From positions 21,514,001 through 21,578,000 of the forward strand of contig JBNRSN020000029.1 of the NCBI GenBank assembly GCA_051313645.2: a stretch of DNA of 64,000 nucleotides. Direction: 5' to 3'. The notes under the pieces are model-generated. The model searched no databases and had not been told where the DNA came from. It saw nothing but the letters and a program-made list of their open reading frames with translations. A program made the position numbers and the translations under genes. Position 1 is the stretch's first letter. The number at the start of each line of letters is the position of its first letter. Source of the stretch: Centroscyllium fabricii. Its lineage: Eukaryota. Below are positions 1 through 64,000 of this stretch, piece after piece.

Positions 1-908
1 TTGTCGAAAGACAAGGCACGGGGCAAGGAGCTGTAGGAAGGAAATGTGTGGCTCAAGCCACGTAGTTTGTCACTTGAAGAAACAAGGACAGAGATTGTAA
101 AACGTGTGTGCCTCCACGGATAATGTTTGAAAGTGTCCTTATACATTTTCAAGTAAAGATTGTTCAGCCTAAACTAATTTCGGCTGAAAATTATTTGTCA
201 ACAATTATATATTTGATTGGATAAATCATATATATGACTTTAATTGCAACTTTGTTCGAGTTTAATTTTATATTAAATTGATTGCAGCAGATGTTATAAA
301 TACACATGATACGTTATATAACAAATAAATGCACAGGAGTTAAATAAACATAATGGGCAGTTGTGAAGATTTACAAATTTACAGTTGCACGATGATGCGA
401 TGTTTTTAAAATATTCTTTAAATTTTCTCGTAGCATGTCTGAAGCTACTGATGCGAAAGCTGACTGCAACCTCACGGTTTAGTTTTCAAAGTGCATAGCT
501 AAAAGCAATCAACCCCATACTTCTATTCTCTCAAGTAATTAAGCTTGAACATTTACAAATCAAAAAATTGATTTGTTGCAATGCTGAATGTAAAGACAAC
601 ATAATCCGTTAGAGTTTTTTTAAATTTCAGAACTCAAGGTGACTGAGATTATATTTATGCTAATACAGAAATTGCTTTCGGAAGATATCGGAGGAATATC
701 ATCAAATCTCACAGTATGGTGACAAGGTTGAGCTAGGATTAGCCTCACAAAGGGGTGGTATTAACCAGTTTAGCTCCGTATCTCAGGTTCCAAGAGAGAG
801 TGCTCGAGGCGGAGGCATGAGTGTTACCTCCGAATGTAACTGCGAGCAGTCCTGTCTCTGCTTCAGAACAACAAAGCCTGAATAACATTTGTTTGCAAAA
901 AACAATCT
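1..908. repeat. Near-identical direct repeat, copy 1 (runs off the window start); copy 2 at 2634-3542
   Basis: ttgtcgaaagacaaggcacg...gtttgcaaaa(a/c)acaatct recurs at 2634-3542. The differences I found are a 2-bp indel (aaagtgcatag vs aaagtgtgcatag) and one substitution near the end. Confidence 0.95.
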
Positions 909-1279
909 CTGTCATTATGGTAATATGAACAAACGAACAATGGCGGCCAGGTGAAGACCAATTGGTCTATTTCGACTTTCCTACAGGATTGGGTTACCTC
1001 GTGTATCAACATATATACACTCTCCACCAGAAAAAAACAATGTGATATAATGGTACAGGGGAAACAAAACAGAGGAAAAAGCAGGGCAATTCGGGAGAAA
1101 TAATCTTGGAAATTCCTCTCTGACCCATCTAGGTGATCAAAATTAGTTCCGTTGATCGCTCTCACCCTAAATTACCTGAAGTTCCTACCTTTTTAAGAGG
1201 TAACATCCGCCCCAACTAGAAAAAGTTCCAATGCATATGAGTCCTTATTCTCATTCACAACTGGACAAAGTGAGTTCAT

Positions 1280-1680
1280 GGGCGGCATGGTGGCACAGTG
1301 GTTAGCACTGTTGTCTCACAACACTGGAGACCCGGGTTCAAATCCACCCTCGGGTACTATCTGTGTGGAGTTTGCACATTCTCCCCGTGTCTGCGTGGGT
1401 TTCCTCCGGGTGCTCCGGTTTCCTCCCACAGTCCAAAGATGTACGGGATAGGTTGATTGGCCAGGGTAAATTGACACTTAGTGTTAGGGTGATTGAATAT
1501 GTGGAGTTACGGGGATAGGGTGGGATATGTGTCGGCTCGAGAGGGATATGGGAAGAGGGCAGGGCCGGGGTACTGGGTTTCGATGATCAGCCATGATCTC
1601 ATTGAATGGCGGAGCATACTCGAAGGGCCGAATGGCCTACTCCTGCTTCTAGTTTTTATGTTTCTATGTTTCTATGTCTA
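1280..1680 (+). mobile_element. Full-length tRNA-derived V-SINE (HE1-like) with CR1-type 3' tail
   Basis: tRNA-like head (GGTGGCACAGTGG, GGGTTCAAATCC) and V-core tgtgtggagtttgcacattctccccgtgtctgcgtgggtttcctccgggtgctccggtttcctccc. Tail gatcagccatgatctcattgaatggcggagc...(tttctatg)n matches the CR1 3' UTR at 22749-22843. Confidence 0.9.
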
Positions 1681-1949
1681 TAATAATATTATTAAGCTGT
1701 AAAAATATACAACAGCTTATCAGCTGACTCGTTGGTTTCAGTGTTAATTTGCTAATATTGAGAATTATATTCATGTATAGTCTCCATCACCACAATAAAT
1801 GACAAGTAAAGCTTCGGTGTAAAATTGAGGTAACTGAATTACTTTAAATTGTATCATTGCAGCCCGGTAACCATGATTGTCCCAACTCGGCACCGCGGAC
1901 ATCGGATGGGCCTCCCGTTGTGCACAGCGCCAGACTTGACTTCCCATTA

Positions 1950-2167
1950 CCTCAGGCCGCCCACAGCCTCTCTCAATCCTTTCACTCTCTTGCTGCCGCC
2001 TCCTCCCGTAAAACCCTCCTTAAAACTTACCAAATCGATGAAGATTTTCGAATATTCCCTGAATATTTTCTTCAGTGGCTCCTGGTTATTATTTTTCTTT
2101 AAGCCTCTGTTAAGCGTCTTGCATGTTTTATTTTCTTTAAAGACGCTATATAAAGGCAAGTTGTTGG
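1950..2167 (+). mobile_element. Degenerate L2-type LINE/SINE 3' end
   Basis: Ends in aagcgtcttg...taaagacgctatataaaggcaagttgttg, resembling the L2-clade terminus (GCGCTATATAAATGCAAG-(TTG)n). Confidence 0.5.
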
Positions 2168-2633
2168 TCTCCTGAGACACATTCCATTTTCTCCAATCCG
2201 GTGCAGTATTGCATACGGATGAGCAAAGAATAACATCTATTATCGATTAGTGCTGCAGCTGAACGCCGTTCTTTATTTGTGCGGTGTGATGAAGTGAAAT
2301 ATCAACACAGAAATTTTGATGCAGTGATTAGTTAAACGCTGGGATTTTGACTTCATGGAAATGAAAATGGAGCACGCTTTATATTTGGTTGTTAACTCCA
2401 TCTCATCCTGTTTGCAAAACATTTCTAGATGTCAGGGCATTCAACTGCTGCGAGTATTCGGCTTTTAATTCATTATTCGATTCAACGAGGAACCTGAAAT
2501 CAAAGCATCCAAATATTTTTTGAGTTGTTTTAATGACTTTCTGCACTTTTCCTGCTATTCTAAAAGTGAGGTAATCAATCCGGCAGCTTAACACCAAACT
2601 CCATTCGTTGCTGTGAGTGTGGCATTGGTGAAT

Positions 2634-3542
2634 TTGTCGAAAGACAAGGCACGGGGCAAGGAGCTGTAGGAAGGAAATGTGTGGCTCAAGCCACGTAGTT
2701 TGTCACTTGAAGAAACAAGGACAGAGATTGTAAAACGTGTGTGCCTCCACGGATAATGTTTGAAAGTGTCCTTATACATTTTCAAGTAAAGATTGTTCAG
2801 CCTAAACTAATTTCGGCTGAAAATTATTTGTCAACAATTATATATTTGATTGGATAAATCATATATATGACTTTAATTGCAACTTTGTTCGAGTTTAATT
2901 TTATATTAAATTGATTGCAGCAGATGTTATAAATACACATGATACGTTATATAACAAATAAATGCACAGGAGTTAAATAAACATAATGGGCAGTTGTGAA
3001 GATTTACAAATTTACAGTTGCACGATGATGCGATGTTTTTAAAATATTCTTTAAATTTTCTCGTAGCATGTCTGAAGCTACTGATGCGAAAGCTGACTGC
3101 AACCTCACGGTTTAGTTTTCAAAGTGTGCATAGCTAAAAGCAATCAACCCCATACTTCTATTCTCTCAAGTAATTAAGCTTGAACATTTACAAATCAAAA
3201 AATTGATTTGTTGCAATGCTGAATGTAAAGACAACATAATCCGTTAGAGTTTTTTAAATTTCAGAACTCAAGGTGACTGAGATTATATTTATGCTAATAC
3301 AGAAATTGCTTTCGGAAGATATCGGAGGAATATCATCAAATCTCACAGTATGGTGACAAGGTTGAGCTAGGATTAGCCTCACAAAGGGGTGGTATTAACC
3401 AGTTTAGCTCCGTATCTCAGGTTCCAAGAGAGAGTGCTCGAGGCGGAGGCATGAGTGTTACCTCCGAATGTAACTGCGAGCAGTCCTGTCTCTGCTTCAG
3501 AACAACAAAGCCTGAATAACATTTGTTTGCAAAACACAATCT
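2634..3542. repeat. Near-identical direct repeat, copy 2 of 1-908
   Basis: Direct comparison with 1-908; offset 2633-2635. Confidence 0.95.
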
Positions 3543-3776
3543 ACTGATACATTTCCCATTTTAGGAAGGGCTAATCAAATTTGAGTATAACAACGTTTCA
3601 GGTCTAGGTGGTTCGTGGATAGCGTGGTCCATAAAATAATCTTGGAACAGAGGAGCAGCATTTTCCATACGACGTGAGCTTTGAGCGTGTGCACATTATT
3701 TCTACTATAGAACCTATGTTCAACTTGGATAGATATAATTTATTTAATTCTGTGAAGTCATTAGCTATTTAATTGA

Positions 3777-4255
3777 CTAAATAATTGCAACCAGGGGCGA
3801 TAAATCATATTCTGCAATGCATCTCTGAATTTCCACTGGGACACTAAATCTGTTTTTGCAGAAACTCAAAGTTCTAATCTTAATATCCAGTATCTTAAAT
3901 GTTGATGATAGAAACAGAATAATTTGTCTGTCAATATTGTTGATCTCTAAACTGTACAGATATCTACTATAGGCTAAGTTATCTTCCATAGATGTATAAC
4001 ATTACAAGCTATGGACAGAATAAACTGATGGAATTTCTTCTATTCACCAGCTCAGAATCATTGTGCTTTTCATCATCCTCTTCCATTGGAGACTCTTCCT
4101 CATTCTATTGTCCAGTATAATGTGCCCGTTGGTCAGAGCTTTGAGCAGTAAAAATAACACAAATTGAATGAACAGGGACAAAATGGTTTCCAACCAGAAG
4201 AATGCTCTCCAGATGGTACGGTCTAACAGCTTGATTTTACATAGCAGGACCACCT
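3777..4255 (-). pseudogene. GPR139-like GPCR remnant (TM5-TM7 region), frameshifted
   Basis: Minus-strand peptides IWRAFFWLETILSLFIQFVLFLLLKALTNGHIILDNRMRKSL, HNDSELVNRRNSISL and SQWKFRD match receptor copies A and B (IWVAFLWLETILTPF..., HTDPEM..RKSIILL, SQSKFRE). Confidence 0.8.
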
Positions 4256-5354
4256 CTCATCGTCTGTATGTTCCAATTGGCAATTTCAAGGGAATTGTCG
4301 CAGTGATTATCATAGGTTGACCATTGCTGAACACCTGAAATTATGCTCATAGGAAGTATCTGCTTATAAGAAATTAATTCCTCTGTTGTCCCAGTTGGCA
4401 GTTCAAACATTTATGTTTCCAGATGCCTTTCAGGCTGCAGTTATCACAAACACATAATAAACAAAATCAATATCCTGGCTACTCTGGATGCCCTTTCGAA
4501 CAAATACTTTGGTCATTTCAAGAGGAAAGCATTAAAAGACATGAAGCTTGAAACAAAATTAACAAACGGCCAATTGGACCAATCTTCATTTTCGGGCTGG
4601 TGCCGAATCATTGATACCCGCTGATTTCCGTTTTCATTGAAATCAAGGAACAGAAAATGTGAGAGAGTGAAAAAATGCAGCCAATTGGCTATTGTCTGTT
4701 TTCTACTTCCACCCAATTTAATTCACAGCTTTAGAAGGTAAATGGAGGATGCCACAGTAGCCGTTATTATATTCAAGTCTTGAATGGAAAGTTAGCCAAC
4801 ACGCATAATGCCAAGTCAATTACATACTGCCTATTTTACACTAGCGCACAATGTTAACTCAGCACTTACTTCGGGAATAGTTTGTGTTTCAGCAACTGTA
4901 TCTCGTTATTATCACATTATTGTGTCATAGTGAGAATGATAAAATAATTAATATGTTCCAATGGAATGATTGCACTTGATGAGCACCTGCTCCCATTCAA
5001 AATTATTTATCATTAACCTCCATTACATTCAACTTATCACGATCACTGGGACATGACCAGATAGAATTGGCCGCCCCTTTACGCCCCTTGTGGAGTACAA
5101 TCGGGTGCAGTGTTAAACAGGCGGTCGATCCAAACCATTCCTTTCCCCTCTGGCAGGTTAATTTATAATCTGTTGAATTGTAGTTTTCCCTGTGGATAAC
5201 TAATGATTATATAAAATTATTTCGAAAATAAAACAATGTAAAGCATTGTGTAGTTAACTCATCAGGAAGGCAATGTCACCTTCCTTTATTGGGTACGAAA
5301 GATAATCTGGCTGAGAGAAAATTTTCTGTATAAAGCATTCGCTGCCTGTGTTGT

Positions 5355-5545
5355 CTCCCTGACGGAGGCTTTTAAGATAATGAATGGTTTTGATAGGTTA
5401 GACTGAAAAATCCAATAGGGAATCTAGGAGAAACATACTTATGCAAAGATTGGTAAGAATGTGGAAAGCGCTACCACAATGAACAATTGAAGCAGGCAGC
5501 ATAGATGCATTTAAGTGGAAGCTGGATATGCACAGGAGGGAGAAA
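5355..5545 (+). mobile_element. Old CR1 LINE 3' fragment
   Basis: Degenerate CR1 ORF2 C-terminus (gaggcttttaagataatgaatggttttgatagg..., tggtaagaatgtggaaagcgctaccaca..., gcatttaagtggaagctggat). Confidence 0.6.
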
Positions 5546-5899
5546 ATTGGCAACCACGCTGATGTGCGTTCGGCATGAGGTATAAATCAGGCCTGGTAAT
5601 CTCAAAAGCTATCCTTCAAAGGGATATTATTTTTTGACAATTCGATGGCTTCATGGTCAGTTTTACTGTTACCAGCATTTTAAATCCACAGTTACTTTAA
5701 ATAATAAATTAAGATTAAACTAACAAACTACCACGTGCAATTTGAATTCCTTTTCTCTGGAACATCACTTTCAGACTTCTGGCTTACTACTGCAATAAAG
5801 TAACCACAAAGGTGCCACACCAACAGTGTCTCATAAACATCTGTGGCCTGTTGCCAACCTTAGCAGAACTGTGTTCCAGACAAGTCCATCAACAGCCAG

Positions 5900-6345
5900 A
5901 CATCGCGGGATTGAGGAGACAAGCTCCATATTCACCACAGTTTAGAAGAATCAGACGTCATCTCATTGAAACGTACACACTACTTAACGTGCTTAACAGC
6001 GCAAATACTGGAAGGATACTTTCCCCAGGCAGGGGAGTCTGGAACTCGGGAGTCAACGTCTCAGAATAAGGAGACTCATTTGGAACTGAGATCAGGAGAC
6101 ATTTCTTCAATCAAAGGGTTATGAACCTTTGTAATTCTGTACCCCAGAGGGCTGTGGATGCTCCGTCGTTGAGTACATTCAACATAGGAATAAAAACGAT
6201 CTTGGGATATTTAGGTAATTAATGGATGTGTGGATGGGCGGAAAGATGCTGTTGAAGTTAAAGATCAACCATCATTTTATTGAATGGTGGAGCAGGTTCG
6301 AAGGGTCGAATGGCCTAATCCTGCTCCTATTTCTTATATTCTTAT
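5900..6345 (+). mobile_element. CR1 LINE 3' fragment with 3' UTR
   Basis: tttagaagaatcagacgtcatctcattgaaacgtac..., tttcttcaatcaaagggttatgaacctttgtaattct..., tail ttgaatggtggagcaggttcgaagggtcgaatggcctaatcctgctcct. Confidence 0.8.
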
Positions 6346-7271
6346 TATTATTGTAACATGTGGTGCTAGAGTTTAAAGGTGACATTGGATCAGCTGTGCA
6401 TTAGCAACTTTTCCAGATATTCATCGCTATTGACGACAATGGAAGGAATACCGAGAAACATGGGAGGATGTAATTACTACATGACAAGATTGCACGGAGT
6501 GTTTCCATTACAAATGTAGTCATCAACGTTTATATCAGAACTAGAGAAGGAAGAACACAATGCAGGTCTTTGCATTCGGATTCAATTATATCTTTATGCC
6601 CTGAAAAAATAATCCCTCTCCTCGAAACCGAATACATCTGAAGTACAACTGTGGTATAAAAAATCATCTTTCTCTTTATGGCAAGAGGGATGGTGCCATT
6701 TATGCCAACATTTTAATGCCCCAACAGATAGACAGTTCCACTGACTGAAATAGAAATGAATGAAGGGCAGAAGGTAAACGAGGCCCACTGTGCAATCACA
6801 CGCATATTGCTCTAAGAACATAGTCCAATTTCTATCCATATATTTTGTCTCTCTGGATGTGAAAATGGACATGGGCAGAAAAACAAAACATGCAGAATCG
6901 CATTTGTAGCCCGGTGTCTAACCCTCCCAAGGAACTGGATGCCAGGCGACCGATGTGCTAGCACCTGTTTTGCGGCCTCGCCGCTCTCCAATTCCACCCG
7001 ATGTGCAGTGCCGTGGGAGACAAACAACTCTCTCCTTCAGATTTTATCAATCGATATCCTTGGACTTTTCACACGAAGATTTATGGCAGCTGGTTGTGCA
7101 GTGATTAACAGAAAAGTTCAAAGTATTGAAGATTTTGGATGAGATAAATCAGGGGAAATATATTTGCACTTGTTGGCCAGCGGATTCTTAAAGGGCCAAA
7201 ATGTATTATCATCATCAAAGGAATGAAGTGAGAGGTCTAGAGATTATTTGTATTTTGCGAATCAGTGTAAT

Positions 7272-7858
7272 TGTCATAGATGGAATTCTCCTTTAAGGAT
7301 TACATCTTTGAATTATATGTCTGTTTCTCTGTTTTGTTCATTATTACCTCGTTTTCTTGTAAATATAGCTAATTGTAGCTCGTTTATCATTTGCATGTAT
7401 TGATAGGAATGAGCTAATCAATCTAATTGGCTTGAGCCATATATAAGCTTTGGGTTGGCAACAGGATATTGCCGGATCGTTAGTTTCTGTTACTTGATAT
7501 CTGTGTTCGGTTGCTACTCTCTGTTCCTGTTCGTATTGGATTTCTACCTGTTACAGAAGAGTTGGATTTACTGCTGAACTCAGTGCTGGGATTCATCCCT
7601 TCAGTGAAGCGGATTACTTGGAGTAGATCGGTTTCTAGTTTTGGACTTATTTCTGTTTATCACCATGAACTCTGGTTTGGACTTGTTAATTACATTTACC
7701 AGTACTCTGGATTATAGAATTGTTTATTCTCTGTTGAACACTGCAGTTAATAACTGTATATATATATATATATTTGAGGACTCAGAAATAAAGGATAATT
7801 TATTTCTAAAGACGGACTTCCGGTGTTCTGCATTTGGGCCCTACCACAAACCCTTACA
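7272..7858 (+). repeat. 5' LTR (587 bp)
   Basis: TGTCATAGAT...CCCTTACA. By my count it differs from the 3' LTR by 7 substitutions and 1 indel. Contains TATATAA (7440-7446) and AATAAA (~7789). Confidence 0.95.
7440..7481 (+). promoter_or_regulatory. LTR TATA box and predicted transcript 5' end / self-primer (GCCGGATCGTT, 7471-7481)
   Basis: TATATAA at 7440; 31 nt downstream begins an 11-mer exactly complementary to the PBS-position sequence at 7860-7870. Confidence 0.75.
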
Positions 7859-7859
7859 G

Positions 7860-7870
7860 AACGATCCGGC
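7860..7870 (+). promoter_or_regulatory. Self-priming-type primer binding site AACGATCCGGC
   Basis: Lies 1 nt after the 5' LTR, does not start with TGG (no tRNA CCA complement), and is the perfect reverse complement of 7471-7481. Confidence 0.75.
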
Positions 7871-7875
7871 CAGAA

Positions 7876-9522
7876 ATGGACCCAGCAGAGACACTGAAGC
7901 GTCTAGAACACCTCGAGGGCGCCCTATTTCACCAGGGGCAGACCTTGATGAATATTTGCACTCAGATGGAGCAGTTAACCGTCGCCTGGAACCTGCGGGT
8001 AGCGTCGGATTCGGCAGGGGTCCCGTTACCACCACCCCCGGCTCCAGAAGGGGGGCTGGTACCCAGGCCTCAACTACTAGCTCCCACACTCGAAACCCGA
8101 GTCGGGGAACCGGAACGGTATGCCGGTGAACCCGAGCAGTGTGATCCTTTTCTCACAAGCTGTTCCATACTGTTTTCTTTGCAGCCCCACACCTTTGCCA
8201 ATGGGAAGGCAAAGGTAGCGTTTGTAATAAATCACCTCACAGGAAGAGCCCGGCTTTGGGGAACCGCCGAGTGGGAGAGAGATACTCAGGCTTGCTCTTC
8301 TTTCGAGGCGTTCGCCACCGAATTAAGAAGGGTGTTTGGCAGGGTTAATTTCGGCTCTGAAGCAGCTCGGGGACTCATGAATCTGAGCCAGGGAAATCAG
8401 ACAGTGGCTGATTACGCAATTGATTTTCGAATCAGGGCTCGTCGGAGTGATTGGAATCCGGCTGCATTACGTGAGGTTTTTCTTCATGGTCTTTCTGAAT
8501 ATATCAAGGATGAACTGGTCTCCTACGATCTTCCCTCCACCTTGGATGAACTAATTTATCTTGCCACCAGGATCGATCTTCGTATCCAGGCGCGTCGACG
8601 TGAGAGACGACCGGGAACGTCTGGTCGACATCCTCCGAGTTGGACTCCAGAGGCTTTCATGACACCCAGAGAGACTGCGATAGCAGGGTCAGAGCCAGTG
8701 GGCCCCGAACCAATGCAATGGGGTCGCACTCAAGGGAGATTCGTGGCGCCCAGAGATACTGTGACAGCAGGGGCGGAACCAGGGGGTCCAGAGCCTATGC
8801 AGTTGGGTCGCACCAGTCTTCGGTTGGCGAGGCATAAGGGACCGCACTCACCAGTCAATGGAGTCGTAATGGTGAGCCAAACTCCTGATGGACTCTCTCC
8901 CAATCCACGACCCTTGTGTCAAGCCAAACTTCTTCTCCCCAGGGGATCCCAGACTCTCGTCATCTGTATTGACTCTGGAGCGGACATCAATATCATCGAT
9001 GAGGATCTGGTCACGCAACTGGAGATTGACCGGGAGCCACTGCCACAGCCGGTTCCTGTCAACGTCTTAGACGGCCATCTCCTTGGAACGGTGACACATC
9101 AGACCTCACCTGTTCTGATGCTTCTGTCTGGGGATCATCAGGAGAGCATTCAGTTCCATATCTTGAGATCACCTCAGATTCCGTTAATTCTGGGACACAC
9201 TTGGCTTCGCCGCCACAACCCTCACATTGATTGGAACACGGGAGCTATTTCGGGCTGGAGCCTCTCCTGTCACCAGGTCTGTCTGAAACGGGCTCAGACT
9301 TCGTTGCTTCGCTCGGCAGACCGATACCCGCCTGCTGCCAACCGTAGTCATTCTGGGTCTCCTGAAAATCATGTTGGGCAGAAGGGGTGGCTTCCACCTC
9401 CTCGTCAGTTCAACGGTGGGTTGGTCTACACTGTTCGTCGCCTACTTCGTTCCCGTCATAATTGGATAGGACTTCAGTACCTGGTGGACTGGGAGGGGTA
9501 TGGTCCAGAGGAGAGGTCCTGA
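7876..9522 (+). CDS. Gag-aspartic protease-(partial) chromodomain fusion polyprotein, 548 aa from ATG 7876; the frame continues past the TGA to 9837
   Basis: Gag motifs [18 protein letters not shown] and [15 protein letters not shown], then PEPMQ(W/L)GRT twice. Protease [11 protein letters not shown]...PLILGHTWL. Chromodomain YTVRRLL...[31 protein letters not shown], with TGA at the conserved Trp. The acidic tail ORF 9628-9837 is in the same frame. Confidence 0.85.
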
Positions 9523-9835
9523 GTTCCTGCTCACTACATAAAGGATCTGCAACTCATTGACGACTTTCACTGGAGCCATCCCGACCAGCCAAGTAAGAGG
9601 ACTGCGACTCATGAGGAGTCTGGGCAAGTGATCGGTTCCATACAGATCCAGGAGAGCCTGACCGAGGAGGAGGAATCTGCTGAGGAGGAGGAATCTGCTG
9701 ATGAGGATGATTCTTTTCAGTCTGATTATGAGATGGACATAGAGGAGGGCTTCGAGGACTGTTGGTTCTCCCCCGCACCCCTCCACCCACCCGATCCGGC
9801 ATTTGAGGTTTTGGGACATCAGGAGTCGCCCCCTT

Positions 9836-9852
9836 GAGGGGGGGGGGGGGGG
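9836..9852 (+). promoter_or_regulatory. Polypurine tract
   Basis: GA followed by a G run, ending 3 nt before the TG of the 3' LTR at 9856. Confidence 0.85.
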
Positions 9853-9855
9853 TTC

Positions 9856-10441
9856 TGTCATAGATGGAATTCTCCTTTAAGGATTACATCTTTGAATTCT
9901 ATGTCTGTTTCTCTGTTTTGTTCATTATTACCTCGTTTTCTTGTAAATACAGCTAATTGTAGCTCGTTTATCATTTGCATTTATTGATAGGAATGAGCTA
10001 ATCAATCTAATTGGCTTGCGCCATATATAAGCTTTGGGTTGGCAACAGGATATTGCCGGATTGTTAGTTTCTGTTACTTGATATCTGTGTTCGGTTGCTA
10101 CTCCCTGTTCCTGTTCGTATTGGATTTCTACCTGTTACAGAAGAGTTGGATTTACTGCTGAACTCAGTGCTGGGATTCATCCCTTCGGTGAAGCGGATTA
10201 CTTGGAGTAGATCGGTTTCTAGTTTTGGACTTATTTCTGTTTATCACCTGAACTCTGGTTTGGACTTGTTAATTACATTTACCAGTACTCTGGATTATAG
10301 AATTGTTTATTCTCTGTTGAACACTGCAGTTAATAACTGTATATATATATATATATTTGAGGACTCAGAAATAAAGGATAATTTATTTCTAAAGACGGAC
10401 TTCCGGTGTTCTGCATTTGGGCCCTACCACAAACCCTTACA
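9856..10441 (+). repeat. 3' LTR (586 bp)
   Basis: Near-identical to 7272-7858 and followed by the TSD GTAAT. Confidence 0.95.
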
Positions 10442-13114
10442 GTAATCCCCTTCGTCTTTGAACAGTAGTAGAGTAACACTACACTGGAGTTTGATTTCTG
10501 CTTTATTCTAAAACAGACTTATGAAGCATTAAGGGAACAAGCAATAAGCAGGACCAACTTAAAAGGTTTTAGAGTAGTTGCCTCGAGTTGCAAAAAATCC
10601 TTATATGCTTGCAATTTATGGTCTAAAATTGCACTGTAATGAAAGATCTTATGCGAAAATTTTACTTGAATGAAATGATCAGCGAAGTGGCATAATCCAC
10701 CCGCTGTACTCTCTAAACACCATCTGAGCAATTTCTTCGGATTTTTAAGCTGCGGAAATGAAACTCCACAAAGTTTCGAGAACTTGAATAACTCTCTGCA
10801 AAAATTCAAATGGTGTTGTACAGCCATATACCTGAACAAATCTGAAGTGAGTGGTTTCCTCAAAAATAATGCCTCTCAAACACTGAACATACACGACAAT
10901 AGGGTCCTAAGAAAAGCTGATACACGATTTCTGTGCGTGAACCTGATTTTAACCTCATGTGTACCATTACAGGCTTGATGATGCTTTTATCAAGCAGATC
11001 CTTAGGCAAATGCAATGCTTATTTAACCCACAGCTAACATTTACATCACTCTAAATCTGTAGTGGAAGGTATGTAAAGATGACAATCTATTCCCACATTG
11101 TCCATCTCTCTGTCTTAATCGGAATGCAGCCTTTGGTTTTTGAACGGCAGGAGGCTAGATCAGGCCAATCCAGACCTCTTCAGACGTGCACAGATGCTTA
11201 GTTATATTAGAAGATGGAGTCCAGGTTGATTTGTCCCTCAGTAACCCAAGGTTGCTGCTGCGTATTATATCATCCCAACAGCTGTTCAGGTTATTTGTGA
11301 GATCCCGAGCTGTAAAAGATGACGTTCTATAAACGACACCCACTGCCTACAAATAATTGTCCTCGAAGCATTTTGAGATATTCATGTGTATCATGAAGTC
11401 ACAGAATTTGCTGATTTTTTTTCGATCTCTGTTGCGAGAAGTTTGCTTTTTTCGATGTACAACTGATTTGAGCGCTCTGTAGTGGGAATCCCTCGTGCGA
11501 TGCTGCTGTGACTTCAACAAGCTATCTCAGCAGCTAATCACTTTGCAGAGTTATCGCAGAAAGGGAAGCAGGGAAAGAGAAGCTGGTTTGATCTGGAATT
11601 TAAAAAAAAAATTTGCAAGTAGAAAAACAAAGTTTGTGATAAGGCAGGGACAAATTGTCACGGAAAAATATCAAATAATAACATGGCAGAATGCACTGCA
11701 ACCAGCGAACGAATGACCCCTGTTGTTCATTAGATTACCCGTTTTCCGATTTATGTCACGAGATTTGCATGGCAACTTGCGTTCAGTGGGACATCGAAAC
11801 AGTATAGTGCTGTCTAGTGGGCATCAGGGACTTGTGTGAACAGGGAATGTCACTGTGCACCACATTAACAAATCAGATGGAATAATTATTATTGAGCAGC
11901 GCAGAGGCTGAAGCGAATTATGCTGGGACGTGTGTTACTGTGCAGGATGATGAGGATCCAACGTGAGCTTCTGGCCGTTGGCAACAGCTGCCCAAAATGG
12001 AACGTTTCGCTCCTAGTCATTCCACCGTGAGAGGCACTGCTGTTCTTCGTGAATCCTGGGTCACGGTTGCAAATTACAGTAGTGACGCTCACGGTCAGGA
12101 AGCCAGAGTACCGGGTTCCAGGAGTCACAATGCACTGCTTACACACACCCAGGGGCGAGTAGAGTAAAATACATAAGAGCCCAGAAATTAGCCTTGGATC
12201 CTTCGTACGAGTGCGGGGCTCCCAGTTACACTTACCCTGTACTTTTGCCATTTTGAAATTTTAAGCTGCGAACTCCCGAGTTCGACAGCTGCTTTAGGCT
12301 CTGTTCGAGCTGCTGGTGCAACTGAACGGCGCAATTAATTGGAAATCTCGCACGAGACCACATGATCGGCAGGGCGCCAATCAGTGGAAGCAATCCTCCA
12401 TTCAAAACTTACACGGAGAAATCTGTGTACATTTTGAATTGGAAGAGCTTCAGAAACACATCTAAACACAAAAATAAAATGTAAATAACACCACATATTT
12501 TAACAATAGTCTAACTAACTTAAATTACCTATTTTAAAGAAAAAAAAAATATTAGAATTTTTGTTTAGAGTTTTTAACTGGCCTAAAAGAATACTTACCT
12601 ATCTTTAAAGTTAAAAAAAAATTAAAACATGCAAAAACAATACTTAAAATCTATAAAATAAAGACTTACCTGCTAAGAACGGGTGCTTACATCTGGTATT
12701 TTCAAGTGTAAAATCTTGCATACTTACCCGGATAAAAAAGTCAAAAAATAAAACGGAAGTTCACTGCGCACCTCCTGGTATGCAGGCGAGTGCGATCCTC
12801 CTCGCAGCAGCTCTCCCCCTTCCCCATGGTCCGCCTTCGGAATTGCAGGGAGCAGCTGGAAACGGCTGTTCCATGCGATTTGGAGCTCTGGTGCGCTAAC
12901 AACCGGCTCCAAAATCTCCTGCGAGGATCGGAAATATTGGCCTATTATTTACAACAGTTGTCGGAAAATGGGCAAATTGGCTCAGGGCTGGTTCAACTAA
13001 CATGGGGTCGCTATATTGCACGTTGTGGCTGTTATAAAGACGAAAAGCACACGATAGTAACTTTCACAACCTGACTCCAAAAGAGTTGAGAATCTACATA
13101 CACTTCCCACAGCA

Positions 13115-13276
13115 CAGCCGAATATCTACATAGCCTGGCTCGAGGCCAGCTAAAGTTCGCCATAACCAGGCACCAGACCTTTTCAAGATCTCAATAAGCT
13201 GTCTCCAGGCCAGCTGAAGATCTCCATAACATGTTTCCAGAGCAGCTGAAGATCTGCATAACCTGTCTCCTGGCCT
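13115..13276. repeat. Degenerate ~32-bp minisatellite, about 5 units
   Basis: agatctcaataagctgtctccaggccagctga / agatctccataacatgtttccagagcagctga / agatctgcataacctgtctcctggcc. Confidence 0.7.
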
Positions 13277-13800
13277 TGTGCTCCAACTCAACAAAGGGGC
13301 ATCAAGATATTTTGTGGTCCTCCAGAAGTCTGAGTCAACCATGAGAGAGTAAAACTTACATTAAGATGTTATTCTGCGATAGGCCTTAATTGTCAGATAA
13401 GGGAACTCATTTTGGGAGTTATTTTTACTTTTAAATCATTTCTCAATCATGCATCAATTGTGGATATTGTTTAATTCTAATGCTGTATTTTTCTGCCATA
13501 TAATAAATCATTCCTTTGTTTATAAAGCCAAGGGTTATGCCTGAAATGTCTTACTAGCTAAAAGAGCGTTTCCATTATATTTAAAGGAATAGAGTTTCTG
13601 CTGGTGTTATCAGTGCAATCCGGGGGAAATTAGCTGAACCAATGCAAAACCTCGTGCAAACTCAAGTGTGAGTTACGTCAAGTATAAACACATTTTGCTA
13701 GAAACATTAAAGTTTCGTAAATGTCATTTTGCCTTAAACGGGCCACTTTCACGAAGCTGGCCACTCCCCAAATGGAAATAATGAGCCTGACGTGTTTCCA

Positions 13801-16010
13801 CACTTTGAACATAGGCCCAACCAGTCCCCATCCACCACCACCCTCATACGCCTGGCCGAACGTGTTCTCACAATGAACACATTCTCATTTGACTACAATC
13901 ATTTTCTCCAAATCAGAAGTGTTGCTATGGGTCCTAGCTATGCCTGCATTTTCGTGGGACATGTGGAACACTCTTTGTTCCAGTCCTATTCGGGTCCCCT
14001 CCCTCACCTCTTTTTCCAGTATGTTGATGACTGTATCGATGCTATTTCCTGCTCCCGCCCTGAACTAGACAATTTCATTCACTTTGGCTCTTATTTCCAT
14101 TCTTACCTCACATTCATATTGTCTATCTCCGTCTCTTCCTTCACTTCCTCGACTTCTCCCTCTACATCTCTTGGGTTAGTTTATTGACCAACAGTCACTT
14201 CAATCCCACTGACTCCCACAGCTACATTGACTACACGTCCTCCCACCCAGCCTCACGTAAGGGCTCTATTCCTTTCTCCCAGTTTCTCTGTCTCCATAGT
14301 ATCCGCTCCTATTATGCCACATTCCACCCGATATGGCTTCCCTTTCCTCAACCGTGGATTACCCTCTACCGCGATTCACATGGCCCTCAAGTGTTACCAT
14401 TCTATCTCCGGCAATTCTGCCCTCACACCTGAATCTCCCTCCCGGAACCACAATAGTGTGCCCTTTGTCCTCACCTTTCACCCCACCAACATCCACATTC
14501 AATGGATCATCCTCCACCATTTCTGCCACCTCGAACGTGATCTCACCACCAAATGTATTTTTCCCTCCCTTTTCAGCATTGCATTGGGACAGCTCCCTCT
14601 GAGACAACCTACTCCACTCCACTCTCACCCCCAGCACAACTTGCCCTTCGCCCGGCACCTTCCCGTGGATGTGCAGGAGAAGCAACACCTGCCCATATAC
14701 CTCCCCGCTTCCCACTGTCCAAGACCCAAAACACCCCTTAAAGTTGAAATAGGGATTGACCAGTACTTCTTGCAATCTAGTGTACTGTATTCGCTGCTCG
14801 TGATGTGACCTGCTGTACACTGGGGATACCAAACTCAGATCGGGTGACGACTTTGTGGAACACGTCCGTTCAGTCCGTAGCGGTGACCGTGAGATTCCTG
14901 TCCCCTGTCACTTTAATTATCTGCTTCACTCCCACTCAGAGCACTTTGTCCTTGGTCTATTACATTGTTCCACAGAAGCTCAGTGTAAGCTCCAGGAATA
15001 GCACCTCATCTTCCGATTATGCACACTTCAGCCTTCCGCACTCAATATCGAGTTCAACAATTTCAGATAATAACCCTTTACATTATTACCTTTTTTGTTT
15101 TCCACACCTTTGTCTCGGCCCTTCCCCGCACCCCTTTTTTTCTCTCCCTCATGGCAGCTGTCTCCAATTCTGCTAGTGCATTTCACAGCTAATCTACAGC
15201 TATCTTCTTGCTCCACTTATCCTATTATAATCTCGTCTCCTTTTGAATAACTCTTACTGTCACTTCTCGGCCTTTTGTTCTCTCCCAGCCCCCGACTGGC
15301 CTTCTTAACTGTTTAATTTCAGTCTTAATAAAGGGTCCCGACCCAAAACGCTGACACTTATTTCTTTCTTTAATGATGTTACCTGAACTGCTCAGTTTTT
15401 CCAGCATTTTCTATTGTTATTTCGGATTTCCAGCATCTGCAGTATTTTGCTATCGTACTAGTGTTTGGTTCTCTGCCACACCTAATCTACGAAAGCCTAT
15501 CTTGAAGAAGTTCTGCTCTTCGCTTCGACGGGATCTCCGTTTGGCTCTTCAACCTTGTTCATCTTCATTACTTTCAGTTTCCCTTCTTGTGTTTGATCAG
15601 CTATCTGCCAAGACTGAGTTTCACAGCCACATCATCTTCCTCAGCAATGTCTCCGGATCCACCTTGTTTCACGGGCATTGCAACTAAACTTCCGCACTTT
15701 GTGCTTCGGATACACGCAGGAATACAAATACTTCCAGGATATTCATCATTACTCGAACTGCTGCTCTCGCCACATCAATAGATCCATACTCAACGCCATG
15801 TGGCACCACAAGAAACCTCTCGACCTCTCTCTTCAGCAGCATCGAAGCACAATATCTCAAAGCTGTCTGGGTCAACAGTTCCATTTTGTCCTTTGACTCA
15901 TCCGGTGCTTCATGAAAATACTTTTTTTCCCCTTTTCGATGTCAAGGATCGCAATCTTTATTAATTCTTGAACAGCAATGCTCCTACGATAACTTCTTCC
16001 CCTTCACTTT
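13801..16010 (+). mobile_element. Degenerate Penelope-like element (RT and GIY-YIG remnants, pLTR-type end near 15450, then a probable adjacent 5' segment)
   Basis: QIRSVAMGPSYACIFVG...FQYVDD (RT), PTDSHSYIDYTSSHPASRKGSIPFSQF, GIY-YIG-like remnants near 14780-14950, and terminal ttccagcatctgcagtattttgct. Absent from the paralogous position in unit B. Confidence 0.8.
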
Positions 16011-17125
16011 CTTGGGGAGTTACGGGTTAAAGTGGAAATTATTTGCTTCTTGGGACAGCGGTTATTTTAAGATAACCAGGATGGTTTTGAAGTATCTTGA
16101 GAGGAACTCCTGGTGAAATGATGCGTGAGTGTCTCCCCGAGTAACGTGAATCACCTCGGCATGATTCCGGAAAGGGTTTCAGTATGGTTTCGAAGAACAT
16201 TCTATTGAAAGTTAGGGAAGGATAGGAGGAAACTTTGATTGATAGGCATCTCCTGGAGTTCTTTATTTATTTTCCCACACTGAACAGTGACAATAATATA
16301 TTTGACAGCCTGGCCACTATCCGATATTGGGACCATGCAGGAGTGATTGAGAAAGAACAGCGATCTTTTGATAATTATATTTTAAAGCTCAGAAATGGCT
16401 TGTATCCGAGGTCAAGTGTAGGATGACAGGGGAATACCGGTGTGTGTGCAATTTTGATATGTTGTGCATGAGCCAACTTTCATGGGGTAATGCATGGTTT
16501 AGATGCACTGATAAACGTGTCGGAAAATGCTTAGTTACTTGACAACACTGAGACATGAAATGGTTAACGGGTCCCAGGAATGTGAGATTTCTTTAAAAAA
16601 ATGTATTGACTTAAGCTACATAGCTAACTAAAATTTCAATGAAGCAATATAGTGTTAAACGCAATGGCAGCCATCAGCAGCATGGGCATTACTTTAAAGA
16701 GGAATATAGAATTTAAATTTCTAAAATTCAGGGTTGAATTCCTTTGAGTTGACAATTAAATTGGAATCACTGCAAGATAGTGGGAAATAATACTTAGCAG
16801 GAATATCTACAAGATTCATACTATTAAAAGGGGAACTGGGTAATATTTCAACTCCCTGATTTCTTGTGGTCTACTGCACAATGTATTATTAATATTTTTG
16901 TCTGTATCATGATGTGAAAGATTAAAAATATGAAATATCCTCTAGACGAGCAAAGGTCTTGAGATAGATATGTGATGCGAATAATACTAAAACCTTAAAT
17001 GTTAGGGTTATTAGTCGAAATTCTTGTATCTTGGAGCAGCAGTACTTCAAAAATAAACAGGGTCGATTTGAAGTACCGTGCGAGGAATGCGGAGTTGCTC
17101 TTCTGCTGCGTGAGGTGCTTGTGTT

Positions 17126-18462
17126 AGCGCAGACCAAGCGGAAGCCAGCCAGACCACTGGATAGGAGCTCGGGCAATCGGGCCGAAAACCGGAGGGAAAA
17201 GAAGCAAGTGAGCTTTAACCAGGCTTTTGTTAAAGCCACAGGGGGAGAAGAGGACAGCGGCAGCCGGTAAGCAGCTGCAAGTCTCGCGGGCCTTTCTTTT
17301 GAGGGGGCGGGACACAGCAGTATAAAAGGGGAGCTGAGGACTGCACTTTAAAGCGCAGACCAAGCGGAAGCCAGACAGACCACCGGAGAGGAGCTCGGGC
17401 AATCGGGCCGAAAACCGGAGGGAAAAGAAGCAAGTGAGCTTTAACTAGGCTTTTGTTAAAGCCACAGGGGGAGAAGAGGACAGCGGCAGCCGGTAAGCAG
17501 CTGCAAGTCTCGCGGGCCTTTCTTTTCAGGGGGCGGGACACAGCAGTATAAAAGGGGAGCTGAGGACTGCACTTTAAAGCGCAGACCAAGCGGAAGCCAG
17601 CCAGACCACCGGAGAGGAGCTCGGGCAATCGGGCCGTAAACCGGAGGGAAAAGAAGCAAGTGAGCTTTAACCAGGCTTTTGTTAAAGCCACAGGGGGAGA
17701 AGAGGACAGCGGCAGCCGGTAAGTAGCTGCAAGTCTCGCGGGCCTTTTTTTTCAGGGGGTGGGTCACAGCAGTATAAAAGGGGAGCTGAGGACTGCACTT
17801 TAAAGCGCAGACCAAGCGGAAGCCAGCCAGACCACCGGCGAGGAGCTCGGGCAATCGGGCCGTAAACCGGAGGGAAAAGAAGCAAGTGAGCTTTAACCAG
17901 GCTTTTGTTAAAGCCACAGGGGGAGAAGAGGAGAGCGGCAGCCGGTAAGTAGCTGCAAGTCACGCGGGCCTTTATTTTCAGGGGGCGGGACACAGCAGTA
18001 TAAAAGGGGAGCTGAGGACTGCACTTTAAAGCGCAGACCAAGCGGAAGCCAGCCAGACCACCGGAGAGGAGCTCGGGCAATTGGGCCGAAAACCGGAGGG
18101 AAAAGAAGCAAGTGAGCTTTAACCAAACTTTTGTTAAAGCCACAGGGGGAGAAGAGGACAGCGGCAGCCGGTAAGTAGCTGCAAGTCTCGCGGGCCTTTC
18201 TCTTCAGGGGGCGGGACACAGCAGTATAAAAGCGGAGCTGAGGACTGCACTTTAAAGCGCAGACCAAGCGGAAGCCAGCCAGACCACCGGAGAGGAGCTC
18301 GGGCAATCGGGCCGAAAACCGGAGGGAAAAGAAGCAAGTGAGCTTTAACCAGGCTTTTGTTAAAGCCACAGGGGGAGCAGAGGACAGTGGCAGCCGGTAA
18401 GTAGCTGCAAGTCTCGCGGGCCTTTCTTTTCAGGGGGCGGGACACAGCAGTGTAAAAGGGGA
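17126..18462 (+). repeat. Tandem array of a 226-bp monomer, ~5.9 copies
   Basis: Units start at 17126, 17352, 17578, 17804, 18030 and 18256. Each has GGGG(C/T)GGG and TATAAAAG (first TATA at 17321; last copy TGTAAAAG). Confidence 0.95.
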
Positions 18463-18852
18463 ACTGTGTGCTAAACCCGAAACACTACGTGGTAGTGTTT
18501 CCCACCCTTCCATCCTCCTCTAACCTTAGGGGGTTAGAGTGATTTTAAAAAGGTATGTTCAAATTATTTTTATTTTCAGGAGCCCAACCTAGGTGGAAAG
18601 GGTTCCAGGACAGAGAAAGCCTTCACAACAGGAGGCAAGGGACTGGTGAGTACTTTCCTCAAACTTTTCTAAAAACTACTAAAAGTAGTGGGATTCAGTA
18701 AATCTAAAAAGGAAATGAAGGGTACTTATAGATCGGTCTAAAGTAAGCTTCAGGAAGTAAAAGTTAATAAATAAGCCAAAGTAGCTTCAGGAAGTAAAAG
18801 TTAAGAAATAAGCTAAAACTAGTAAATTAAAAGGTAATATAAGGGTTAAGTC

Positions 18853-19797
18853 ATGGTAGGACAGCTCAGACCTGTGTCATGCTCCTCCTGTGCCATGTGG
18901 GAAATCAGGGACACTTCCGGTGTCCCTGACAACTATGTGTGCGGGAAGTGTGTCCAGCTGCAGCTCCTGAGGGACCGCATGGTGGCCCTTGAGCTGCTGA
19001 TGGACTCACTTTGGAGCATCCACGATTCTGAGATGGTTGTGGATAGCACATTCAGTGAGTTGGTCACACCGCAGGTAAAGGCCAGCGTAGACAGGGCATG
19101 GGTGACCAAAAGGCAGAACAAGGGCAGGAAGGTAGTGCAGGAATCCCCTGCGGTTATCTCCCTTCGAAACAGGTTCACCGTTTTAGATACTGTTGGGGGA
19201 GATGACTCATCAGGGGAAGGCACCAGCAGCCAGACTCATGGCACCATGACTGGCTCTGCTGCAAAGAAGGGCGGGAAAAGGAGTGGCAGGGCTCTAATGA
19301 TAGGGGACTCAATCGTAAGGGGAATAGATAGGAGTTTCTGTGGCCGCGACCGAGACTCCAGGATGGTATGTTGCCTCCCTGGTGCAAGGGTCAAGGATGT
19401 CTCGGAGCGGGTACAGAACATTCTGGAGGGGGAGGGGGAACAGCCAGTTGTCGTGGTACATGTTGGTACCAACGATGTAGCTAAAAAAAGGGAGGAGGTC
19501 CTACAAGCAGAATTTAGGGAGCTATGAGCTAAGTTGAAAAGTAGGACCTCGAAGTTAGTAATCTCTGGATTACTACCAGTGCCACGTGCTAGTCAGAATA
19601 CAGAGAGCAGGATAGAGAGGCTGAATACGTGGCTTGAGCAGTGGTGTAAGAGGGAGGGTTTTAAATTTTTGAGGCATTGGAACCAGTTCTGTGGCAGGTG
19701 TGACCTCTACAAAAGGGACGGTCTACACCTAGGCAGAGATGGAACTGATGTTCTCGGGGTAATATTTGCTAAAGCAGTTCGGGAGCATTTAAACTAG
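18853..19797 (+). pseudogene. CR1 ORF1 (zinc finger plus SGNH/GDSL esterase) with one premature stop
   Basis: CSSC...CGKC, IGDSIVRG, HVGTND, DGLHL. In-frame TGA at 19525-19527 splits ORFs 18853-19527 and 19534-19797. Confidence 0.88.
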
Positions 19798-19939
19798 TAT
19801 GGCAGGGGGCTAGGAACCTATGTAGTGAAAAAGAGGAAAGCAAAATGCAGCCAGAAATAAATGGTAAAAGGGTGAGAAACAAAAAACAAAATACACAAAG
19901 GGCCGAAGTAATTCATTAAAAGTGTGAGCAAAAAACAAG

Positions 19940-22741
19940 CCTGAAGGCTTTATACCTTAATGCAAGAAGCATTAGGAACAAGGTGGATGAATTAGCAGTA
20001 GAAATAGAGGTAAACAAATATGATCTAATTGGGATTACGGAAACATGGCTGTAGGATTGTCAAGGCTGGGAACTTAACATACAGGGGTATACAATATTTA
20101 GGAAGGATCGACAAAAAAGAAAGGGAGGAGGGGTAGCATTGCTGGTAAAAGAGGGGATAAATGCAATTGAAAGGAAGGATATTAACTCGGTTAATACGGA
20201 ATCTATATGGGTAGAACTAAGAAATAGCAAGGGGCAGAAAACGTTAATAGGAGTGGTATATAGGCCTCCAAATAGTAATATGGAGGTAGGGGAGGGCATC
20301 AAAAGGGAAATTAGAGAAGCGTGCAATAAGAGCTCAGCTGTCATCATAGGTGACTTTAACTTGCATATAGATTGGACTAGCCAAATTAGTAAAAATAATG
20401 AGGAGGAGGAATTCCTTGAGTGTTTAAGGGATGGTTATCTGGATCAATATGTCGAGGAACCAACTCGGGATCAGGCTATCTTGGACTGGGTACTGTGCAA
20501 TGAGAAGGGACTAATTAGTAATCTTGTTGTACGGGGACCCTTGGGTCAGAGCGATCATAACATGATCGAATTCTCACTCATAATGGAAAGCGAAGAAACT
20601 GACTCAGAGACTAAGGTCCTGAATTTAAATAAGGGGAATTATGATGCCATGAGCCGGGAATTAAGTAAGTCTGATTGGGCAGCGTTTCTGGGGGGACTGG
20701 CGGTGGATAAACAATGGCAAGCATCTAAAGACAGAATGGCAGAAATTGTTTATACCAATCTGGCATAAAAAGAAATCTAAAAAGGTGACTCAACCGTGGA
20801 TAACAGGGGAAATTAGGGACAGCATAAAATCCAAAGAAAGGGCATATAAAATAGCCAAAAAAAGCACCAGACCTGAAGATTGGGAACAGTTTAGGATACA
20901 ACAAAGGAGGGCAAATGGATTAATCAGGAGAGGAAATATAGCGTACGAAAGTAAGCTTGCGGCAAACATAAAAACTAACTCCAAAAGCTTTTACAAGTAT
21001 ATTAAGAGGAAAAGACTGGTGAAATCCAAAGTCGGTCCATTACAGTCAGATTCTGGGGAATATATAATGGGAAATAAGGAAATGGCAGACCAATTAAATG
21101 CATATTTTGGGTCTGTCTTCACAAAGGAAGACACCAAAAACCTCCCTGAGATATCGGGAACCATAGGGACAATTGCAAGGGAGGAACTGACAAAAATCAA
21201 TATCTCTAAGGATATGGTGTTGGGGAAGCTAAAGGGACTGAAGGCTGACAAATCCCCAGGGCCTGATAACATGCATCCTAGGGTACTCAAGGAGGTGGCC
21301 CTAGAGATAGCAGATGCTTTAAGGATAATTTTCCAGAATTCGATAGACTCGGGAACAGTGCCCATGGATTGGAGGTTAGCTAACGTTACCCCACTATTTA
21401 AAAAGGGGGGTAGGGAAAAAGCGGGTAATTACAGACCTGTAAGCCTTACATCGGTGGTGGGCAAAATACTAGAGTCCATCATTAAGGATGTAATAGCAGA
21501 GCACTTGGCAAATGGGGACAGGATAGGACAGAGTCAACATGGATTTACAAAAGGTAAATCGTGCTTGACGAATCTATTGGAATTCTTTGAGGAAGTAACT
21601 GGTAAAATAGATGGGGGAGAGCCAGTAGATGTGGTGTTCCTGGACTTCCAAAAAGCCTTCGATAAGGTCCCACATAAAAAGATTAGCATGTAAAATCAAG
21701 GCTCATGGGATAAGGGGAAAAGTATTGACGTGGATAGAGAACTGGCTGGCAGATAGAAAACAGAGAGTTGGAATAAACGGCTCATTTTCTGAATGGCAGG
21801 CAGTAACAAGTGGGGTACCTCAGGGATCTGTCCTGGGTCCCCAGCTGTTCACAATTTATATTAATGACCTAGATCAGGGAATCGGATGCAGCATCTCCAA
21901 ATTCGCAGACGACACTAAACTAGGAGGGGGGGTAGGCTCAGAAGAAGAGATCAGGAAGCTCCAGAGCGATTTGGACAAATTGGGGGACTGGGCAGATACA
22001 TGGCAAATGCACTATAATGTGGATAAGTGTGACGTTATCCACCTTGGGGGCAAAAACGGGAGGGCAAATTATTATTTAAATGGCAATAGATTGGGAGATG
22101 GGGAAGTACAGAGAGACCTGGGTGTTCTTGTGCACCAGTCATTGAAGGCGAGCATGCAGGTGCAACAGGCGGTCAGGAAGGCAAATGGTATGCTGGCCTT
22201 CATATCAAAAGGGTTAGAATACAGGAACAAGGACACCTTACTACAGCTGTACAGGGCACTGGTGAGACCACACCTCGAGTACTGTGTGCAGTTTTGGTCG
22301 CCTCATCTGAGGAAGGATGTTCTTGCCATGGAAGGAGTGCAGCGGCGATTCACCAGGCTGATACCAGGAATGGCAGGAATGACCTATGAGGAGAGACTAT
22401 GTAGTTTGGGGATGTACACACTGGAGTTTAGAAGATTGAGAGGGGATCTCATAGAAACTTATAAAATTCTGACAGGCCTGGACAGACTAGATGCAGAAGG
22501 AATGTTTCCGATGGCAGGAGAGTACAGAACTAGGGGACACAGTTTAAGGATAAGGGCTAAACCATTTAGGACAGAGATGAGGAGGAATTTCTTCACCCAG
22601 AGAGTGGTGAACCTGTGGAACTCACTGCCACAGAGGGCAGTGGACGCCAGCTCATTAAATATATTTAAGAGGGAATTAGATATATTTCTGCAGGCAAAAG
22701 GGGTTAAAGGTTACGGAGAGAAGGCAGGGACGGGATACTGA
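19940..22741 (+). pseudogene. CR1 ORF2 (endonuclease plus reverse transcriptase), disrupted
   Basis: LYLNARSIRNK, GITETWL* (TAG 20052-20054), GDFN, SDHN, KSPGPD, LDFQKAFDKV, GVPQGSVLGP, KFADDTKL. Frameshifts near 20745 and 21680; ends GTGY*. Confidence 0.9.
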
Positions 22742-25011
22742 ACTGAAGGATCAGCCATGATCTCATTGAATGGCGGAGCAGGCTCGAAGGGCCGAATGGC
22801 CTACTCCTGCTCCTATCATCTATGTATCTATGTATATGTATCTAATAAGTGAGAGTAATTACGTCAGCCATGAATGATACAAGCTAGCTGTAGGGGCTAG
22901 TTTAATAAACCTAGGCAGAGGCATCAATTAGCTATATTATAGAAACAATAACAGTTAATAAAGCCCGTTCTTCAGCAAGATTAAGAACAGTTATATCAGC
23001 AAGTCCTGTTTGAAGCAAATGGCTTGCGACTAAGCAACACACCTGATTTAATGAGTAGACTGTCTTTAACACCTTGGGGAATCGAAACATCATGAGATCC
23101 ATTCTATGCCATACAAATGTGAAATAGGAAAAATATGGTGTATAAATTAGCACGATTTTCATTTGTTCTTCGGAGAGCTCGAAGGATATAGATACCGAAA
23201 AATGGCTCTCTCTATATCCAGTTAGCCCGATCACTCTGCCGTCAATCAATAAACTCTGTTCCGCATATTCTACCATTAACTGTCGCTTGGATATGCAAAA
23301 CGAGTTAGTGTGAACCAGTGAATGACGGAAGTTGAATGCTAACGTTTACCACTGAAAGGATTTGTTGTGACTGATTTGTAAGATTGGTCCCATGTCGGAG
23401 AAATATCATGCGCTTCTTACATGGTGCTCGTGCCAAAGAGTCACCATTGAAAATGTAAGTTAGATCAAACTGTTGTCACGGGGGTCCCATATTTTGGACT
23501 GTTAATCATCACAGAAGCAGAGAATGATAGAAATGTATAGCTTAGAAAGAGGCCATTCGGCCCATCATCTCCATGCCGGCTGCCAAAGAGCAATCCACCC
23601 TAATACCCAATGCTTAGAGTTTGGAAATGATTCAGGTTAATGTGTTCATATTCAGCTGTTGTCGCCTCTGTGTATGACAAGGTTCTCAGGCTTGTTCACC
23701 AAGCTCAGACTTCTCCTCTGGCTCTGTGACTTCAGTCTGCACACATTGATTTCTTGGGACTTCATCTAGGACCTCTTGGGTATCACTGGGGTGTTTGCAA
23801 CATTGGGTAACATGCAACAGGTCTCTCTGCGGCAGGAGATTGCGATGACCGGTGCCGCAGGCTATCCAGGCATCTGACATTGCTGTTAACTGTGGTCCAG
23901 AAGAAGCAGGAATTCTCCTCTATGTCGCTCGATGATTCCTTGGATTTCCCCTACCCTCTATTCCTCCCTTCCCTGAACACGTTCTCTGCCCAACAACGTT
24001 TAACGGAGGAAACAGAGCAGGCGGCTGCCTAATTATTTCCCGCCATTAAAATCGGCGGAGCCTGCGCACTGCGTCTCCCCAACACGCAGGTCACTCACGC
24101 TCCCGCCCGATATTTAATATGAAGTCCAGACGAGATAGCTGTTCCACTTCTGCTCTGGCACAAACATTAATCGCTCTATCATTTCTCTCCAGCATTTCAG
24201 ATGTCCAGGCAGAAATATAGACATGAAATCCTGAAACGTGATGGGACGTGAGGCGGGTTTCTGGGCGGGACGACAGCGAACACAGCATAAATGGGGGTCC
24301 ACAACCCCTCCCGCCGCCTTCCTGCCCACGTGTAAATTTCACCCAGCGGGTCCAGTTGGCCTGCCTCAGTTCAGCCCGGCATCAGCGGGCTGCTCGTTGA
24401 ACTCATTAAGGGCCCTTCATTGGCATCGGTAATGCCATTTTAATGGTCCCTTGCTACTTTCACCCTCTTCCCACCGTGACCCCGCCTGGTGGGAACATCA
24501 CCGGTTAAAGCTGGCAGAAACTCAATCAGCTGGGTGACTGCCACCTTCAAGGCATGGGAAACAGCAGCTACACAGCAGCTTGCTAACCTTCACAATGCTA
24601 AAGGTGAAACTGGCAGCCAAGTGTGCCTGAATTCAGTGCTCAAAGAAATTAAAATCATTTACCTGTCAGCTGCATCCCACTCACTTAGAGAATGCGCTAC
24701 GAGCTGTGTCTGTGAAGCAAGCTCTTAATGACCCTGGCAATCAGTATCTGTTTACATTCCACTGAAACCACAGACAAACAGATCCAGACTAGTTAAAGCT
24801 GTCAATCGTAGATTTGTGGTTTCATCTGTTGACAGAGCATTGTGACATCATAATGCCCTGAAATCACAGATAGAGAAACAGCAAGCCTATCCCTACAGCT
24901 GCCAATGTTGGCGTGCTGCTGACTGTGAGTCACAATGCATTATGTCAACATTAAATGTAAACAACCACTTCCGAACTGTCAATCAGACTTTGTGGTTTCT
25001 GAGCTATTGAC

Positions 25012-25232
25012 CAAAGATATGCAGGTTAGGTGAATTGGAGATACTAAAAATTGCCCATGAGCATGTGTGTGAATTATAGTTCCTAGAGTTGGGGATGTCG
25101 GGGGATATGGGGAGAGGGTAGCAGTGGGGTGCTGTGTTTGGATGATCAGCCATGATCTCGACAAAATGGCGGAGCGGGCTCAAGGGCCGAGTGGCCTAAT
25201 CCTGCTCCAATTTTCTGTGTTTCAATGATTCT
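25012..25232 (+). mobile_element. 5'-truncated HE1-like SINE
   Basis: ccaaagatatgcaggttagg...ggatgatcagccatgatctc...ggcctaatcctgctcc; homologous to 1433-1680. Confidence 0.8.
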
Positions 25233-26479
25233 GTGACAATGCAGTATGAATCGCAATGGCCTGGGTCTGCATAGAAACTGACTAAGCTCTTCAGGCCTTT
25301 CAATCAAAAGCCCGCCGGAAATGGACAAACTGGAACCACGCCCCACGCTTCCTGACTGTAGTGTGTATTGGAAACGGCTCTGACAAGCGGGGATTTAATT
25401 GCCCACTTGAGGCAAAATTGCTTTGGCATCCCTGGCCCTTGAACGGGCGGGTCAGAAACCTGACGCGCCAGAAACGTGGTAATTCCCAGCACCTCCGGGA
25501 AAGTTTACCCCATAATGTTGAATGAATTCCTTCAATTCAACACAGTGGGAGCTCGACAGACTTCACAGTTTGTACGGCATTGTTTAATGTCTATATATAT
25601 TGTCTCCTTCCAATAAAAGTTAGTTTAATCGTTCTCAAATCAGAGACATTAAATCCACCGATTGCTATTCCATTTCCAAGAACATTCTAAACAGACAATC
25701 CACTTCAAAACACAAGTAGTTACGTTTTTGCTTCATGAATTTCCAAATAAGATCCTGGACAAAGATCAATGAAACCCCATAAAATTATATGTTTATTTTT
25801 TACACAGGCTGAGAGGCCTGCACATTTAACGTCATCACTGCCATGACAAAAATGAAATTATTCTAATGATGTTTCACGATGTTGTACGGCTAAGCGTTTT
25901 AGAGGGTTTACTCATATTACATTTAAATGGTCAAACTGACTAATTAACCATTAATCCATCTTTCTTTCCCGCGCAACGTCCTTAAATATTTCTAGAAATC
26001 TATCATTGCTGCATAGCCGTGGGGCTGCTCAGCTGTAAACAACAGACTATATCACTTTGTGCGTGTATCTGAATGTTATTCGATCTCACCTGTAACTTTG
26101 AGCTCACTTAATATAACTTATATATATATATATATATAGGATAAATGAAAGATTATAGAGAACATCTTTATGTAATTAAGATCTAGAGAATCAAAATCCA
26201 TCAAAAATACGTATTTATTCCATCAAAAGCCTTGCATGCGCCTATCATAAATATCCTCAGCTTCGGGAGTGTTGTAATATGACAGCAGTAAGGAAGCTGT
26301 CGAAATATTTTTTTTGAAATGTATGATGACAGTAATGTTCTAGACTCGTTAATCTTTTAAAATTCATATCTTTGCAAAATGTCCCTGATCAGTAGCAGTG
26401 AATATTACTCTATTCAAATGATTGTAAATAATGAGAATTGTTGTGTAATGCTCATGTGTCATTTGAGGTTTCTCTCAGG

Positions 26480-26487
26480 TATAAATA
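26480..26487 (+). promoter_or_regulatory. TATA box of receptor copy A
   Basis: TATAAATA ~80 nt upstream of ATG 26562; same motif and context (tataaataagacctta) at 53287 in copy B. Confidence 0.6.
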
Positions 26488-28032
26488 AGACCTTAGTTTG
26501 AGAGCAAAGTTCTGCCTTTGCATAACAGTTTACAGGCAACAAACATCGCTTCTCTCCGAATATGGGAAAGCCGGGTATCATGCAGATAGAAAATATTTAT
26601 TACCCGATTCTTGCAAGAATCGGTGTTCCTGGTAAGCCGCTTATAATCAGATAATTTCCACCTTTAACAGTGCTTCAATGTGTCACTATTCCTGCTGTCT
26701 GTGTAAAGATATTATGTGTTTAATTCGCAGAGACTGAATATCGACACTAAAGAAATAAGTTAACAGTCTCCTAGTTTCTTTATTTTGTTAATGTAAAAAC
26801 CTGAGAGGAATCACCGTTTACTCTGACTATTTAATTGCAGCAATTTATTGGGGATGTTTTGGCCTTGATAGATTTTCTTGTAGTTCTGCGCCTTCTCCAA
26901 TTGTCAATTCCGGATCGAGTACTCAAGCGATTCCTGGAGGCTACTCCAGCAAAGGCAATAGAAATGTTTTGCTACATTTTTGTGAACCCCGGAAAAACGG
27001 AAGAGAGCCTGCAGCGTCCGCAAATACACACTGGTGTAATGCTGACGTATTGTGGTCTCCCAGGGATTGTATACCGCCTTCAGGCCTAACCAGCTGTTAC
27101 ATTAGCATCGGAGACGACTGATTTCTTACATTATCCAACGGGGAGCGGCTCCAGGCGCTCTTCTGAGGTGTGGCCGTAATGTTGTTTTATACTTGTTTTA
27201 TATAAAAGAGTGATGCATGTAGTTGCCCAGCCGCGTGTAAACAAGGTTGAAAGCCAAACCTCATCTGCTATTTCCTGTGAGTAGAATTTATCTTTAGCGC
27301 AACTCTAACTTTTCTGTATATTTATACTAAATCTACAGACTATAGTGTAGATGTTGGTCTTTACCACCTGGTCATTTTGCGTCATCTTTGTGGAGCGCAG
27401 CGTGGAGCGGGGGAGACAATGGAAATGTAATTTGGGTAAAACGGGGTTCCAATTTGCTATCACCAGGTTTACCCCGCTGCCTCAGATCAATTTCACGCCC
27501 CATTGTCATAATATTCCGAGTTGGCACAGGATCAATAATTTGTGAGCGTGTATTTTGACGAGGTCATTGAGCTCAGGCAACTTATCGGTACTGCTTATTG
27601 AACAACCTGAAGTGCTTGATTCTGAAACTGTGTGATAAATGGGCCTGCATTTAACGACCCACACGGGTGTGTTCGAGGTGTCAACACACCCGTATGGAAG
27701 TCACAAGTGATACCTGCTTTTAGCAGCATAAAAGTTCAAAGAGTACACATATATCATTTTAACTCATACATAATGTAAAAATGATTTTAAGAAGGTAAGT
27801 TTCTTTTTAGCCACGTCAAAACTTTACATGTATTTTGAAAATAATTTTTCTGTTTATAATATTTAATGTAATGTAATTTTTTAGTAATTGAAAAAACGTA
27901 TTGTTTACATTTATTTAATACTGTAGTGTCTTACGTCAGTGCTCCCCATTCATTCTTTTGACAGGTCTACTGTTCAATTTTCGGTTTGATTGACTTCAAC
28001 AGAACTCAAGATCAAGCAAGGCATATAACCCG

Positions 28033-28285
28033 CCCAAAGATGTGCGGGTTAGGTTGATTGGCCATGATAAATTGACCCTTAGTGTTAGGGCGATTGAATA
28101 TGTGGGGTTACGGGGATTGGTTGGGATATGTGTCGGTGTAGACTCGATAGGGATCGAGGGATATGGGGAGAGGGCAGGTGCGGGTACTGGGTTTGGATGA
28201 TCAGCCATGATCTCATTGAATGGCGGAGCAGGCTCGACGGGCCGAATGGCCTGCTCCTGCTCCTATCTTCTATGTTTCTATGTCT
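28033..28285 (+). mobile_element. 5'-truncated HE1-like SINE in receptor A intron
   Basis: ccaaagatgtgcgggttaggttgattggcc...gatcagccatgatctcattgaatggcggagcaggctcg...(ttctatgt)n. Confidence 0.88.
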
Positions 28286-28389
28286 ATATAAAGGCGACGG
28301 ATGCGCTACCACCTGGTTAGCGCCGAAGTTAAATGATACATCTTTCCCAATTTCCGTACGCATGGCAGAAGTAGACTAAATGCAACAAT

Positions 28390-29265
28390 GGGCTATGTTT
28401 TCCTGTGGCCCGCTGGCCGCTGGTGCGCGCTCCCGAGCACCCGCGGTGTACGCGCACGTGATTTTTTTTTTCTGAAATGCCGTGTTTTTTTCGTTCGGAG
28501 GGGACGTCTTTATTTTGGTCCGGGGTGCAAGCCACGCCCACTGAGGTCGGCTTTACCCCGAACGAAGCATAGATTCGGCCAGCGGGATTAAGAATATCAG
28601 GTAGGGAAGCACCTTTTTTTAGTTTTTTTTCAGTTTCTAGGAAGCTGTTTTTTTTGAAGTTTCTGCCTTTTCTGATGTTAGTTTTTTTTTGAGAAGTGAA
28701 AAAAACAGGTTTAAAGTTATTTTTTTATTGATTCCTTTGGAGATATTTGTCTGTGGTCTTTCAGCTTGTGAATGGGTAGGTTTTGATATTTTTTAGTGAA
28801 AGTGAAAAAAAATCGCGATTTGAACGCGATGTCAGCCGCTCTGAGGCTTTCAGAGCTGCTGACATCGCGTTGAAATCCCGATTTTTTTTCATTTTCACTA
28901 AAAAATATAAAAACCTACCCATTCACAAGCTGAAAGACCAGAGACAAATATCTCCAAAGGAAACAAAAAAATAATAACTTTAAACCTGTTTTTTTCACTT
29001 CTCAAAGCTGCCTGCAGCCTCTTAAGACACCTTTCTACATGTGCAGCAAAAGAGAGACTTCCCCACGTGATACACCCGTATTTTGAGCAGCTGACTACAG
29101 GAAATCATCAGTGCAAGGTCTTCCTGGGGAGGAAGCTGAAGCCCCTTGCCCATCAGCACAGGAAATTCACGTTTCTGGTAATCACCCGAGCTGCACCCAC
29201 AGAAGGCATTTCTGACCCCCCTTCGTGGGGGTGCAGCTCTTCTGGAGCACAGGAAAACATGGCCC
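28390..29265. mobile_element. MITE with GGGC-terminal TIRs (PIF/Harbinger-superfamily-like) and a large internal palindrome
   Basis: TIRs GGGCTATGTTTTCCTGTG / CACAGGAAAACATGGCCC (17/18); flanks AAT/ACT. Internal inverted repeat 28688-29006. Same family as 56117-57156. Confidence 0.8.
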
Positions 29266-30514
29266 ACTATCATCCAAGTGGTAACGGTGTAAATGACCCT
29301 CTTGCAATTGGCCCTTTCTTTCTGCGTGACAATCCAACAGAAAATTAGATCAAATCAATATTAGAGTTGAACATCCCTGTTGGTAGATTTTTGTAAATTG
29401 GACGAAAGAAAAATACAGTGTCACGCATCAAGTCCAAAATACGGAATCGATGCATTGTGAGATGGTAATTATCAAGGTTTTCTGTATAGACACACGTATT
29501 TCCAATTCTATGTTTGTATAAGCTACAGTTCCACAAATTAAGATTACACCCCTGTCAGAGATTTCGATCTCAGACAACAGCTGGTGTTCTTTTACATTCG
29601 GCTCAGCCGGGATGCCAAAGGACTGTTTTTATGTCGTCAAATGGTGGACAATATTTTGACTTCCACTCAATTACACAGCATGGAATACATCTTGGAGAAA
29701 TGTTGAGAAATTATTTACGATAATTAATGAGAAATTATTTAAGGAAAGCTTCAGCTATCTGGGGGTAGAAATTCTTGGGCGGAATGCCCCTGCCAATATT
29801 CAGCTCCATTGGTCTAATGGGACCTACTAATGTTTCAAGCGGGAAGATAACGGCCGACCCACATATTACAATCCGAGACAATCGTGGTCCTGGTTTGCAA
29901 AGCACAGTCATTCTTTCCAGAGCCCTCGCTTCATATTATCAGCCATTGCACGTTATTAATAATCGAAATTTCAAATGTGGTTTAAATGTTGGCATCTGAG
30001 CAACACCACCGTCCACATGTTCAATAATATTTGATATATCATTAACTTCCCTCCATCCATGTTCAGACCCCGCATATCGCTCGCCATTTAACTGGTTAAT
30101 TTACTGTAAGCCATTTGGGTGTTACAAAGTTGTCCCAATCCATAATGAAATGGTTGTCATGTGTCACTGTGAAATCTTCCTTTGCTGATCATTTGCTGAC
30201 GAAAAGCACAGGAAGGAAACATGTTCGGAATTTTCACCTGCTTCCAGACGACAATAGATAGAATATTGCAGCCAGCATCATGTCATCACTCTGAATCCTT
30301 CATTGCAAGATTATTGCGGATATTTGCAATGAGGAGTTACTCGGCTCCATTTTGAACCTGAGTATAAATTAGGACTGGCCTTGAGTTTCGCCCACCCGCT
30401 GTTATCTGTTCCTAGATACGCAACGCAGTTTTAATGGAAAAAACCATTAGGAACCTGCACCACAATGATTCAGGAGGGTCAAGGATAAGAAAATCCACCT
30501 CTCTTCTTGGATTC

Positions 30515-32226
30515 TTTTGCAGACGTATTATATACATATTTTGGTTCTGTCATCACAAAGGAGGAGACAAATAACCTCCCAGAGATATTGGAGAAGATAG
30601 GGTTTGATGAAAGGGAGGAACTGAAAGAAATCAATATTTGTAGGGAAATGGTGTTAGGGAAATTGACGGGATTGAATGCAAATAAATCACCAGAGCCTGA
30701 TAATCTTCATCGTAGGGTACTTTCGAAAGTGGCCCGAGAAATATTAGATGGATTGCTGATCATCTTTAAACATTCGCTGGAATCTGGAACTGTACCCATG
30801 GATTGGAGGGTTGCTAATATATCCCACTATTCAAAAAGGGTGATAGAGGGAAAGCGGGGAATTACAGACTGGTTAGCCTGACATCGGCCATGGGGAAAAT
30901 GCTAGAGTCCATTATAAAACAATGACAGGATTGGAGAAACGGTTAATCCTGCTTGACTAGGCTACTCAAATGTTTTGAGGATGTAACTGGGGAAATAGAT
31001 AAGGGAGAACCAGTAGATGTGGTGAATTTGGACTTTCAGAAGGCTTTCGATAAGGTTATGCATAAGAGATTAGCGTGTAAAGCTAAGGCACATGGGATTG
31101 GGGGCAGGCTATTGACTTGGATAGCGAACTGGTTGGTGGACAGAAAGTAGAGAGTAGGTATTAACGGGTCTTGTTCCGAGTGGCAGGCAGTGACTAGTGC
31201 GATACCGCAGAGATCAGTCCTTGGACCCCAGCTATTCACAATATATATTAATGAACTAAATAAGGGAACTAGATGTAATATATCCACGTTTCCTGACGAC
31301 ACAAAGCTGGGTGGGCGTGTGTGCTGTGAGGAGGATACCGAGAAATGCCAGGATTATTTGGAAAGGTTGGGTGATTGGGAAGAAGCGTGGCAGATGCAAT
31401 GTAACATGGAAACATGTGAGGTTATCCACTTTGGTGACAAAAACAGAAAGGCAGACTATTATCTGAATGGCAGTAGATTTGGAGAAGGGAAGTGCAACGA
31501 GACCTGGATGTTCATGTGCACCAGTCGTTGAAGGTAAGCATGCATGTGCAGCAGGCGGTTAAAAAGCCACATTATTTATTGGCCTTCATAGCGAAAGGGT
31601 TTGAGTACAGAAACAAGTATAACTGCTGCAGTTTTACAGGGCCTTGGTGAGACCACACCTTGAGTACTGTGTGCAGTTTTGGTCGCCTTATCTGAGGAAG
31701 GATGTTCTTAACATGGTAGGAGTTCAGCGACGATTCACAAGGCTGATACCTGGGATGGCAGGAATGACATATGAGGAGAGATTGGGTATATTGGGCATCT
31801 CCTCGCTGGAGTTTAGAAGAATGAGAGGGGATCTCATCGAAACTTATAACATTAAGACGGGTCTGGACAAACTAGACGCAGGAGGAATGTACCCGATTGT
31901 CGGAGAGTCCAGAACCAGGGGTTACAGTCTCAGGATAAGGGGTAGGCCATTTTCGACAGAGATGAGGAGGAATTTCTTCACCTAGAGAGTGTTGAACCTG
32001 TGGAATTATCTACCACAGAATGTAGTTGAGGCCAAGTCATTAAATATATTCATGAAGGAGCTAGATATATTTCTTAAGCCTAAAGGGATCAAGCGATATG
32101 AGGAGAAGGCAGGTACGGGCTACTGAGTTTGGATGATCAGCCATGATCTCATCGAATGGCGGAGCAGGCTCGAGGGGATGGATGGCCTACTACTGCTCCT
32201 TTCTTCTATGTTTCTATGTTTCTATG
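30515..32226 (+). mobile_element. 5'-truncated, degenerate CR1 LINE in receptor A intron
   Basis: Fragmented RT peptides (KSPEPDNLH, LDFQKAFDKV, PQRSVLGP, RPHLEYCVQFWSPY) plus CR1 3' UTR and tail. Confidence 0.9.
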
Positions 32227-34029
32227 CACTGAGCCGTAAATTCCTTTGCTTTGATTTGAATGGAAGTAATAATCGGGCGGGTTCAATTTGCGGTCGCCAG
32301 TTGGAAAAGCCCATTTATAGATTGGTGGAAATTTGAAAATCCAACCATTTCATTTGCTGCAGCATTGTTTTCTTCTGAAGTAAGTCAGAATAAGTTGGCG
32401 ATATGCCTCCATAATAAATGTATGATACCAGAATTACTCTGCTTATCCGCTAGATTGGGAGAAAAATAGAGCGATTTGATTGCTAAGAAAATATTCCATG
32501 GATTTCATTCATAGAACTGTCGACTGATCATCCTCTCAGATTCAAACGTGTCCATCATTTAATTTCCACATTTTTTGCAGCTAATTTAGTTTCAATCGTC
32601 ATTCTCTCCCGTGGAAAGTGCAGTCTCTCCAAATGCATCACCCGTTACCTGGTGGCCATGGTAACGGCTGATCTCATGGTTCTAATTTTTGAAGTCATTC
32701 TGTATGAGATTAATGATGCTTATTTTCCATATTCCTTACTGAACTATACTCCTATTTGTAGTCTCAATCTCGCCCTGCTTTATGTTTCCATTGGTTGCTG
32801 TCTGGCTGACAGTGGCTTTCACCATTGATTGATTTGACGCCATTTGTTACCAAACGTTGCGAGCAAATTATTGCACCGAAAAAACTGCAGTTGTGCTGAT
32901 AACAATGGTCTGTCTTTTAAGCGTTTAAGAAAATGCTCTAATCTACTTTATATTTGAACCTCGGGAAATAATTGGCAATGTAACATGGTCCTGCAATGTA
33001 AAGTCAATCTTCCATACCTCACCCATGTGGGTAGCATTTTTGTGGATGGAAACCATTTTAACCCCAATTGTTCCATTTGTGTTCATCGTGCCACTCAATG
33101 CCCTGACCATCAGGCAAATTGTGCTGGCGAATAGAGTGAGGAGTGGTCTTCGAGGAAACAACGAGGTTCAGAATCACACTTATCCAGAGATGGAGAACCG
33201 AAGGAAATCCATCATTTTACTGCTCGCTATATCTGGCAATTATATAGTGTTATGGATGTTAAATTTCATAGTTGTCCGATCTGTGCAGTTGAAAGATGCA
33301 CAATTTTTAGAAGCAATTTACACCGACTCTTTCACCATTGCTGAACAGTCCGGGTACATGCTGAGGTGTCTGTGTGCTTGCACAAACACGTGTATTTATG
33401 CAGTGTCCTAGAGAAAATTCAGTGAGGAGTTGAAGAGTGTAATTAAGCGTCTAATAGCGCTCATTACTAATTTAATCAAATAAGTTAAACGGCTTCACAG
33501 AACTAAAACTCGATTTGAACCATTTGAAGCGAGCAGAAGCTGTTCAATTGATATCTACAAACATGAATCACTAAAGGAAATGGAAGCTGCAATGTGTTCA
33601 ATATATTAGACATCATATTGTAGGAGAACAACGTATTACATTTTCAATACAGTTTGAGTCAGGCGATGTCAGCTTGGAACAGAGAAATATAAATTTATCA
33701 GAACAGAAATTAAATAAATTAGACAAACATATCTGTTGACTTTCCTGATATAAACGCAACACCGGTATCTTTTACGTATCTCTCAACTATACTCCCGTCT
33801 GTAACACATGCTGAACCAGCCATCTACTTCCATCAAATTATATATTTTTTAATGAGTCGCCGGACATATGATTCTTTCAGTGAAAATGTCCTACCGGTCC
33901 TGTCATTTTGTTCTTCACTTGGGAATTGAAAACATTTATTCACAATTTATGTTAACGATTTAGGCTTTGGAATCAAACACAACATTTCGAAATTTGTGTT
34001 GAACATCAAATTTGTGGGCAGGTCAGTCA

Positions 34030-34920
34030 ATATTGAAGCGAACTGAATCAAATTGGAAAAAGTCATTAAGCAACTTGCAGAATTGGCATACAATTGGCAA
34101 ATTAATGTTAACATTTGTAACTGTGAGGTATCACATTTTGGTAAGATGAATTAGACACACATTTCTCTGAAAGTAAGAATCTAATTGGTGTATTGGAGCA
34201 AATGCATCAGGTATTACAAAAACAACCTCACTAAGAATTGTGACACAGGTCAACACGACCATTAGAAAAGCTATCCAAGCATTAGAGATTATTTCCAGGG
34301 GGACACCATTGAAAAAGTAGAGAAAGTATGCTAAACTTTGTACTGAAACCTGGTTAGACCGCACATTAGGTTCTGCGTACAGTGTTGGTCAATATATTAT
34401 GAAACAGGATATAGAGACACTGGAGAAGGGCCACAAAACGTTGCAAGGATAATACCCGAACTGGGAGGTTATACATATCTGGAAAGGATGAACAGGCTCT
34501 TGAAAAGAGACCCCTGAGTGGTTACATAATAGTGGTCTTTGAAATAATAAAACGTTTAGATAGAGTAGACAAAGAGAGAGAGAGAGAAAGAGAGAGAGAG
34601 AATGTTTCCCCTTGTGAGGAAGAGCAAAACTAAAGGCCGTCACATAAGATAGTCACTAAGAAATCAAATAGGAAATTCAGAAGAAACGTCTTAACCCAGA
34701 GAGTGGTGATAATAAGGAACTCGCCGTCACAGGGAGTAGTTGAGGTGAATAGTACAGATGCGTTTCAGGGAAAGCGAGATACCCCTATGAGGGAAAATGG
34801 TATAGAGGGTGATGGTGATAATCTGAGACGAAGATGGATGAGAGGCGGTGCGAGTGGAGCATTAACGCTGGCATGTACTGGTTGGACCGAATAGCATATT
34901 TCTCTGCTGTGTATTGTAAG
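34030..34920 (+). mobile_element. Old CR1 3' fragment; its 5' part has a paralog at ~63450-63692, so it predates the duplication
   Basis: tgtgaggtatcacattttggt is shared with 63559-63580. Degenerate RPHL/QFW-type and 3' motifs; internal (GA)n at 34573-34601. Confidence 0.65.
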
Positions 34921-36399
34921 TAATTCTATATAAACCCTAAGTTTAGATCTCCAGTCAGCATTAAAGGCAAGGGAAACCTTGGTCTTGCTGTTCCAGTGGA
35001 AATTAATCCGGCTACAAATATTAACTTGAAATCAACAAAATGGGAGGTGAACTGACCCCTAGTTTCTCAGACAATGCTAAATGTCCTGGCTCCTTCCACT
35101 AAAAGTGGCCTTAATTGATCCACAATAAGACGTCTTAAAACCCCCAACTGCATTGGTTCTCAGTCCATGTGTATTCGATTTACAACCATGCCGTTCTCTG
35201 CACTTAACATAATTTTTCCCTTAATTGATTTCCTAACCAAGGCACAAGGAAACCAAACAAACCCCATCAGATTCGCTCTTTCTTTTCGCTCAGACTGGTA
35301 GAGCTGCACAGTTAACGTCATCACTGGCATGGCAACAATGGAATTCTCATAATTATGCAGTTTGCTCAATCTATGTATAAGGCATAGAACTCTTTTATTT
35401 CAAATCAAGTAGCTTAAAACCCACATATAAACCTTATTTTGTTACAGAATCACAGAAAAAAATGCCATCAAACTTTCCCAACATATACACTTTATCAGGT
35501 GCCACTGATATCAATTCGGAAAGAGAAGTAGAGACCATTTCCCAAAATAACCGAAGGGAGCTGAGACGGTCTATAATGCCTGAAATCGCAGACCTGAATG
35601 GGATCAGCGACCTCAGTTTACAACTTTCGGGGACAGGTTTGGATAGGACTATTGGAATGTTTATGACACTAGCATTCAAGTAGCGTAAGGTGGACAATCT
35701 ATGTTTCATATACAAATATGGAACGTCTTTCAGCCGTGCATACCTTGCCTCCAATCCCATTATCTGCTGCATTGAGAATGGTGATAACTTTGGTGAACTG
35801 TCTGAATGTAGATCATCGTCTTAATAAACATCGCACCAAAATTCATCGTTCACCAAATGGTAAAATATTCAAAAAGATGACGGACATTAAGGGAATGTGC
35901 CATATTTCTAAAATAAATCGTCTTCAGACAGCGCTACTTGTCATTGGCCCGAGGGGAATAAACGGTACCGCTCCAAATTCCAGCCGCACAGTCGGCGTTA
36001 AGTCTCCTTTGTGCCCTCCAACTCTTTAGATTTTGACGGCCATGAACTTCCAATAGCCCTTGAAAACGGCTACTGAGTTGGTTTTCAAATTAATCTTTCT
36101 CACACCCGGTACATATCAGACCAGACCCTCCTCCCAACGCCTGCTAATGCTAAAAAACAACATCTCAGTATTTCTGCGCGGCTGCTCAGCTGTATACAAC
36201 TGACTATATAACTAGTTTTGTGTACCTGTGAACACTGTTTGATCTAACGGGAACCACGGGTAGTCTAAGAGAGCAGAGATCAAAGTATTTCATTTTCAAA
36301 TATGATTAATGTGATATTGTCGATAGCCTTTGAATATTAAACGTCAGTGGGAGTAAATGCGGTTCGGCTTAAACTATTTGTTCAAATGACTTTAATTGA

Positions 36400-36912
36400 T
36401 GCCAGTTGTGCAATTCTGAGGAAGGATGTTCTAGCCATGGAGTGAGTGCAGGGATGATTCACCAGACTGATACATGCGATGGCAAGAGTGACGTATGAAG
36501 GCACATTTGGTCGATTAGGATTATATTCGCTAGAGGTTTGAAGAATTAGAGGGAATCTCTTTGAAACTTATATGTTTCTAACAGGACTAGACGGGCGAGA
36601 TGCAGAAAGGCTGTTCCCGGTGGCGTGGGAGTGCAGAACCAGGGCTCACACTGAGAAGAGGAGTTGCTTCACCCAGAGAGTGGTGAACTTGTGGAATTCT
36701 AACTACAGAAGACAGTTGTGGCCATGTCATTAAATATATTCAACAATGATTTGGATATGTTTCTTAAGGATAATGGAATCAATGGCTATGGGGAGAAAGC
36801 AGGGACAGGGTACTGAATCTGGATGATCAGCCATGATCACATTGAATGGCGGAGTAGGCTCGACGGGCGGAATAGCCTACTCCTGCTTCTATCTTCTATG
36901 TTTCTATGTTTT
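36400..36912 (+). mobile_element. CR1 3' fragment
   Basis: ctgaggaaggatgttctagccatgg...ttcacccagagagtggtgaacttgtggaatt...gatcagccatgatcacattgaatggcgg...(tctatgtt)n. Confidence 0.88.
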
Positions 36913-37609
36913 CACCATAATTGAGGCTGGGGATATTGATTATTCCTCCTCCTCCTTTTAGTTGCTTAATTGTCCACCAGCTTTCATGGCTGGATTTGGC
37001 TGGACTGCAGAGCTTTGGCCGGATCATTTGATTGTGGGATCCCTTATCTCTGTATATAGCAGGGCAAAATATTTCCTCTTATCCATTTAAATGCATCCCA
37101 TCGTATTTCAATGTAGTGTGATAAATAAGTGCTGCAGGATCTTTATTGTCCTATACAATATTACCATTATATTGGTCGAACACAGACTGCATGTTGCTTG
37201 TACATGTCACGTAACTGAACCTCTGCTTGCACCTTTTATTTCCACAAATAACCCGCTATACTGTGCCTGAATCTGTATAATCATTTCCTCATTACCCAAA
37301 TCCAAAGAGCAATGTTATTGAAATAACGGGACTTGTAAATTTTCAAGTTTATTGCACTCAATGACCCTTCTTTCTTGATACACTGATAGGGGCGGGTCGC
37401 ACCTCGACTTCAATCCTCTCTTTTTATTTAAAAAAATGATTATCACTTTAAACGTCAGCTAAATGTTCCCTTCTCTACTCGTTGAAAACCAACTCATATC
37501 AACTTAACTTATCAATTCTAGATTCAGAAACTAATGCTGTCTTGGTTTTGCTGTTTTTTAGGTAGAGACAGAGAACTTGCAATTACTTTATGACTTTCGG
37601 AGTGCACAG

Positions 37610-38400
37610 AATCATAGACATTTACGGCACAGAAGGAGGCCATTCGGCCCATTGTGCCTGTGCCGGCCGCGTAAGTGCTATCTTGCCTAATCCCACTTTC
37701 CAAATCTAGGTCAGTAGCCTTACAGGTTACGTTATTTCAAGTGCAGATCCAAATATCTTTTCAAAGTTATGAGGGTTTTTGCCTCTACCACACTTTCAGG
37801 CAGTGAGTTCCAGAGTCCCACCACCCTCTGGGTGTGAACTGTCCTCCTCAGGTCCCTTCTAATCCTTCTATTAGTTACTTTAAACCTATGCCCCCTGATT
37901 ATAGGCCGCCCTGATAAAATAATTAGGTCCTTCCTATTCACAATCTCTAGGCCCCTCATAATTTTATGCAACTTAATAAAGTCTCCCCTCAGCTTCCTGT
38001 GTTCCAGGTACAACCCCAGCCTATCCAATCTTTCCTCATAGCTGAAAGATTCCAGTCCTGGCAACATCCTCGTGAATCTCTCTACCCTCTCGAGTGCAAT
38101 CACATCCTTCCTGTAATGCAGTGAGCTGAACTGTCAACAGTACTATAACTGTGGCATTACTAATATTTTATACACTTCAAGCATAGCTTCCCTGCTCTTA
38201 TATTCGATGCCTCGGTTAAGAAAGGAAAGTTTCTCGTATTCTTTCTTAACCATATTATCTACCTATCCTGTTACCGACAGGGATGTGCGGACACGCATTT
38301 CTAGGTCCCTTTTTTCCTCTACACTTCTCAGTGTCCTACCATGCATTGTGTATTCCCTTGCCTTGTTTGCCCACCCCAAATACATTACCCTACACTTTTC
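37610..38400 (-). mobile_element. CR1 3' fragment, minus strand, different subfamily
   Basis: ORF 37732-38103 ALERVERFTRMLPGLESFSYEERLDRLGL...TQRVVGLWNSLPE; tail ggccgaatggcc. Confidence 0.85.
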
Positions 38401-39468
38401 TGCCAACTGACCAGTCCATTATTTGCTTGTACACGCTGTAAATCAAAATTTTCTGCCAATGTTTTGGTCATTCCTCGCAATATCTCCTTTCTGAGACGGG
38501 CGTCCACTTCAGATAGTTTCATCTACGAAACAGTTTGAAACTTTTTTCCATATATCTTAAATGACAGAATAGAAATGTAAATGATCGTGTTAGCACTCAT
38601 TTCTCGCATTGAAATTACAGCAAAATCTATCATTAATTGAGTGCAGTCTCTACTGTCCGAGACATCAGGACACAATGTTCTCATCTGCTAAGCAACATGG
38701 TTAACAGCACCGCGATGTTAAAATAAGGGATACCATCCTTGCATTTTGTGTTTGATTTTCATCATCACAGCTCAAATACACCAGTAATTTAGGACGCAAA
38801 GCGAGCAATGAAGCAGAACTAGATTTTAATGCAGATTAACCCATTTAACTTATCCTGCAGTGAAGTTGCGGTACACAAAAGTGCTTGGAAACTGACTCAA
38901 AGAAAGATTCTTCCAAGAGTTCATTCACATCAAACTTAAAATTTCCAACCCGTAATCCATTTTTGAAACATCTGAATTTATCTTTGTTTACATAGGAAAA
39001 CACAAGCCATTCTGGATTCAAGAAGCCGTGCACTGCCGTTTCCACGATGGACTCTTTCTCCACCCATTGAATATCCTGAGGGAAACGTAAACATTAACAT
39101 ATGCAGACAATACAAAATGTAAATATTCAGTGAATACTGAAAATCGGAAGTAATTGCATTAAAAAAAAGTCATGTCTGAATTAGCACACACAGTTCAAGA
39201 ACCCCGTGAATGTCTCCTGTCCTCTTCGAAATGCAGAATAGTTCCGAGTTTAGCGGCAACTATGCAAATCTCAAAAAGAAACAAAAATCCTTTCAGAGCA
39301 GCGAATCTTTATGCTGCAACACAGTTATCTGCCACCAGAGAGTGCTTTACTAACCATGGCTAACTGAGGGTCTCCTGTGGCAGCAAAGCGGTACTACAGC
39401 AGCGCTGTGCATTCCTTGATGGAATATGTTCCTGTTATAATTGCACTCATCAGAGGATGGGTGCAGAT

Positions 39469-39869
39469 GAAACATAGAAACATAGAAACTAGGAGCAGGC
39501 CATTCGGCCCTTCGAGCCTGCTCCGCCATTCATTGAGATCATGGCTGATCATTCAAACCCAGTACCCCGCCCCTGCCCTCTCCCCATATCCCTCGATCCC
39601 TATCGAGCCTGTATCGACACACATCCCACCCTATCCCCGTAACCCCACTTATTCAATCCCCCTAACAATAAGGGTCAATTTATCATGGCCAATCAACCTA
39701 ACCCACACATCTTTGGACTGTGGGAGGAAACCGGAGCACCCGGTGGAAACCCACGCAGGCACGGGGAGAATGTGCAAACTCCACACAGATAGTACCCGAG
39801 GCTGGATTTTAACCCGGATCTCCAGTGCTGTGAGACAGCAGTGCTAACCACTGTGCCACCGTGCCGCCC
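39469..39869 (-). mobile_element. Full-length HE1-like V-SINE
   Basis: Reverse complement of the 1280-1680 family, including tRNA head and tail. Confidence 0.9.
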
Positions 39870-41032
39870 TATGAAGAAAGCACTTTGCTCCATTTGCTCT
39901 CTTTGCTCCAAGTAGGAATCTTACAGTCTTCCCAATAGTGCATCTAGAAGTGGCTTAAATATGTGTACAGTCATATCCTTAGTCCCAGTCTCTGGCAACA
40001 CATCCCAGATGTTGGTGATACCGCGTCCTACACTTACCTTTGACAAGTTAGAATATGTCAAAGGTTTATTTTTTGGTTCACATTCTCTAATGGTCAGCGT
40101 CTTGCATGTTAACTCACACATAACCTTCTTGTACGTTAATACACTTATCAGCGTCTCATATGTTAACGCACTTCTAAATTAACTCACATATTGTCCCCAA
40201 CCTCTCCCTTCCCACGGCCCCCGAGCTCTTTACCTGGACGCCGGACCATTGAATAGCAAATTTTTCAGTCCAAATCGTCACTACACTGTGACATTTGATA
40301 TTTAACAATGGCGGAGCACGCTCGAGAGGCCGTATGACCTGCTTCAGCTCTTTCTTCTTACGTTCGTATATTCTTATTCAACAACCTCCATTATACATAT
40401 CGCCCACATTTATAATTCCCCCAGGACTTGATTAGGTGAAATTATCTTGGGCAGCAGCCAAAAGCAGGCAATAGCCAATTTCCTGCCGGTTTCGCACCGC
40501 TCCCTTGTCTTTCCAGTGACTGCAATGAAAATTAAATTGCTGGGTGTAAAAGAAGCGGCCCATCCGGTTTCAGCCTGAAAATTATCATTTACGCAATTGA
40601 CTGTTTCCGGTTGGATTAAAATCAACTTATTATAATGTTTACCTCTTAAAATGACAAGTGTATCCGTTTGAGACGGCAGCCAGCATAACATGAATAAAAA
40701 CCCATATGGTTCTGAATTTGTGGTTAACAGCGAAGCAAAAGTGTTTGCTAAAGGCCCAGAATAATGTTTCACACGAAGATCTCGCGATCTCTGTGCTGAT
40801 AATGTCGGGATTTCCAAAGCCTAATTCTAATCAACGGAGCATAGTGAAGAGTCCTCTGGCGCAAGCTGCTGTGATGTCAACAAGCTGTCTAAGCAGCCAA
40901 TCCAACGGCATCATTCTCACGAGAGCGAACAAGAACATGGGCAAGCTCGTAAAATTGTAACTTATTACAAATGTTAGGGAACAAAACACAGATTGGGCTA
41001 TTACTTGGGGAAAAGGCAAAGGTGATATAAAG

Positions 41033-41212
41033 ATAGAAACATAGAAACATAGAAACTAGGAGCAGGAGTAGGCCATTCGGCCCTTCGAGCCTGCTCCGCC
41101 ATTCAATGAGATCATGGCTGATCACCCAAACCCAGTATCCCACCCCTGATCACTCCCCATATCCCTCGATCTATATCGAGCCTGCACCGACACATATCCC
41201 ACCCTATCCCCG
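41033..41212 (-). mobile_element. 5'-truncated HE1-like SINE
   Basis: (atagaaac)n followed by aggagcaggagtaggccattcggcccttcgagcc.... Confidence 0.85.
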
Positions 41213-41239
41213 ATGAAGAAACTTAAAAAATATTGTGTC

Positions 41240-42000
41240 AACTATATTTCCACTATATGCCCACTGACTGCCTCAGCTACCTGGACTACACTTCCTACCA
41301 ACCAGCTTCCTTTAAGGACTCTATTCCATTCTCCCAGTTTATCTGTCTCCGTCGCATCTGTTCGGACGATGTCACCTTCCATAATTGTGTTTCTGATATA
41401 TCTTCCTTTTTCCTCAACCTAAGATTCCCCTTTACCTTGGTTGACACGGCCCTCGACCGTGTCCATTCCATTACCGGAACTGCTGCTCTCACCGCTTCCC
41501 CTCCCTCACAGAAACACGATCGTGTTTCGCTTGTCCTCACCTTTCACACCACCTGTCTCCACATTCAACAGATTATCTTACACCATTTCCGACACTTTCA
41601 TCAGGATCTCACCATCAAACTCATCTTCCCCTATCCCCGCTTCAAAGATTCTGAATGGACTGCTCCACCCAGGACTCCCTGGTCCACTCCTCTATCACAC
41701 ATAACACTACTCCCCTTCACCAGGCACCTGCCCGAGCAAGCACAGAGGATGCAACACCTGCCCTTTTACCTCAGCCTTTCCCAACATCCAGGACCTGAAA
41801 AAATCCTTCCAGGTTAAACAGCGATTTAGTTGTACTTATTACAATTTAGGATACTGTTTTCGCTGCTCGCGATGTGGTGTCCTCTACATTGGGGAGACCA
41901 AATGCAGATTGTGTGATAGCTTTGTGGAACACCGCCTTTCAGTGCAAATTAATGACTCCGAGCGCCTGATCGCCTGTCACTATAGTTCCCCCCTGCACTC
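41240..42000 (+). mobile_element. Penelope-like element fragment (RT C-terminus plus GIY-YIG)
   Basis: PTDCLSYLDYTSYQPASFKDSIPFSQFICLRRICSDD, followed by FRCSRCGVLYIGETK-like GIY-YIG sequence; homologous to 14190-14950. Confidence 0.82.
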
Positions 42001-42144
42001 CCTGAAGTCGGCAGTATAACTGAGAGCTCTTTTTACAGTTGATAGAAGGGTTGCATAACATTACTGCTGGAAATCCCTCTTTGTTTCCCGGGACCTGGCT
42101 CTGAGTGCCTGAGTGTGGGAGTGATATAGATCTTGTCCTGTAAT

Positions 42145-42512
42145 GGGCGGCACGGAGGCACAGTGGTTAGCACTGTTGTCTCACAGCACTGGAGACCCGG
42201 GTTCAAATCCAGCCTCGGGTACTATCTGTGTGGAGTTTGCACATTCTCCCCGTGTCTGCGTGGGTTTCCTCTGGGTGCTCCGGTTTCCTCCCACAGTCCA
42301 AAGATGTGCGGGTTTGGTTGAGTGGCCATGATAAAGTGACCCTTAGTGTTAGGGGGTTTGCATATGTGGGGTTACGGTGGGAGGCTCGATAGGGATATGG
42401 GGAGAGGGCAGGGGCGGGGTGCTGGGTTTGGAGGATCAGCCATGATCTCGTTGAATGGCTGAGCGGGCTCGAATGGCCTACTCCTGCTCCTAGTTTCTAT
42501 CTATGTTTCTAT
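42145..42512 (+). mobile_element. Full-length HE1-like V-SINE with internal deletions
   Basis: gggcggcacggaggcacagtggttagcactg...V-core...gatcagccatgatctc...tttctat. Confidence 0.9.
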
Positions 42513-43227
42513 TCTAACACTTTTTGTGTTATTAAAGTCTAACCAGTGCATGCCAGCATCCAGTAATACATCATCAACCGATTCACCATATCAATAGCTC
42601 CTATAGGTTACAGAAGTTTCTTTTGCGCATCATCCGTTTTCTCCCCTTCTCTCCCGTCCTTAAATTAGTGTCAGGCTGGTGCAATGTCCCAAGTGTGCTG
42701 TCCCTGAGAGAAGAAAATTGTTATGATAGAGTCCCAAGCGTGCAACAAATGCTCTGCTGAAATCTGACAAACATGAAACTATTTGACTATATGTGAGGCA
42801 TAATTAGCCTCATGCAATTGTCGTCTGAAGTTTACACGTTTGCGTGTTTCCCCAGAGCTGCCTGGAAGTGTCCAGGAGCTGTTACATCGGCTGTTGTCTC
42901 CCTATCGAGGGGTTGCAGAGGTTAAGTGTAACGCCGCTGTCCCTAGCTCAGGGGGCGGCACAGACTCGAAACAAGCTCATTGTTACAGCGAAAACACAGA
43001 CCCGAAATAACATGATCTGATCAGTAAACCTTCATTGTCTTCAGCAGCAGAGGAAACCCCGTCGAGTGTATTCCGGGGGAAACTAATGTGGTATCGCATT
43101 AATGGAACTGGTCATTGAAAACTCCACCCAGATCCCACCACATTTTACTAAAAAACACTAATTATGAAAATTAAATCGACAACCTAAATGTTTCCATACA
43201 TGTATTAAGATATTTTTCATTACAACA

Positions 43228-44497
43228 ACATAAGAAATAGGAGCAGGTGTAGGCACATCGGCCCCTCGAGCCTGCAACGCCATTAAACAAGATCATGGCT
43301 GATCTGATCTTAACCTCAAATCTACTTTCACTCTCAATCCCACCCGAACCCATGCGATCTCCCCGGAGCGGTGAAAAAAACAGACAAAATCCCAGTGGCT
43401 AATTTGGGAGAAAAATCTGGGAAATTCCACTCCGACCCATCTAGGCCAGGGGTCCCCAACCTTTTTGGCTCCGCGGTCCATTTTGAGGTTCGCAATTTTT
43501 TCGTGGCCCGGCGGGGGGGGGGGGTGGGTGCTGGCGGGGTGGGAGGTGCTGGCAGGGGGGGTGCTGGCGGGGGGGGGGTGCTGGCAGGGGGAGGGGTGCT
43601 GGCGGGGGGGGGTCGGGTTCGGGCTTTCTCTCACTGCTTCCGTCTGTGCCTCGAACGCCCTCCCCCTCACCGCCTACGTCTGTGCCTCGAATGCCATCTC
43701 CTCACCGCCCACGTCACGACGTAAGCGGTGAAAAAAAAGGCGTTCGAGGCACAGACGCAAGCCCTACGTCTGTGCCTCGTTAAACGGCTTCCGTCTGTGC
43801 ATCATTAAATGAGGCACAGACGGAAACAAGCGGTCCAGCCAAAAAAAAGCGTTATTTAAGGAGGAAGCGAAAATTGTTCCACGGCCCGGTAAAATTGTCC
43901 CGCGGAGGGGTGCCGGTCCGCGGACCGGTGGTTGGGGACCACTGATCTAGGTGATTGAAACTTGTCCTGGAGATCACATGCTCGATCTGAACCAAGCCTC
44001 ACGTCCACTTACTTGCCCGCTCACCATAACCACTAATTTCCTTTACTGGCAAGACACTGTCTATCTCGGTTTTAAACGTATTCAAAGTAGTAGCTTCAAA
44101 AGCTCTCTGGAGCAGCAAATTCCACAGACACACCACCCTCTGAGTGAGGAAGTTTCTTCTCATCTCAGTTTTGAAAAGACAGCCCTTATTCTCAGATTAT
44201 GCCCCCTAGTTCTAGTCTCACCCATCAGTGGAAATCCCCTCGCCGCATTCACCCCATCATACCCTTCAGAATCTTATATGTTTCGATAAGATCGCTTCTC
44301 ACTCTTCTGGACTCCAATGAGTAGAGGCCCAAACTACTCAACCTTTCGTCATATATCAACTCCGTCATCTCCGGAAGCAACCGAGTGAACCTTCTCTGAA
44401 CTGCCTCGAGAGCAAGTATATCCTTTCTCAAATATGGAAACCAAAACTGTACACAGTATTCCAGATGTGGCCTCACCAATACCCTGTATAACTGCAG
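43228..44497 (-). mobile_element. CR1 3' fragment (minus strand) interrupted by other repeat sequence and a hAT MITE
   Basis: ORF 44249-44530 LQLYRVLVRPHLEYCVQFWFPYLRKD...; CR1 3' UTR at 43228-43320. Confidence 0.8.
43447..43944. mobile_element. hAT/Charlie-type MITE, 498 bp
   Basis: TIRs CAGGGGTCCCCAACC / GGTTGGGGACCACTG (14/15) and 8-bp TSD ATCTAGGC / ATCTAGGT. Internal G-rich GGTGCTGGC(A/G)GGG repeats and repeated GTCTGTGCCTCG. Confidence 0.88.
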
Positions 44498-44499
44498 CA

Positions 44500-45899
44500 G
44501 GATTGTCAGTCCTGCAAGAACTGAAATCATTGAGACAAGGGTGAGGAAGGTGAAGGTGCAGAGAGAGGTGAAGATGAAGATATTCTGGTGTCTGCAAGTC
44601 TGAAATATGCAGTGTTTCGAGGCCCGTTACACTTCGCAGTGTGGAAGGAAATGAAACAGATTATCTCTGCAGGTAAGAAACTCCACAGCGTTGTGTCCAC
44701 TTTCTGTGGTGTTCTGCTCTCCTCCCCCAACTCCTGAAGGTGCTGCCTATTGCTGGGTACAGATCACCGGGGCAGCAGCACTCGGGCCTCACTCAATGGG
44801 CCATTATTTATGTGGGACCTGAGATTGAGCGACTCACGTATGAGGCATTATCAGAACATCTTCTCATTTGACATCCAGACCTTCGCACTTTCCAGTTGGA
44901 CGTATTGGACCGTGATCAGCCTCGGACCCCGGGCTGATTGTGTTCCTCTCTGTTCCAGGATTCACTGGGCAGTGATCAGACTGGGACGCCGGGCTGATTG
45001 GGTTCCTCTCTGACCCAGGACTCACTGGGCAGTGATCAGACTGGGACCCCGGGCTGATTGGGTTCCTCTCTGACCCAGGACACACTGGGCAGTGATCAGA
45101 CTGTGACCCTGTAATATCTGTTAACCATATACTGAAGTTTAGGAATATATCTAACTGCACATTGTCACCAGTCTGTAATACATGTTCACTATATGCTGGA
45201 ATCTAGGAATATATCTAACTGTACACTGTAACCAGTCTCCACCATTTTCTAATGCGGATATCTTGGACTGATTCCTGAGTCCATTTCAACAGAAATCAAT
45301 TATTAACCTGTGTCCGTACACCATCCTCTCTCTAATAATTTTTAACATGATTGCATTTTTGTTTGCACCGGTCCCAGCCTCATTGACCATGGAACCAAAC
45401 ATAGCTTATCATGTCTGAGGACTTGTCCAGTGTGGGACTTGGTAACAGAAAGTTACTGCTTTCTGATAACCTGGATGAATTCACTGCTGCTCTCTGCCCT
45501 GGGTTCACAGGGACTCACATCAGGGAAATACTACTGGACGGTGGTGTTCAGGGAAAATACTGGGTGCACGTTGGGTTTGGCAGAGTGCCATGCAATAGGA
45601 AAGGAGAGTTCATCCTGGTGCGTGAACATTCCTGCTGGATTTTGCATCCATGAAATGGGATTGAGGATAGAGCTGTTGAAAGCCCATTAGTCGCACTAAA
45701 CTCGAGTGTGAATCCCAGGACTATCGGAGTTCAGCTGGACCAAGAGCGAGGACATGTGACCTTTTACAATGCTGACAGGTTCTATCTCTACAATTTCACT
45801 GACACATTCATTGAGAAACCATTTCCTTTGTTTTATCGTGGTTTGCGCGTTGAGGGTAAAAATGCTGCTCCTCTTAAACTGCGTCATTTCGAAACCTAG
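44500..45899 (+). pseudogene. TRIM-family (B30.2/PRY-SPRY) pseudogene, last two exons
   Basis: Exon ending LKYAVFRGPLHFAVWKEMKQIISA with G|GTAAG donor at 44673. PRY-SPRY exon from ~45372 behind a mutated acceptor (CGG): VPASLTMEP..., MSEDLSSV, LGSQGLTSGKYYWTV, NRKGEF, IGVQLDQERGHVTFYNAD...FTDTFIEKPFPLF, spread across frameshifts. Confidence 0.85.
44905..45110. repeat. 60-bp minisatellite, ~3.4 copies, in the TRIM intron
   Basis: gtgatcagactgggac(g/c)ccgggctgattgggttcctctctgacccaggac(t/a)cactgggca with period 60. Confidence 0.9.
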
Positions 45900-46664
45900 G
45901 TTCCTAAAGTTACGTCTCAGAATACGCAGACAATGTGTCCTCTGCTGGGCGAATATTTCACATCTCACACTGTAACTTCGAGACACAGCAGGATGCAGCA
46001 CTGGGAACGTGGCATGTCAACATATAGTGGGGTTGAGAGTGTTGGGTTGGTGAATTGTAAATGTTTCTTGCGCTGATCTCGTGGGCTGTGATCACAGACT
46101 GGGACGGCTGTTACTGCGCGGGTTCATGAGATTCCAACGTGACTTCCTGGCCGTTCGCATCAGCTGTCCAATCTGGAACTCTTCACTCCTGGTCATTCCA
46201 CTGTGTGAGGCCCTGCTGCTCTTTGTGTATCCGGGGTCTGTTTTACAAATTCCGTCATTGCCGTTCTCCGTGAGGAAACCGGAGTAGCGGGATTCCGGAT
46301 TCAGACTGCACTGTTCGCACATACGCAGTGGCTCGTTGAATAAAAATACATCAAATTCACAACTGCTGTATATAAATGGGGAATATTGTTTCTGCACAGG
46401 CTCAAACAAAAAGGGTTCGCTGAGTTAACTCTCTGGCTTGTAATTAGAGACAGAAACTCACGATAGAAACTTGCATCAGCTGGCTCCAGAACATCTGAAA
46501 ATCTAAAAAAACTTGGCAACAGACCAGATGATGGGGGCACCAATATACTTTGAGGGCCTCCACAAGTCTTTTCCAACCACGAGTAGAGGTAAGACTTTTA
46601 TTAAGATGTTCTTCTGGGACAGACCTTTGTTTTCATATAAGGGAGCCCATTTTATAAATTCAAA

Positions 46665-46792
46665 AAATCTATCCCCATCCCGAATGCTCCAGTTCTGGAG
46701 ATTGATCATCGACCTGAAACGACAACTCTGTTTCTCTCTCCACCGATGCTGCCTGACCTGCCGAGTTTCTCGCGCGTTTTGTGTTGTTATTG
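46665..46792 (+). mobile_element. Short Penelope pLTR-type fragment
   Basis: tcatcgacctgaaacgacaactctgtttctctctccaccgatgctgcctgacctgccgagtttct resembles 15335-15420 and is absent from unit A at ~13425. Confidence 0.6.
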
Positions 46793-49700
46793 GTGAGTTC
46801 TTGTTATTGTTAAATCAATTCTAACTCATGCATCAATTGTGGATATTGTTTAATTATAATGCCGTATTGTACTGCCAATAATAAATCACTATTTTGTTTA
46901 TAAAGCCAAGGGTTATGCCTGAATGTTCGTATTTGCTGAAAGTGCCACTAGCTTAAATTGAAAGCATTAGTGTATTTGTTGTTTTTTTCTGTACAATAAG
47001 GGTGAAATTGAAGCGTGATTTACGTCAAGCATAAAGCAAATATCCGCGATTTTTAACGTTGGTTTAAAAGTCATTTTGCCTCAAGACGGCCCCGCCCACA
47101 AAGATGGCTGAGCCCTCGGATGGAAATAATGAGCCCGGCGGGTTTCCGTCCATTGAATTAGTTCCAGGAGAATCTTTGAATTAAGATTTTCTCAGGCGCA
47201 CAGGCACCAGTCGGCACGGTATAACAGTTTCTACAGGTAAAACAAACTAATTTGCTAAGAAACTGACTAGTATTCAACAATAAAAGTACTCAATGGCTTA
47301 TTATCGTTAGTTTTCATTCATTTTCAGTGCATTAAAATTTAGAGGTTGCAGTGACTCAAACAGCTCAAACTCAGTTCCCAGCTCCACCATTCATTTGTAT
47401 TTGTCACTGATTCCTTTGGTTCAGTGGAGAGAGGCTCTTCCTGATTTGTACCTCGGCAAACTAGTGACCCAAATTGGCACCAATCTCAATCTAGAGGACG
47501 ACTTTGGCAAAGTCGATAGCACTCTTGACTTTGTAGCAGACTTTGGCTGGTCAGAATACCTAGGCTGGTGTGTATGTCAAGCGGATTACCAGTCCAGGAG
47601 GGGGCAGCAATTGTGATTGGACTCTGCTGCCATCCTAAATTCTTTCACAGGGTCACGAAAAATGATATATAAATGTAAGGTATTGATTCTAGTATTCAAC
47701 TGCTTTATTGAGCATTGCCTGCAACCTGTTAGCTATTGTAATATCAATTCAGAGGCTATTAGTGTAATGCATTGAACATTGGCAGCGACTTCTTCAGCTT
47801 TATATCTGCCTTTCCAACCATACTCCTTTCATGTCCCCACTTACCAGGCTTTGTGTTGATATTGCAGATGCAAACACCAGCTGATCACTCATGTTTCACA
47901 GCTGCCATGAGGCAAAGGCCATTTCACTTCCAGGGGGCTCCTGCTGCAAGTCATCCGCCATCCGCCTCTGTACCTGCAGCCACTGAAGGACCTATACAGA
48001 CAAGTAAGATGCTGGACATTAAATAGTGAAGAGTGTAATCGCCAAAGCTGGAAATGTTGAAAGTAAAAAATGTATTAGTTTTACAAAAGTATTATGAATA
48101 TTGGACACCCCGAATAGATGTATGTTGGACATCTTGGGGAGTTCAGAGTTAAAATCGAACACATTTGCTTCTTAGAACAACAGTTATTTCAGGATATACA
48201 GGATGGATTTGAAGTATCGTGTGATGAATCTATATTTAAAAGGTTTGTGAGTGTATCGCTGAGTAACATAAACCAATTGGGCATGATTCCTGAAATAATT
48301 TCAATTTGCGATCGATGTACATTCTATTGAAAGTCAGAAAATTATATGTGAGAATGATCGATTGTTAGGTTTCCTTTGGCGATGTTTGTTTATTTGACTA
48401 CAGAAAGAATAATGTATTTTATAGCCTGACAACTACCCGATATTGGGACCATGTAGGTGTGATTGAGAAATAAATTCATTATTTTGACCAGACAATATAA
48501 GAGCCCAGGAATTGCTTGTATCTGATGTCAAGTGTGGTATGATATTGGGATGCCTGTGTGGGTACAAATATGATATATTGTGCAAGAGACAAGTATCATG
48601 TGTTAATGCATGGTAAATATGCACCGAATAATGGGTCTCAGACATGCTCAGTTAATTGACATCAGTGGGACACGAAATTATTAATGTGTCCAAGGAATGC
48701 GAGAATGTTCTTTTAATGGCTCTGATGGGAGCTCCATAGAGAAATAAAACTTTAAATGAAGCAATAATACGTTAAATACACTAGTACATTTCAGAGGGAT
48801 GGGAATTAAAGTAAAGAGGGACATAGAATTTAAATGTCTAAAATTCAGGGTTGAATTACTTTGAGGCGTCAATGAAATTGGGATCATTGCAAAATAGTGG
48901 GAGTATTACTGAGCAAGAATACCGACAAGCTGGATACTGGTAAAAGGGTAGCGGGAACATTGTATGTCCCTGATTTCTTTGTATTACGGTACATTGTAAT
49001 GTGCTGAGCAATGTTTCACTATTTCCATTGTCTGTATCATGATGTGTAACAAATAAATCTGACGCAAGACGATCAAATTGATCGAGATAGATATGTGATG
49101 CTAATAATATTTAAACATTAAATAAACCCAAGAATGATCGCCGTGGGCTGTGGGAGATTAAGGTCGAGTAGTGAAGGTACCAATTATCTGTGATTACTTC
49201 AGGAGTTTCATTACCCTAATATTAAATGACTGATGTTGTGTATGAAACGGTGTAATGTTGGGACTGAAAATGGGAAATGAACTAGAATTATAAAGTATAG
49301 GATATCAAGCTCTCTATATGAGCATGCATCATTTGAAATAATAAATGGGGAGCTGTATGTTGGACATCTTGGGGAGGTAAGGGTTAATAGTCGAACTTTT
49401 TTGGAATTTGGAACAACAGTTCTTCGAAAATATACAGCATGGCTTTGAAGTATCGTGTGAGGAATGCATAGATTTTTTTCAAATACGTATAGTACTTGTG
49501 TAAGGAAATAATGACAACTATGGTGTCAGCCATAATTGATGAAATCAAACTTTCGTTGCTAATCAACAAAGGCAGAGGTATTCATTAGCTCCAGTATATA
49601 AAAATAACTTTTAATAAAGCTTGTTCTTCGAGACTAAGAATAGTTACACCAGGAAGTCGTGTTTGAGGGAAATAGCTTGTGAATAACCAACTACAACTGC

Positions 49701-50417
49701 TTTCATGCATAGCATGTCTTTAATTGTTTTGGGAACAGACACAACATGAAGTCTTAGCTATGACATGCACATGTGACTTAGGGAAGATAGAGTGTATAAA
49801 GGAGCTCTGTTTTCAAAAGTTCAGTAGTTCTTCGGAGAGCTCGAAAGACACATTAACCGAAAAGCATCTGCCTCTGTATACAGTCAGGCCGATCACTGTG
49901 CCTTATATCAGTAAAGTCTGTTTTTGTATACTGTACCGCCAACTCTCTCTTACTAATTCGAAATGTGTTGTTGTGAACCATAGAAGGACGGAAACGGAAT
50001 GCTAACATTTACCACTAAAATGATTTGCTGCAATTAATTAGTGAGATTGGTCGCATTTCAGCGTGAAATAACATGGGCTTCTGACATGGTGCTGCTTCTA
50101 AAGAGTTAAAAGTGAACATGTGACTTAGATCAAACTTTTGTCACGGGGGTCACTGTAATTTTAGGAATGTTAATGCTTAGAAGATTGAAATTAATTCAGG
50201 TGAAGTTGTTCCTAGTCAGCCGTTGTCGCCTCTGATCATGACCAGGCTCCAAGGATTTTTCGCCAAGCTCAGGCTTCGACTGTGGCTCTCTGACATCAGT
50301 CTACTGACTCTAATTTATTGGGGCATCATCTAGGATCTTTTCGGAATCACTGGGGTGTTTGCAACATTGTGTTACATGCAGCAGATTTATTTGCTGTAAG
50401 AGATTATAATATATAAT

Positions 50418-51416
50418 CTGTTTACAATATATATTAATGATCTGGATCAGGGAATTGAATGTAATATCTTCAAATTCGCGGACGACACCAAACTAGGAGG
50501 GGGGGCAGGCTCTGAAGAGGGTGTCAGGAAGCTACAGGGCGATTTGGATAAGTTGGGGGACTGGGCAGATAGATGGCAGATGCACTATAATGTGGATAAA
50601 TGTGAGGTTATCCACTTTGGGGGCAAAAACAGGAGGGCAGATTACTACTTAAATGGCAGTAGATTGGGAGATGGGGAGGTGCAGAGAGACCTAGGTGTTC
50701 TTGTACACCAGTCGCTGAAGGCGAGCACGCAGGTGCAGCAGGCGGTTGGGAAGGCAAATGGTATGTTGGCCTTCATATCAAGAGGGTTCGAGTATCGGAA
50801 TAAGGATACATTACTGCAGCTGTACAAGGCACTGGTGAGACCACACCTCGAGTATTGTGTACAGTTCTGGTCGACTCGCCTGAGGAAGGATGTTCTTGCC
50901 ATGGAAGGAGTGCAGCGGCGTTTCACCAGGCTGATTCCTGGAATGGCAGGAATGACCTACGAGGAGAGATTGTGTAGTCTGGGCTTGTACTCGTTGGAGT
51001 TTAGAAGATTGAGAGGCGATCTCATTGAGACGTATAAAATTCTGAAAGGTCTGGACAGGCTAGATTCAGAGAGAATGTTTCCAATGACGGGGGAGTCCAG
51101 AACCAGGGGCCACAGTCTAAGGATAAGGGGTAAACCATTTAGGACAGACATGAGGAAGAATTTCTTCACTCAGAGAGTGGTGGGCCTGTGGAATTCCCTG
51201 CCACAGAGGGCGGTGGAGGCCAGTTCATTAAACATATTCAAGAGGGAATTGGATATATTTCTTCAAGCTAAAGGGATTAAAGGTTATGGAGAAAAGGCGG
51301 GGACGGGGTACTAGCTTGCTAAAGATCAGCCATGATCTCATTGAATGGCGGAGCAGGCTCGAAGGGCTGAATGGCCTACTCCTGCTCCTATCCTAACTTC
51401 TATGATTCTATGATTC
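50418..51416 (+). mobile_element. Young 5'-truncated CR1 LINE; ORF2 C-terminal frame open 50418-51314
   Basis: LFTIYINDLDQG...KFADDTKL...GEKAGTGY* without interruption, (TCTATGAT)n tail, TATAAT on both flanks; absent at the homologous site ~23845. Confidence 0.92.
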
Positions 51417-51931
51417 TATAATGACCGGTACTGCAGGCTATCCAGGCTCCTGATAGTTGCTCTTACCTGTGGGTCCGTAGGAGTACGAACTCTCCTCTGT
51501 GTCGCACAACGGATCCTTGAATTTGCCCTAACTTGGGCTGCTCCCTTCTCCGTCCATCCACTTACCCTGTGCTGGGAAGCGGTTCATTGAATATCATAAG
51601 CTGCTAACGTCGGCCACGTGGTTTTCCCGGCCTGGCAGTAGCTTGTCACCGACATCCCGGCAGTTTTTAGGAGGTAGCACAGCAGGCACAATATTGATTA
51701 TTCACGGACTCTAACATCGGCGGAGCCTGCACACTGCTTCCCGCAAACAAGCGGGCCACTCACTGCCCTGCTCTAGATTGAAAACAAAATCCAAAGAATA
51801 AATTAAGCATAATGAAATATCGTTTCTGCTTCTGCTCTGGCCGAAACATTAATCGATCTGTCGCTTTTGCCTAGCACATTCAGATCTCCAGTCAGAACTA
51901 AAACATGAAATCCTGAGATATGTTCAATGAA

Positions 51932-52334
51932 TCATAGCAACATAGAAGATAGGAGCAGGAGTAGGCCATTCGGCCCTTTGAGCCTGCTCCCCCATTCAAT
52001 GAGATCATGGCTGAACATCCAAACCCAGCACCCTGTCTCTGCCCTGTCCCCATATCCCTCGAGCCCTATCGAACCTGCACCGACACATATCCCACCCGAT
52101 CCCTGTAACCCCACCTATTTAATCCCCCTAACACTAAGGGTCAATGTATCCTGGCCAATCAACCTAACCCGCAAATCTTTGGACTGTGGCAGGAAACCGG
52201 AGCACCCGAGGAAACCCACGCAGACACGGGGAGTATGTGCAAACTCCACACAGATAGTACGCGAGGCTGGATTTGAACCCGGGTTTCTATTGCTGTAAGG
52301 CAACAGTGCTAACCACTATGCCACCGTGCCGCCC
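51932..52334 (-). mobile_element. Full-length HE1-like V-SINE
   Basis: Reverse complement of the 1280-1680 family. Confidence 0.9.
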
Positions 52335-53286
52335 TGGAATCATTTCAATTTTACAAAGGGGGAGGTCGTCAGACTTCACAGTTTATGAGAAATTGTTTTA
52401 ATGTCAATATATATTGGTTCTGTCCAATAAAGGAGGTTGTAATCGTTCTACAATCAGAAACATTATACCCAGCGATAGCTAATCCATGTGTATTAACATT
52501 CTAAATAGACAGACCTGTTCAAAATACAACATGTTACGTTTCTGCTTCGTGAATTTCCAAACAAAGTCGTGGACAAAGACCAATAAAACCCCTTAAAAAT
52601 TGTCTGATGTCTATTTTTACACACAATGACAGTTTAGCACTAGTAACGTCATCACTGCCATGAGAAAAATGCAATTCTCTTAAAGACATTTCACAATCAC
52701 ATATGGCTAAGTGTTTTAGAGTGTTTACTCAAATGACATTCGAATGGTCAAATTGGCCAGCTAACTGTTAATCCCTCTTTTACCTCCGTGCAAGGCCTGT
52801 TAATATTTCAAAAAATCTAACGCTGCTGTTTATCTGTTGGGTGGCTCAGTTGAATATAACTGATTATCTCACTTATTGTGTGGTTTGATATGTTTCTCAT
52901 TCGCACATATAGCATTGATCCCCTTCATAAAATTATATATGGCATACATTAAAGATGATAGAGTGTATTATTGATCAAGCAAAGCTAGTCCATCAAAATA
53001 TGCGCATTTATTCCATCAAATGCCTTGAATGAATCGAGAAATATATATGCTTAGCTTCAGGGGTCTTTTATCATGACTGCAGTAATGGAGATGTCGAAAT
53101 ATTTTGTTTGGGACGTATGGTGCTAATAATATTCTAGCGTCTTTACTCTTTCAAAGGGCCAAATCATTGCAAAATATCACTGAGCAGTAGCAGTGAATGT
53201 GACTCGGCTTAATTTGTTTGTGCAAATGACTGTAACTAATGGGAATTATTGTGTAATGTTGATGCGCCATGAAGATTTCTCTCAGT

Positions 53287-53294
53287 TATAAATA
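53287..53294 (+). promoter_or_regulatory. TATA box of receptor copy B
   Basis: TATAAATA 77 nt upstream of ATG 53364; conserved with copy A. Confidence 0.6.
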
Positions 53295-54357
53295 AGACCT
53301 TAATTTGAAAGCACAGATCTGTCTGTGCATAAAAGTTACATGCAACGACGCTTTTCTCCGAAAATGGGACAGCCGGTGATCATACAGATAGAAAACATTT
53401 TCTATCCTATTCTTGCAACAGTTGGTGTTCCTGGTAAGCTGCTTATAATCAGTTAATACTCGTCTTTAACAGTGCCACTGTTCCCGTTGTCGGTGTAATG
53501 ATATTACATTATTCTTTTGATGTGTTTTTTTAAGAGATTGATTACTGGCATCAAAGAAATGAATCAAATGCCTCCAAGTTTCTGTCATATTGTTAATATA
53601 ACAACCTCAGAGGAAGCACCGTTTACATTGTCTATTTAATTTCAGCAATTTATTGCAGATTTGTTGTCCTTGATATATGTTCTTGGTGTTCTGTGTCTGG
53701 TCTAAGTATTCATATCGAATCGAGTAGCCAAACCATCAATTCTTAAAGGAATTCCAGGAGGCTTCTCAAGAGAAGGCAAAGGTAGGGTTCTGTTACACTT
53801 TTTGGTACCCAGGAGCAAGAGAAGATATTCTCCCCGACCACCAAGTACACCCTGGCTCACTGTTGGCGTATTGTAGCCTCCCTGTGATAGTATCCTGCCC
53901 AGAAACCTAACCGGCTGTCAGGTCGGCATCGGACCCAACTGATTCCCCACCTGGTACATTAATGACCGGCTGAGGAGCACTTCTCGAGTTGCAGAGGCCA
54001 GGAGATGCCAGCAAGGCAAGGAGCAGAACATCAACTGGCAAATCTTATGATCAAAATCCATTTTTGTTGCACCTCGAATTTCCGTTGTATTTGTACCATA
54101 AATATAGGCTATGGTGCAAATGTTGGTCTTTACCACCTGGTGATTTTCCGTCAACTTGGTGAAGCGCAGAGTAGTGCGGGCGAAGTTATTGGAAATGCAA
54201 TTTGGGCAATATGGACCGCCAATTCGCTATCGCCAGTTTACGCCGCTGCCCGAGGTCAAATTCATGCCCCGGTCGCTAGTTTTCCGAGTTGGGACTGGCA
54301 CATTGAATTTTATCATTGCTACTGACTATGGAAAGCCTTAAGCACAGTGTCCACATT

Positions 54358-56113
54358 GGCCCATATATTCCGATCCCTACGGGTGGGTAGGAGCTGTGTA
54401 CCCACCCGTAAGGACATCAGAAATGCGGGTACATGCAGGCAGAGCACATGGGCTTAAAACCAGCATTTACGATCTGTCAATAACCCTCTGGACAGATCAT
54501 AACCAAGATAATAGTTGAAAACAATAATACTTTTTTCTTCACTGCTATATAATTTAAAAATACTTTAAAAAAAAGTGTGTACGCGCTGTTTAGACATCCG
54601 TAGGGAGATCGGAAATGATGGTTTCAGGCATGCAGAGCACGTGCACTGAAAACGACCTCTCCGATCTGTCAAGAACACTGGGGAAGGGCCACTGTGGGTA
54701 GATAGTTCCGCATTGTGGAGACGCTCCACCCGCAGAAAAACTTTAGAATTATATTGCCTGGTAAATGCAGGTGTAAAGCGAGCTTTTAACAGGATAAGAG
54801 TTGAGTAAAGTAAAATAAACATTTCCACACATTTATCATTTAAAAGTACTTTTAAAAAGTTAAGTTGTATTTTAGACCTGTAAAATAAATTAATTATTTT
54901 TTTCAAAAATATATACTTTTGTTTAAAATAATTAATTTGTTTTAATTTCAACTGATTGAAAAGCTGATTTTTTACAAAATTGACTTAATGGTTTAATATG
55001 TTTTTGGCCTGATCGCCATTCACATATTTCTCAGGTCTACCTGTCAAATGTATGCAGGGAGATTCCCTTCTTTGATTGGCTCCTCATTGCCCACGTGATC
55101 CCAAGGACGAGTGGAAAACTCATGCGGCTGTGGGATACGTCAACCCTGCGCACTTGGAGTTGGAGAGGCCCCGCCCTGACGCTATACGCACTTTCAGAGC
55201 CCTCAGTTAAGTGCGTCGCTGTTTTCCTGATCGGCTGCAACAGCACGCGGGAAGCTTGGGATTTGAAAATACGGAGACATCTTGTTTTGCTGGTCACTTG
55301 CTAAGGAAAGGCACGGGGTAGACAGCAGGTAGGAATTCTCATCTGCTTCCCAGAAGACCACAGGTTAGAATATTGCAGTCAGATTCCTGTGAGCAATCGA
55401 ACGTTTGGCATTAATCGGGTTCTCCCTCCCGATAGTGGGCTGTATATTCCGTTGCCTGCGGGTGTGTCCGCGCTGTGTAAACACCCGTAGGGATATCGGA
55501 ATTGCCGGTTTCAGGAATGCGAGGCGCATGCGCTGAAAACCGGCGTTTCAGTTCTGTCAAGAATGCTCTTCACAGAGATGCCGCCTGCCCGAGAGAAGGG
55601 ACTTTGTGGGCGGGTAGTTCCACATTCTGGAGAACCTCCGCCCGCAGAAAACCCTTAGTAACCTGACATCGGGTTAAAGGTTTTTACATTAACATTGCTT
55701 TTAAAAAGGTAAATTTATTTTCAGACCCAATAAAAAATGTAATTATATTTTTCAAAATTATTTTTTTGTATAAAATTTATTGTAATTTCAACTGATTTTA
55801 AATAAGTGATTTAATTTTTAAAAATATTTTAAAGTGGTTTTGCGGTGATCGCCATTCATATATTTGACAGGTCTACCTGTCAAGTGTATGAGGGAGTTTC
55901 CCTTCTCCTATTGGCTCCCCATGGCCCACATGATCCCCGGGACGCTTGAGAAATGTATACGGCTGTGGGAAATGTCGGCCTTTCACATTTCTAGTTTGGG
56001 GAGGCCCAGGATTTTAAGTTTAATCACTTCTGGAGCCCAGATGTAAGTTGGTAGATTTTTTCCAGATCGGAGGCCTACGCACGCAGGAAGCATCCCATCG
56101 GATAATACGGGCC
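54358..56113. mobile_element. Cluster of related degenerate MITE-like repeats (~54358-55265 and 55437-56113)
   Basis: Shared 5' ends GG(C/G)C..TATATTCCG, hairpin tacgggtgggta...tacccacccgta, AT-rich cores and shared gatcgccattca...caggtctacctgtcaa. Related pieces at ~27640-27975 and ~12300-12942. Confidence 0.55.
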
Positions 56114-56116
56114 ATT

Positions 56117-57156
56117 GGGCCCTGTCTTCCTGTGGCCCGATTGCTGCGGGTGCGTGCAGATTTGCATCCGTACGAGATTTTTTTTTTATCTGCTGGACTT
56201 CCTGTGTGAAATGTCGATTTTTTTTCGTGGGGGGGGTCTGTTTTTTTTTCCTGTGTTGTGCTTTGTGCGTTGGTCGGGTGCTGGACACACCCCCTGAGGT
56301 CGGCTTTTTGAGACCACGCCCCCACAGAACGCACAGATCAAGTGTTCAACTAAAGAAAAGATCAGGTTAGGAACAACTTTTTCTTTGTTTTTTTTTTAAT
56401 TTGTAGGAAGCTGGTCTTACAGCTTGTAAATCTGATGGTTTATATATTTTTTGGTGATAGTTAAAAAAATTGGGAATTTGAACCTTCACATTTACAAGCT
56501 GTAAGACCACAAACATGGTCTTACAACTTGTAAATATTAAGCTTTATATATTTTTTGCTGATAGTTCAAAAAATCGGCGATTTCAACGCGATGCCAGCAG
56601 CTGAGAGCTGAGTGGCTGAGATATCATTGAAATCGCCGATTTTTTGAACTATCAGCAAAAAATATATAAAGCTTAACATTTGCAAGTTGTAAATGTGAAG
56701 CTTTAGATATTTTTTGGTGATAGTGAAACAAATCGGGGATTTCAACGCTGAGATCGCGTTCAAATTCCCGATTTTTTTAACTATCACCAAAATATATATA
56801 AACCTTCACATTTACAAGCTGTAAGACCACAAACAAATATCTCCAAAGGAAATTTTTTTTTTTTTTACTTTAAACCTGTTTTTTTCACTTTTCAAACCTG
56901 CCTGCACCCTGTTAAGACAGCTTTTTACATGGGCAGAAAAATGGAGGCTTCCCCACGTTGTACACCTGTATATTGAGCAGCTGACTACAGTAAGTCTGCA
57001 GCTCAAAGTGCTTCCTGGGGAGGAAGCTGAAGCCCCTTGCCCATCAGCACAGGAAGTTCACGTTTCTGGTAATCACCTGAGCTGCCTCCCCACAAAGCAT
57101 TTCTGACCCCCCTTCGTGGGGAGGCAGCTCTTCTGGAGCACAGGAAGACAGGGCCC
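56117..57156. mobile_element. MITE (PIF/Harbinger-superfamily-like) with a rearranged internal fold-back region
   Basis: Perfect 18-bp TIR GGGCCCTGTCTTCCTGTG and 3-bp TSD ATT (56114-56116 / 57157-57159); same family as 28390-29265. Confidence 0.85.
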
Positions 57157-58313
57157 ATTATCTTTTAATGGATCAGGAAGGCCGGTTTGCACCAAGAAAG
57201 ACAGTTGGAAGCTACCCAAAAATGTGTGTGGATGCAGAGGGTTAAGCTCCACTTTTGTTTTTTTTTGCATCGAGACGGGAATTCCATTCTGTTGAAGAGA
57301 ACAGTAATGCAAATTCGATGGATTCACTGCGGCCGCCAGTCGGTAAAACTTACTTTTGGTCCGGCATACATTCGAGGTTCTTTTTCTTTTGAATTAACTG
57401 AGAATAGGTTAGCGACGAGTAATTATTAAATATGTATCTTTTCAGAATTACTAGGATATTCCACGTCATTGGGAGAAACATCGAGAGAGATCTGAGCGAA
57501 CAGAACACTTTCCAAGTATCTCACACCAAGAACTGTTGACTGATCATCCTCTCAGTGTAAGGAGAGATAGTAATTTAATTCCACTTTTTTGCAGCTAATT
57601 TTTTGGCAATCGTCATTCTCTCTGGTGGAAAGTGCGGTCTCTCCAAATGCATCACCCGCTACCTGGTGGCTATGACAGCGGCTGACCTAATGGTCCTGAT
57701 ATTTGAAGTAATTCTGCATCAGATTAACGATGCGCATTTTCCATATTCATTCCTGAATTATACTCCGATTTGCAGTCTCAATATCGCCTTGCTGTATGTT
57801 TTCATTGATTGCTCTGTCTGGCTAACTGTGGCTTTCACCTTTGATCGATTTGTTGCTATTTGTTACCAAACGTTGCGAACAAAATATTGCACCGATAAAA
57901 CGGCGGCTGTGGTGATAGCAGTCGTGTGTTTCTTAAGTTTTTTAGAAAATGTTCCAATCTACTTTGCATTTGAACCTCGGGAAATAATTAACAAAGCACC
58001 ATGGTTCTGCTATGTAAAATCAAGCTTTTACAACGTGCCCATATGGGTTGCATTTTTGTGGTTGGAAACCATTTTAACCCCATTTGCGCCATTTGCATTG
58101 ATCGTGCAGCTCAATGCCCTGATCATCAGGCACATTGTACGAGCCAATAGAATGAGGAGCGGTCTCCGAGGCAACAAAAATGTTCAGAGTCACACTGATC
58201 CAGAGATGGTGAAGTGAAGGAAATCAATCATTTTACTGCTCGCTATATCTGGCAATTTTATACTATTATAGATGGTAAATTTGATAGTTTACATATATGT
58301 GCAATTTACAGAT

Positions 58314-58557
58314 TGTGGAGCTGCAGGTATCCAAAAACCACACAGAGTCAGAGCTAAGGAAAAACACCTTTACTCAACAGTTATAAACATGGAAGAGGCA
58401 GAACCACGAGGTACAAACATATTTAAACAGTCCCGCCGTTGGTGACGTCATCACGTCCGCCGACGTGATGACGTAATCGCACTTCGCGGATGAGCGGGCT
58501 GCGCTCCGCGGAACCCCGTTGGCGGATTCGATCTCCCAGCGGGTGTGCCGCTACACA
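58314..58557 (-). repeat. 3' LTR (~242-244 bp)
   Basis: TGTGGAGC...GCTACACA imperfect terminal inverted repeat; 4 substitutions and 1 indel versus 62521-62746 by my count. Confidence 0.9.
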
Positions 58558-58598
58558 GCTCCCCCCAGAATCCGTCCGGGAGAAATAGATTAACGTGT

Positions 58599-61500
58599 CT
58601 ATGTGTGCCGTTGGGGCGGTCGGATGATGCGGCTGGACCGTGTTGCTAGCTGTTGCTGGTTCTGCGTTGGAGTGTGGGCGGGTTTTGGTGCGGGAGGGCG
58701 ACCGCGTTGTGGTGGTTGTGCGGGGACCGTAGTCTCGCCCGCTGTCACGTGTGCCGGCTTGAGCCGGTCTATTGTTACTGTTTCAGTCCTTTTGCCCATT
58801 TGTAATTCAAAAGTCTTGTTTCCCGCCCGAAGCACCCTATAAGGGCCATCGTAAGGTGGCTGTAGGGGGGCTCGGTGCCCGTCTCGTTGGATGAACACCC
58901 ATTTGGCGTTTTTGATGTCGTCTGGCACCCGAGCTGCCGGCTCTCCAAGCCGGGACACTGGTAATGGCTGAAAAGCTCGTGCCGGGTTTGCCCAGTCCTT
59001 TAAATACTGGTCTGCTGACCAGGGGGTGTTGGCCTCAGCCAAAAATTCACCCGGTACCGTTAAAGCCTGGCCGTAGACGAGCTCTGCTGCTGAGGCATTG
59101 AGGTCCTCTTTAACTGCCGACCGCAGCCCGAGGAGAACCCATGGAAGGCGATCGGTCCATGAAGCATCTTTCATTGTGGCCCACAGCGATGCCTTCATTG
59201 AGCGGTGGAACCGTTCGCATAGGCCGTTCGCCTGTGGATGGTACGCGGTGGTCCTGTGTAGTGTCACCCCAAGGTCGCGGGCGATGGCCGCCCATAATGT
59301 CGACGTGAACTGGGGACCTCTGTCGGAGGTGATGTCCGTGGGCACGCCGAATCGGGCGACCCATGTGGCGATGAACGCCCTGGCCAGGTCCGTGGTGTTT
59401 GTGGCAGTAAGGGGCACTGCTTCAGGCCAGCGAGTGTTGCGGTCGACCATGGTCAGTAGGTGCGTGTGTCCGCGGGATGGTGGTAGTGGCCCAACGAGGT
59501 CGATATGGACGTGGTCAAAGAGTCTGGCCGGTACCTTAAAATTTTCCAGCGGTGCCCTAATGTGCTTGTGCACTTTGGAGCGCTGGCAGGCTATGCAGGA
59601 GGTGGCCCAGGCGCGGACGTCTTTGCGCAGGCCGCGCCATACAAACCGGGCCGATATAAGTTTAGTGGACGCGCGGACGCCGGGGTGGGACAGGTCGTGG
59701 AGGGTCGTAAAGATTCGTTCCCTCCAAGCGGGGGGCACGACGGGCCTGGGTTGCGATAACGAAATGTCGCAGCAAACGACGGTGGCAGCGGGGCCGTGCG
59801 GGATCTTGGCCAAGCGTAGGCCGGGAAGTTTGGTGGCGGCGTTGAGTAGGTCGGGGTCGGTCAGCTGCTCCGCGGCCAGCTGGGCATAATCAACTGCCAT
59901 TTGGGCGGCGTTGATAGTGGGGCGTGAAAGGCAGTCAGCGACCACGTTGTCGCGGCCGGAAATATGCTGAATGTCGGTTGTAAATTCCGACACGGCCGTG
60001 ATTTGGCGCTGCTGCCTGGCCGACCAGGGTTCAGCGGCCTTAGCCATCGCAAACGTGAGTGGCTTGTGGTCGGTGAAGACTGTAAAGTGTCGGCCCTCCA
60101 GGAGGAAACGAAAGTGTCGCACCGCCAGATGGAGAGCTAGTAGCTCCCTATCGAAGGCGCTGTATTTTACCTCTGGGGGCCGGAGTTGCCAGCTGAAAAA
60201 GGCCAGGGGTTGCCATGCGTTGCCAGTGCACTGCTCAAAAACGGCCCCGACGGCGTAGTCGGAGGCGTCGGTGGTGAGGGCTACTCTGGCGTTGGGCCTA
60301 GGGTGGGCTAGGAGGGTGGCGTTTGCCAGGGCGATTTTGGTTGCGGTAAATGCGGTGGCGGCTTCGGCCGTCCACTCGACTGAAGCCTTGTTGGACTGCC
60401 CGCGGGTGGCCTGGTATAAGGGGGCCATGAGAGCGGCTGCTCCCGGGATGAAGCGATTATAAAAATTGACCATGCCTAAAAATTCCTGCAGCCCCTTAAT
60501 AGAGTGCGGGCGGGGAAATTCCTGTACCGCCTGTGCCTTAGAGGGTAGGGGTATGGCCCCTGCTTGGGAAATACGGTGGCCGAGGAAGTCGATAGTCTCT
60601 AGGCCAAATTTACACTTGATGGGGCTAAGGATAAGGCCGTGTTCGGTGAGGCGCTGGAACAGGGTCCTGAGGTACAGGAGGTGTTCCTGAGGGGAGGAGC
60701 TGGCCACGAGGATGTCATCTAAATAAACAAAGATGAACATCAAGTCCCGTAGGACTGAGTCCATGAGGCGCTGGAAGGCCTGGGCCGCATTTTTAAGGCC
60801 GAAGGGCATCCTCATGAATTCGAAGAGCCCGAAGGGGGTAATCACGGCCGTTTTGGGAATGTCCGCCGAGTGTACGGGCACCTGGTGGTAGCCACGCACC
60901 AGGTCGATCTTAGAAAATATCGTACGCCCTGCCAATCTGGCTGAAAAATCCTGGATGTGGGGTACGGGGTACCTATCCGGGGTGGTGGCGTTGTTGAGGC
61001 GGCGATAGTCGCCGCAGGGGCGCCAACCTCCGTCGGGCTTGGGGGCTATGTGGAGCGGGGAGGACCAGGGGCTGCTGGAGTGGCGAATTATACCGAGTTG
61101 TTCCATAGTGCGGAACTCGGTGATTGCGATCTCCAGCTTGGCTGGGTCGAGCCTACAGGCGTGTGCATGGACTGGAGGACCTGTGGTAGTTATGTAGTGT
61201 TCCACCCCGTGTTTGGCCTTGCGGGCGGTGAACGTGGGGTTGGTAAGGGCGGGAAATTCCGCCAGGAGCGTGCCGTAGGCATCGCGGTCCTTGGAGCGGC
61301 ATTGGGCTGCCGCGTGGGCTAGGAGTGCGGGCCCTGTGGAACATGGGATGGTCGTCATGGTGTTTAAGTTCACCAAGCGGCGCCGAGTTACATTGACCAG
61401 TAGGCCGTTAGCGCAGAGGAAGTCTGCCCCGAGGAGGGGAGAGGTGACCTGGGCCGTTACAAACTCCCAGGTGAACGTGTGGCTTGCCAGGGTAATGGTA

Positions 61501-62426
61501 AGCTCGCGGGTGCCGTACGTTTTAATGCTAGACCCGTTGGCTGCCGCTAGTGGCGGGCCCCGGGTGCCCCGTTTGGTTTCTGCGGGGGAGGCTGGCACGA
61601 TGCTGTGCTGCGCGCCTGTGTCGCAGAGGAACCTGAGGCCTGTACCGCTGTCTGTGGCGAAGAGCAGTGCTCCTGTGTGGCCTACAGACATGGTGGAGGC
61701 TGAGTTGGGTCTGGGCTTAAAAGTGCATGGCTGTACGCAGCGGTGTGCTTTGTGCTCGAACCGCGTGTGATAGTAGCACCAGCCGGTGCTAGAGGGACGC
61801 GGTTGTCTAGGCGGGTGCGGGGCCTTAGGTTCGGGCGTAAAATTGTGCCTGGGTGGTGAATAGTTGCGCTCTACCGATGCCGAGTTAGGGGCGCACGTGG
61901 TGGAGCTGGTGCGCTGTGCTGCCATCAGCCTGTCGGCTTCCTCGCCGAGTTCATCGTCGCTACGATGGGCTAGGGCCGCCAAAGCCGGTCTGATGGCGCG
62001 GGGCAATTTGAGGAGGAAGACGGTGCGGAATAGGATGGCAGGATTGGGAGTGAGCGCCTGCATCTGACCTAGGAGGTCCGATGGGTCGGTGTCCCCGAGT
62101 TCGGGGAGGTCGAGGAGGTGGCAGTTGCGCTCAAACTGGGAAGGGGTAAACTTTTTAATTAGCGCGGCCTTAAGCGTTTCATACCTGCCTACAGAGGGCA
62201 CGCGCTGGATCGTTGACCACATCCTATCGGCGGTCGTTTGCGGCAGGGCTGTGAACACCAAGTCGTAGCGGTCGTCCCCGTTGATGCCATTTGAACGGCA
62301 GCTGGCTTCTATGCAGCTGAACCAGGCCGCTGGCCGTTGCTCCCAGAACTCGGGCAAAACAAGTCCGCGCCCGGTGCTCCGTCCAGCTCCCTGTGATCGT
62401 GGAGCTTGGTTCCTTGTGTTGGACAT
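58599..62426 (-). CDS. Gag-Pol polyprotein, 1275 aa, uninterrupted
   Basis: Gag [13 protein letters not shown] and CHCC-type motif [18 protein letters not shown]. Protease [16 protein letters not shown]...YLDD. RNase H TDASD. Integrase HDLSH...CIAC, HIDLVG, SDRG, CERFHR, and GPY module YDGPY. Confidence 0.95.
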
Positions 62427-62504
62427 ATTTTTTTTTTTTAAAGTCCTTGGCTGGGGTTCTTAAATACTGCAGCAGCTTTTTTCTTCACTGGAATTCGTTC
62501 CAGT

Positions 62505-62519
62505 CGTCGAGGGTCACCA
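62505..62519 (-). promoter_or_regulatory. Primer binding site, tRNA-Trp type
   Basis: Minus strand TGGTGACCCTCGACG starts 1 nt inside the 5' LTR. The complement of the tRNA-Trp 3' end is TGGTGACCCCGACG, so this has one extra T. Confidence 0.8.
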
Positions 62520-62520
62520 C

Positions 62521-62746
62521 TGTGGAGCTGCAGGTATCCAAAAACTACACAGAGTCAGAGCTAAGGAAAAAACACCTTTACTCAACAGTTATAAACATGG
62601 AAGAGGCAGAACCACGAGGTACAAACATATTTAAACAGTCCCGCCGTTGGTGACGTCATCACGTCCGCCGACGTGATGACGTAATCGCACTTCGCGGATG
62701 AGCGGGCTGTGCTCCGTGGAGCCCCGTTGGCGGATTCGATCTCCCA
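62521..62746 (-). repeat. 5' LTR, outer ~17-19 bp missing
   Basis: Matches 58314-58538, then reverts to receptor sequence (aagcaaattataacgactctttc). Confidence 0.9.
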
Positions 62747-63692
62747 AAGCAAATTATAACGACTCTTTCACCATTGCGGAACAAGTCGGGTATATGCTGA
62801 GGAGTTTGAGTGCCTGCACAAACACTTTTATTTATGCAGTGTCCCAGAGCAAATTTAGAGAGGAAATAATGAATGTGATTCAGCGTCCCCAGTCCTTCAT
62901 TACTAATTTAATCAAACAAGTTAAATAGTCCACGGAACTAAAATGTAATTATATCCATCGAAAGTGAGTAGTGTTTGTTCATTTAACGTCTAGAAACGGG
63001 AATGTTTAAAGGAAATGGAAGCCGCCATCTGTTCCCCATATTAGTTGTCATATTGCAGGGGATAATAGTAACTTTTGCCAAAATTGTAAGACAAGCGATA
63101 TCGGATCTGAGCAAACAAATAAGACCTTTTCAGGTTCAAAATAAAATCAATTAGCCAAAGATATTTGTTGCTTTTATTTATCCAAACACAACATCGGTTT
63201 TCTTAAAATATCCAACAACACTGCTCCCGTCAGTAGCACATGAAGTTTTCTGTTGAAACGGCCAGCTATTCCTATCAAATAATTACGTTTGTAAATGATC
63301 CCGGGCGTATGATTTTTTCAGGGAAAAGCTCCTGCCTGAGCTGTCATTTTCGCCCAACTTCAGATTGACAACTTTGTTCAAAAAAGATATTAACACTTTA
63401 GACTTTGGAATCAAAAGCACAATTTCTAAATTTGCGGAGGCCTGCAATTTCGGAGATAGGTTAGAGAATACGGAGGAGAACTGCAACATATTGCAAAAAG
63501 ACATTAAGGAATTGTAGAATTGGCATACGAATCTCAGATTAAATTTTACATAGGTAAGTGTGAGGTATCACATTTTGGTGAGATGAATTATCCGCAATTT
63601 ACTTAGACAATAAGAATCTAAACGGTGAATTGGAGCAAAGCGATCAGGGAGTAAAACAACCCCAAATCACTTAGATTTGCGACACAGATCAG

Positions 63693-63898
63693 TGTTAAGA
63701 CTTAGCCATTGCTAATAAGGAAGACTCAGGAGCCAACAGAGCATCGACTTGTTTATTAGACTGCTCGAGGAATACAAGAGACTGGTGCTGAGATATCCCT
63801 GCATGCACCATGTGGACTATACCATTACAGACATAGAGCAGGTGGGGAATCATAGACCATACCACGTATTACAAACACATCACATCTCCTCCCCTCTT
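63693..63898 (-). mobile_element. Probable 3' LTR (63693-63884) and PPT (63885-63898) of a third LTR element extending beyond the window
   Basis: Homology to unit A stops at 63692. The segment reads TGTT...CACA, has a minus-strand AATAAA near 63752, and abuts minus-strand AAGAGGGGAGGAGA. Confidence 0.6.
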
Positions 63899-64000
63899 AC
63901 AATGAACGTCAAATTAACAATATTAACAAAATTAAATACGATTAACAATACTAACAATCAATACAATTTAACAATATTGACTAAATTATACATATTGACA

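Follow-up and report, generated by a model that had tools for sequence, protein, structure and literature searches.

A non-autonomous sushi-type LTR retrotransposon in a shark genome with a likely Tf1-type self-priming signal

Introduction

The locus described here, part of a 64,000-nucleotide stretch of Centroscyllium fabricii DNA (the window, to which all coordinates refer), raises a simple question. How might an LTR retrotransposon begin reverse transcription if it encodes neither reverse transcriptase (RT) nor RNase H, and if its primer-binding site (PBS) does not resemble the complement of a tRNA end? Note that the CCA end of a mature tRNA pairs with a PBS beginning TGG.

A precedent is found in fission yeast. 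The first 11 bases of Tf1 RNA are described as pairing with the PBS, with RNase H cutting between bases 11 and 12 (PMC7175516). The surrounding RNA is reported to form a 'pretzel' of three duplexes (PMC10085805), and a copy of the PBS to be retained at the 3' end in about half of Tf1 cDNA (PMC11042837). Self-priming is called common to the Tf1/sushi group, vertebrate members included (PMC10085805, PMC6317226). The initial annotation of the locus had referred to both the Tf1 mechanism and its proposed extension to this group, and the sources agree, as far as they bear on it (PMC7175516, PMC10085805, PMC6317226).

We conclude that the element is very probably a non-autonomous sushi-type LTR retrotransposon, the RNA of which likely primes itself in the manner of Tf1, using RT and RNase H from Pol-bearing relatives. 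What is observed directly is the complement, the fixed interval between it and a TATA-like box, covariation across four lineages, the absence of RT, RNase H and the integrase core, and the Pol-bearing relatives themselves.

Results and discussion

The element and its coding capacity

The element spans 3170 nt (about 3.2 kb) of the forward strand, from 7272 to 10441, and is flanked by the target-site duplication GTAAT (Table 1). The ends of the 5' LTR (7272-7858) conform to the Sushi LTR end motifs, TGTYANR and CNTNACA, given in Table 3 of PMC3601003, and these motifs are common to the element and the vertebrate Tf1/sushi group. The 5' LTR, ending TTACA at 7858, is followed by G (7859), the PBS (7860-7870), CAGAA, and the Gag ATG at 7876.

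Table 1. Features of the element and its flanks.
Feature	Position	Strand	Remarks
Target-site duplication GTAAT, left copy	7267-7271	+	Identical 5-mer at 10442-10446
5' LTR, 587 nt, TGTCATA...CCTTACA	7272-7858	+	
TATA-like box TATATAAG	7440-7447	+	30-32 nt distance to primer kept in four lineages
Predicted self-primer GCCGGATCGTT (predicted first 11 nt of RNA)	7471-7481	+	Start predicted from TATA spacing
AATAAA, likely polyadenylation signal	7787-7792	+	Sole AATAAA in LTR
U5 arm of predicted U5-leader helix	7821-7841	+	-23.5 kcal/mol; 4/500 shuffles equally good
PBS AACGATCCGGC, without TGG	7860-7870	+	1 nt past LTR
Single 548-aa frame: Gag capsid, aspartic protease, integrase-tail remnant, partial chromodomain	7876-9522	+	
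Leader arm of U5-leader helix	7878-7896	+	Overlaps first Gag codons
Integrase-tail remnant (108 nt, 36 codons), between two internal deletions	9291-9398	+	blastn against L128, L131
Same frame past stop, 104 codons	9523-9837	+	Acidic stretch at end
Polypurine tract	9836-9852	+	
3' LTR	9856-10441	+	Against 5' LTR: 7 substitutions and one 1-nt indel, ~98.6%
3' LTR copy of 11-mer, GCCGGATTGTT	10055-10065	+	C>T at 10062
Target-site duplication GTAAT, right copy	10442-10446	+	

The 548-codon frame, with the protease DSG motif at 8971, ends in this copy at a stop codon (9520-9522) inside the chromodomain. The latter is partial here and passes the Pfam cut-off in a sister copy (L032). Beyond the stop, the 9523-9837 piece, searched separately against Pfam, gave no match. 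Gag has no CCHC knuckle, a motif also missing in a single-frame Pol-bearing subtype (L131, L132). Compared with Pol-bearing relatives, by blastn with L128 and L131, the element is missing about 2.36 kb containing RT, RNase H and the integrase core; a second deletion, of about 0.2 kb, is in the SH3 region. None of RT, RNase H or integrase core is encoded by the window element. Separately, a duplication of about 88 nt, at 8640-8820, repeats a 'PEPMQ' segment between Gag and protease. An Rfam scan of 7200-10500, at E values up to 1, returned no family.

The PBS is complementary to the predicted transcript start

The PBS, AACGATCCGGC, is the exact reverse complement of GCCGGATCGTT at 7471-7481. 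The duplex is exactly 11 base pairs, since the flanking positions (7470 T and 7871 C; 7482 A and 7859 G) are unpaired. The start of GCCGGATCGTT, at 7471, is 31 nt past the start of TATATAAG at 7440, and it is from this spacing that 7471 is predicted to be the transcript start. Chance is a poor source of such a match. Among 5000 first-order Markov surrogates of the LTR, compared with sequence beginning 0-3 nt after the LTR, none reached a 10-nt match; the longest, 9 nt, was found in four. The initial annotation had described a PBS lacking TGG, an 11-nt complement 31 nt from the TATA box, and a C>T change in the 3' LTR copy of the 11-mer. All three descriptions hold: the PBS starts AAC, the complement is exact, and the 3' LTR copy is GCCGGATTGTT, in which the change, at 10062, is at a CpG. 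This change is private to the window copy, since the four sister 3' LTRs examined (L025-L027, L029) retain C.

Pol-bearing relatives are abundant in the same genome

The window element belongs to a non-autonomous family of many copies that descends from Pol-bearing sushi-type chromoviruses, themselves abundant in the same 7.2 Gb genome. For several of the top DNA matches, a second LTR match follows 2.5-2.6 kb further on, which argues for an amplified family rather than a one-off deletion. The genome has at least 144 gag matches (87-100%), and many of these sit in frames of about 650 codons. At least 150 RT matches, with 89-91% identity to fish sushi-type RT, are also present. All 20 Pol-bearing elements fetched share gag with the window element, at 79-88% nucleotide identity, and many of them have LTR pairs that are 98-99.6% identical. 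The initial annotation had argued that the element has no RNase H of its own and would need a helper in trans. Indeed, both RT and RNase H are missing and candidate helpers are plentiful. Note that a helper must supply RT and integrase in addition to RNase H.

Exact junctions between LTR end and PBS number 7830 for the A-type, carried by Pol-bearing elements, and 504 for the G-type, carried by the window element. The G-type PBS is found in none of the 47 readable cases among 60 RT-selected loci (two sets, with at least one locus counted in both). A further 40 G-type loci comprise 23 that are non-coding, 14 Gag-protease mini elements and three with Pol, so that 37 of the 40 have no Pol; in all three that do, the LTR primer is A-type. 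Enzyme-less elements with an A-type pair exist (e.g. L224, L227, L228, L239). We conclude that a G-type pair implies a non-autonomous element, and that the converse does not hold.

Pol-bearing family A has three layouts (L127, L128, L129, L131, L132, L133, L134). In the first, Gag has the CCHC knuckle and pol is in a different frame; the other two are single long frames, one with the knuckle and one, of 1449 codons, without it. The non-coding sister lineages are TRIM-like (L191-L220, L337-L376, e.g. L346), with the same self-complementary PBS and no ATG. Their repeat periods are mostly 0.75-1.4 kb, and R-U5 is long and variable. Some elements are in tandem arrays, where neighbours share one LTR (L014-L016 on C1078, L200-L202, L211-L213, L362, L138). 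Among the first 100 G-type junctions listed, about 14 are in five such arrays, four of them triples, and in L362 four LTRs are 0-1 nt apart. Tandems made without integrase are described for Tf1 (PMC11042837); unequal crossing-over or assembly error may also account for the arrays seen here.

The mini elements may have a working Gag-protease. Across 36 mini copies, omega is 0.40 for variants present in three or more copies (94 non-synonymous, 93 synonymous) and 0.64 for singletons (137 and 86; Fisher p 0.028). For the shared variants, omega is lowest in protease (0.24), followed by Gag (0.37), and is highest in the tail and chromodomain (0.72). The frame is open through 573 codons in 18 of the 36, mostly selected by protein similarity, and in four of 12 among those selected by PBS. 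These values suggest that Gag-protease is functional in mini elements, although the window copy carries a stop; they are not proof, because selected sequence could be imported from helpers by recombination.

Primer and PBS covary in four lineages

Four matched primer/PBS sets occur in this one genome, each 11-mer matching its own PBS. The sets are GCCGGATCGTT/AACGATCCGGC for lineage G (the window element), GCCAGATCGTT/AACGATCTGGC for lineage A, GCTCAGTCTTG/CAAGACTGAGC for lineage B (8 junctions) and ACTCGGTCTTG/CAAGACCGAGT for lineage C (5 junctions). Lineages B and C are two older families, reached via the integrase SH3 domain, for which 20 loci were fetched and 13 junctions were readable. 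At the lineage level there are 1 + 6 + 2 = 9 double changes, at 7 of the 11 positions, and no breaks. Hence, covariation of the two 11-mers, put forward in the initial annotation as a check on self-priming, is evident within the genome. Note that copy counts are not independent events, because copies are related; the evidence is the handful of lineage-level changes.

Lineages G and A differ at pair 4. All 20 fetched Pol-bearing elements of family A have T at PBS position 8, and all 19 readable primers have A at position 4 (A4). In unbiased, position-ordered samples, loci with an A-type PBS have A4 in 30 of 30 cases, and those with a G-type PBS have G4 in 26 of 30 and A4 in one (three were unreadable). 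Over 130 G and A copies, pair 4 is G-C in 75, A-T in 47, A.C in six and G.T in two, both letters being CpG-type transitions from the G-C state. The remaining ten primer columns are 94-100% conserved in these copies; conservation in columns 16-35 downstream is 36-68%, and 52 distinct 23-nt spacers separate the TATA box from the near-constant 11-mer.

The position of the primer is also constrained. Located from the TATA box alone, by TATA and junction patterns composed after the sequences had been viewed, it matches its own PBS with at most one mismatch in 134 of 139 cases, at offsets 30-32 (151 junctions in total, 139 with a TATA call). Offsets of 24-29 and 33-37 gave no match to the own PBS at any of the 139 junctions.

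In a search for further sushi families, a junction pattern excluding the known PBS letters gave six matches, and the three examined are all family A junctions shorter by one base. A distant RT query for further sushi families retrieved family A again. Finally, a generic RNase H search found other gypsy families, with about 22-40% amino acid identity to sushi-type Pol, except for a protease piece in L065.

Priming probably occurs in cis

Logically, the primer could also be provided in trans, if the 11-mer were cut from a co-packaged helper RNA, or from a second RNA copy, and mixed dimers swapped primers. The element has to meet helper proteins, and there are chimeras: L354 joins a leader of the non-coding type to a Pol body, and L339 is a mini element with LTRs 91% alike and differing primer types. 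Such chimeras suggest that helper and parasite have recombined. Furthermore, four of 70 loci with a G-type PBS are Pol-type with an A-type LTR primer (L217 and three others). Scaled to 504 junctions, this is about 29 copies; a control T>C change at a distance of two bases, in the A-type PBS, is found in 27. Point mutation thus accounts for the mismatched copies, with no sign that parasite primers convert helpers. Nine of the 27 control variants are in one cluster (C822:506.75-507.01 Mb, 260 kb), likely a segmental array. A helper primer on the PBS of the window element would also give an A.C mismatch. With no excess of mismatched copies above the mutation control, we rejected helper-parasite trans priming as a contributor, and we regard primer supply in trans as improbable overall. 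Since enzyme-less lineages mostly keep G-C at pair 4, and Pol-bearing helpers A-U, priming is more readily understood in cis. Note that priming between two RNAs of the same lineage may occur, and is compatible with the sequences.

A host tRNA, or tRNA fragment, is a most improbable primer

Could the LTR match be incidental, with a host tRNA or tRNA fragment as the primer? Priming by tRNA is the default among LTR elements, and tRNA-Lys(TTT) shares a run of 8 nt with the family B primer and one of 6 nt with the window-element primer. However, a PBS that starts AAC, and not TGG, leaves the mature CCA end unable to pair. As regards fragments, all four primers have at least three mismatches in 11 positions when compared with 32 distinct Lys and Cys tRNA genes. 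These were drawn from 63 Rfam-scored candidates, of which 50 loci were examined, giving 62 genes, 32 of them distinct and all either Lys(TTT) or Cys(GCA). A comparison with all host tRNA 3' ends had been proposed initially; for these two types, which are the ones covered, no match with fewer than three mismatches is found. Moreover, four PBSs, each complementary to a stretch of its own LTR that keeps a fixed TATA spacing, are not what tRNA priming predicts. Hence, we give this explanation very little credence. As improbable is a reading in which the pairing is kept for its structure, in packaging, dimerisation or translation control, and something else primes: covariation does demonstrate pairing and neither cleavage nor priming, and the adjoining U5-leader helix spans the first Gag codons and a GU-rich stretch after AATAAA in what may be a regulatory region, but the 3' arm is exactly at the PBS position, 1 nt past the LTR, the length is 11 nt as in Tf1, the 5' arm is at the predicted start, and the element has no other primer site.

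Predicted folding of the leader

Folding of the leader had also been suggested as a check, and the outcome was mixed. The primer:PBS helix is present in both the minimum free energy (MFE) and centroid folds of the window copy; the 436-nt leader as a whole has unremarkable stability (z -0.32). In helpers L128 and L131, the mean pair probability of the primer:PBS helix is 0.90 and 0.82, respectively. Conversely, nested folding of seven of seven B and C copies, and one non-coding copy, gave primer:PBS probabilities of 0.00-0.04. In those folds, a helix between U5 and the leader forms with the PBS inside its loop. Together, the U5-leader and primer:PBS helices make a pseudoknot. Our interpretation is that the near-zero nested probabilities may reflect such a pseudoknot, which the folding program cannot draw.

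The U5-leader duplex is predicted in six of six representatives, at -20.7 to -36.8 kcal/mol, with lineage-specific letters on both arms. Of 500 shuffles, 0-5 were as good in five representatives and 43 in the sixth. One pair is U-A in lineages B and C, and C-G in the ATG-less non-coding copies; coding G and A copies have a C.A mismatch at the same position, the A being within the second Gag codon. Note that the search pattern used in this comparison presupposed part of the motif. A counterpart of the third Tf1 duplex, between post-primer sequence and the end of U5, was no better than shuffles in five of six representatives (77-480 of 500 as good); in the remaining one, 16 of 500 were as good. 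The U5-leader helix (7821-7896) spans the GU-rich stretch and first Gag codons mentioned above and, speculatively, could also influence polyadenylation in the 5' LTR, or translation.

A model for self-priming

By analogy with Tf1, transcription would begin at 7471. The U5-leader helix may hold the PBS in a loop, so that primer:PBS pairing would generate a Tf1-like pseudoknot, the RNA folding its 11-mer onto its own PBS, in cis. As in Tf1, helper RNase H would cut after nucleotide 11, and helper RT would extend the freed 11-mer into U5. Helper integrase would insert the resulting cDNA, a step that the clean TG..CA ends and 5-bp duplication fit.

If the template loses its first 11 nt, the 11-mer of a daughter LTR would derive from the 3' LTR of the parent. 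Hence, the C>T change at 10062 would be harmless to priming of this copy, and would reach daughters as the U-G wobble that an 11-mer with T at 10062 would form with the PBS. Similarly, the PBS could acquire a change made in the primer, and the copying mechanism, in addition to selection, may thus contribute to covariation. In either case, covariation between these sequences would imply that the 11-mer is the primer.

Comparison with known systems

The self-priming signal is a group-wide feature of Tf1/sushi elements and is not peculiar to the window copy. Hence, the mechanism is already known; the element adds a well-supported member to the group and no new mechanism. An 11-nt complement between PBS and predicted RNA 5' end is likewise present in Tf1 and Tf2 of Schizosaccharomyces pombe, together with Tj1, Tosmo1-3 and Tcry1. 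Also shared are a PBS-adjacent helix with LTR sequence, and a chromodomain. The fission-yeast elements are described as having a Gag without the CCHC motif (PMC10085805), like the window element. Unlike the latter, which has no RT, RNase H or integrase core, Tf1 encodes its own RT and RNase H, and its mechanism has been demonstrated experimentally. Likewise, the Tf1 'pretzel' has three duplexes, whereas two, primer:PBS and U5-leader, are supported in the family of the window element.

Vertebrate members of the Tf1/sushi group (sushi-ichi; V-clade chromoviruses in GyDB) share 47-50% identity with the window element in Gag-protease, the alignments covering 99-100% of the query. Among public proteins, the nearest are Gag-Pol-SH3-chromodomain polyproteins, and the named records are from teleost fish, including Takifugu. 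The closest full-length proteins (P0001, P0002) have domains in the order PR-RT-RH-IN, with a C-terminal chromodomain, and relatives of the window element in its own genome carry their RT. The sole match in PDB is the PEG10 capsid (7lga, E 1.3e-7). Placement in the sushi group is thus by similarity to fish records and PEG10, rather than to a named sushi-ichi or Tf1 sequence, and is best read as probable. The window element differs from the vertebrate group in being non-autonomous, in its in-frame Gag-protease-chromodomain fusion, and in having non-coding sister lineages.

Plant TR-GAG, and other non-autonomous elements retaining GAG and PROT, are described as amplified, with Gag and protease kept and enzymes missing (PMC13570524). 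The window family is similarly multi-copy, with Gag and protease and no RT, RNase H or integrase core. Differences are the vertebrate host, the in-frame chromodomain and the self-complementary PBS; the GAG/PROT families of sugar beet are reported to have tRNA-derived PBSs (PMC13570524). The non-coding sisters, which make up 23 of 40 G-type loci, resemble TRIMs in their order of LTR, PBS, short interior, polypurine tract and LTR, and in that some are in tandem arrays. TRIMs are defined by a tRNA-complementary PBS and repeats of 100-250 bp, in the definition given by PMC6934838, whereas in the sister lineages the LTRs are longer and the PBS is self-complementary. The window element itself, at 3170 nt and with a 548-codon frame, is ruled out as a TRIM, which would be non-coding and under about 1 kb.

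A possible parasite series

A wider reading, which we offer tentatively and consider somewhat less probable than its converse, is that one self-priming vertebrate chromovirus has given rise to a graded series of parasites. The series would run from full Pol-bearing elements, through Gag-protease-chromodomain mini elements with a fused protein under selection, to non-coding mini elements. The parasites would have a private primer:PBS pair, differing from that of the helper and hence strictly self-priming in cis. Such a pair could be re-lettered by one LTR mutation in two cycles, as a self-correcting code, free to drift between families. If true, the series would put Tf1-type priming to a natural genetic test in a vertebrate. 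Self-priming by vertebrate sushi elements has been inferred from sequence, and is not known to have been demonstrated experimentally.

More generally, the comparative evidence comes from one genome, in which four primer/PBS sets match, the distance from TATA box to primer is fixed, and a U5-leader helix covaries. With thousands of young copies, the predicted start and cut (RNA ends at +1 and +12) are testable in existing tissue RNA. The difference between helper and parasite at pair 4 is a built-in marker, able to separate priming in cis from priming in trans. Literature searches, of titles and abstract openings and with most subscription papers and Repbase-type annotations outside their reach, found no self-priming non-autonomous vertebrate elements, which is weak evidence of novelty. 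Searches of the same scope found no literature on chromovirus or sushi LTR elements in shark.

Other features of the window

Elsewhere, a segment is directly duplicated within positions 1-3542, at a period of 2633-2634 nt, and the two reported blocks show 100% identity. At 17126-18555, about six 226-nt units stand in tandem; all but the last are 96-98% alike. Between 1568 and 51417, LINE/SINE-like 3' tails are repeated at nine or more sites (families D3, D5 and D8); these probably resemble the HE1/HER1 tails of sharks and rays. Lastly, GC content at 58000-62000 is 56-60%, compared with about 43% in the rest of the window.

Follow-up and report, generated by a model that had tools for sequence, protein, structure and literature searches.

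A short LTR retrotransposon at positions 7272–10441 of the window, the 64,000-nt stretch of Centroscyllium fabricii DNA that we analyzed, belongs to a multi-copy family of deletion derivatives of a Sushi/Tf1-type element. Probably, capsid and protease are selected in this family, reverse transcriptase (RT) and integrase would come from co-packaged full-length relatives, and the chromodomain persists only as a remnant that can be lost. In a series of successive reductions the window copy occupies a middle stage, and the substitution patterns across its relatives show purifying selection on capsid and protease.

The fusion element and its predicted self-primer

The element is 3,170 nt long, with LTRs of 587 and 586 nt that are 98.8% identical (7 mismatches in 587 and one gap), and its frame runs from an ATG at 7876 to a stop at 9835–9837, codon 549 (9520–9522) being the sole internal stop. 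A preliminary description, made from the letters alone, had reported this Gag-protease-integrase stub-chromodomain-acidic tail frame with one TGA, the intact LTRs, target-site duplication (TSD) and polypurine tract, and the absence of RT, RNase H and integrase core. All of this holds: the frame has 653 codons, GTAAT stands on both sides, the polypurine tract is G-rich, and Pfam finds no RT, RNase H or integrase-core family in the window frame. For the domains named in that description, Pfam places Retrotrans_gag (codons 116–207, 8e-11) and Ty3_capsid above cut-off, and gag-asp_proteas (codons 360–446, 3e-5) and Chromo (codons 518–565, 3e-5) just below their curated cut-offs. The capsid aligns to the PEG10 structure 7lga (1.6e-7) and the chromodomain to CDYL2; among named proteins, those of bony fish come closest. 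The features are as follows.

7267–7271 (no strand): left TSD, GTAAT, identical to 10442–10446
7272–7858 (+): 5′ LTR, TG...CA, with a TATA box at 7440–7446
7471–7481 (+): predicted self-primer, situated where the RNA likely begins; it is the complement of the priming site, and four primer/priming-site variants co-vary across the family
7860–7870 (+): priming site of the Tf1/Sushi self-priming kind
7876–9837 (+): one fusion frame of 653 codons with an internal stop
8092–8604 (+): capsid domains, codons 73–243, under purifying selection (Pfam, PEG10 match, dN/dS)
8639–8806 (+): 84-nt tandem duplication of the motif preceding the zinc knuckle
8835–8836 (+): junction 1, 71 nt gone including the CCHC knuckle, gag placed in the pol frame
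8911–9288 (+): aspartic protease, codons 346–471, DSG at 8971–8979, under purifying selection
9288–9289 (+): junction 2, where a pair of 6-nt direct repeats bounded the 2,361 nt now gone (RT, RNase H, integrase core)
9289–9392 (+): integrase post-core stub, drifting
9392–9393 (+): junction 3, 201 nt gone (GPY/F module)
9383–9493 (+): segment missing in the descendant lineage (111 nt, in frame, with two of the three cage residues inside)
9421–9591 (+): group I-type chromodomain, codons 516–572, three cage aromatics, vestigial
9520–9522 (+): stop codon private to the window copy
9592–9762 (+): acidic tail, the parent integrase C-terminus with an 18-nt duplication
9834–9852 (+): polypurine tract, G-rich, overlapping the final stop and preceding the 3′ LTR
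9856–10441 (+): 3′ LTR
10442–10446 (no strand): right TSD, GTAAT, read from the sequence

The number of 84-nt motif units varies between one, two and three in other copies, always in frame. The priming site, earlier listed as intact, is present; it is not a tRNA site, however, but the 11-nt complement of 7471–7481 in the 5′ LTR. This complement lies 31 nt after the TATA box and is paired in the predicted fold, with a whole-strand z of only −1.6. Four priming-site variants occur across the parent and short lineages, most copies carry the matching LTR primer, and the site of derived lineages differs from that of the parent at one or two co-varying positions. As the changes fall on both sides, in primer and in priming site, real pairing is supported, and the comparison of the four co-varying pairs directly supports the view that a vertebrate Sushi element primes itself. 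Self-priming and a cage-type chromodomain are features of the Tf1/Sushi V-clade chromoviruses (excerpt of PMC6317226). As far as that excerpt describes the clade, our parent family has the same build (self-priming, cage-type chromodomain, PEG10-like capsid), and the short element departs from it by the absence of the CCHC knuckle, RT, RNase H, integrase core and GPY/F module, all of them present in the parent.

Family size, full-length relatives and order of losses

In the 7.2-Gb genome searched, all of the best 40 matches scored cover the whole interior at 91–100%; the 30 fetched from these, a set biased towards similarity, have LTR pairs 98.5–100% identical and no frameshift before codon 597. 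Exact patterns detect junction 2 in at least 303 copies and the chromodomain-deleting junction in at least 180, with a small overlap that brings the combined lower bound for the short family close to 480 copies; the intact protease-RT join is found by the same means in at least 8,003 copies. The short structure, with junction 2 shared by at least 303 copies, is no single-copy decay product. The junction-2 pattern misses the chromodomain-less lineage, so that the sets of 90 copies used here understate chromodomain loss, and other diverged lineages may have been missed too.

Sampling 90 junction-2 loci by position gave 63 with capsid, protease and chromodomain, 1 with GPY/F as well, 14 from three shared lineages in which most of gag and protease is gone, and 12 truncated in other ways. 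LTR pairs of the short family have a median identity of 99.4% (48 of 60 loci parsed), and 32 of these 48 display a perfect 5-bp TSD. An LTR 24-mer of the window clade has 53 matches; of 30 examined, none sits in the LTR of a full-length element, and two of them correspond to a short copy nested in a full-length one. At L111 and L112, a short-family copy is inserted within the pol region of a full-length relative. Non-coding, TRIM-like offshoots (L066, L134, L149, L172; L074, L076, L081, L135, L161; L082, L165; L084, L090, L174) have interiors down to ~365 nt. Shared flanks or a tandem arrangement identify L002–L004, L027–L028 and L087–L089 as segmental or tandem duplications, not separate insertions.

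The internal stop was compared in 90 non-redundant near-complete copies (96 before removal of 6 duplicates). It occurs in only one of them, the window copy, with 88 open at 9520–9522 and 1 gapped. The window copy itself is truncated inside its chromodomain, and the stop responsible likely dates from the insertion or later. Stops are carried by 40 of the 90 copies, and those recurring in several copies lie mostly in CGA codons and are scattered over the tree.

A Pol query retrieved 41 full-length relatives, 30 of which were fetched. They form the autonomous partner that the preliminary description had postulated: this parent family has the same TGTCAT...TTACA LTR ends, the same priming scheme and equally young copies. 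Its Pol is 78–79% identical to P0026, a chromodomain-bearing Pol, and the LTR bodies of short and full-length elements have diverged to 67–86%. Relative to the full-length copies, the short element lacks 71 nt at 8835/8836, 2,361 nt at 9288/9289 and 201 nt at 9392/9393, and has gained the 84-nt duplication and, in the tail, the 18-nt duplication. A splicing origin of the deletions was rejected, the junction ends having no GT-AG and lying at short repeats or none.

The zinc knuckle was lost first, followed by the RT-RNase H-integrase core, GPY/F (twice) and most of the chromodomain. The knuckle-less junction is present in at least 266 full-length copies, against 2,847 for the intact-knuckle pattern, and among 30 examined none has the large deletion and 28 continue into RT. 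Knuckle loss is placed earliest because it is found in this full-length subfamily, of which L186 and L210 are sister to the short family (support 0.99). L179 has the first two losses only. GPY/F disappeared in two lineages, both times in frame, through deletions of 201 and 198 nt, whereas a perfect 6-nt repeat at the site would give 200 nt, which is neither. The short elements form one clade in the tree, with the chromodomain-less lineage at the tip of the ladder and L069 in between. Of the earlier view that three separate losses had each kept the frame, the losses themselves and the continuous frame stand, but the knuckle loss was inherited from the full-length subfamily and, as 71 nt is not divisible by three, it brings gag into the pol frame. 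In L150, the first 800 nt are nearer to full-length copies and the remainder to short ones; by these affinities it is a recombinant with a full-length copy, as co-packaging would give.

In the knuckle-less full-length subfamily (L044, L050, L181–L210), gag-pol is read as one frame, which is open to the locus end in 11 of 30 copies, and its RT gives 17/25 for shared and 72/46 for private changes (p=0.03). Three of the 30 full-length copies (L046, L048, L052) have gag and pol fused by one extra base at the gag end, with the knuckle kept.

Selection along the frame and its explanations

Between short subfamilies, net dN/dS is 0.17 (0.09–0.27) for the capsid and 0.21 (0.11–0.38) for the protease, both well below 1 as expected under purifying selection, and reaches 0.86 for the stub and 0.48 for the tail. 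The corresponding values in the parent are 0.16 for the capsid, 0.08 for the protease, 0.09 for the chromodomain, 0.15 for the stub and 0.90 for the tail; within short subfamilies, the overall value is 0.75. Lineage-shared and private changes were then compared in the 90 copies, counting only alleles missing from 30 full-length copies. The result is 27/32 shared versus 127/49 private for the capsid (p=4e-4) and 25/25 versus 84/38 for the protease (p=0.024), with no constraint seen on stub or tail. Stops represent 0 of 283 shared and 33 of 735 private changes (p=3e-5), and none is inherited along any lineage. The catalytic Asp is kept in 90/90 junction-2 copies and 20/20 chromodomain-less copies, and the frame is open to the acidic tail in every coding lineage. 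Part of the pairwise dN/dS signal could stem from recombination with helpers: of 204 subfamily-typical alleles that the nearest parent subfamily lacks, 72 also turn up among other full-length copies, the full-length sample for the recombination and shared-versus-private tests being 30 of at least 8,003 copies.

According to the explanation that we favor, the RNA of the short element would self-prime like that of the parent, and the fusion protein would be produced at Gag level and would co-assemble via its capsid into mixed particles, where the helper would supply RT and integrase. The fusion protein would also favor its own RNA, since a freely shared protein would gain no selection on the element encoding it; candidates for such a preference in a knuckle-less Gag are the basic stretch after the capsid, co-translational assembly and the acidic tail. 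The protease would be retained to release the capsid, which is now synthesized as a fusion with it. The protein would confer an advantage without being needed, as non-coding offshoots also move (the 14 of 90 position-sampled loci without most of gag and protease).

Beyond the protease, we give roughly even chances to a reading in which only translation matters: the frame would remain open to the polypurine tract since early stops would destabilize the RNA or its cis-coupling to assembly, while stub, chromodomain and tail would be filler with drifting charge. Such a reading does not conflict with what we favor for capsid and protease, and it accounts for the C-terminal part more simply. Indeed, dN/dS is near 1 for stub, chromodomain remnant and tail alike, and stops after the protease account for 0 of 84 shared against 16 of 208 private changes (p=0.008). 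The charge data are divided: with CpG changes included, the fraction that lowers charge is similar for private (50/152) and shared (23/61) changes (p=0.53), whereas without CpG it is higher for the shared ones (19/57 versus 14/96, p=0.008, post hoc). Two further observations fit poorly with pure filler: the tail-removing deletion is found in 6 exact-junction copies against 180 for the chromodomain-removing one, and in the parent itself, a much longer stretch beyond the gag stop goes untranslated.

The acidic tail is inherited and no addition, being the C-terminus of the parent integrase itself; its net charge is −20, the median in the parent being −12.5. Downstream of the protease, the net charge is −4 or −5 in the nearest parent subfamily, −7 in basal short elements, −17 or −18 in the window clade and about −22 in the chromodomain-less lineage, while that of the capsid stays near −2 throughout the series; these points lie on one ladder and are non-independent. 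Selection on charge is possible. We consider it rather doubtful that the lineage went as far as to replace its zinc knuckle by a polyanion, the tail being selected as an RNA mimic that would bind the helper's basic nucleocapsid (or RT/integrase) and so draw helper Pol into particles that form around the RNA of the short element.

The preliminary description had proposed a selected chromatin-reader module. It now appears unlikely that selection made the element a source of a chromatin-reading chromodomain separate from integrase, by which particles or insertion would be guided. The cage residues are admittedly well kept (Y518 in 88/90 copies, W539 and Y542 in 90/90), GPY/F was lost in frame both times despite the 200-nt spacing of the repeat, and net dN/dS was 0.43 (0.22–0.88) in the first 50-copy set. 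The shared-versus-private comparison, on the other hand, yields 18/7 versus 77/14 (p=0.15, or 0.78 without CpG changes), which is indistinguishable from neutral; the 16-position chromodomain core shows no avoidance of change in the 90 copies (p=1.0), and the homologue-conservation test of the domain gives no signal (p=0.22). A basic loop conserved in fish Sushi chromodomains is replaced in the short elements, and a chromodomain without attached integrase has no obvious tie to insertion. In segment 533–550, a window chosen post hoc, 0 of 18 shared and 15 of 77 private changes occur (p=0.066), and the domain was accordingly probably maintained in a folded state for some time.

As a requirement, the chromodomain is refuted by its descendants. 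A joint found in sequencing contigs and in L069 provided the pattern for the 111-nt deletion, which detects at least 180 copies; the contigs come from two runs of unrecorded kind, span junction 3 and the 111-nt joint, and have no bearing on expression. Both runs also contain a 165-nt skip across the chromodomain (joint 9359–9525). All 30 chromodomain-less copies examined have the large deletion together with the in-frame 111-nt deletion that takes two of the three cage residues, and their nearest relatives are the window's own clade. Among 20 such loci fetched whole, 19 were parsed, with LTR pairs at a median of 99.7% identity, and 11 are open for 616–619 codons. Compared with the window clade, their dN/dS is 0.32 for the capsid and 0.17 for the protease, against 1.09 for the chromodomain remnant and 1.03 for the tail. 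Since these young descendants have lost most of the domain with capsid and protease still conserved, the chromodomain is, as judged from these sequences, dispensable and a vestigial leftover.

Neutral decay, meaning chance in-frame deletions in a passively copied element, is very improbable: junction 2 and the 111-nt deletion are indeed in frame because their short repeats are, and non-coding lineages spread too, but dN/dS of 0.17–0.32 for capsid and protease on branches with 10–20% synonymous divergence, and the lack of any inherited stop, contradict it. Least probable of all is a host-favored restriction factor, with a nucleocapsid-less Gag-protease poisoning parent particles, for which Ty1 p22 and Fv1 are precedents and knuckle loss with Gag-level protease could disturb assembly, as selection is spread over many replicating branches, on which insertions are new and LTRs turn over, and is not confined to one fixed locus, and stops pile up freely after insertion (40/90 copies).

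Comparison with known elements

Plants are known to harbor non-autonomous LTR elements coding for Gag or Gag-protease, a protein that is usually taken to be available to all elements alike. In the present family a capsid without knuckle is under selection, which implies a cis benefit, and Gag choice of its own RNA becomes testable on natural variants. The whole reduction series of a vertebrate Ty3/gypsy family is visible in one genome, and selection resolved per domain indicates what a retrotransposon parasite must keep, namely capsid and protease, but neither zinc knuckle nor chromodomain.

RLG_Sabrina_SA and RLG_WHAM of wheat, as well as RLG_Quinta, are semi-autonomous Gypsy elements (excerpts of PMC9744471 and PMC11302176). 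As described in those excerpts, they have in common with the short family an intact frame for Gag-protease (or for Gag with an unknown domain), the absence of RT and integrase, and LTR ends and a priming site common with an autonomous partner. Relative to the same excerpts, the short family differs in being of vertebrate Sushi/Tf1 type, self-priming and devoid of a zinc knuckle, with integrase C-terminal remnants in frame; its parent is only 6–19% away, each reduction step is visible, and selection is seen per domain. The traits of the Sabrina_SA/WHAM type are found here as an intact multi-copy Gag-protease frame and a partner with the same LTR ends, priming and activity period. In mouse, IAP 1-delta-1 owes its in-frame gag-pol fusion to an internal deletion, is non-autonomous and needs a helper, with cis action reported (excerpts of PMC6466679 and PMC7411935). 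It resembles the short family, within those excerpts, by the non-autonomous state and the deletion-born fusion; unlike this class II ERV, the short family is Ty3/gypsy and has a whole capsid and a catalytic protease, and its cis action is deduced from selection. The short element works like Sabrina_SA, WHAM and Quinta, and probably like IAP 1-delta-1.

Plant TR-GAG elements are defined as shorter than 4 kb, with one frame, typical LTR features and Gag only, enzyme-less yet active (excerpt of PMC4350172). Measured against this excerpt, the size (3,170 nt) and the LTR features are shared, whereas the Gag-only definition fails, protease and integrase remnants being in frame. Sugar-beet families retain GAG/PROT, some with decayed RT, RH, INT or chromodomain remnants (excerpt of PMC13570524), and the remnants of the short family are comparable with those that the excerpt describes. 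Unlike a domesticated PEG10/RTL-like gene, the short family has hundreds of young LTR-bearing copies, of which the window copy contains a stop.

The literature searched, with Repbase and Dfam outside that search, contains no description of a short Gag-protease-integrase-remnant family in fish or sharks. Among 273 proteins compared, only P0003 and P0159 combine capsid, protease and chromodomain without RT and integrase core. P0003 (629 aa, one member, on one 2.3-kb contig) is composed of Gag, protease, integrase stub, partial chromodomain and acidic tail; it has the same short integrase stub as the window element but other junctions, a kept knuckle and no first cage residue, and is an independent fusion; a search for its DNA found nothing. 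The Gag-SH3-chromodomain entries of Metynnis, Menidia and Takifugu look like gene models spliced across full elements.

Elsewhere in the window, an unrelated Gypsy element on the minus strand (58599–62459) has an open Gag-Pol frame of 1,286 codons with a DUF7041 Gag and no chromodomain match, and a partial rhodopsin-family GPCR frame on the plus strand (57579–58214; 7tm_1, 2.5e-18) ends ~400 nt before it. Frameshifted remnants of LINE endonuclease-RT lie on the plus strand at 20055–22741 and 50400–51314, and upstream of the former is a 226-bp tandem repeat (17126–18466) of 5.9 copies with 96% matches.

Follow-up and report, generated by a model that had tools for sequence, protein, structure and literature searches.

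We identified a decayed full-length CR1 LINE in the 64-kb stretch of Centroscyllium fabricii DNA analysed here (the window). The element is headed by a tandem array of about six 226-bp units, and this array probably serves as a relay promoter of its CR1 family: the TATA box of one unit would start transcription at the next unit, one unit would be lost with each jump and duplication would restore the number. The array, its motifs, their phase, the junction with the flanking DNA and the linkage of the array to ORF1 and ORF2 are all read directly in the window. Promoter activity, the position of the start site, the loss of one unit per round and the re-expansion of the array are what we infer from this arrangement. 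The relevant features are the following.

16010–17125, no strand assigned: 5' flank of the LINE, approximately 72% alike to unit B (48132–49500); sets the insertion point.
17126 to approximately 22840, plus strand: decayed full-length CR1 LINE, delimited by flank alignment across the insertion and by Pfam domains; its parts in order are the 5' array, unique 5' UTR, ORF1, ORF2, 3' UTR and a short microsatellite tail.
17126–18466, plus strand: tandem array, period 226, 5.9 copies, 96% matches (Tandem Repeats Finder).
17126, 17352, 17578, 17804, 18030 and 18256, plus strand: starts of the array units, 226-bp period.
17208–17303, plus strand: candidate splice-like signals as found in each unit (unit 1 given), two donor/acceptor-like pairs.
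17304–17328, plus strand: GC box and TATAAAAG of unit 1, recurring every 226 bp.
18434–18458, plus strand: sixth GC box and TATA site, the TATA mutated here and intact in relatives; predicted start near 18482, in the unique UTR.
18467–18852, plus strand: unique 5' UTR (leader), AT-rich (GC 37%), with donor-like sites at 18553, 18646 and 18743; covered by contigs of relatives.
18473–18539, plus strand: double-hairpin block, arms 18479–18488/18492–18501 and 18518–18525/18532–18539.
18853–19797, plus strand: ORF1, with an N-terminal CxxC...CxxC motif (zinc-finger type) and an SGNH esterase domain; one internal stop (19525).
19800–22741, plus strand: ORF2, endonuclease and reverse transcriptase; start approximate, stops at 19917 and 20052, two frameshifts.
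22742–22840, plus strand: 3' UTR and short (TATG/TATC)-type tail, common to other CR1 pieces and SINE-like repeats in the window.

We defined the insertion point through an alignment in which the sequences on either side of the LINE were matched to their paralogue, unit B, across the insertion. This places the 5' junction at 17125/17126 with an ambiguity of approximately 1 nt, in agreement with the first-pass annotation, which had the element begin at 17126, 31 nt below the TATA phase, where homology to unit B stops. Because the alignment of the flank to unit B crosses the insertion point at this junction, the array lies inside the insertion. A target-site duplication of at least 4 nt was not found around the insertion.

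Judged by its esterase ORF1 and by the endonuclease and reverse transcriptase of its ORF2 (Pfam Exo_endo_phos_2, E 1.6e-11; RVT_1, E 2e-12 and 7e-14), the element is of the CR1 type. The start of its ORF1 also resembles, by eye, rows labelled CR1 in the part of the supplement of PMC13343379 that was covered. The zinc-finger motif of ORF1, the short tail and the lack of a clear target duplication likewise agree with a CR1 LINE. The esterase ORF1 and the tail, which is a short microsatellite without poly-A, place the element outside the L1 clade. ORF1 shares 71% identity over 315 amino acids with a relative, P0001, that matches an ORF1-encoded protein of known structure (PDB 4c1b, E 2.6e-29), which we take to be the ZfL2-1 protein. 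Among the 53 relatives found, the best that carry a name belong to a sawshark (68–69%), rays and other sharks, which points to a cartilaginous fish as host. The copy in the window is dead, its reading frames interrupted by three stops (19525, 19917 and 20052) and by two frameshifts; the stop at 19525 is private to this copy and absent from the relatives in run contigs. All other CR1 pieces in the 64-kb window are cut short of ORF1, and the region 16900–19000 gave no match to Rfam.

The first-pass annotation had described a CR1 LINE headed by some six tandem 226-bp monomers, and this description stands, both for the array and for the ORF1 and ORF2 domains behind it. Its statement that each monomer ends with a GC box and then a TATA box holds for five of the six units in either motif. 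The TATAAAAG TATA is found at 17321, 17547, 17773, 17999 and 18225, and the sixth site (18451) is mutated in this copy and reads TGTAAAAG. The GC box GGGGCGGG lies 9 nt upstream of the TATA in five of the six units, with a GT variant, GGGGTGGG, in unit 3. The first-pass annotation had recorded neither the signals resembling splice sites that recur in each unit nor the conserved hairpin block past the array, both discussed below. When one unit was shuffled 20,000 times with its dinucleotides preserved, 0.1% of the shuffled sequences contained TATAWAWR, 17.6% contained a GC box alone and none contained a GC box followed by a TATA. On both strands of the 64-kb window, the only pairs of a GC or GT box with a TATA were the five in the array. 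We identified no copy of the 226-bp unit elsewhere in the window and no match to it at the element's 3' end, and the upstream flank is host sequence.

The start of the element, and of each unit, lies 31 nt below the TATA phase (17352 − 17321 = 31, ±1 nt). Because the phase of the monomers is itself defined by where the element starts, the 31-nt distance from a TATA to the next monomer and the beginning of the element at this phase amount to a single observation. A distance of 31 nt is the usual one between a TATA box and a transcription start. A random end would land 28–34 nt below a TATA in 7 of 226 cases (3%), a figure to be read in the light of a single genomic copy and of a test made after the pattern was seen. 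In the array, the first A of the element is preceded by another A, where a typical initiator would have a pyrimidine. The word most like an initiator, TGCACT, lies only 24 nt below the TATA.

Under the relay promoter that we propose, the GC box and TATA ending each 226-bp unit would set the start of RNA polymerase II approximately 30 nt downstream, where the next unit begins. Such a transcript would lack the promoter that made it and retain all the promoters behind it, and reverse transcription to its extreme 5' end would yield a copy starting at the TATA-set phase. Because the RNA drops its own promoter, a complete copy would have one promoter fewer than its parent, and the six units kept by the window copy would thus imply a parent with at least seven. 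Units would be regained through duplication; without re-expansion, the lineage would run out. The last TATA would produce a short-leader RNA from near 18482 and, from it, promoterless copies.

The history of the array is consistent with this proposal. Private differences among the units amount to 21 of 1341 sites (1.6%). Change of 1.6% would be expected to introduce 2.4 stops into the ORFs and change of 6% would introduce 9.2; the three stops seen fit the former value, and array and body are therefore of approximately the same age. From the same match between unit divergence and ORF decay it follows that the array came in with the element, in a nearly homogeneous state. A satellite beside which the LINE had landed was considered and rejected, as homology of the flank to unit B extends to 17125 and array and body are equally young. 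Duplication or conversion of units, before or after the insertion, has left traces in the array: two variants are common to neighbouring units (units 1 and 2, and units 3 and 4), and two such pairs arose by chance in 0.6% of simulations (0.006). Amplification after the insertion may by itself account for these two variants.

Relatives of the element were found in sequencing runs. Part of the 5' region was present in 16 of the 19 listed runs. These come under six organism labels and one gut metagenome label, with two rows unlabelled; none of the 16 contained half of the 5'-region words and none is on record as RNA. Contigs of four of the 19 runs were aligned at an 80% threshold to 18212–19900, a stretch that includes one unit, and covered 30 of 30 bins in three runs and 23 in one. 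Every covering contig of all four runs has an A at position 18452, which shows that the family has an intact proximal TATA. In run X10, the unit is joined to the unique UTR by a contig covering 18364–18527. In run X11, a contig of depth 8 leads from 18435 back to 18269 via 38 letters, 25 of which match the window junction by eye, and lacks approximately 21 nt that hold the tail of the GC box and the TATA (compared by eye). This contig shows a homologous head-to-tail junction in another organism, with a unit that lacks the TATA. Runs X3 and X2 contain a variant that skips approximately 40 nt (18292–18333).

The contigs of the four runs, which give no transcription starts, showed no clusters of beginnings or ends. 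Summed depth in X3 was 259,094 over 18497–18553, 7,840 over 18326–18382 and 236 over 18212–18268, with a steep drop upstream of approximately 18440, and upstream depth was also lower in X2 and X11. Such a drop would be unexpected were this exact array typical of those organisms, but it does not translate into copy number because contig depth cannot rank the parts and diverged units are missed at 80%.

In broader collections, where shark DNA is not expected, the unit motif had no match among metagenome contigs or prokaryote genomes and the UTR motif had none among viral contigs. Metagenome contigs yielded ORF1 relatives at 38 loci, with 26–54% identity at 37 and a short 75% match at one, and no DNA-level match to the 5' region at any of the 38; genome and viral contigs contained no ORF1 relatives. 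Two of these 38 loci (L016, 599–961; L017, 308–681), which represent distant LINEs of the esterase type, have a repeat of approximately 203 bp in two decayed copies upstream of ORF1; this repeat is uninformative on phase.

Mouse L1 carries monomers of approximately 200 bp followed by a tether and has phased 5' ends, and its monomers are described as internal promoters (PMC5381506, PMC6454616, PMC9022269). The L1 elements of mouse and rat (L1Md A, Tf, Gf) resemble the window CR1 in having tandem CpG-rich units of approximately 200 bp, followed by a unique tether a few hundred bases long and then ORF1. A fixed phase of the 5' ends and maintenance of the array by duplication would also be common to both, as judged on the side of the window CR1 from one copy. 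However, mouse L1 belongs to another LINE clade and starts near YY1 or AP-1 sites, with the YY1 site at the start in its T and G monomers, whereas the window unit has no YY1 core and a GC box and TATA lie 31 nt upstream of the phase of the 5' end. The word TATA does not occur in the main texts of PMC6454616 and PMC9022269.

We consider it unlikely that the array works as mouse L1 arrays do, with a start of the CpG-island or initiator type set at or below the start site, phased ends, an accessory TATA and a self-sufficient 5'-most unit. The unit is CpG-rich, with a GC content of 57% and a CpG observed/expected ratio of 0.68 vs 0.65 for the whole window and approximately 0.4 for the ORFs; because the window as a whole already reaches 0.65, its CpG-island character is only modest. 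The phased 5' ends of mouse monomers coincide with CAGE peaks located close to YY1 or AP-1 sites (PMC6454616, PMC9022269), and several of the CR1 tandem units described below lack a canonical TATA, both of which speak for such a start. Yet the majority sequence of the unit contains no YY1 core, neither CCAT nor ATG, and a GC box and TATA at exactly −31 would be unexpected by chance.

Returning to the relay promoter, published CR1 consensuses provide a comparison beyond the window. According to the Fig. 4 legend of PMC13343379 (2026), some CR1-group elements that lack ORF1 have repeating subunits of 100–500 bp, in 1–5 copies, close to their 5' UTR; the window CR1 differs in having ORF1 and six units. 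The words promoter, TATA and tandem have no occurrence in the main text of that paper. Within its supplementary table 2 (hereafter the supplement), 8 of approximately 46 parts were examined by eye, over the first 400 nt of each consensus. In these parts, tandem 5' units are clear in five of the 23 CR1 rows of catshark and in three of the 24 of dogfish, and three of five tortoise rows have a repeat with a GC box and a TATA. Skate and sturgeon CR1 consensuses have such units too, and among those of shark, skate, sturgeon and tortoise some include a GC box and a TATA.

Ten rows of the supplement combine a 5' repeat with a TATA-like box, and by eye four of them start +32 to +35 below the box: ScyCan_CR1-11b (+34), GopEvg_CR1-2 (+32), RhiTyp_CR1-2a (+32) and RhiTyp_CR1-7 (+35, TTTAAAA box). 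The other six are out of phase, with ScyCan-19 at +22, GopEvg-4 at +44 and GopEvg-5 at approximately +52, and LeuEri-1, RhiTyp-11 and CarCar-14 starting upstream of the box. By hand calculation fewer than one of the ten would be expected at +32 to +35, for rows that were picked by eye, from related families, and whose consensus ends were set by a pipeline. Six tandem rows lack a canonical TATA (ScyCan-6, -7a and -7b; SquAca-7, -9 and -15b), and the units of the three ScyCan rows contain octamer-like and partly CCAAT-like words. In stingray consensuses, which show no visible repeat, TATA-like promoters lie approximately 100 nt in from the 5' end. Two motifs of the window's 226-bp unit were absent from the first 400 nt of every row.

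Two further observations were made in the supplement. Promoter words of the TGACGT, CCAAT and TGCGCA types lie beside internal TATA-like boxes in many shark and ray CR1 5' UTRs. Tandem 5' units are also seen in the L2 rows SphPun_L2-6, TacAcu_L2-1 and CalMil_L2-1 (PMC13343379).

These data also bear on ordinary 5' truncation within a longer array, with the 31-nt spacing a coincidence. Such truncation is the rule for LINEs (PMC2666801), every other CR1 piece in the window has lost ORF1, and we have a single copy and a pattern tested after it was seen. However, the 3% chance of an end at 28–34 nt and the similar spacing in four of the ten published consensuses make this explanation quite doubtful. 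For the relay promoter, the 31-nt spacing, the non-chance TATA, the equal ages of array and body, the contig linking unit to UTR and the four in-phase consensus starts all fit. The same observations are in line with the proposal of the first-pass annotation that this copy came from a transcript of an upstream TATA, although from one copy such an origin can only be inferred. Against the relay promoter count the single copy, the six consensuses out of phase, the tandem units without TATA and the TATA-less X11 junction, as well as the A before the start, the initiator-like word at 24 nt and the stingray internal promoters without a repeat.

Each unit also contains signals that resemble splice sites. 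In unit phase these are a donor GTGAG at 83, an 8-bp inverted repeat at 87–111, CACAG at 112–116, a second donor GTAAG at 142 and a pyrimidine tract with CAG at 166–178. Two or more GTRAG words occurred in 2.4% of unit shuffles. The gaps from a donor-like site to the next acceptor-like site are 34 and 37 nt; typical vertebrate introns are longer, and donors in one unit could join later acceptors. Folding of one unit gave a z of −1.1, indicating no special structure. That the units are mainly RNA-processing modules, in which splicing from a donor to a later acceptor trims the leader for translation, the true promoter is a single site and the TATA-like text belongs to the module or to a secondary short-mRNA promoter, seems highly improbable to us: in its favour are the hairpin and the two pairs of donor and acceptor in each unit, the clusters of donor, reverse-donor and TATA-like words that recur at the 5' ends of shark CR1 elements in the supplement and the functional splice sites of zebrafish ZfL2 elements, but the unit has no ATG that would need removal, the 31-nt phase is left unexplained and no joint at the unit signals was found in the aligned contigs, which cannot show absence and of which one run is only guessed to be RNA. 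A role in splicing can coexist with the relay promoter.

Downstream of the array, the double-hairpin block is conserved in shark CR1 families behind unrelated 5' units in the consensuses examined, and a 12-nt piece of it occurs in seven rows of the supplement, all of them shark CR1 (PMC13343379). Transcription from the last TATA is predicted to start within the first arm of this block.

The Drosophila elements HeT-A and TAHRE resemble the relay proposed for the window CR1 in that, within a head-to-tail array, a sequence is transcribed from a promoter upstream of its start site. Their promoter lies in the 3' UTR of the neighbouring element, whereas the promoter-like unit of the window CR1 is repeated in its own 5' end (PMC2615633). 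We found no promoter of the HeT-A type, located in the 3' UTR of an upstream element, for the window CR1. The window CR1 is mouse L1-like in layout and HeT-A-like in logic, and a member of neither group. Zebrafish ZfL2-1 has a tandem array and splice sites in its 5' UTR, although the array was not confirmed in the literature searched. It shares this arrangement and an esterase ORF1 (via PDB 4c1b) with the window CR1; unlike the latter, it belongs to the L2 clade.

The surroundings of the element include two old duplicated units, at 16010–34252 and 48132–63691, which are mostly 70–80% alike and have an inverted third match at 3920–4252. Each contains a rhodopsin-family (7tm_1) receptor ORF (32929–33411, a weak match; 57579–58217, E 2.5e-18), and the pair looks like a receptor gene cluster. 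An LTR retrotransposon at 58314–62746 has 226-bp LTRs that are 97.8% alike and a minus-strand open ORF of 1286 amino acids (reverse transcriptase, RNase H, integrase). Kinship of the array unit with these LTRs, at 58314 and 62521, was rejected, as there is no similarity. A further element (7272–10442) has 588-bp direct repeats, 98.6% alike, flanking a gag and protease ORF of 570 amino acids that has no reverse transcriptase match. The direct repeat 1–908/2634–3542 (99.6%, 2633 bp apart) may represent a recent duplication, an LTR pair or an assembly artefact. An inverted repeat at 28688–29006 has 157-nt arms, 94% complementary and 5 nt apart, with related sequence near 56516–57162. SINE-like repeats of approximately 400 bp (1258–1672, 39469–39896, 42143–42516 and 51929–52335) share the CR1 3' end; ARAGORN found no tRNA gene.

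Parts of this picture are already known. Repeating 5' subunits have been reported in the CR1 group (PMC13343379, in the legend cited above) and mouse L1 is an established case of phased 5' ends (PMC6454616); the novelty that the first-pass annotation implied for a CR1 monomer array was overstated to that extent. We found no paper on a TATA-type CR1 promoter or on TATA-phased CR1 arrays in a search that excluded most subscription literature and Repbase reports.

LINE promoters are generally regarded as internal (PMC6454616, PMC2615633), and CR1-group elements make up 22–34% of shark and ray genomes (PMC13343379). A variant of the relay type is possibly widespread beyond the family of the window. 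As a tentative extension, relay arrays with a GC or CCAAT box and a TATA, losing a unit per jump and regaining units by duplication, might be a general, unrecognised strategy of vertebrate CR1 elements from sharks to tortoises. Such a strategy would be LTR-like at the 5' end only; it would overturn the rule of internal promoters and make the number of units a generation counter. If the relay array is true, it would show a LINE using an ordinary TATA promoter and would predict exact start sites and 5' ends. The number of units would limit the rounds of jumping open to a lineage without re-expansion, and the jumps would scatter TATA promoters and splice signals in large numbers over shark and ray genomes.
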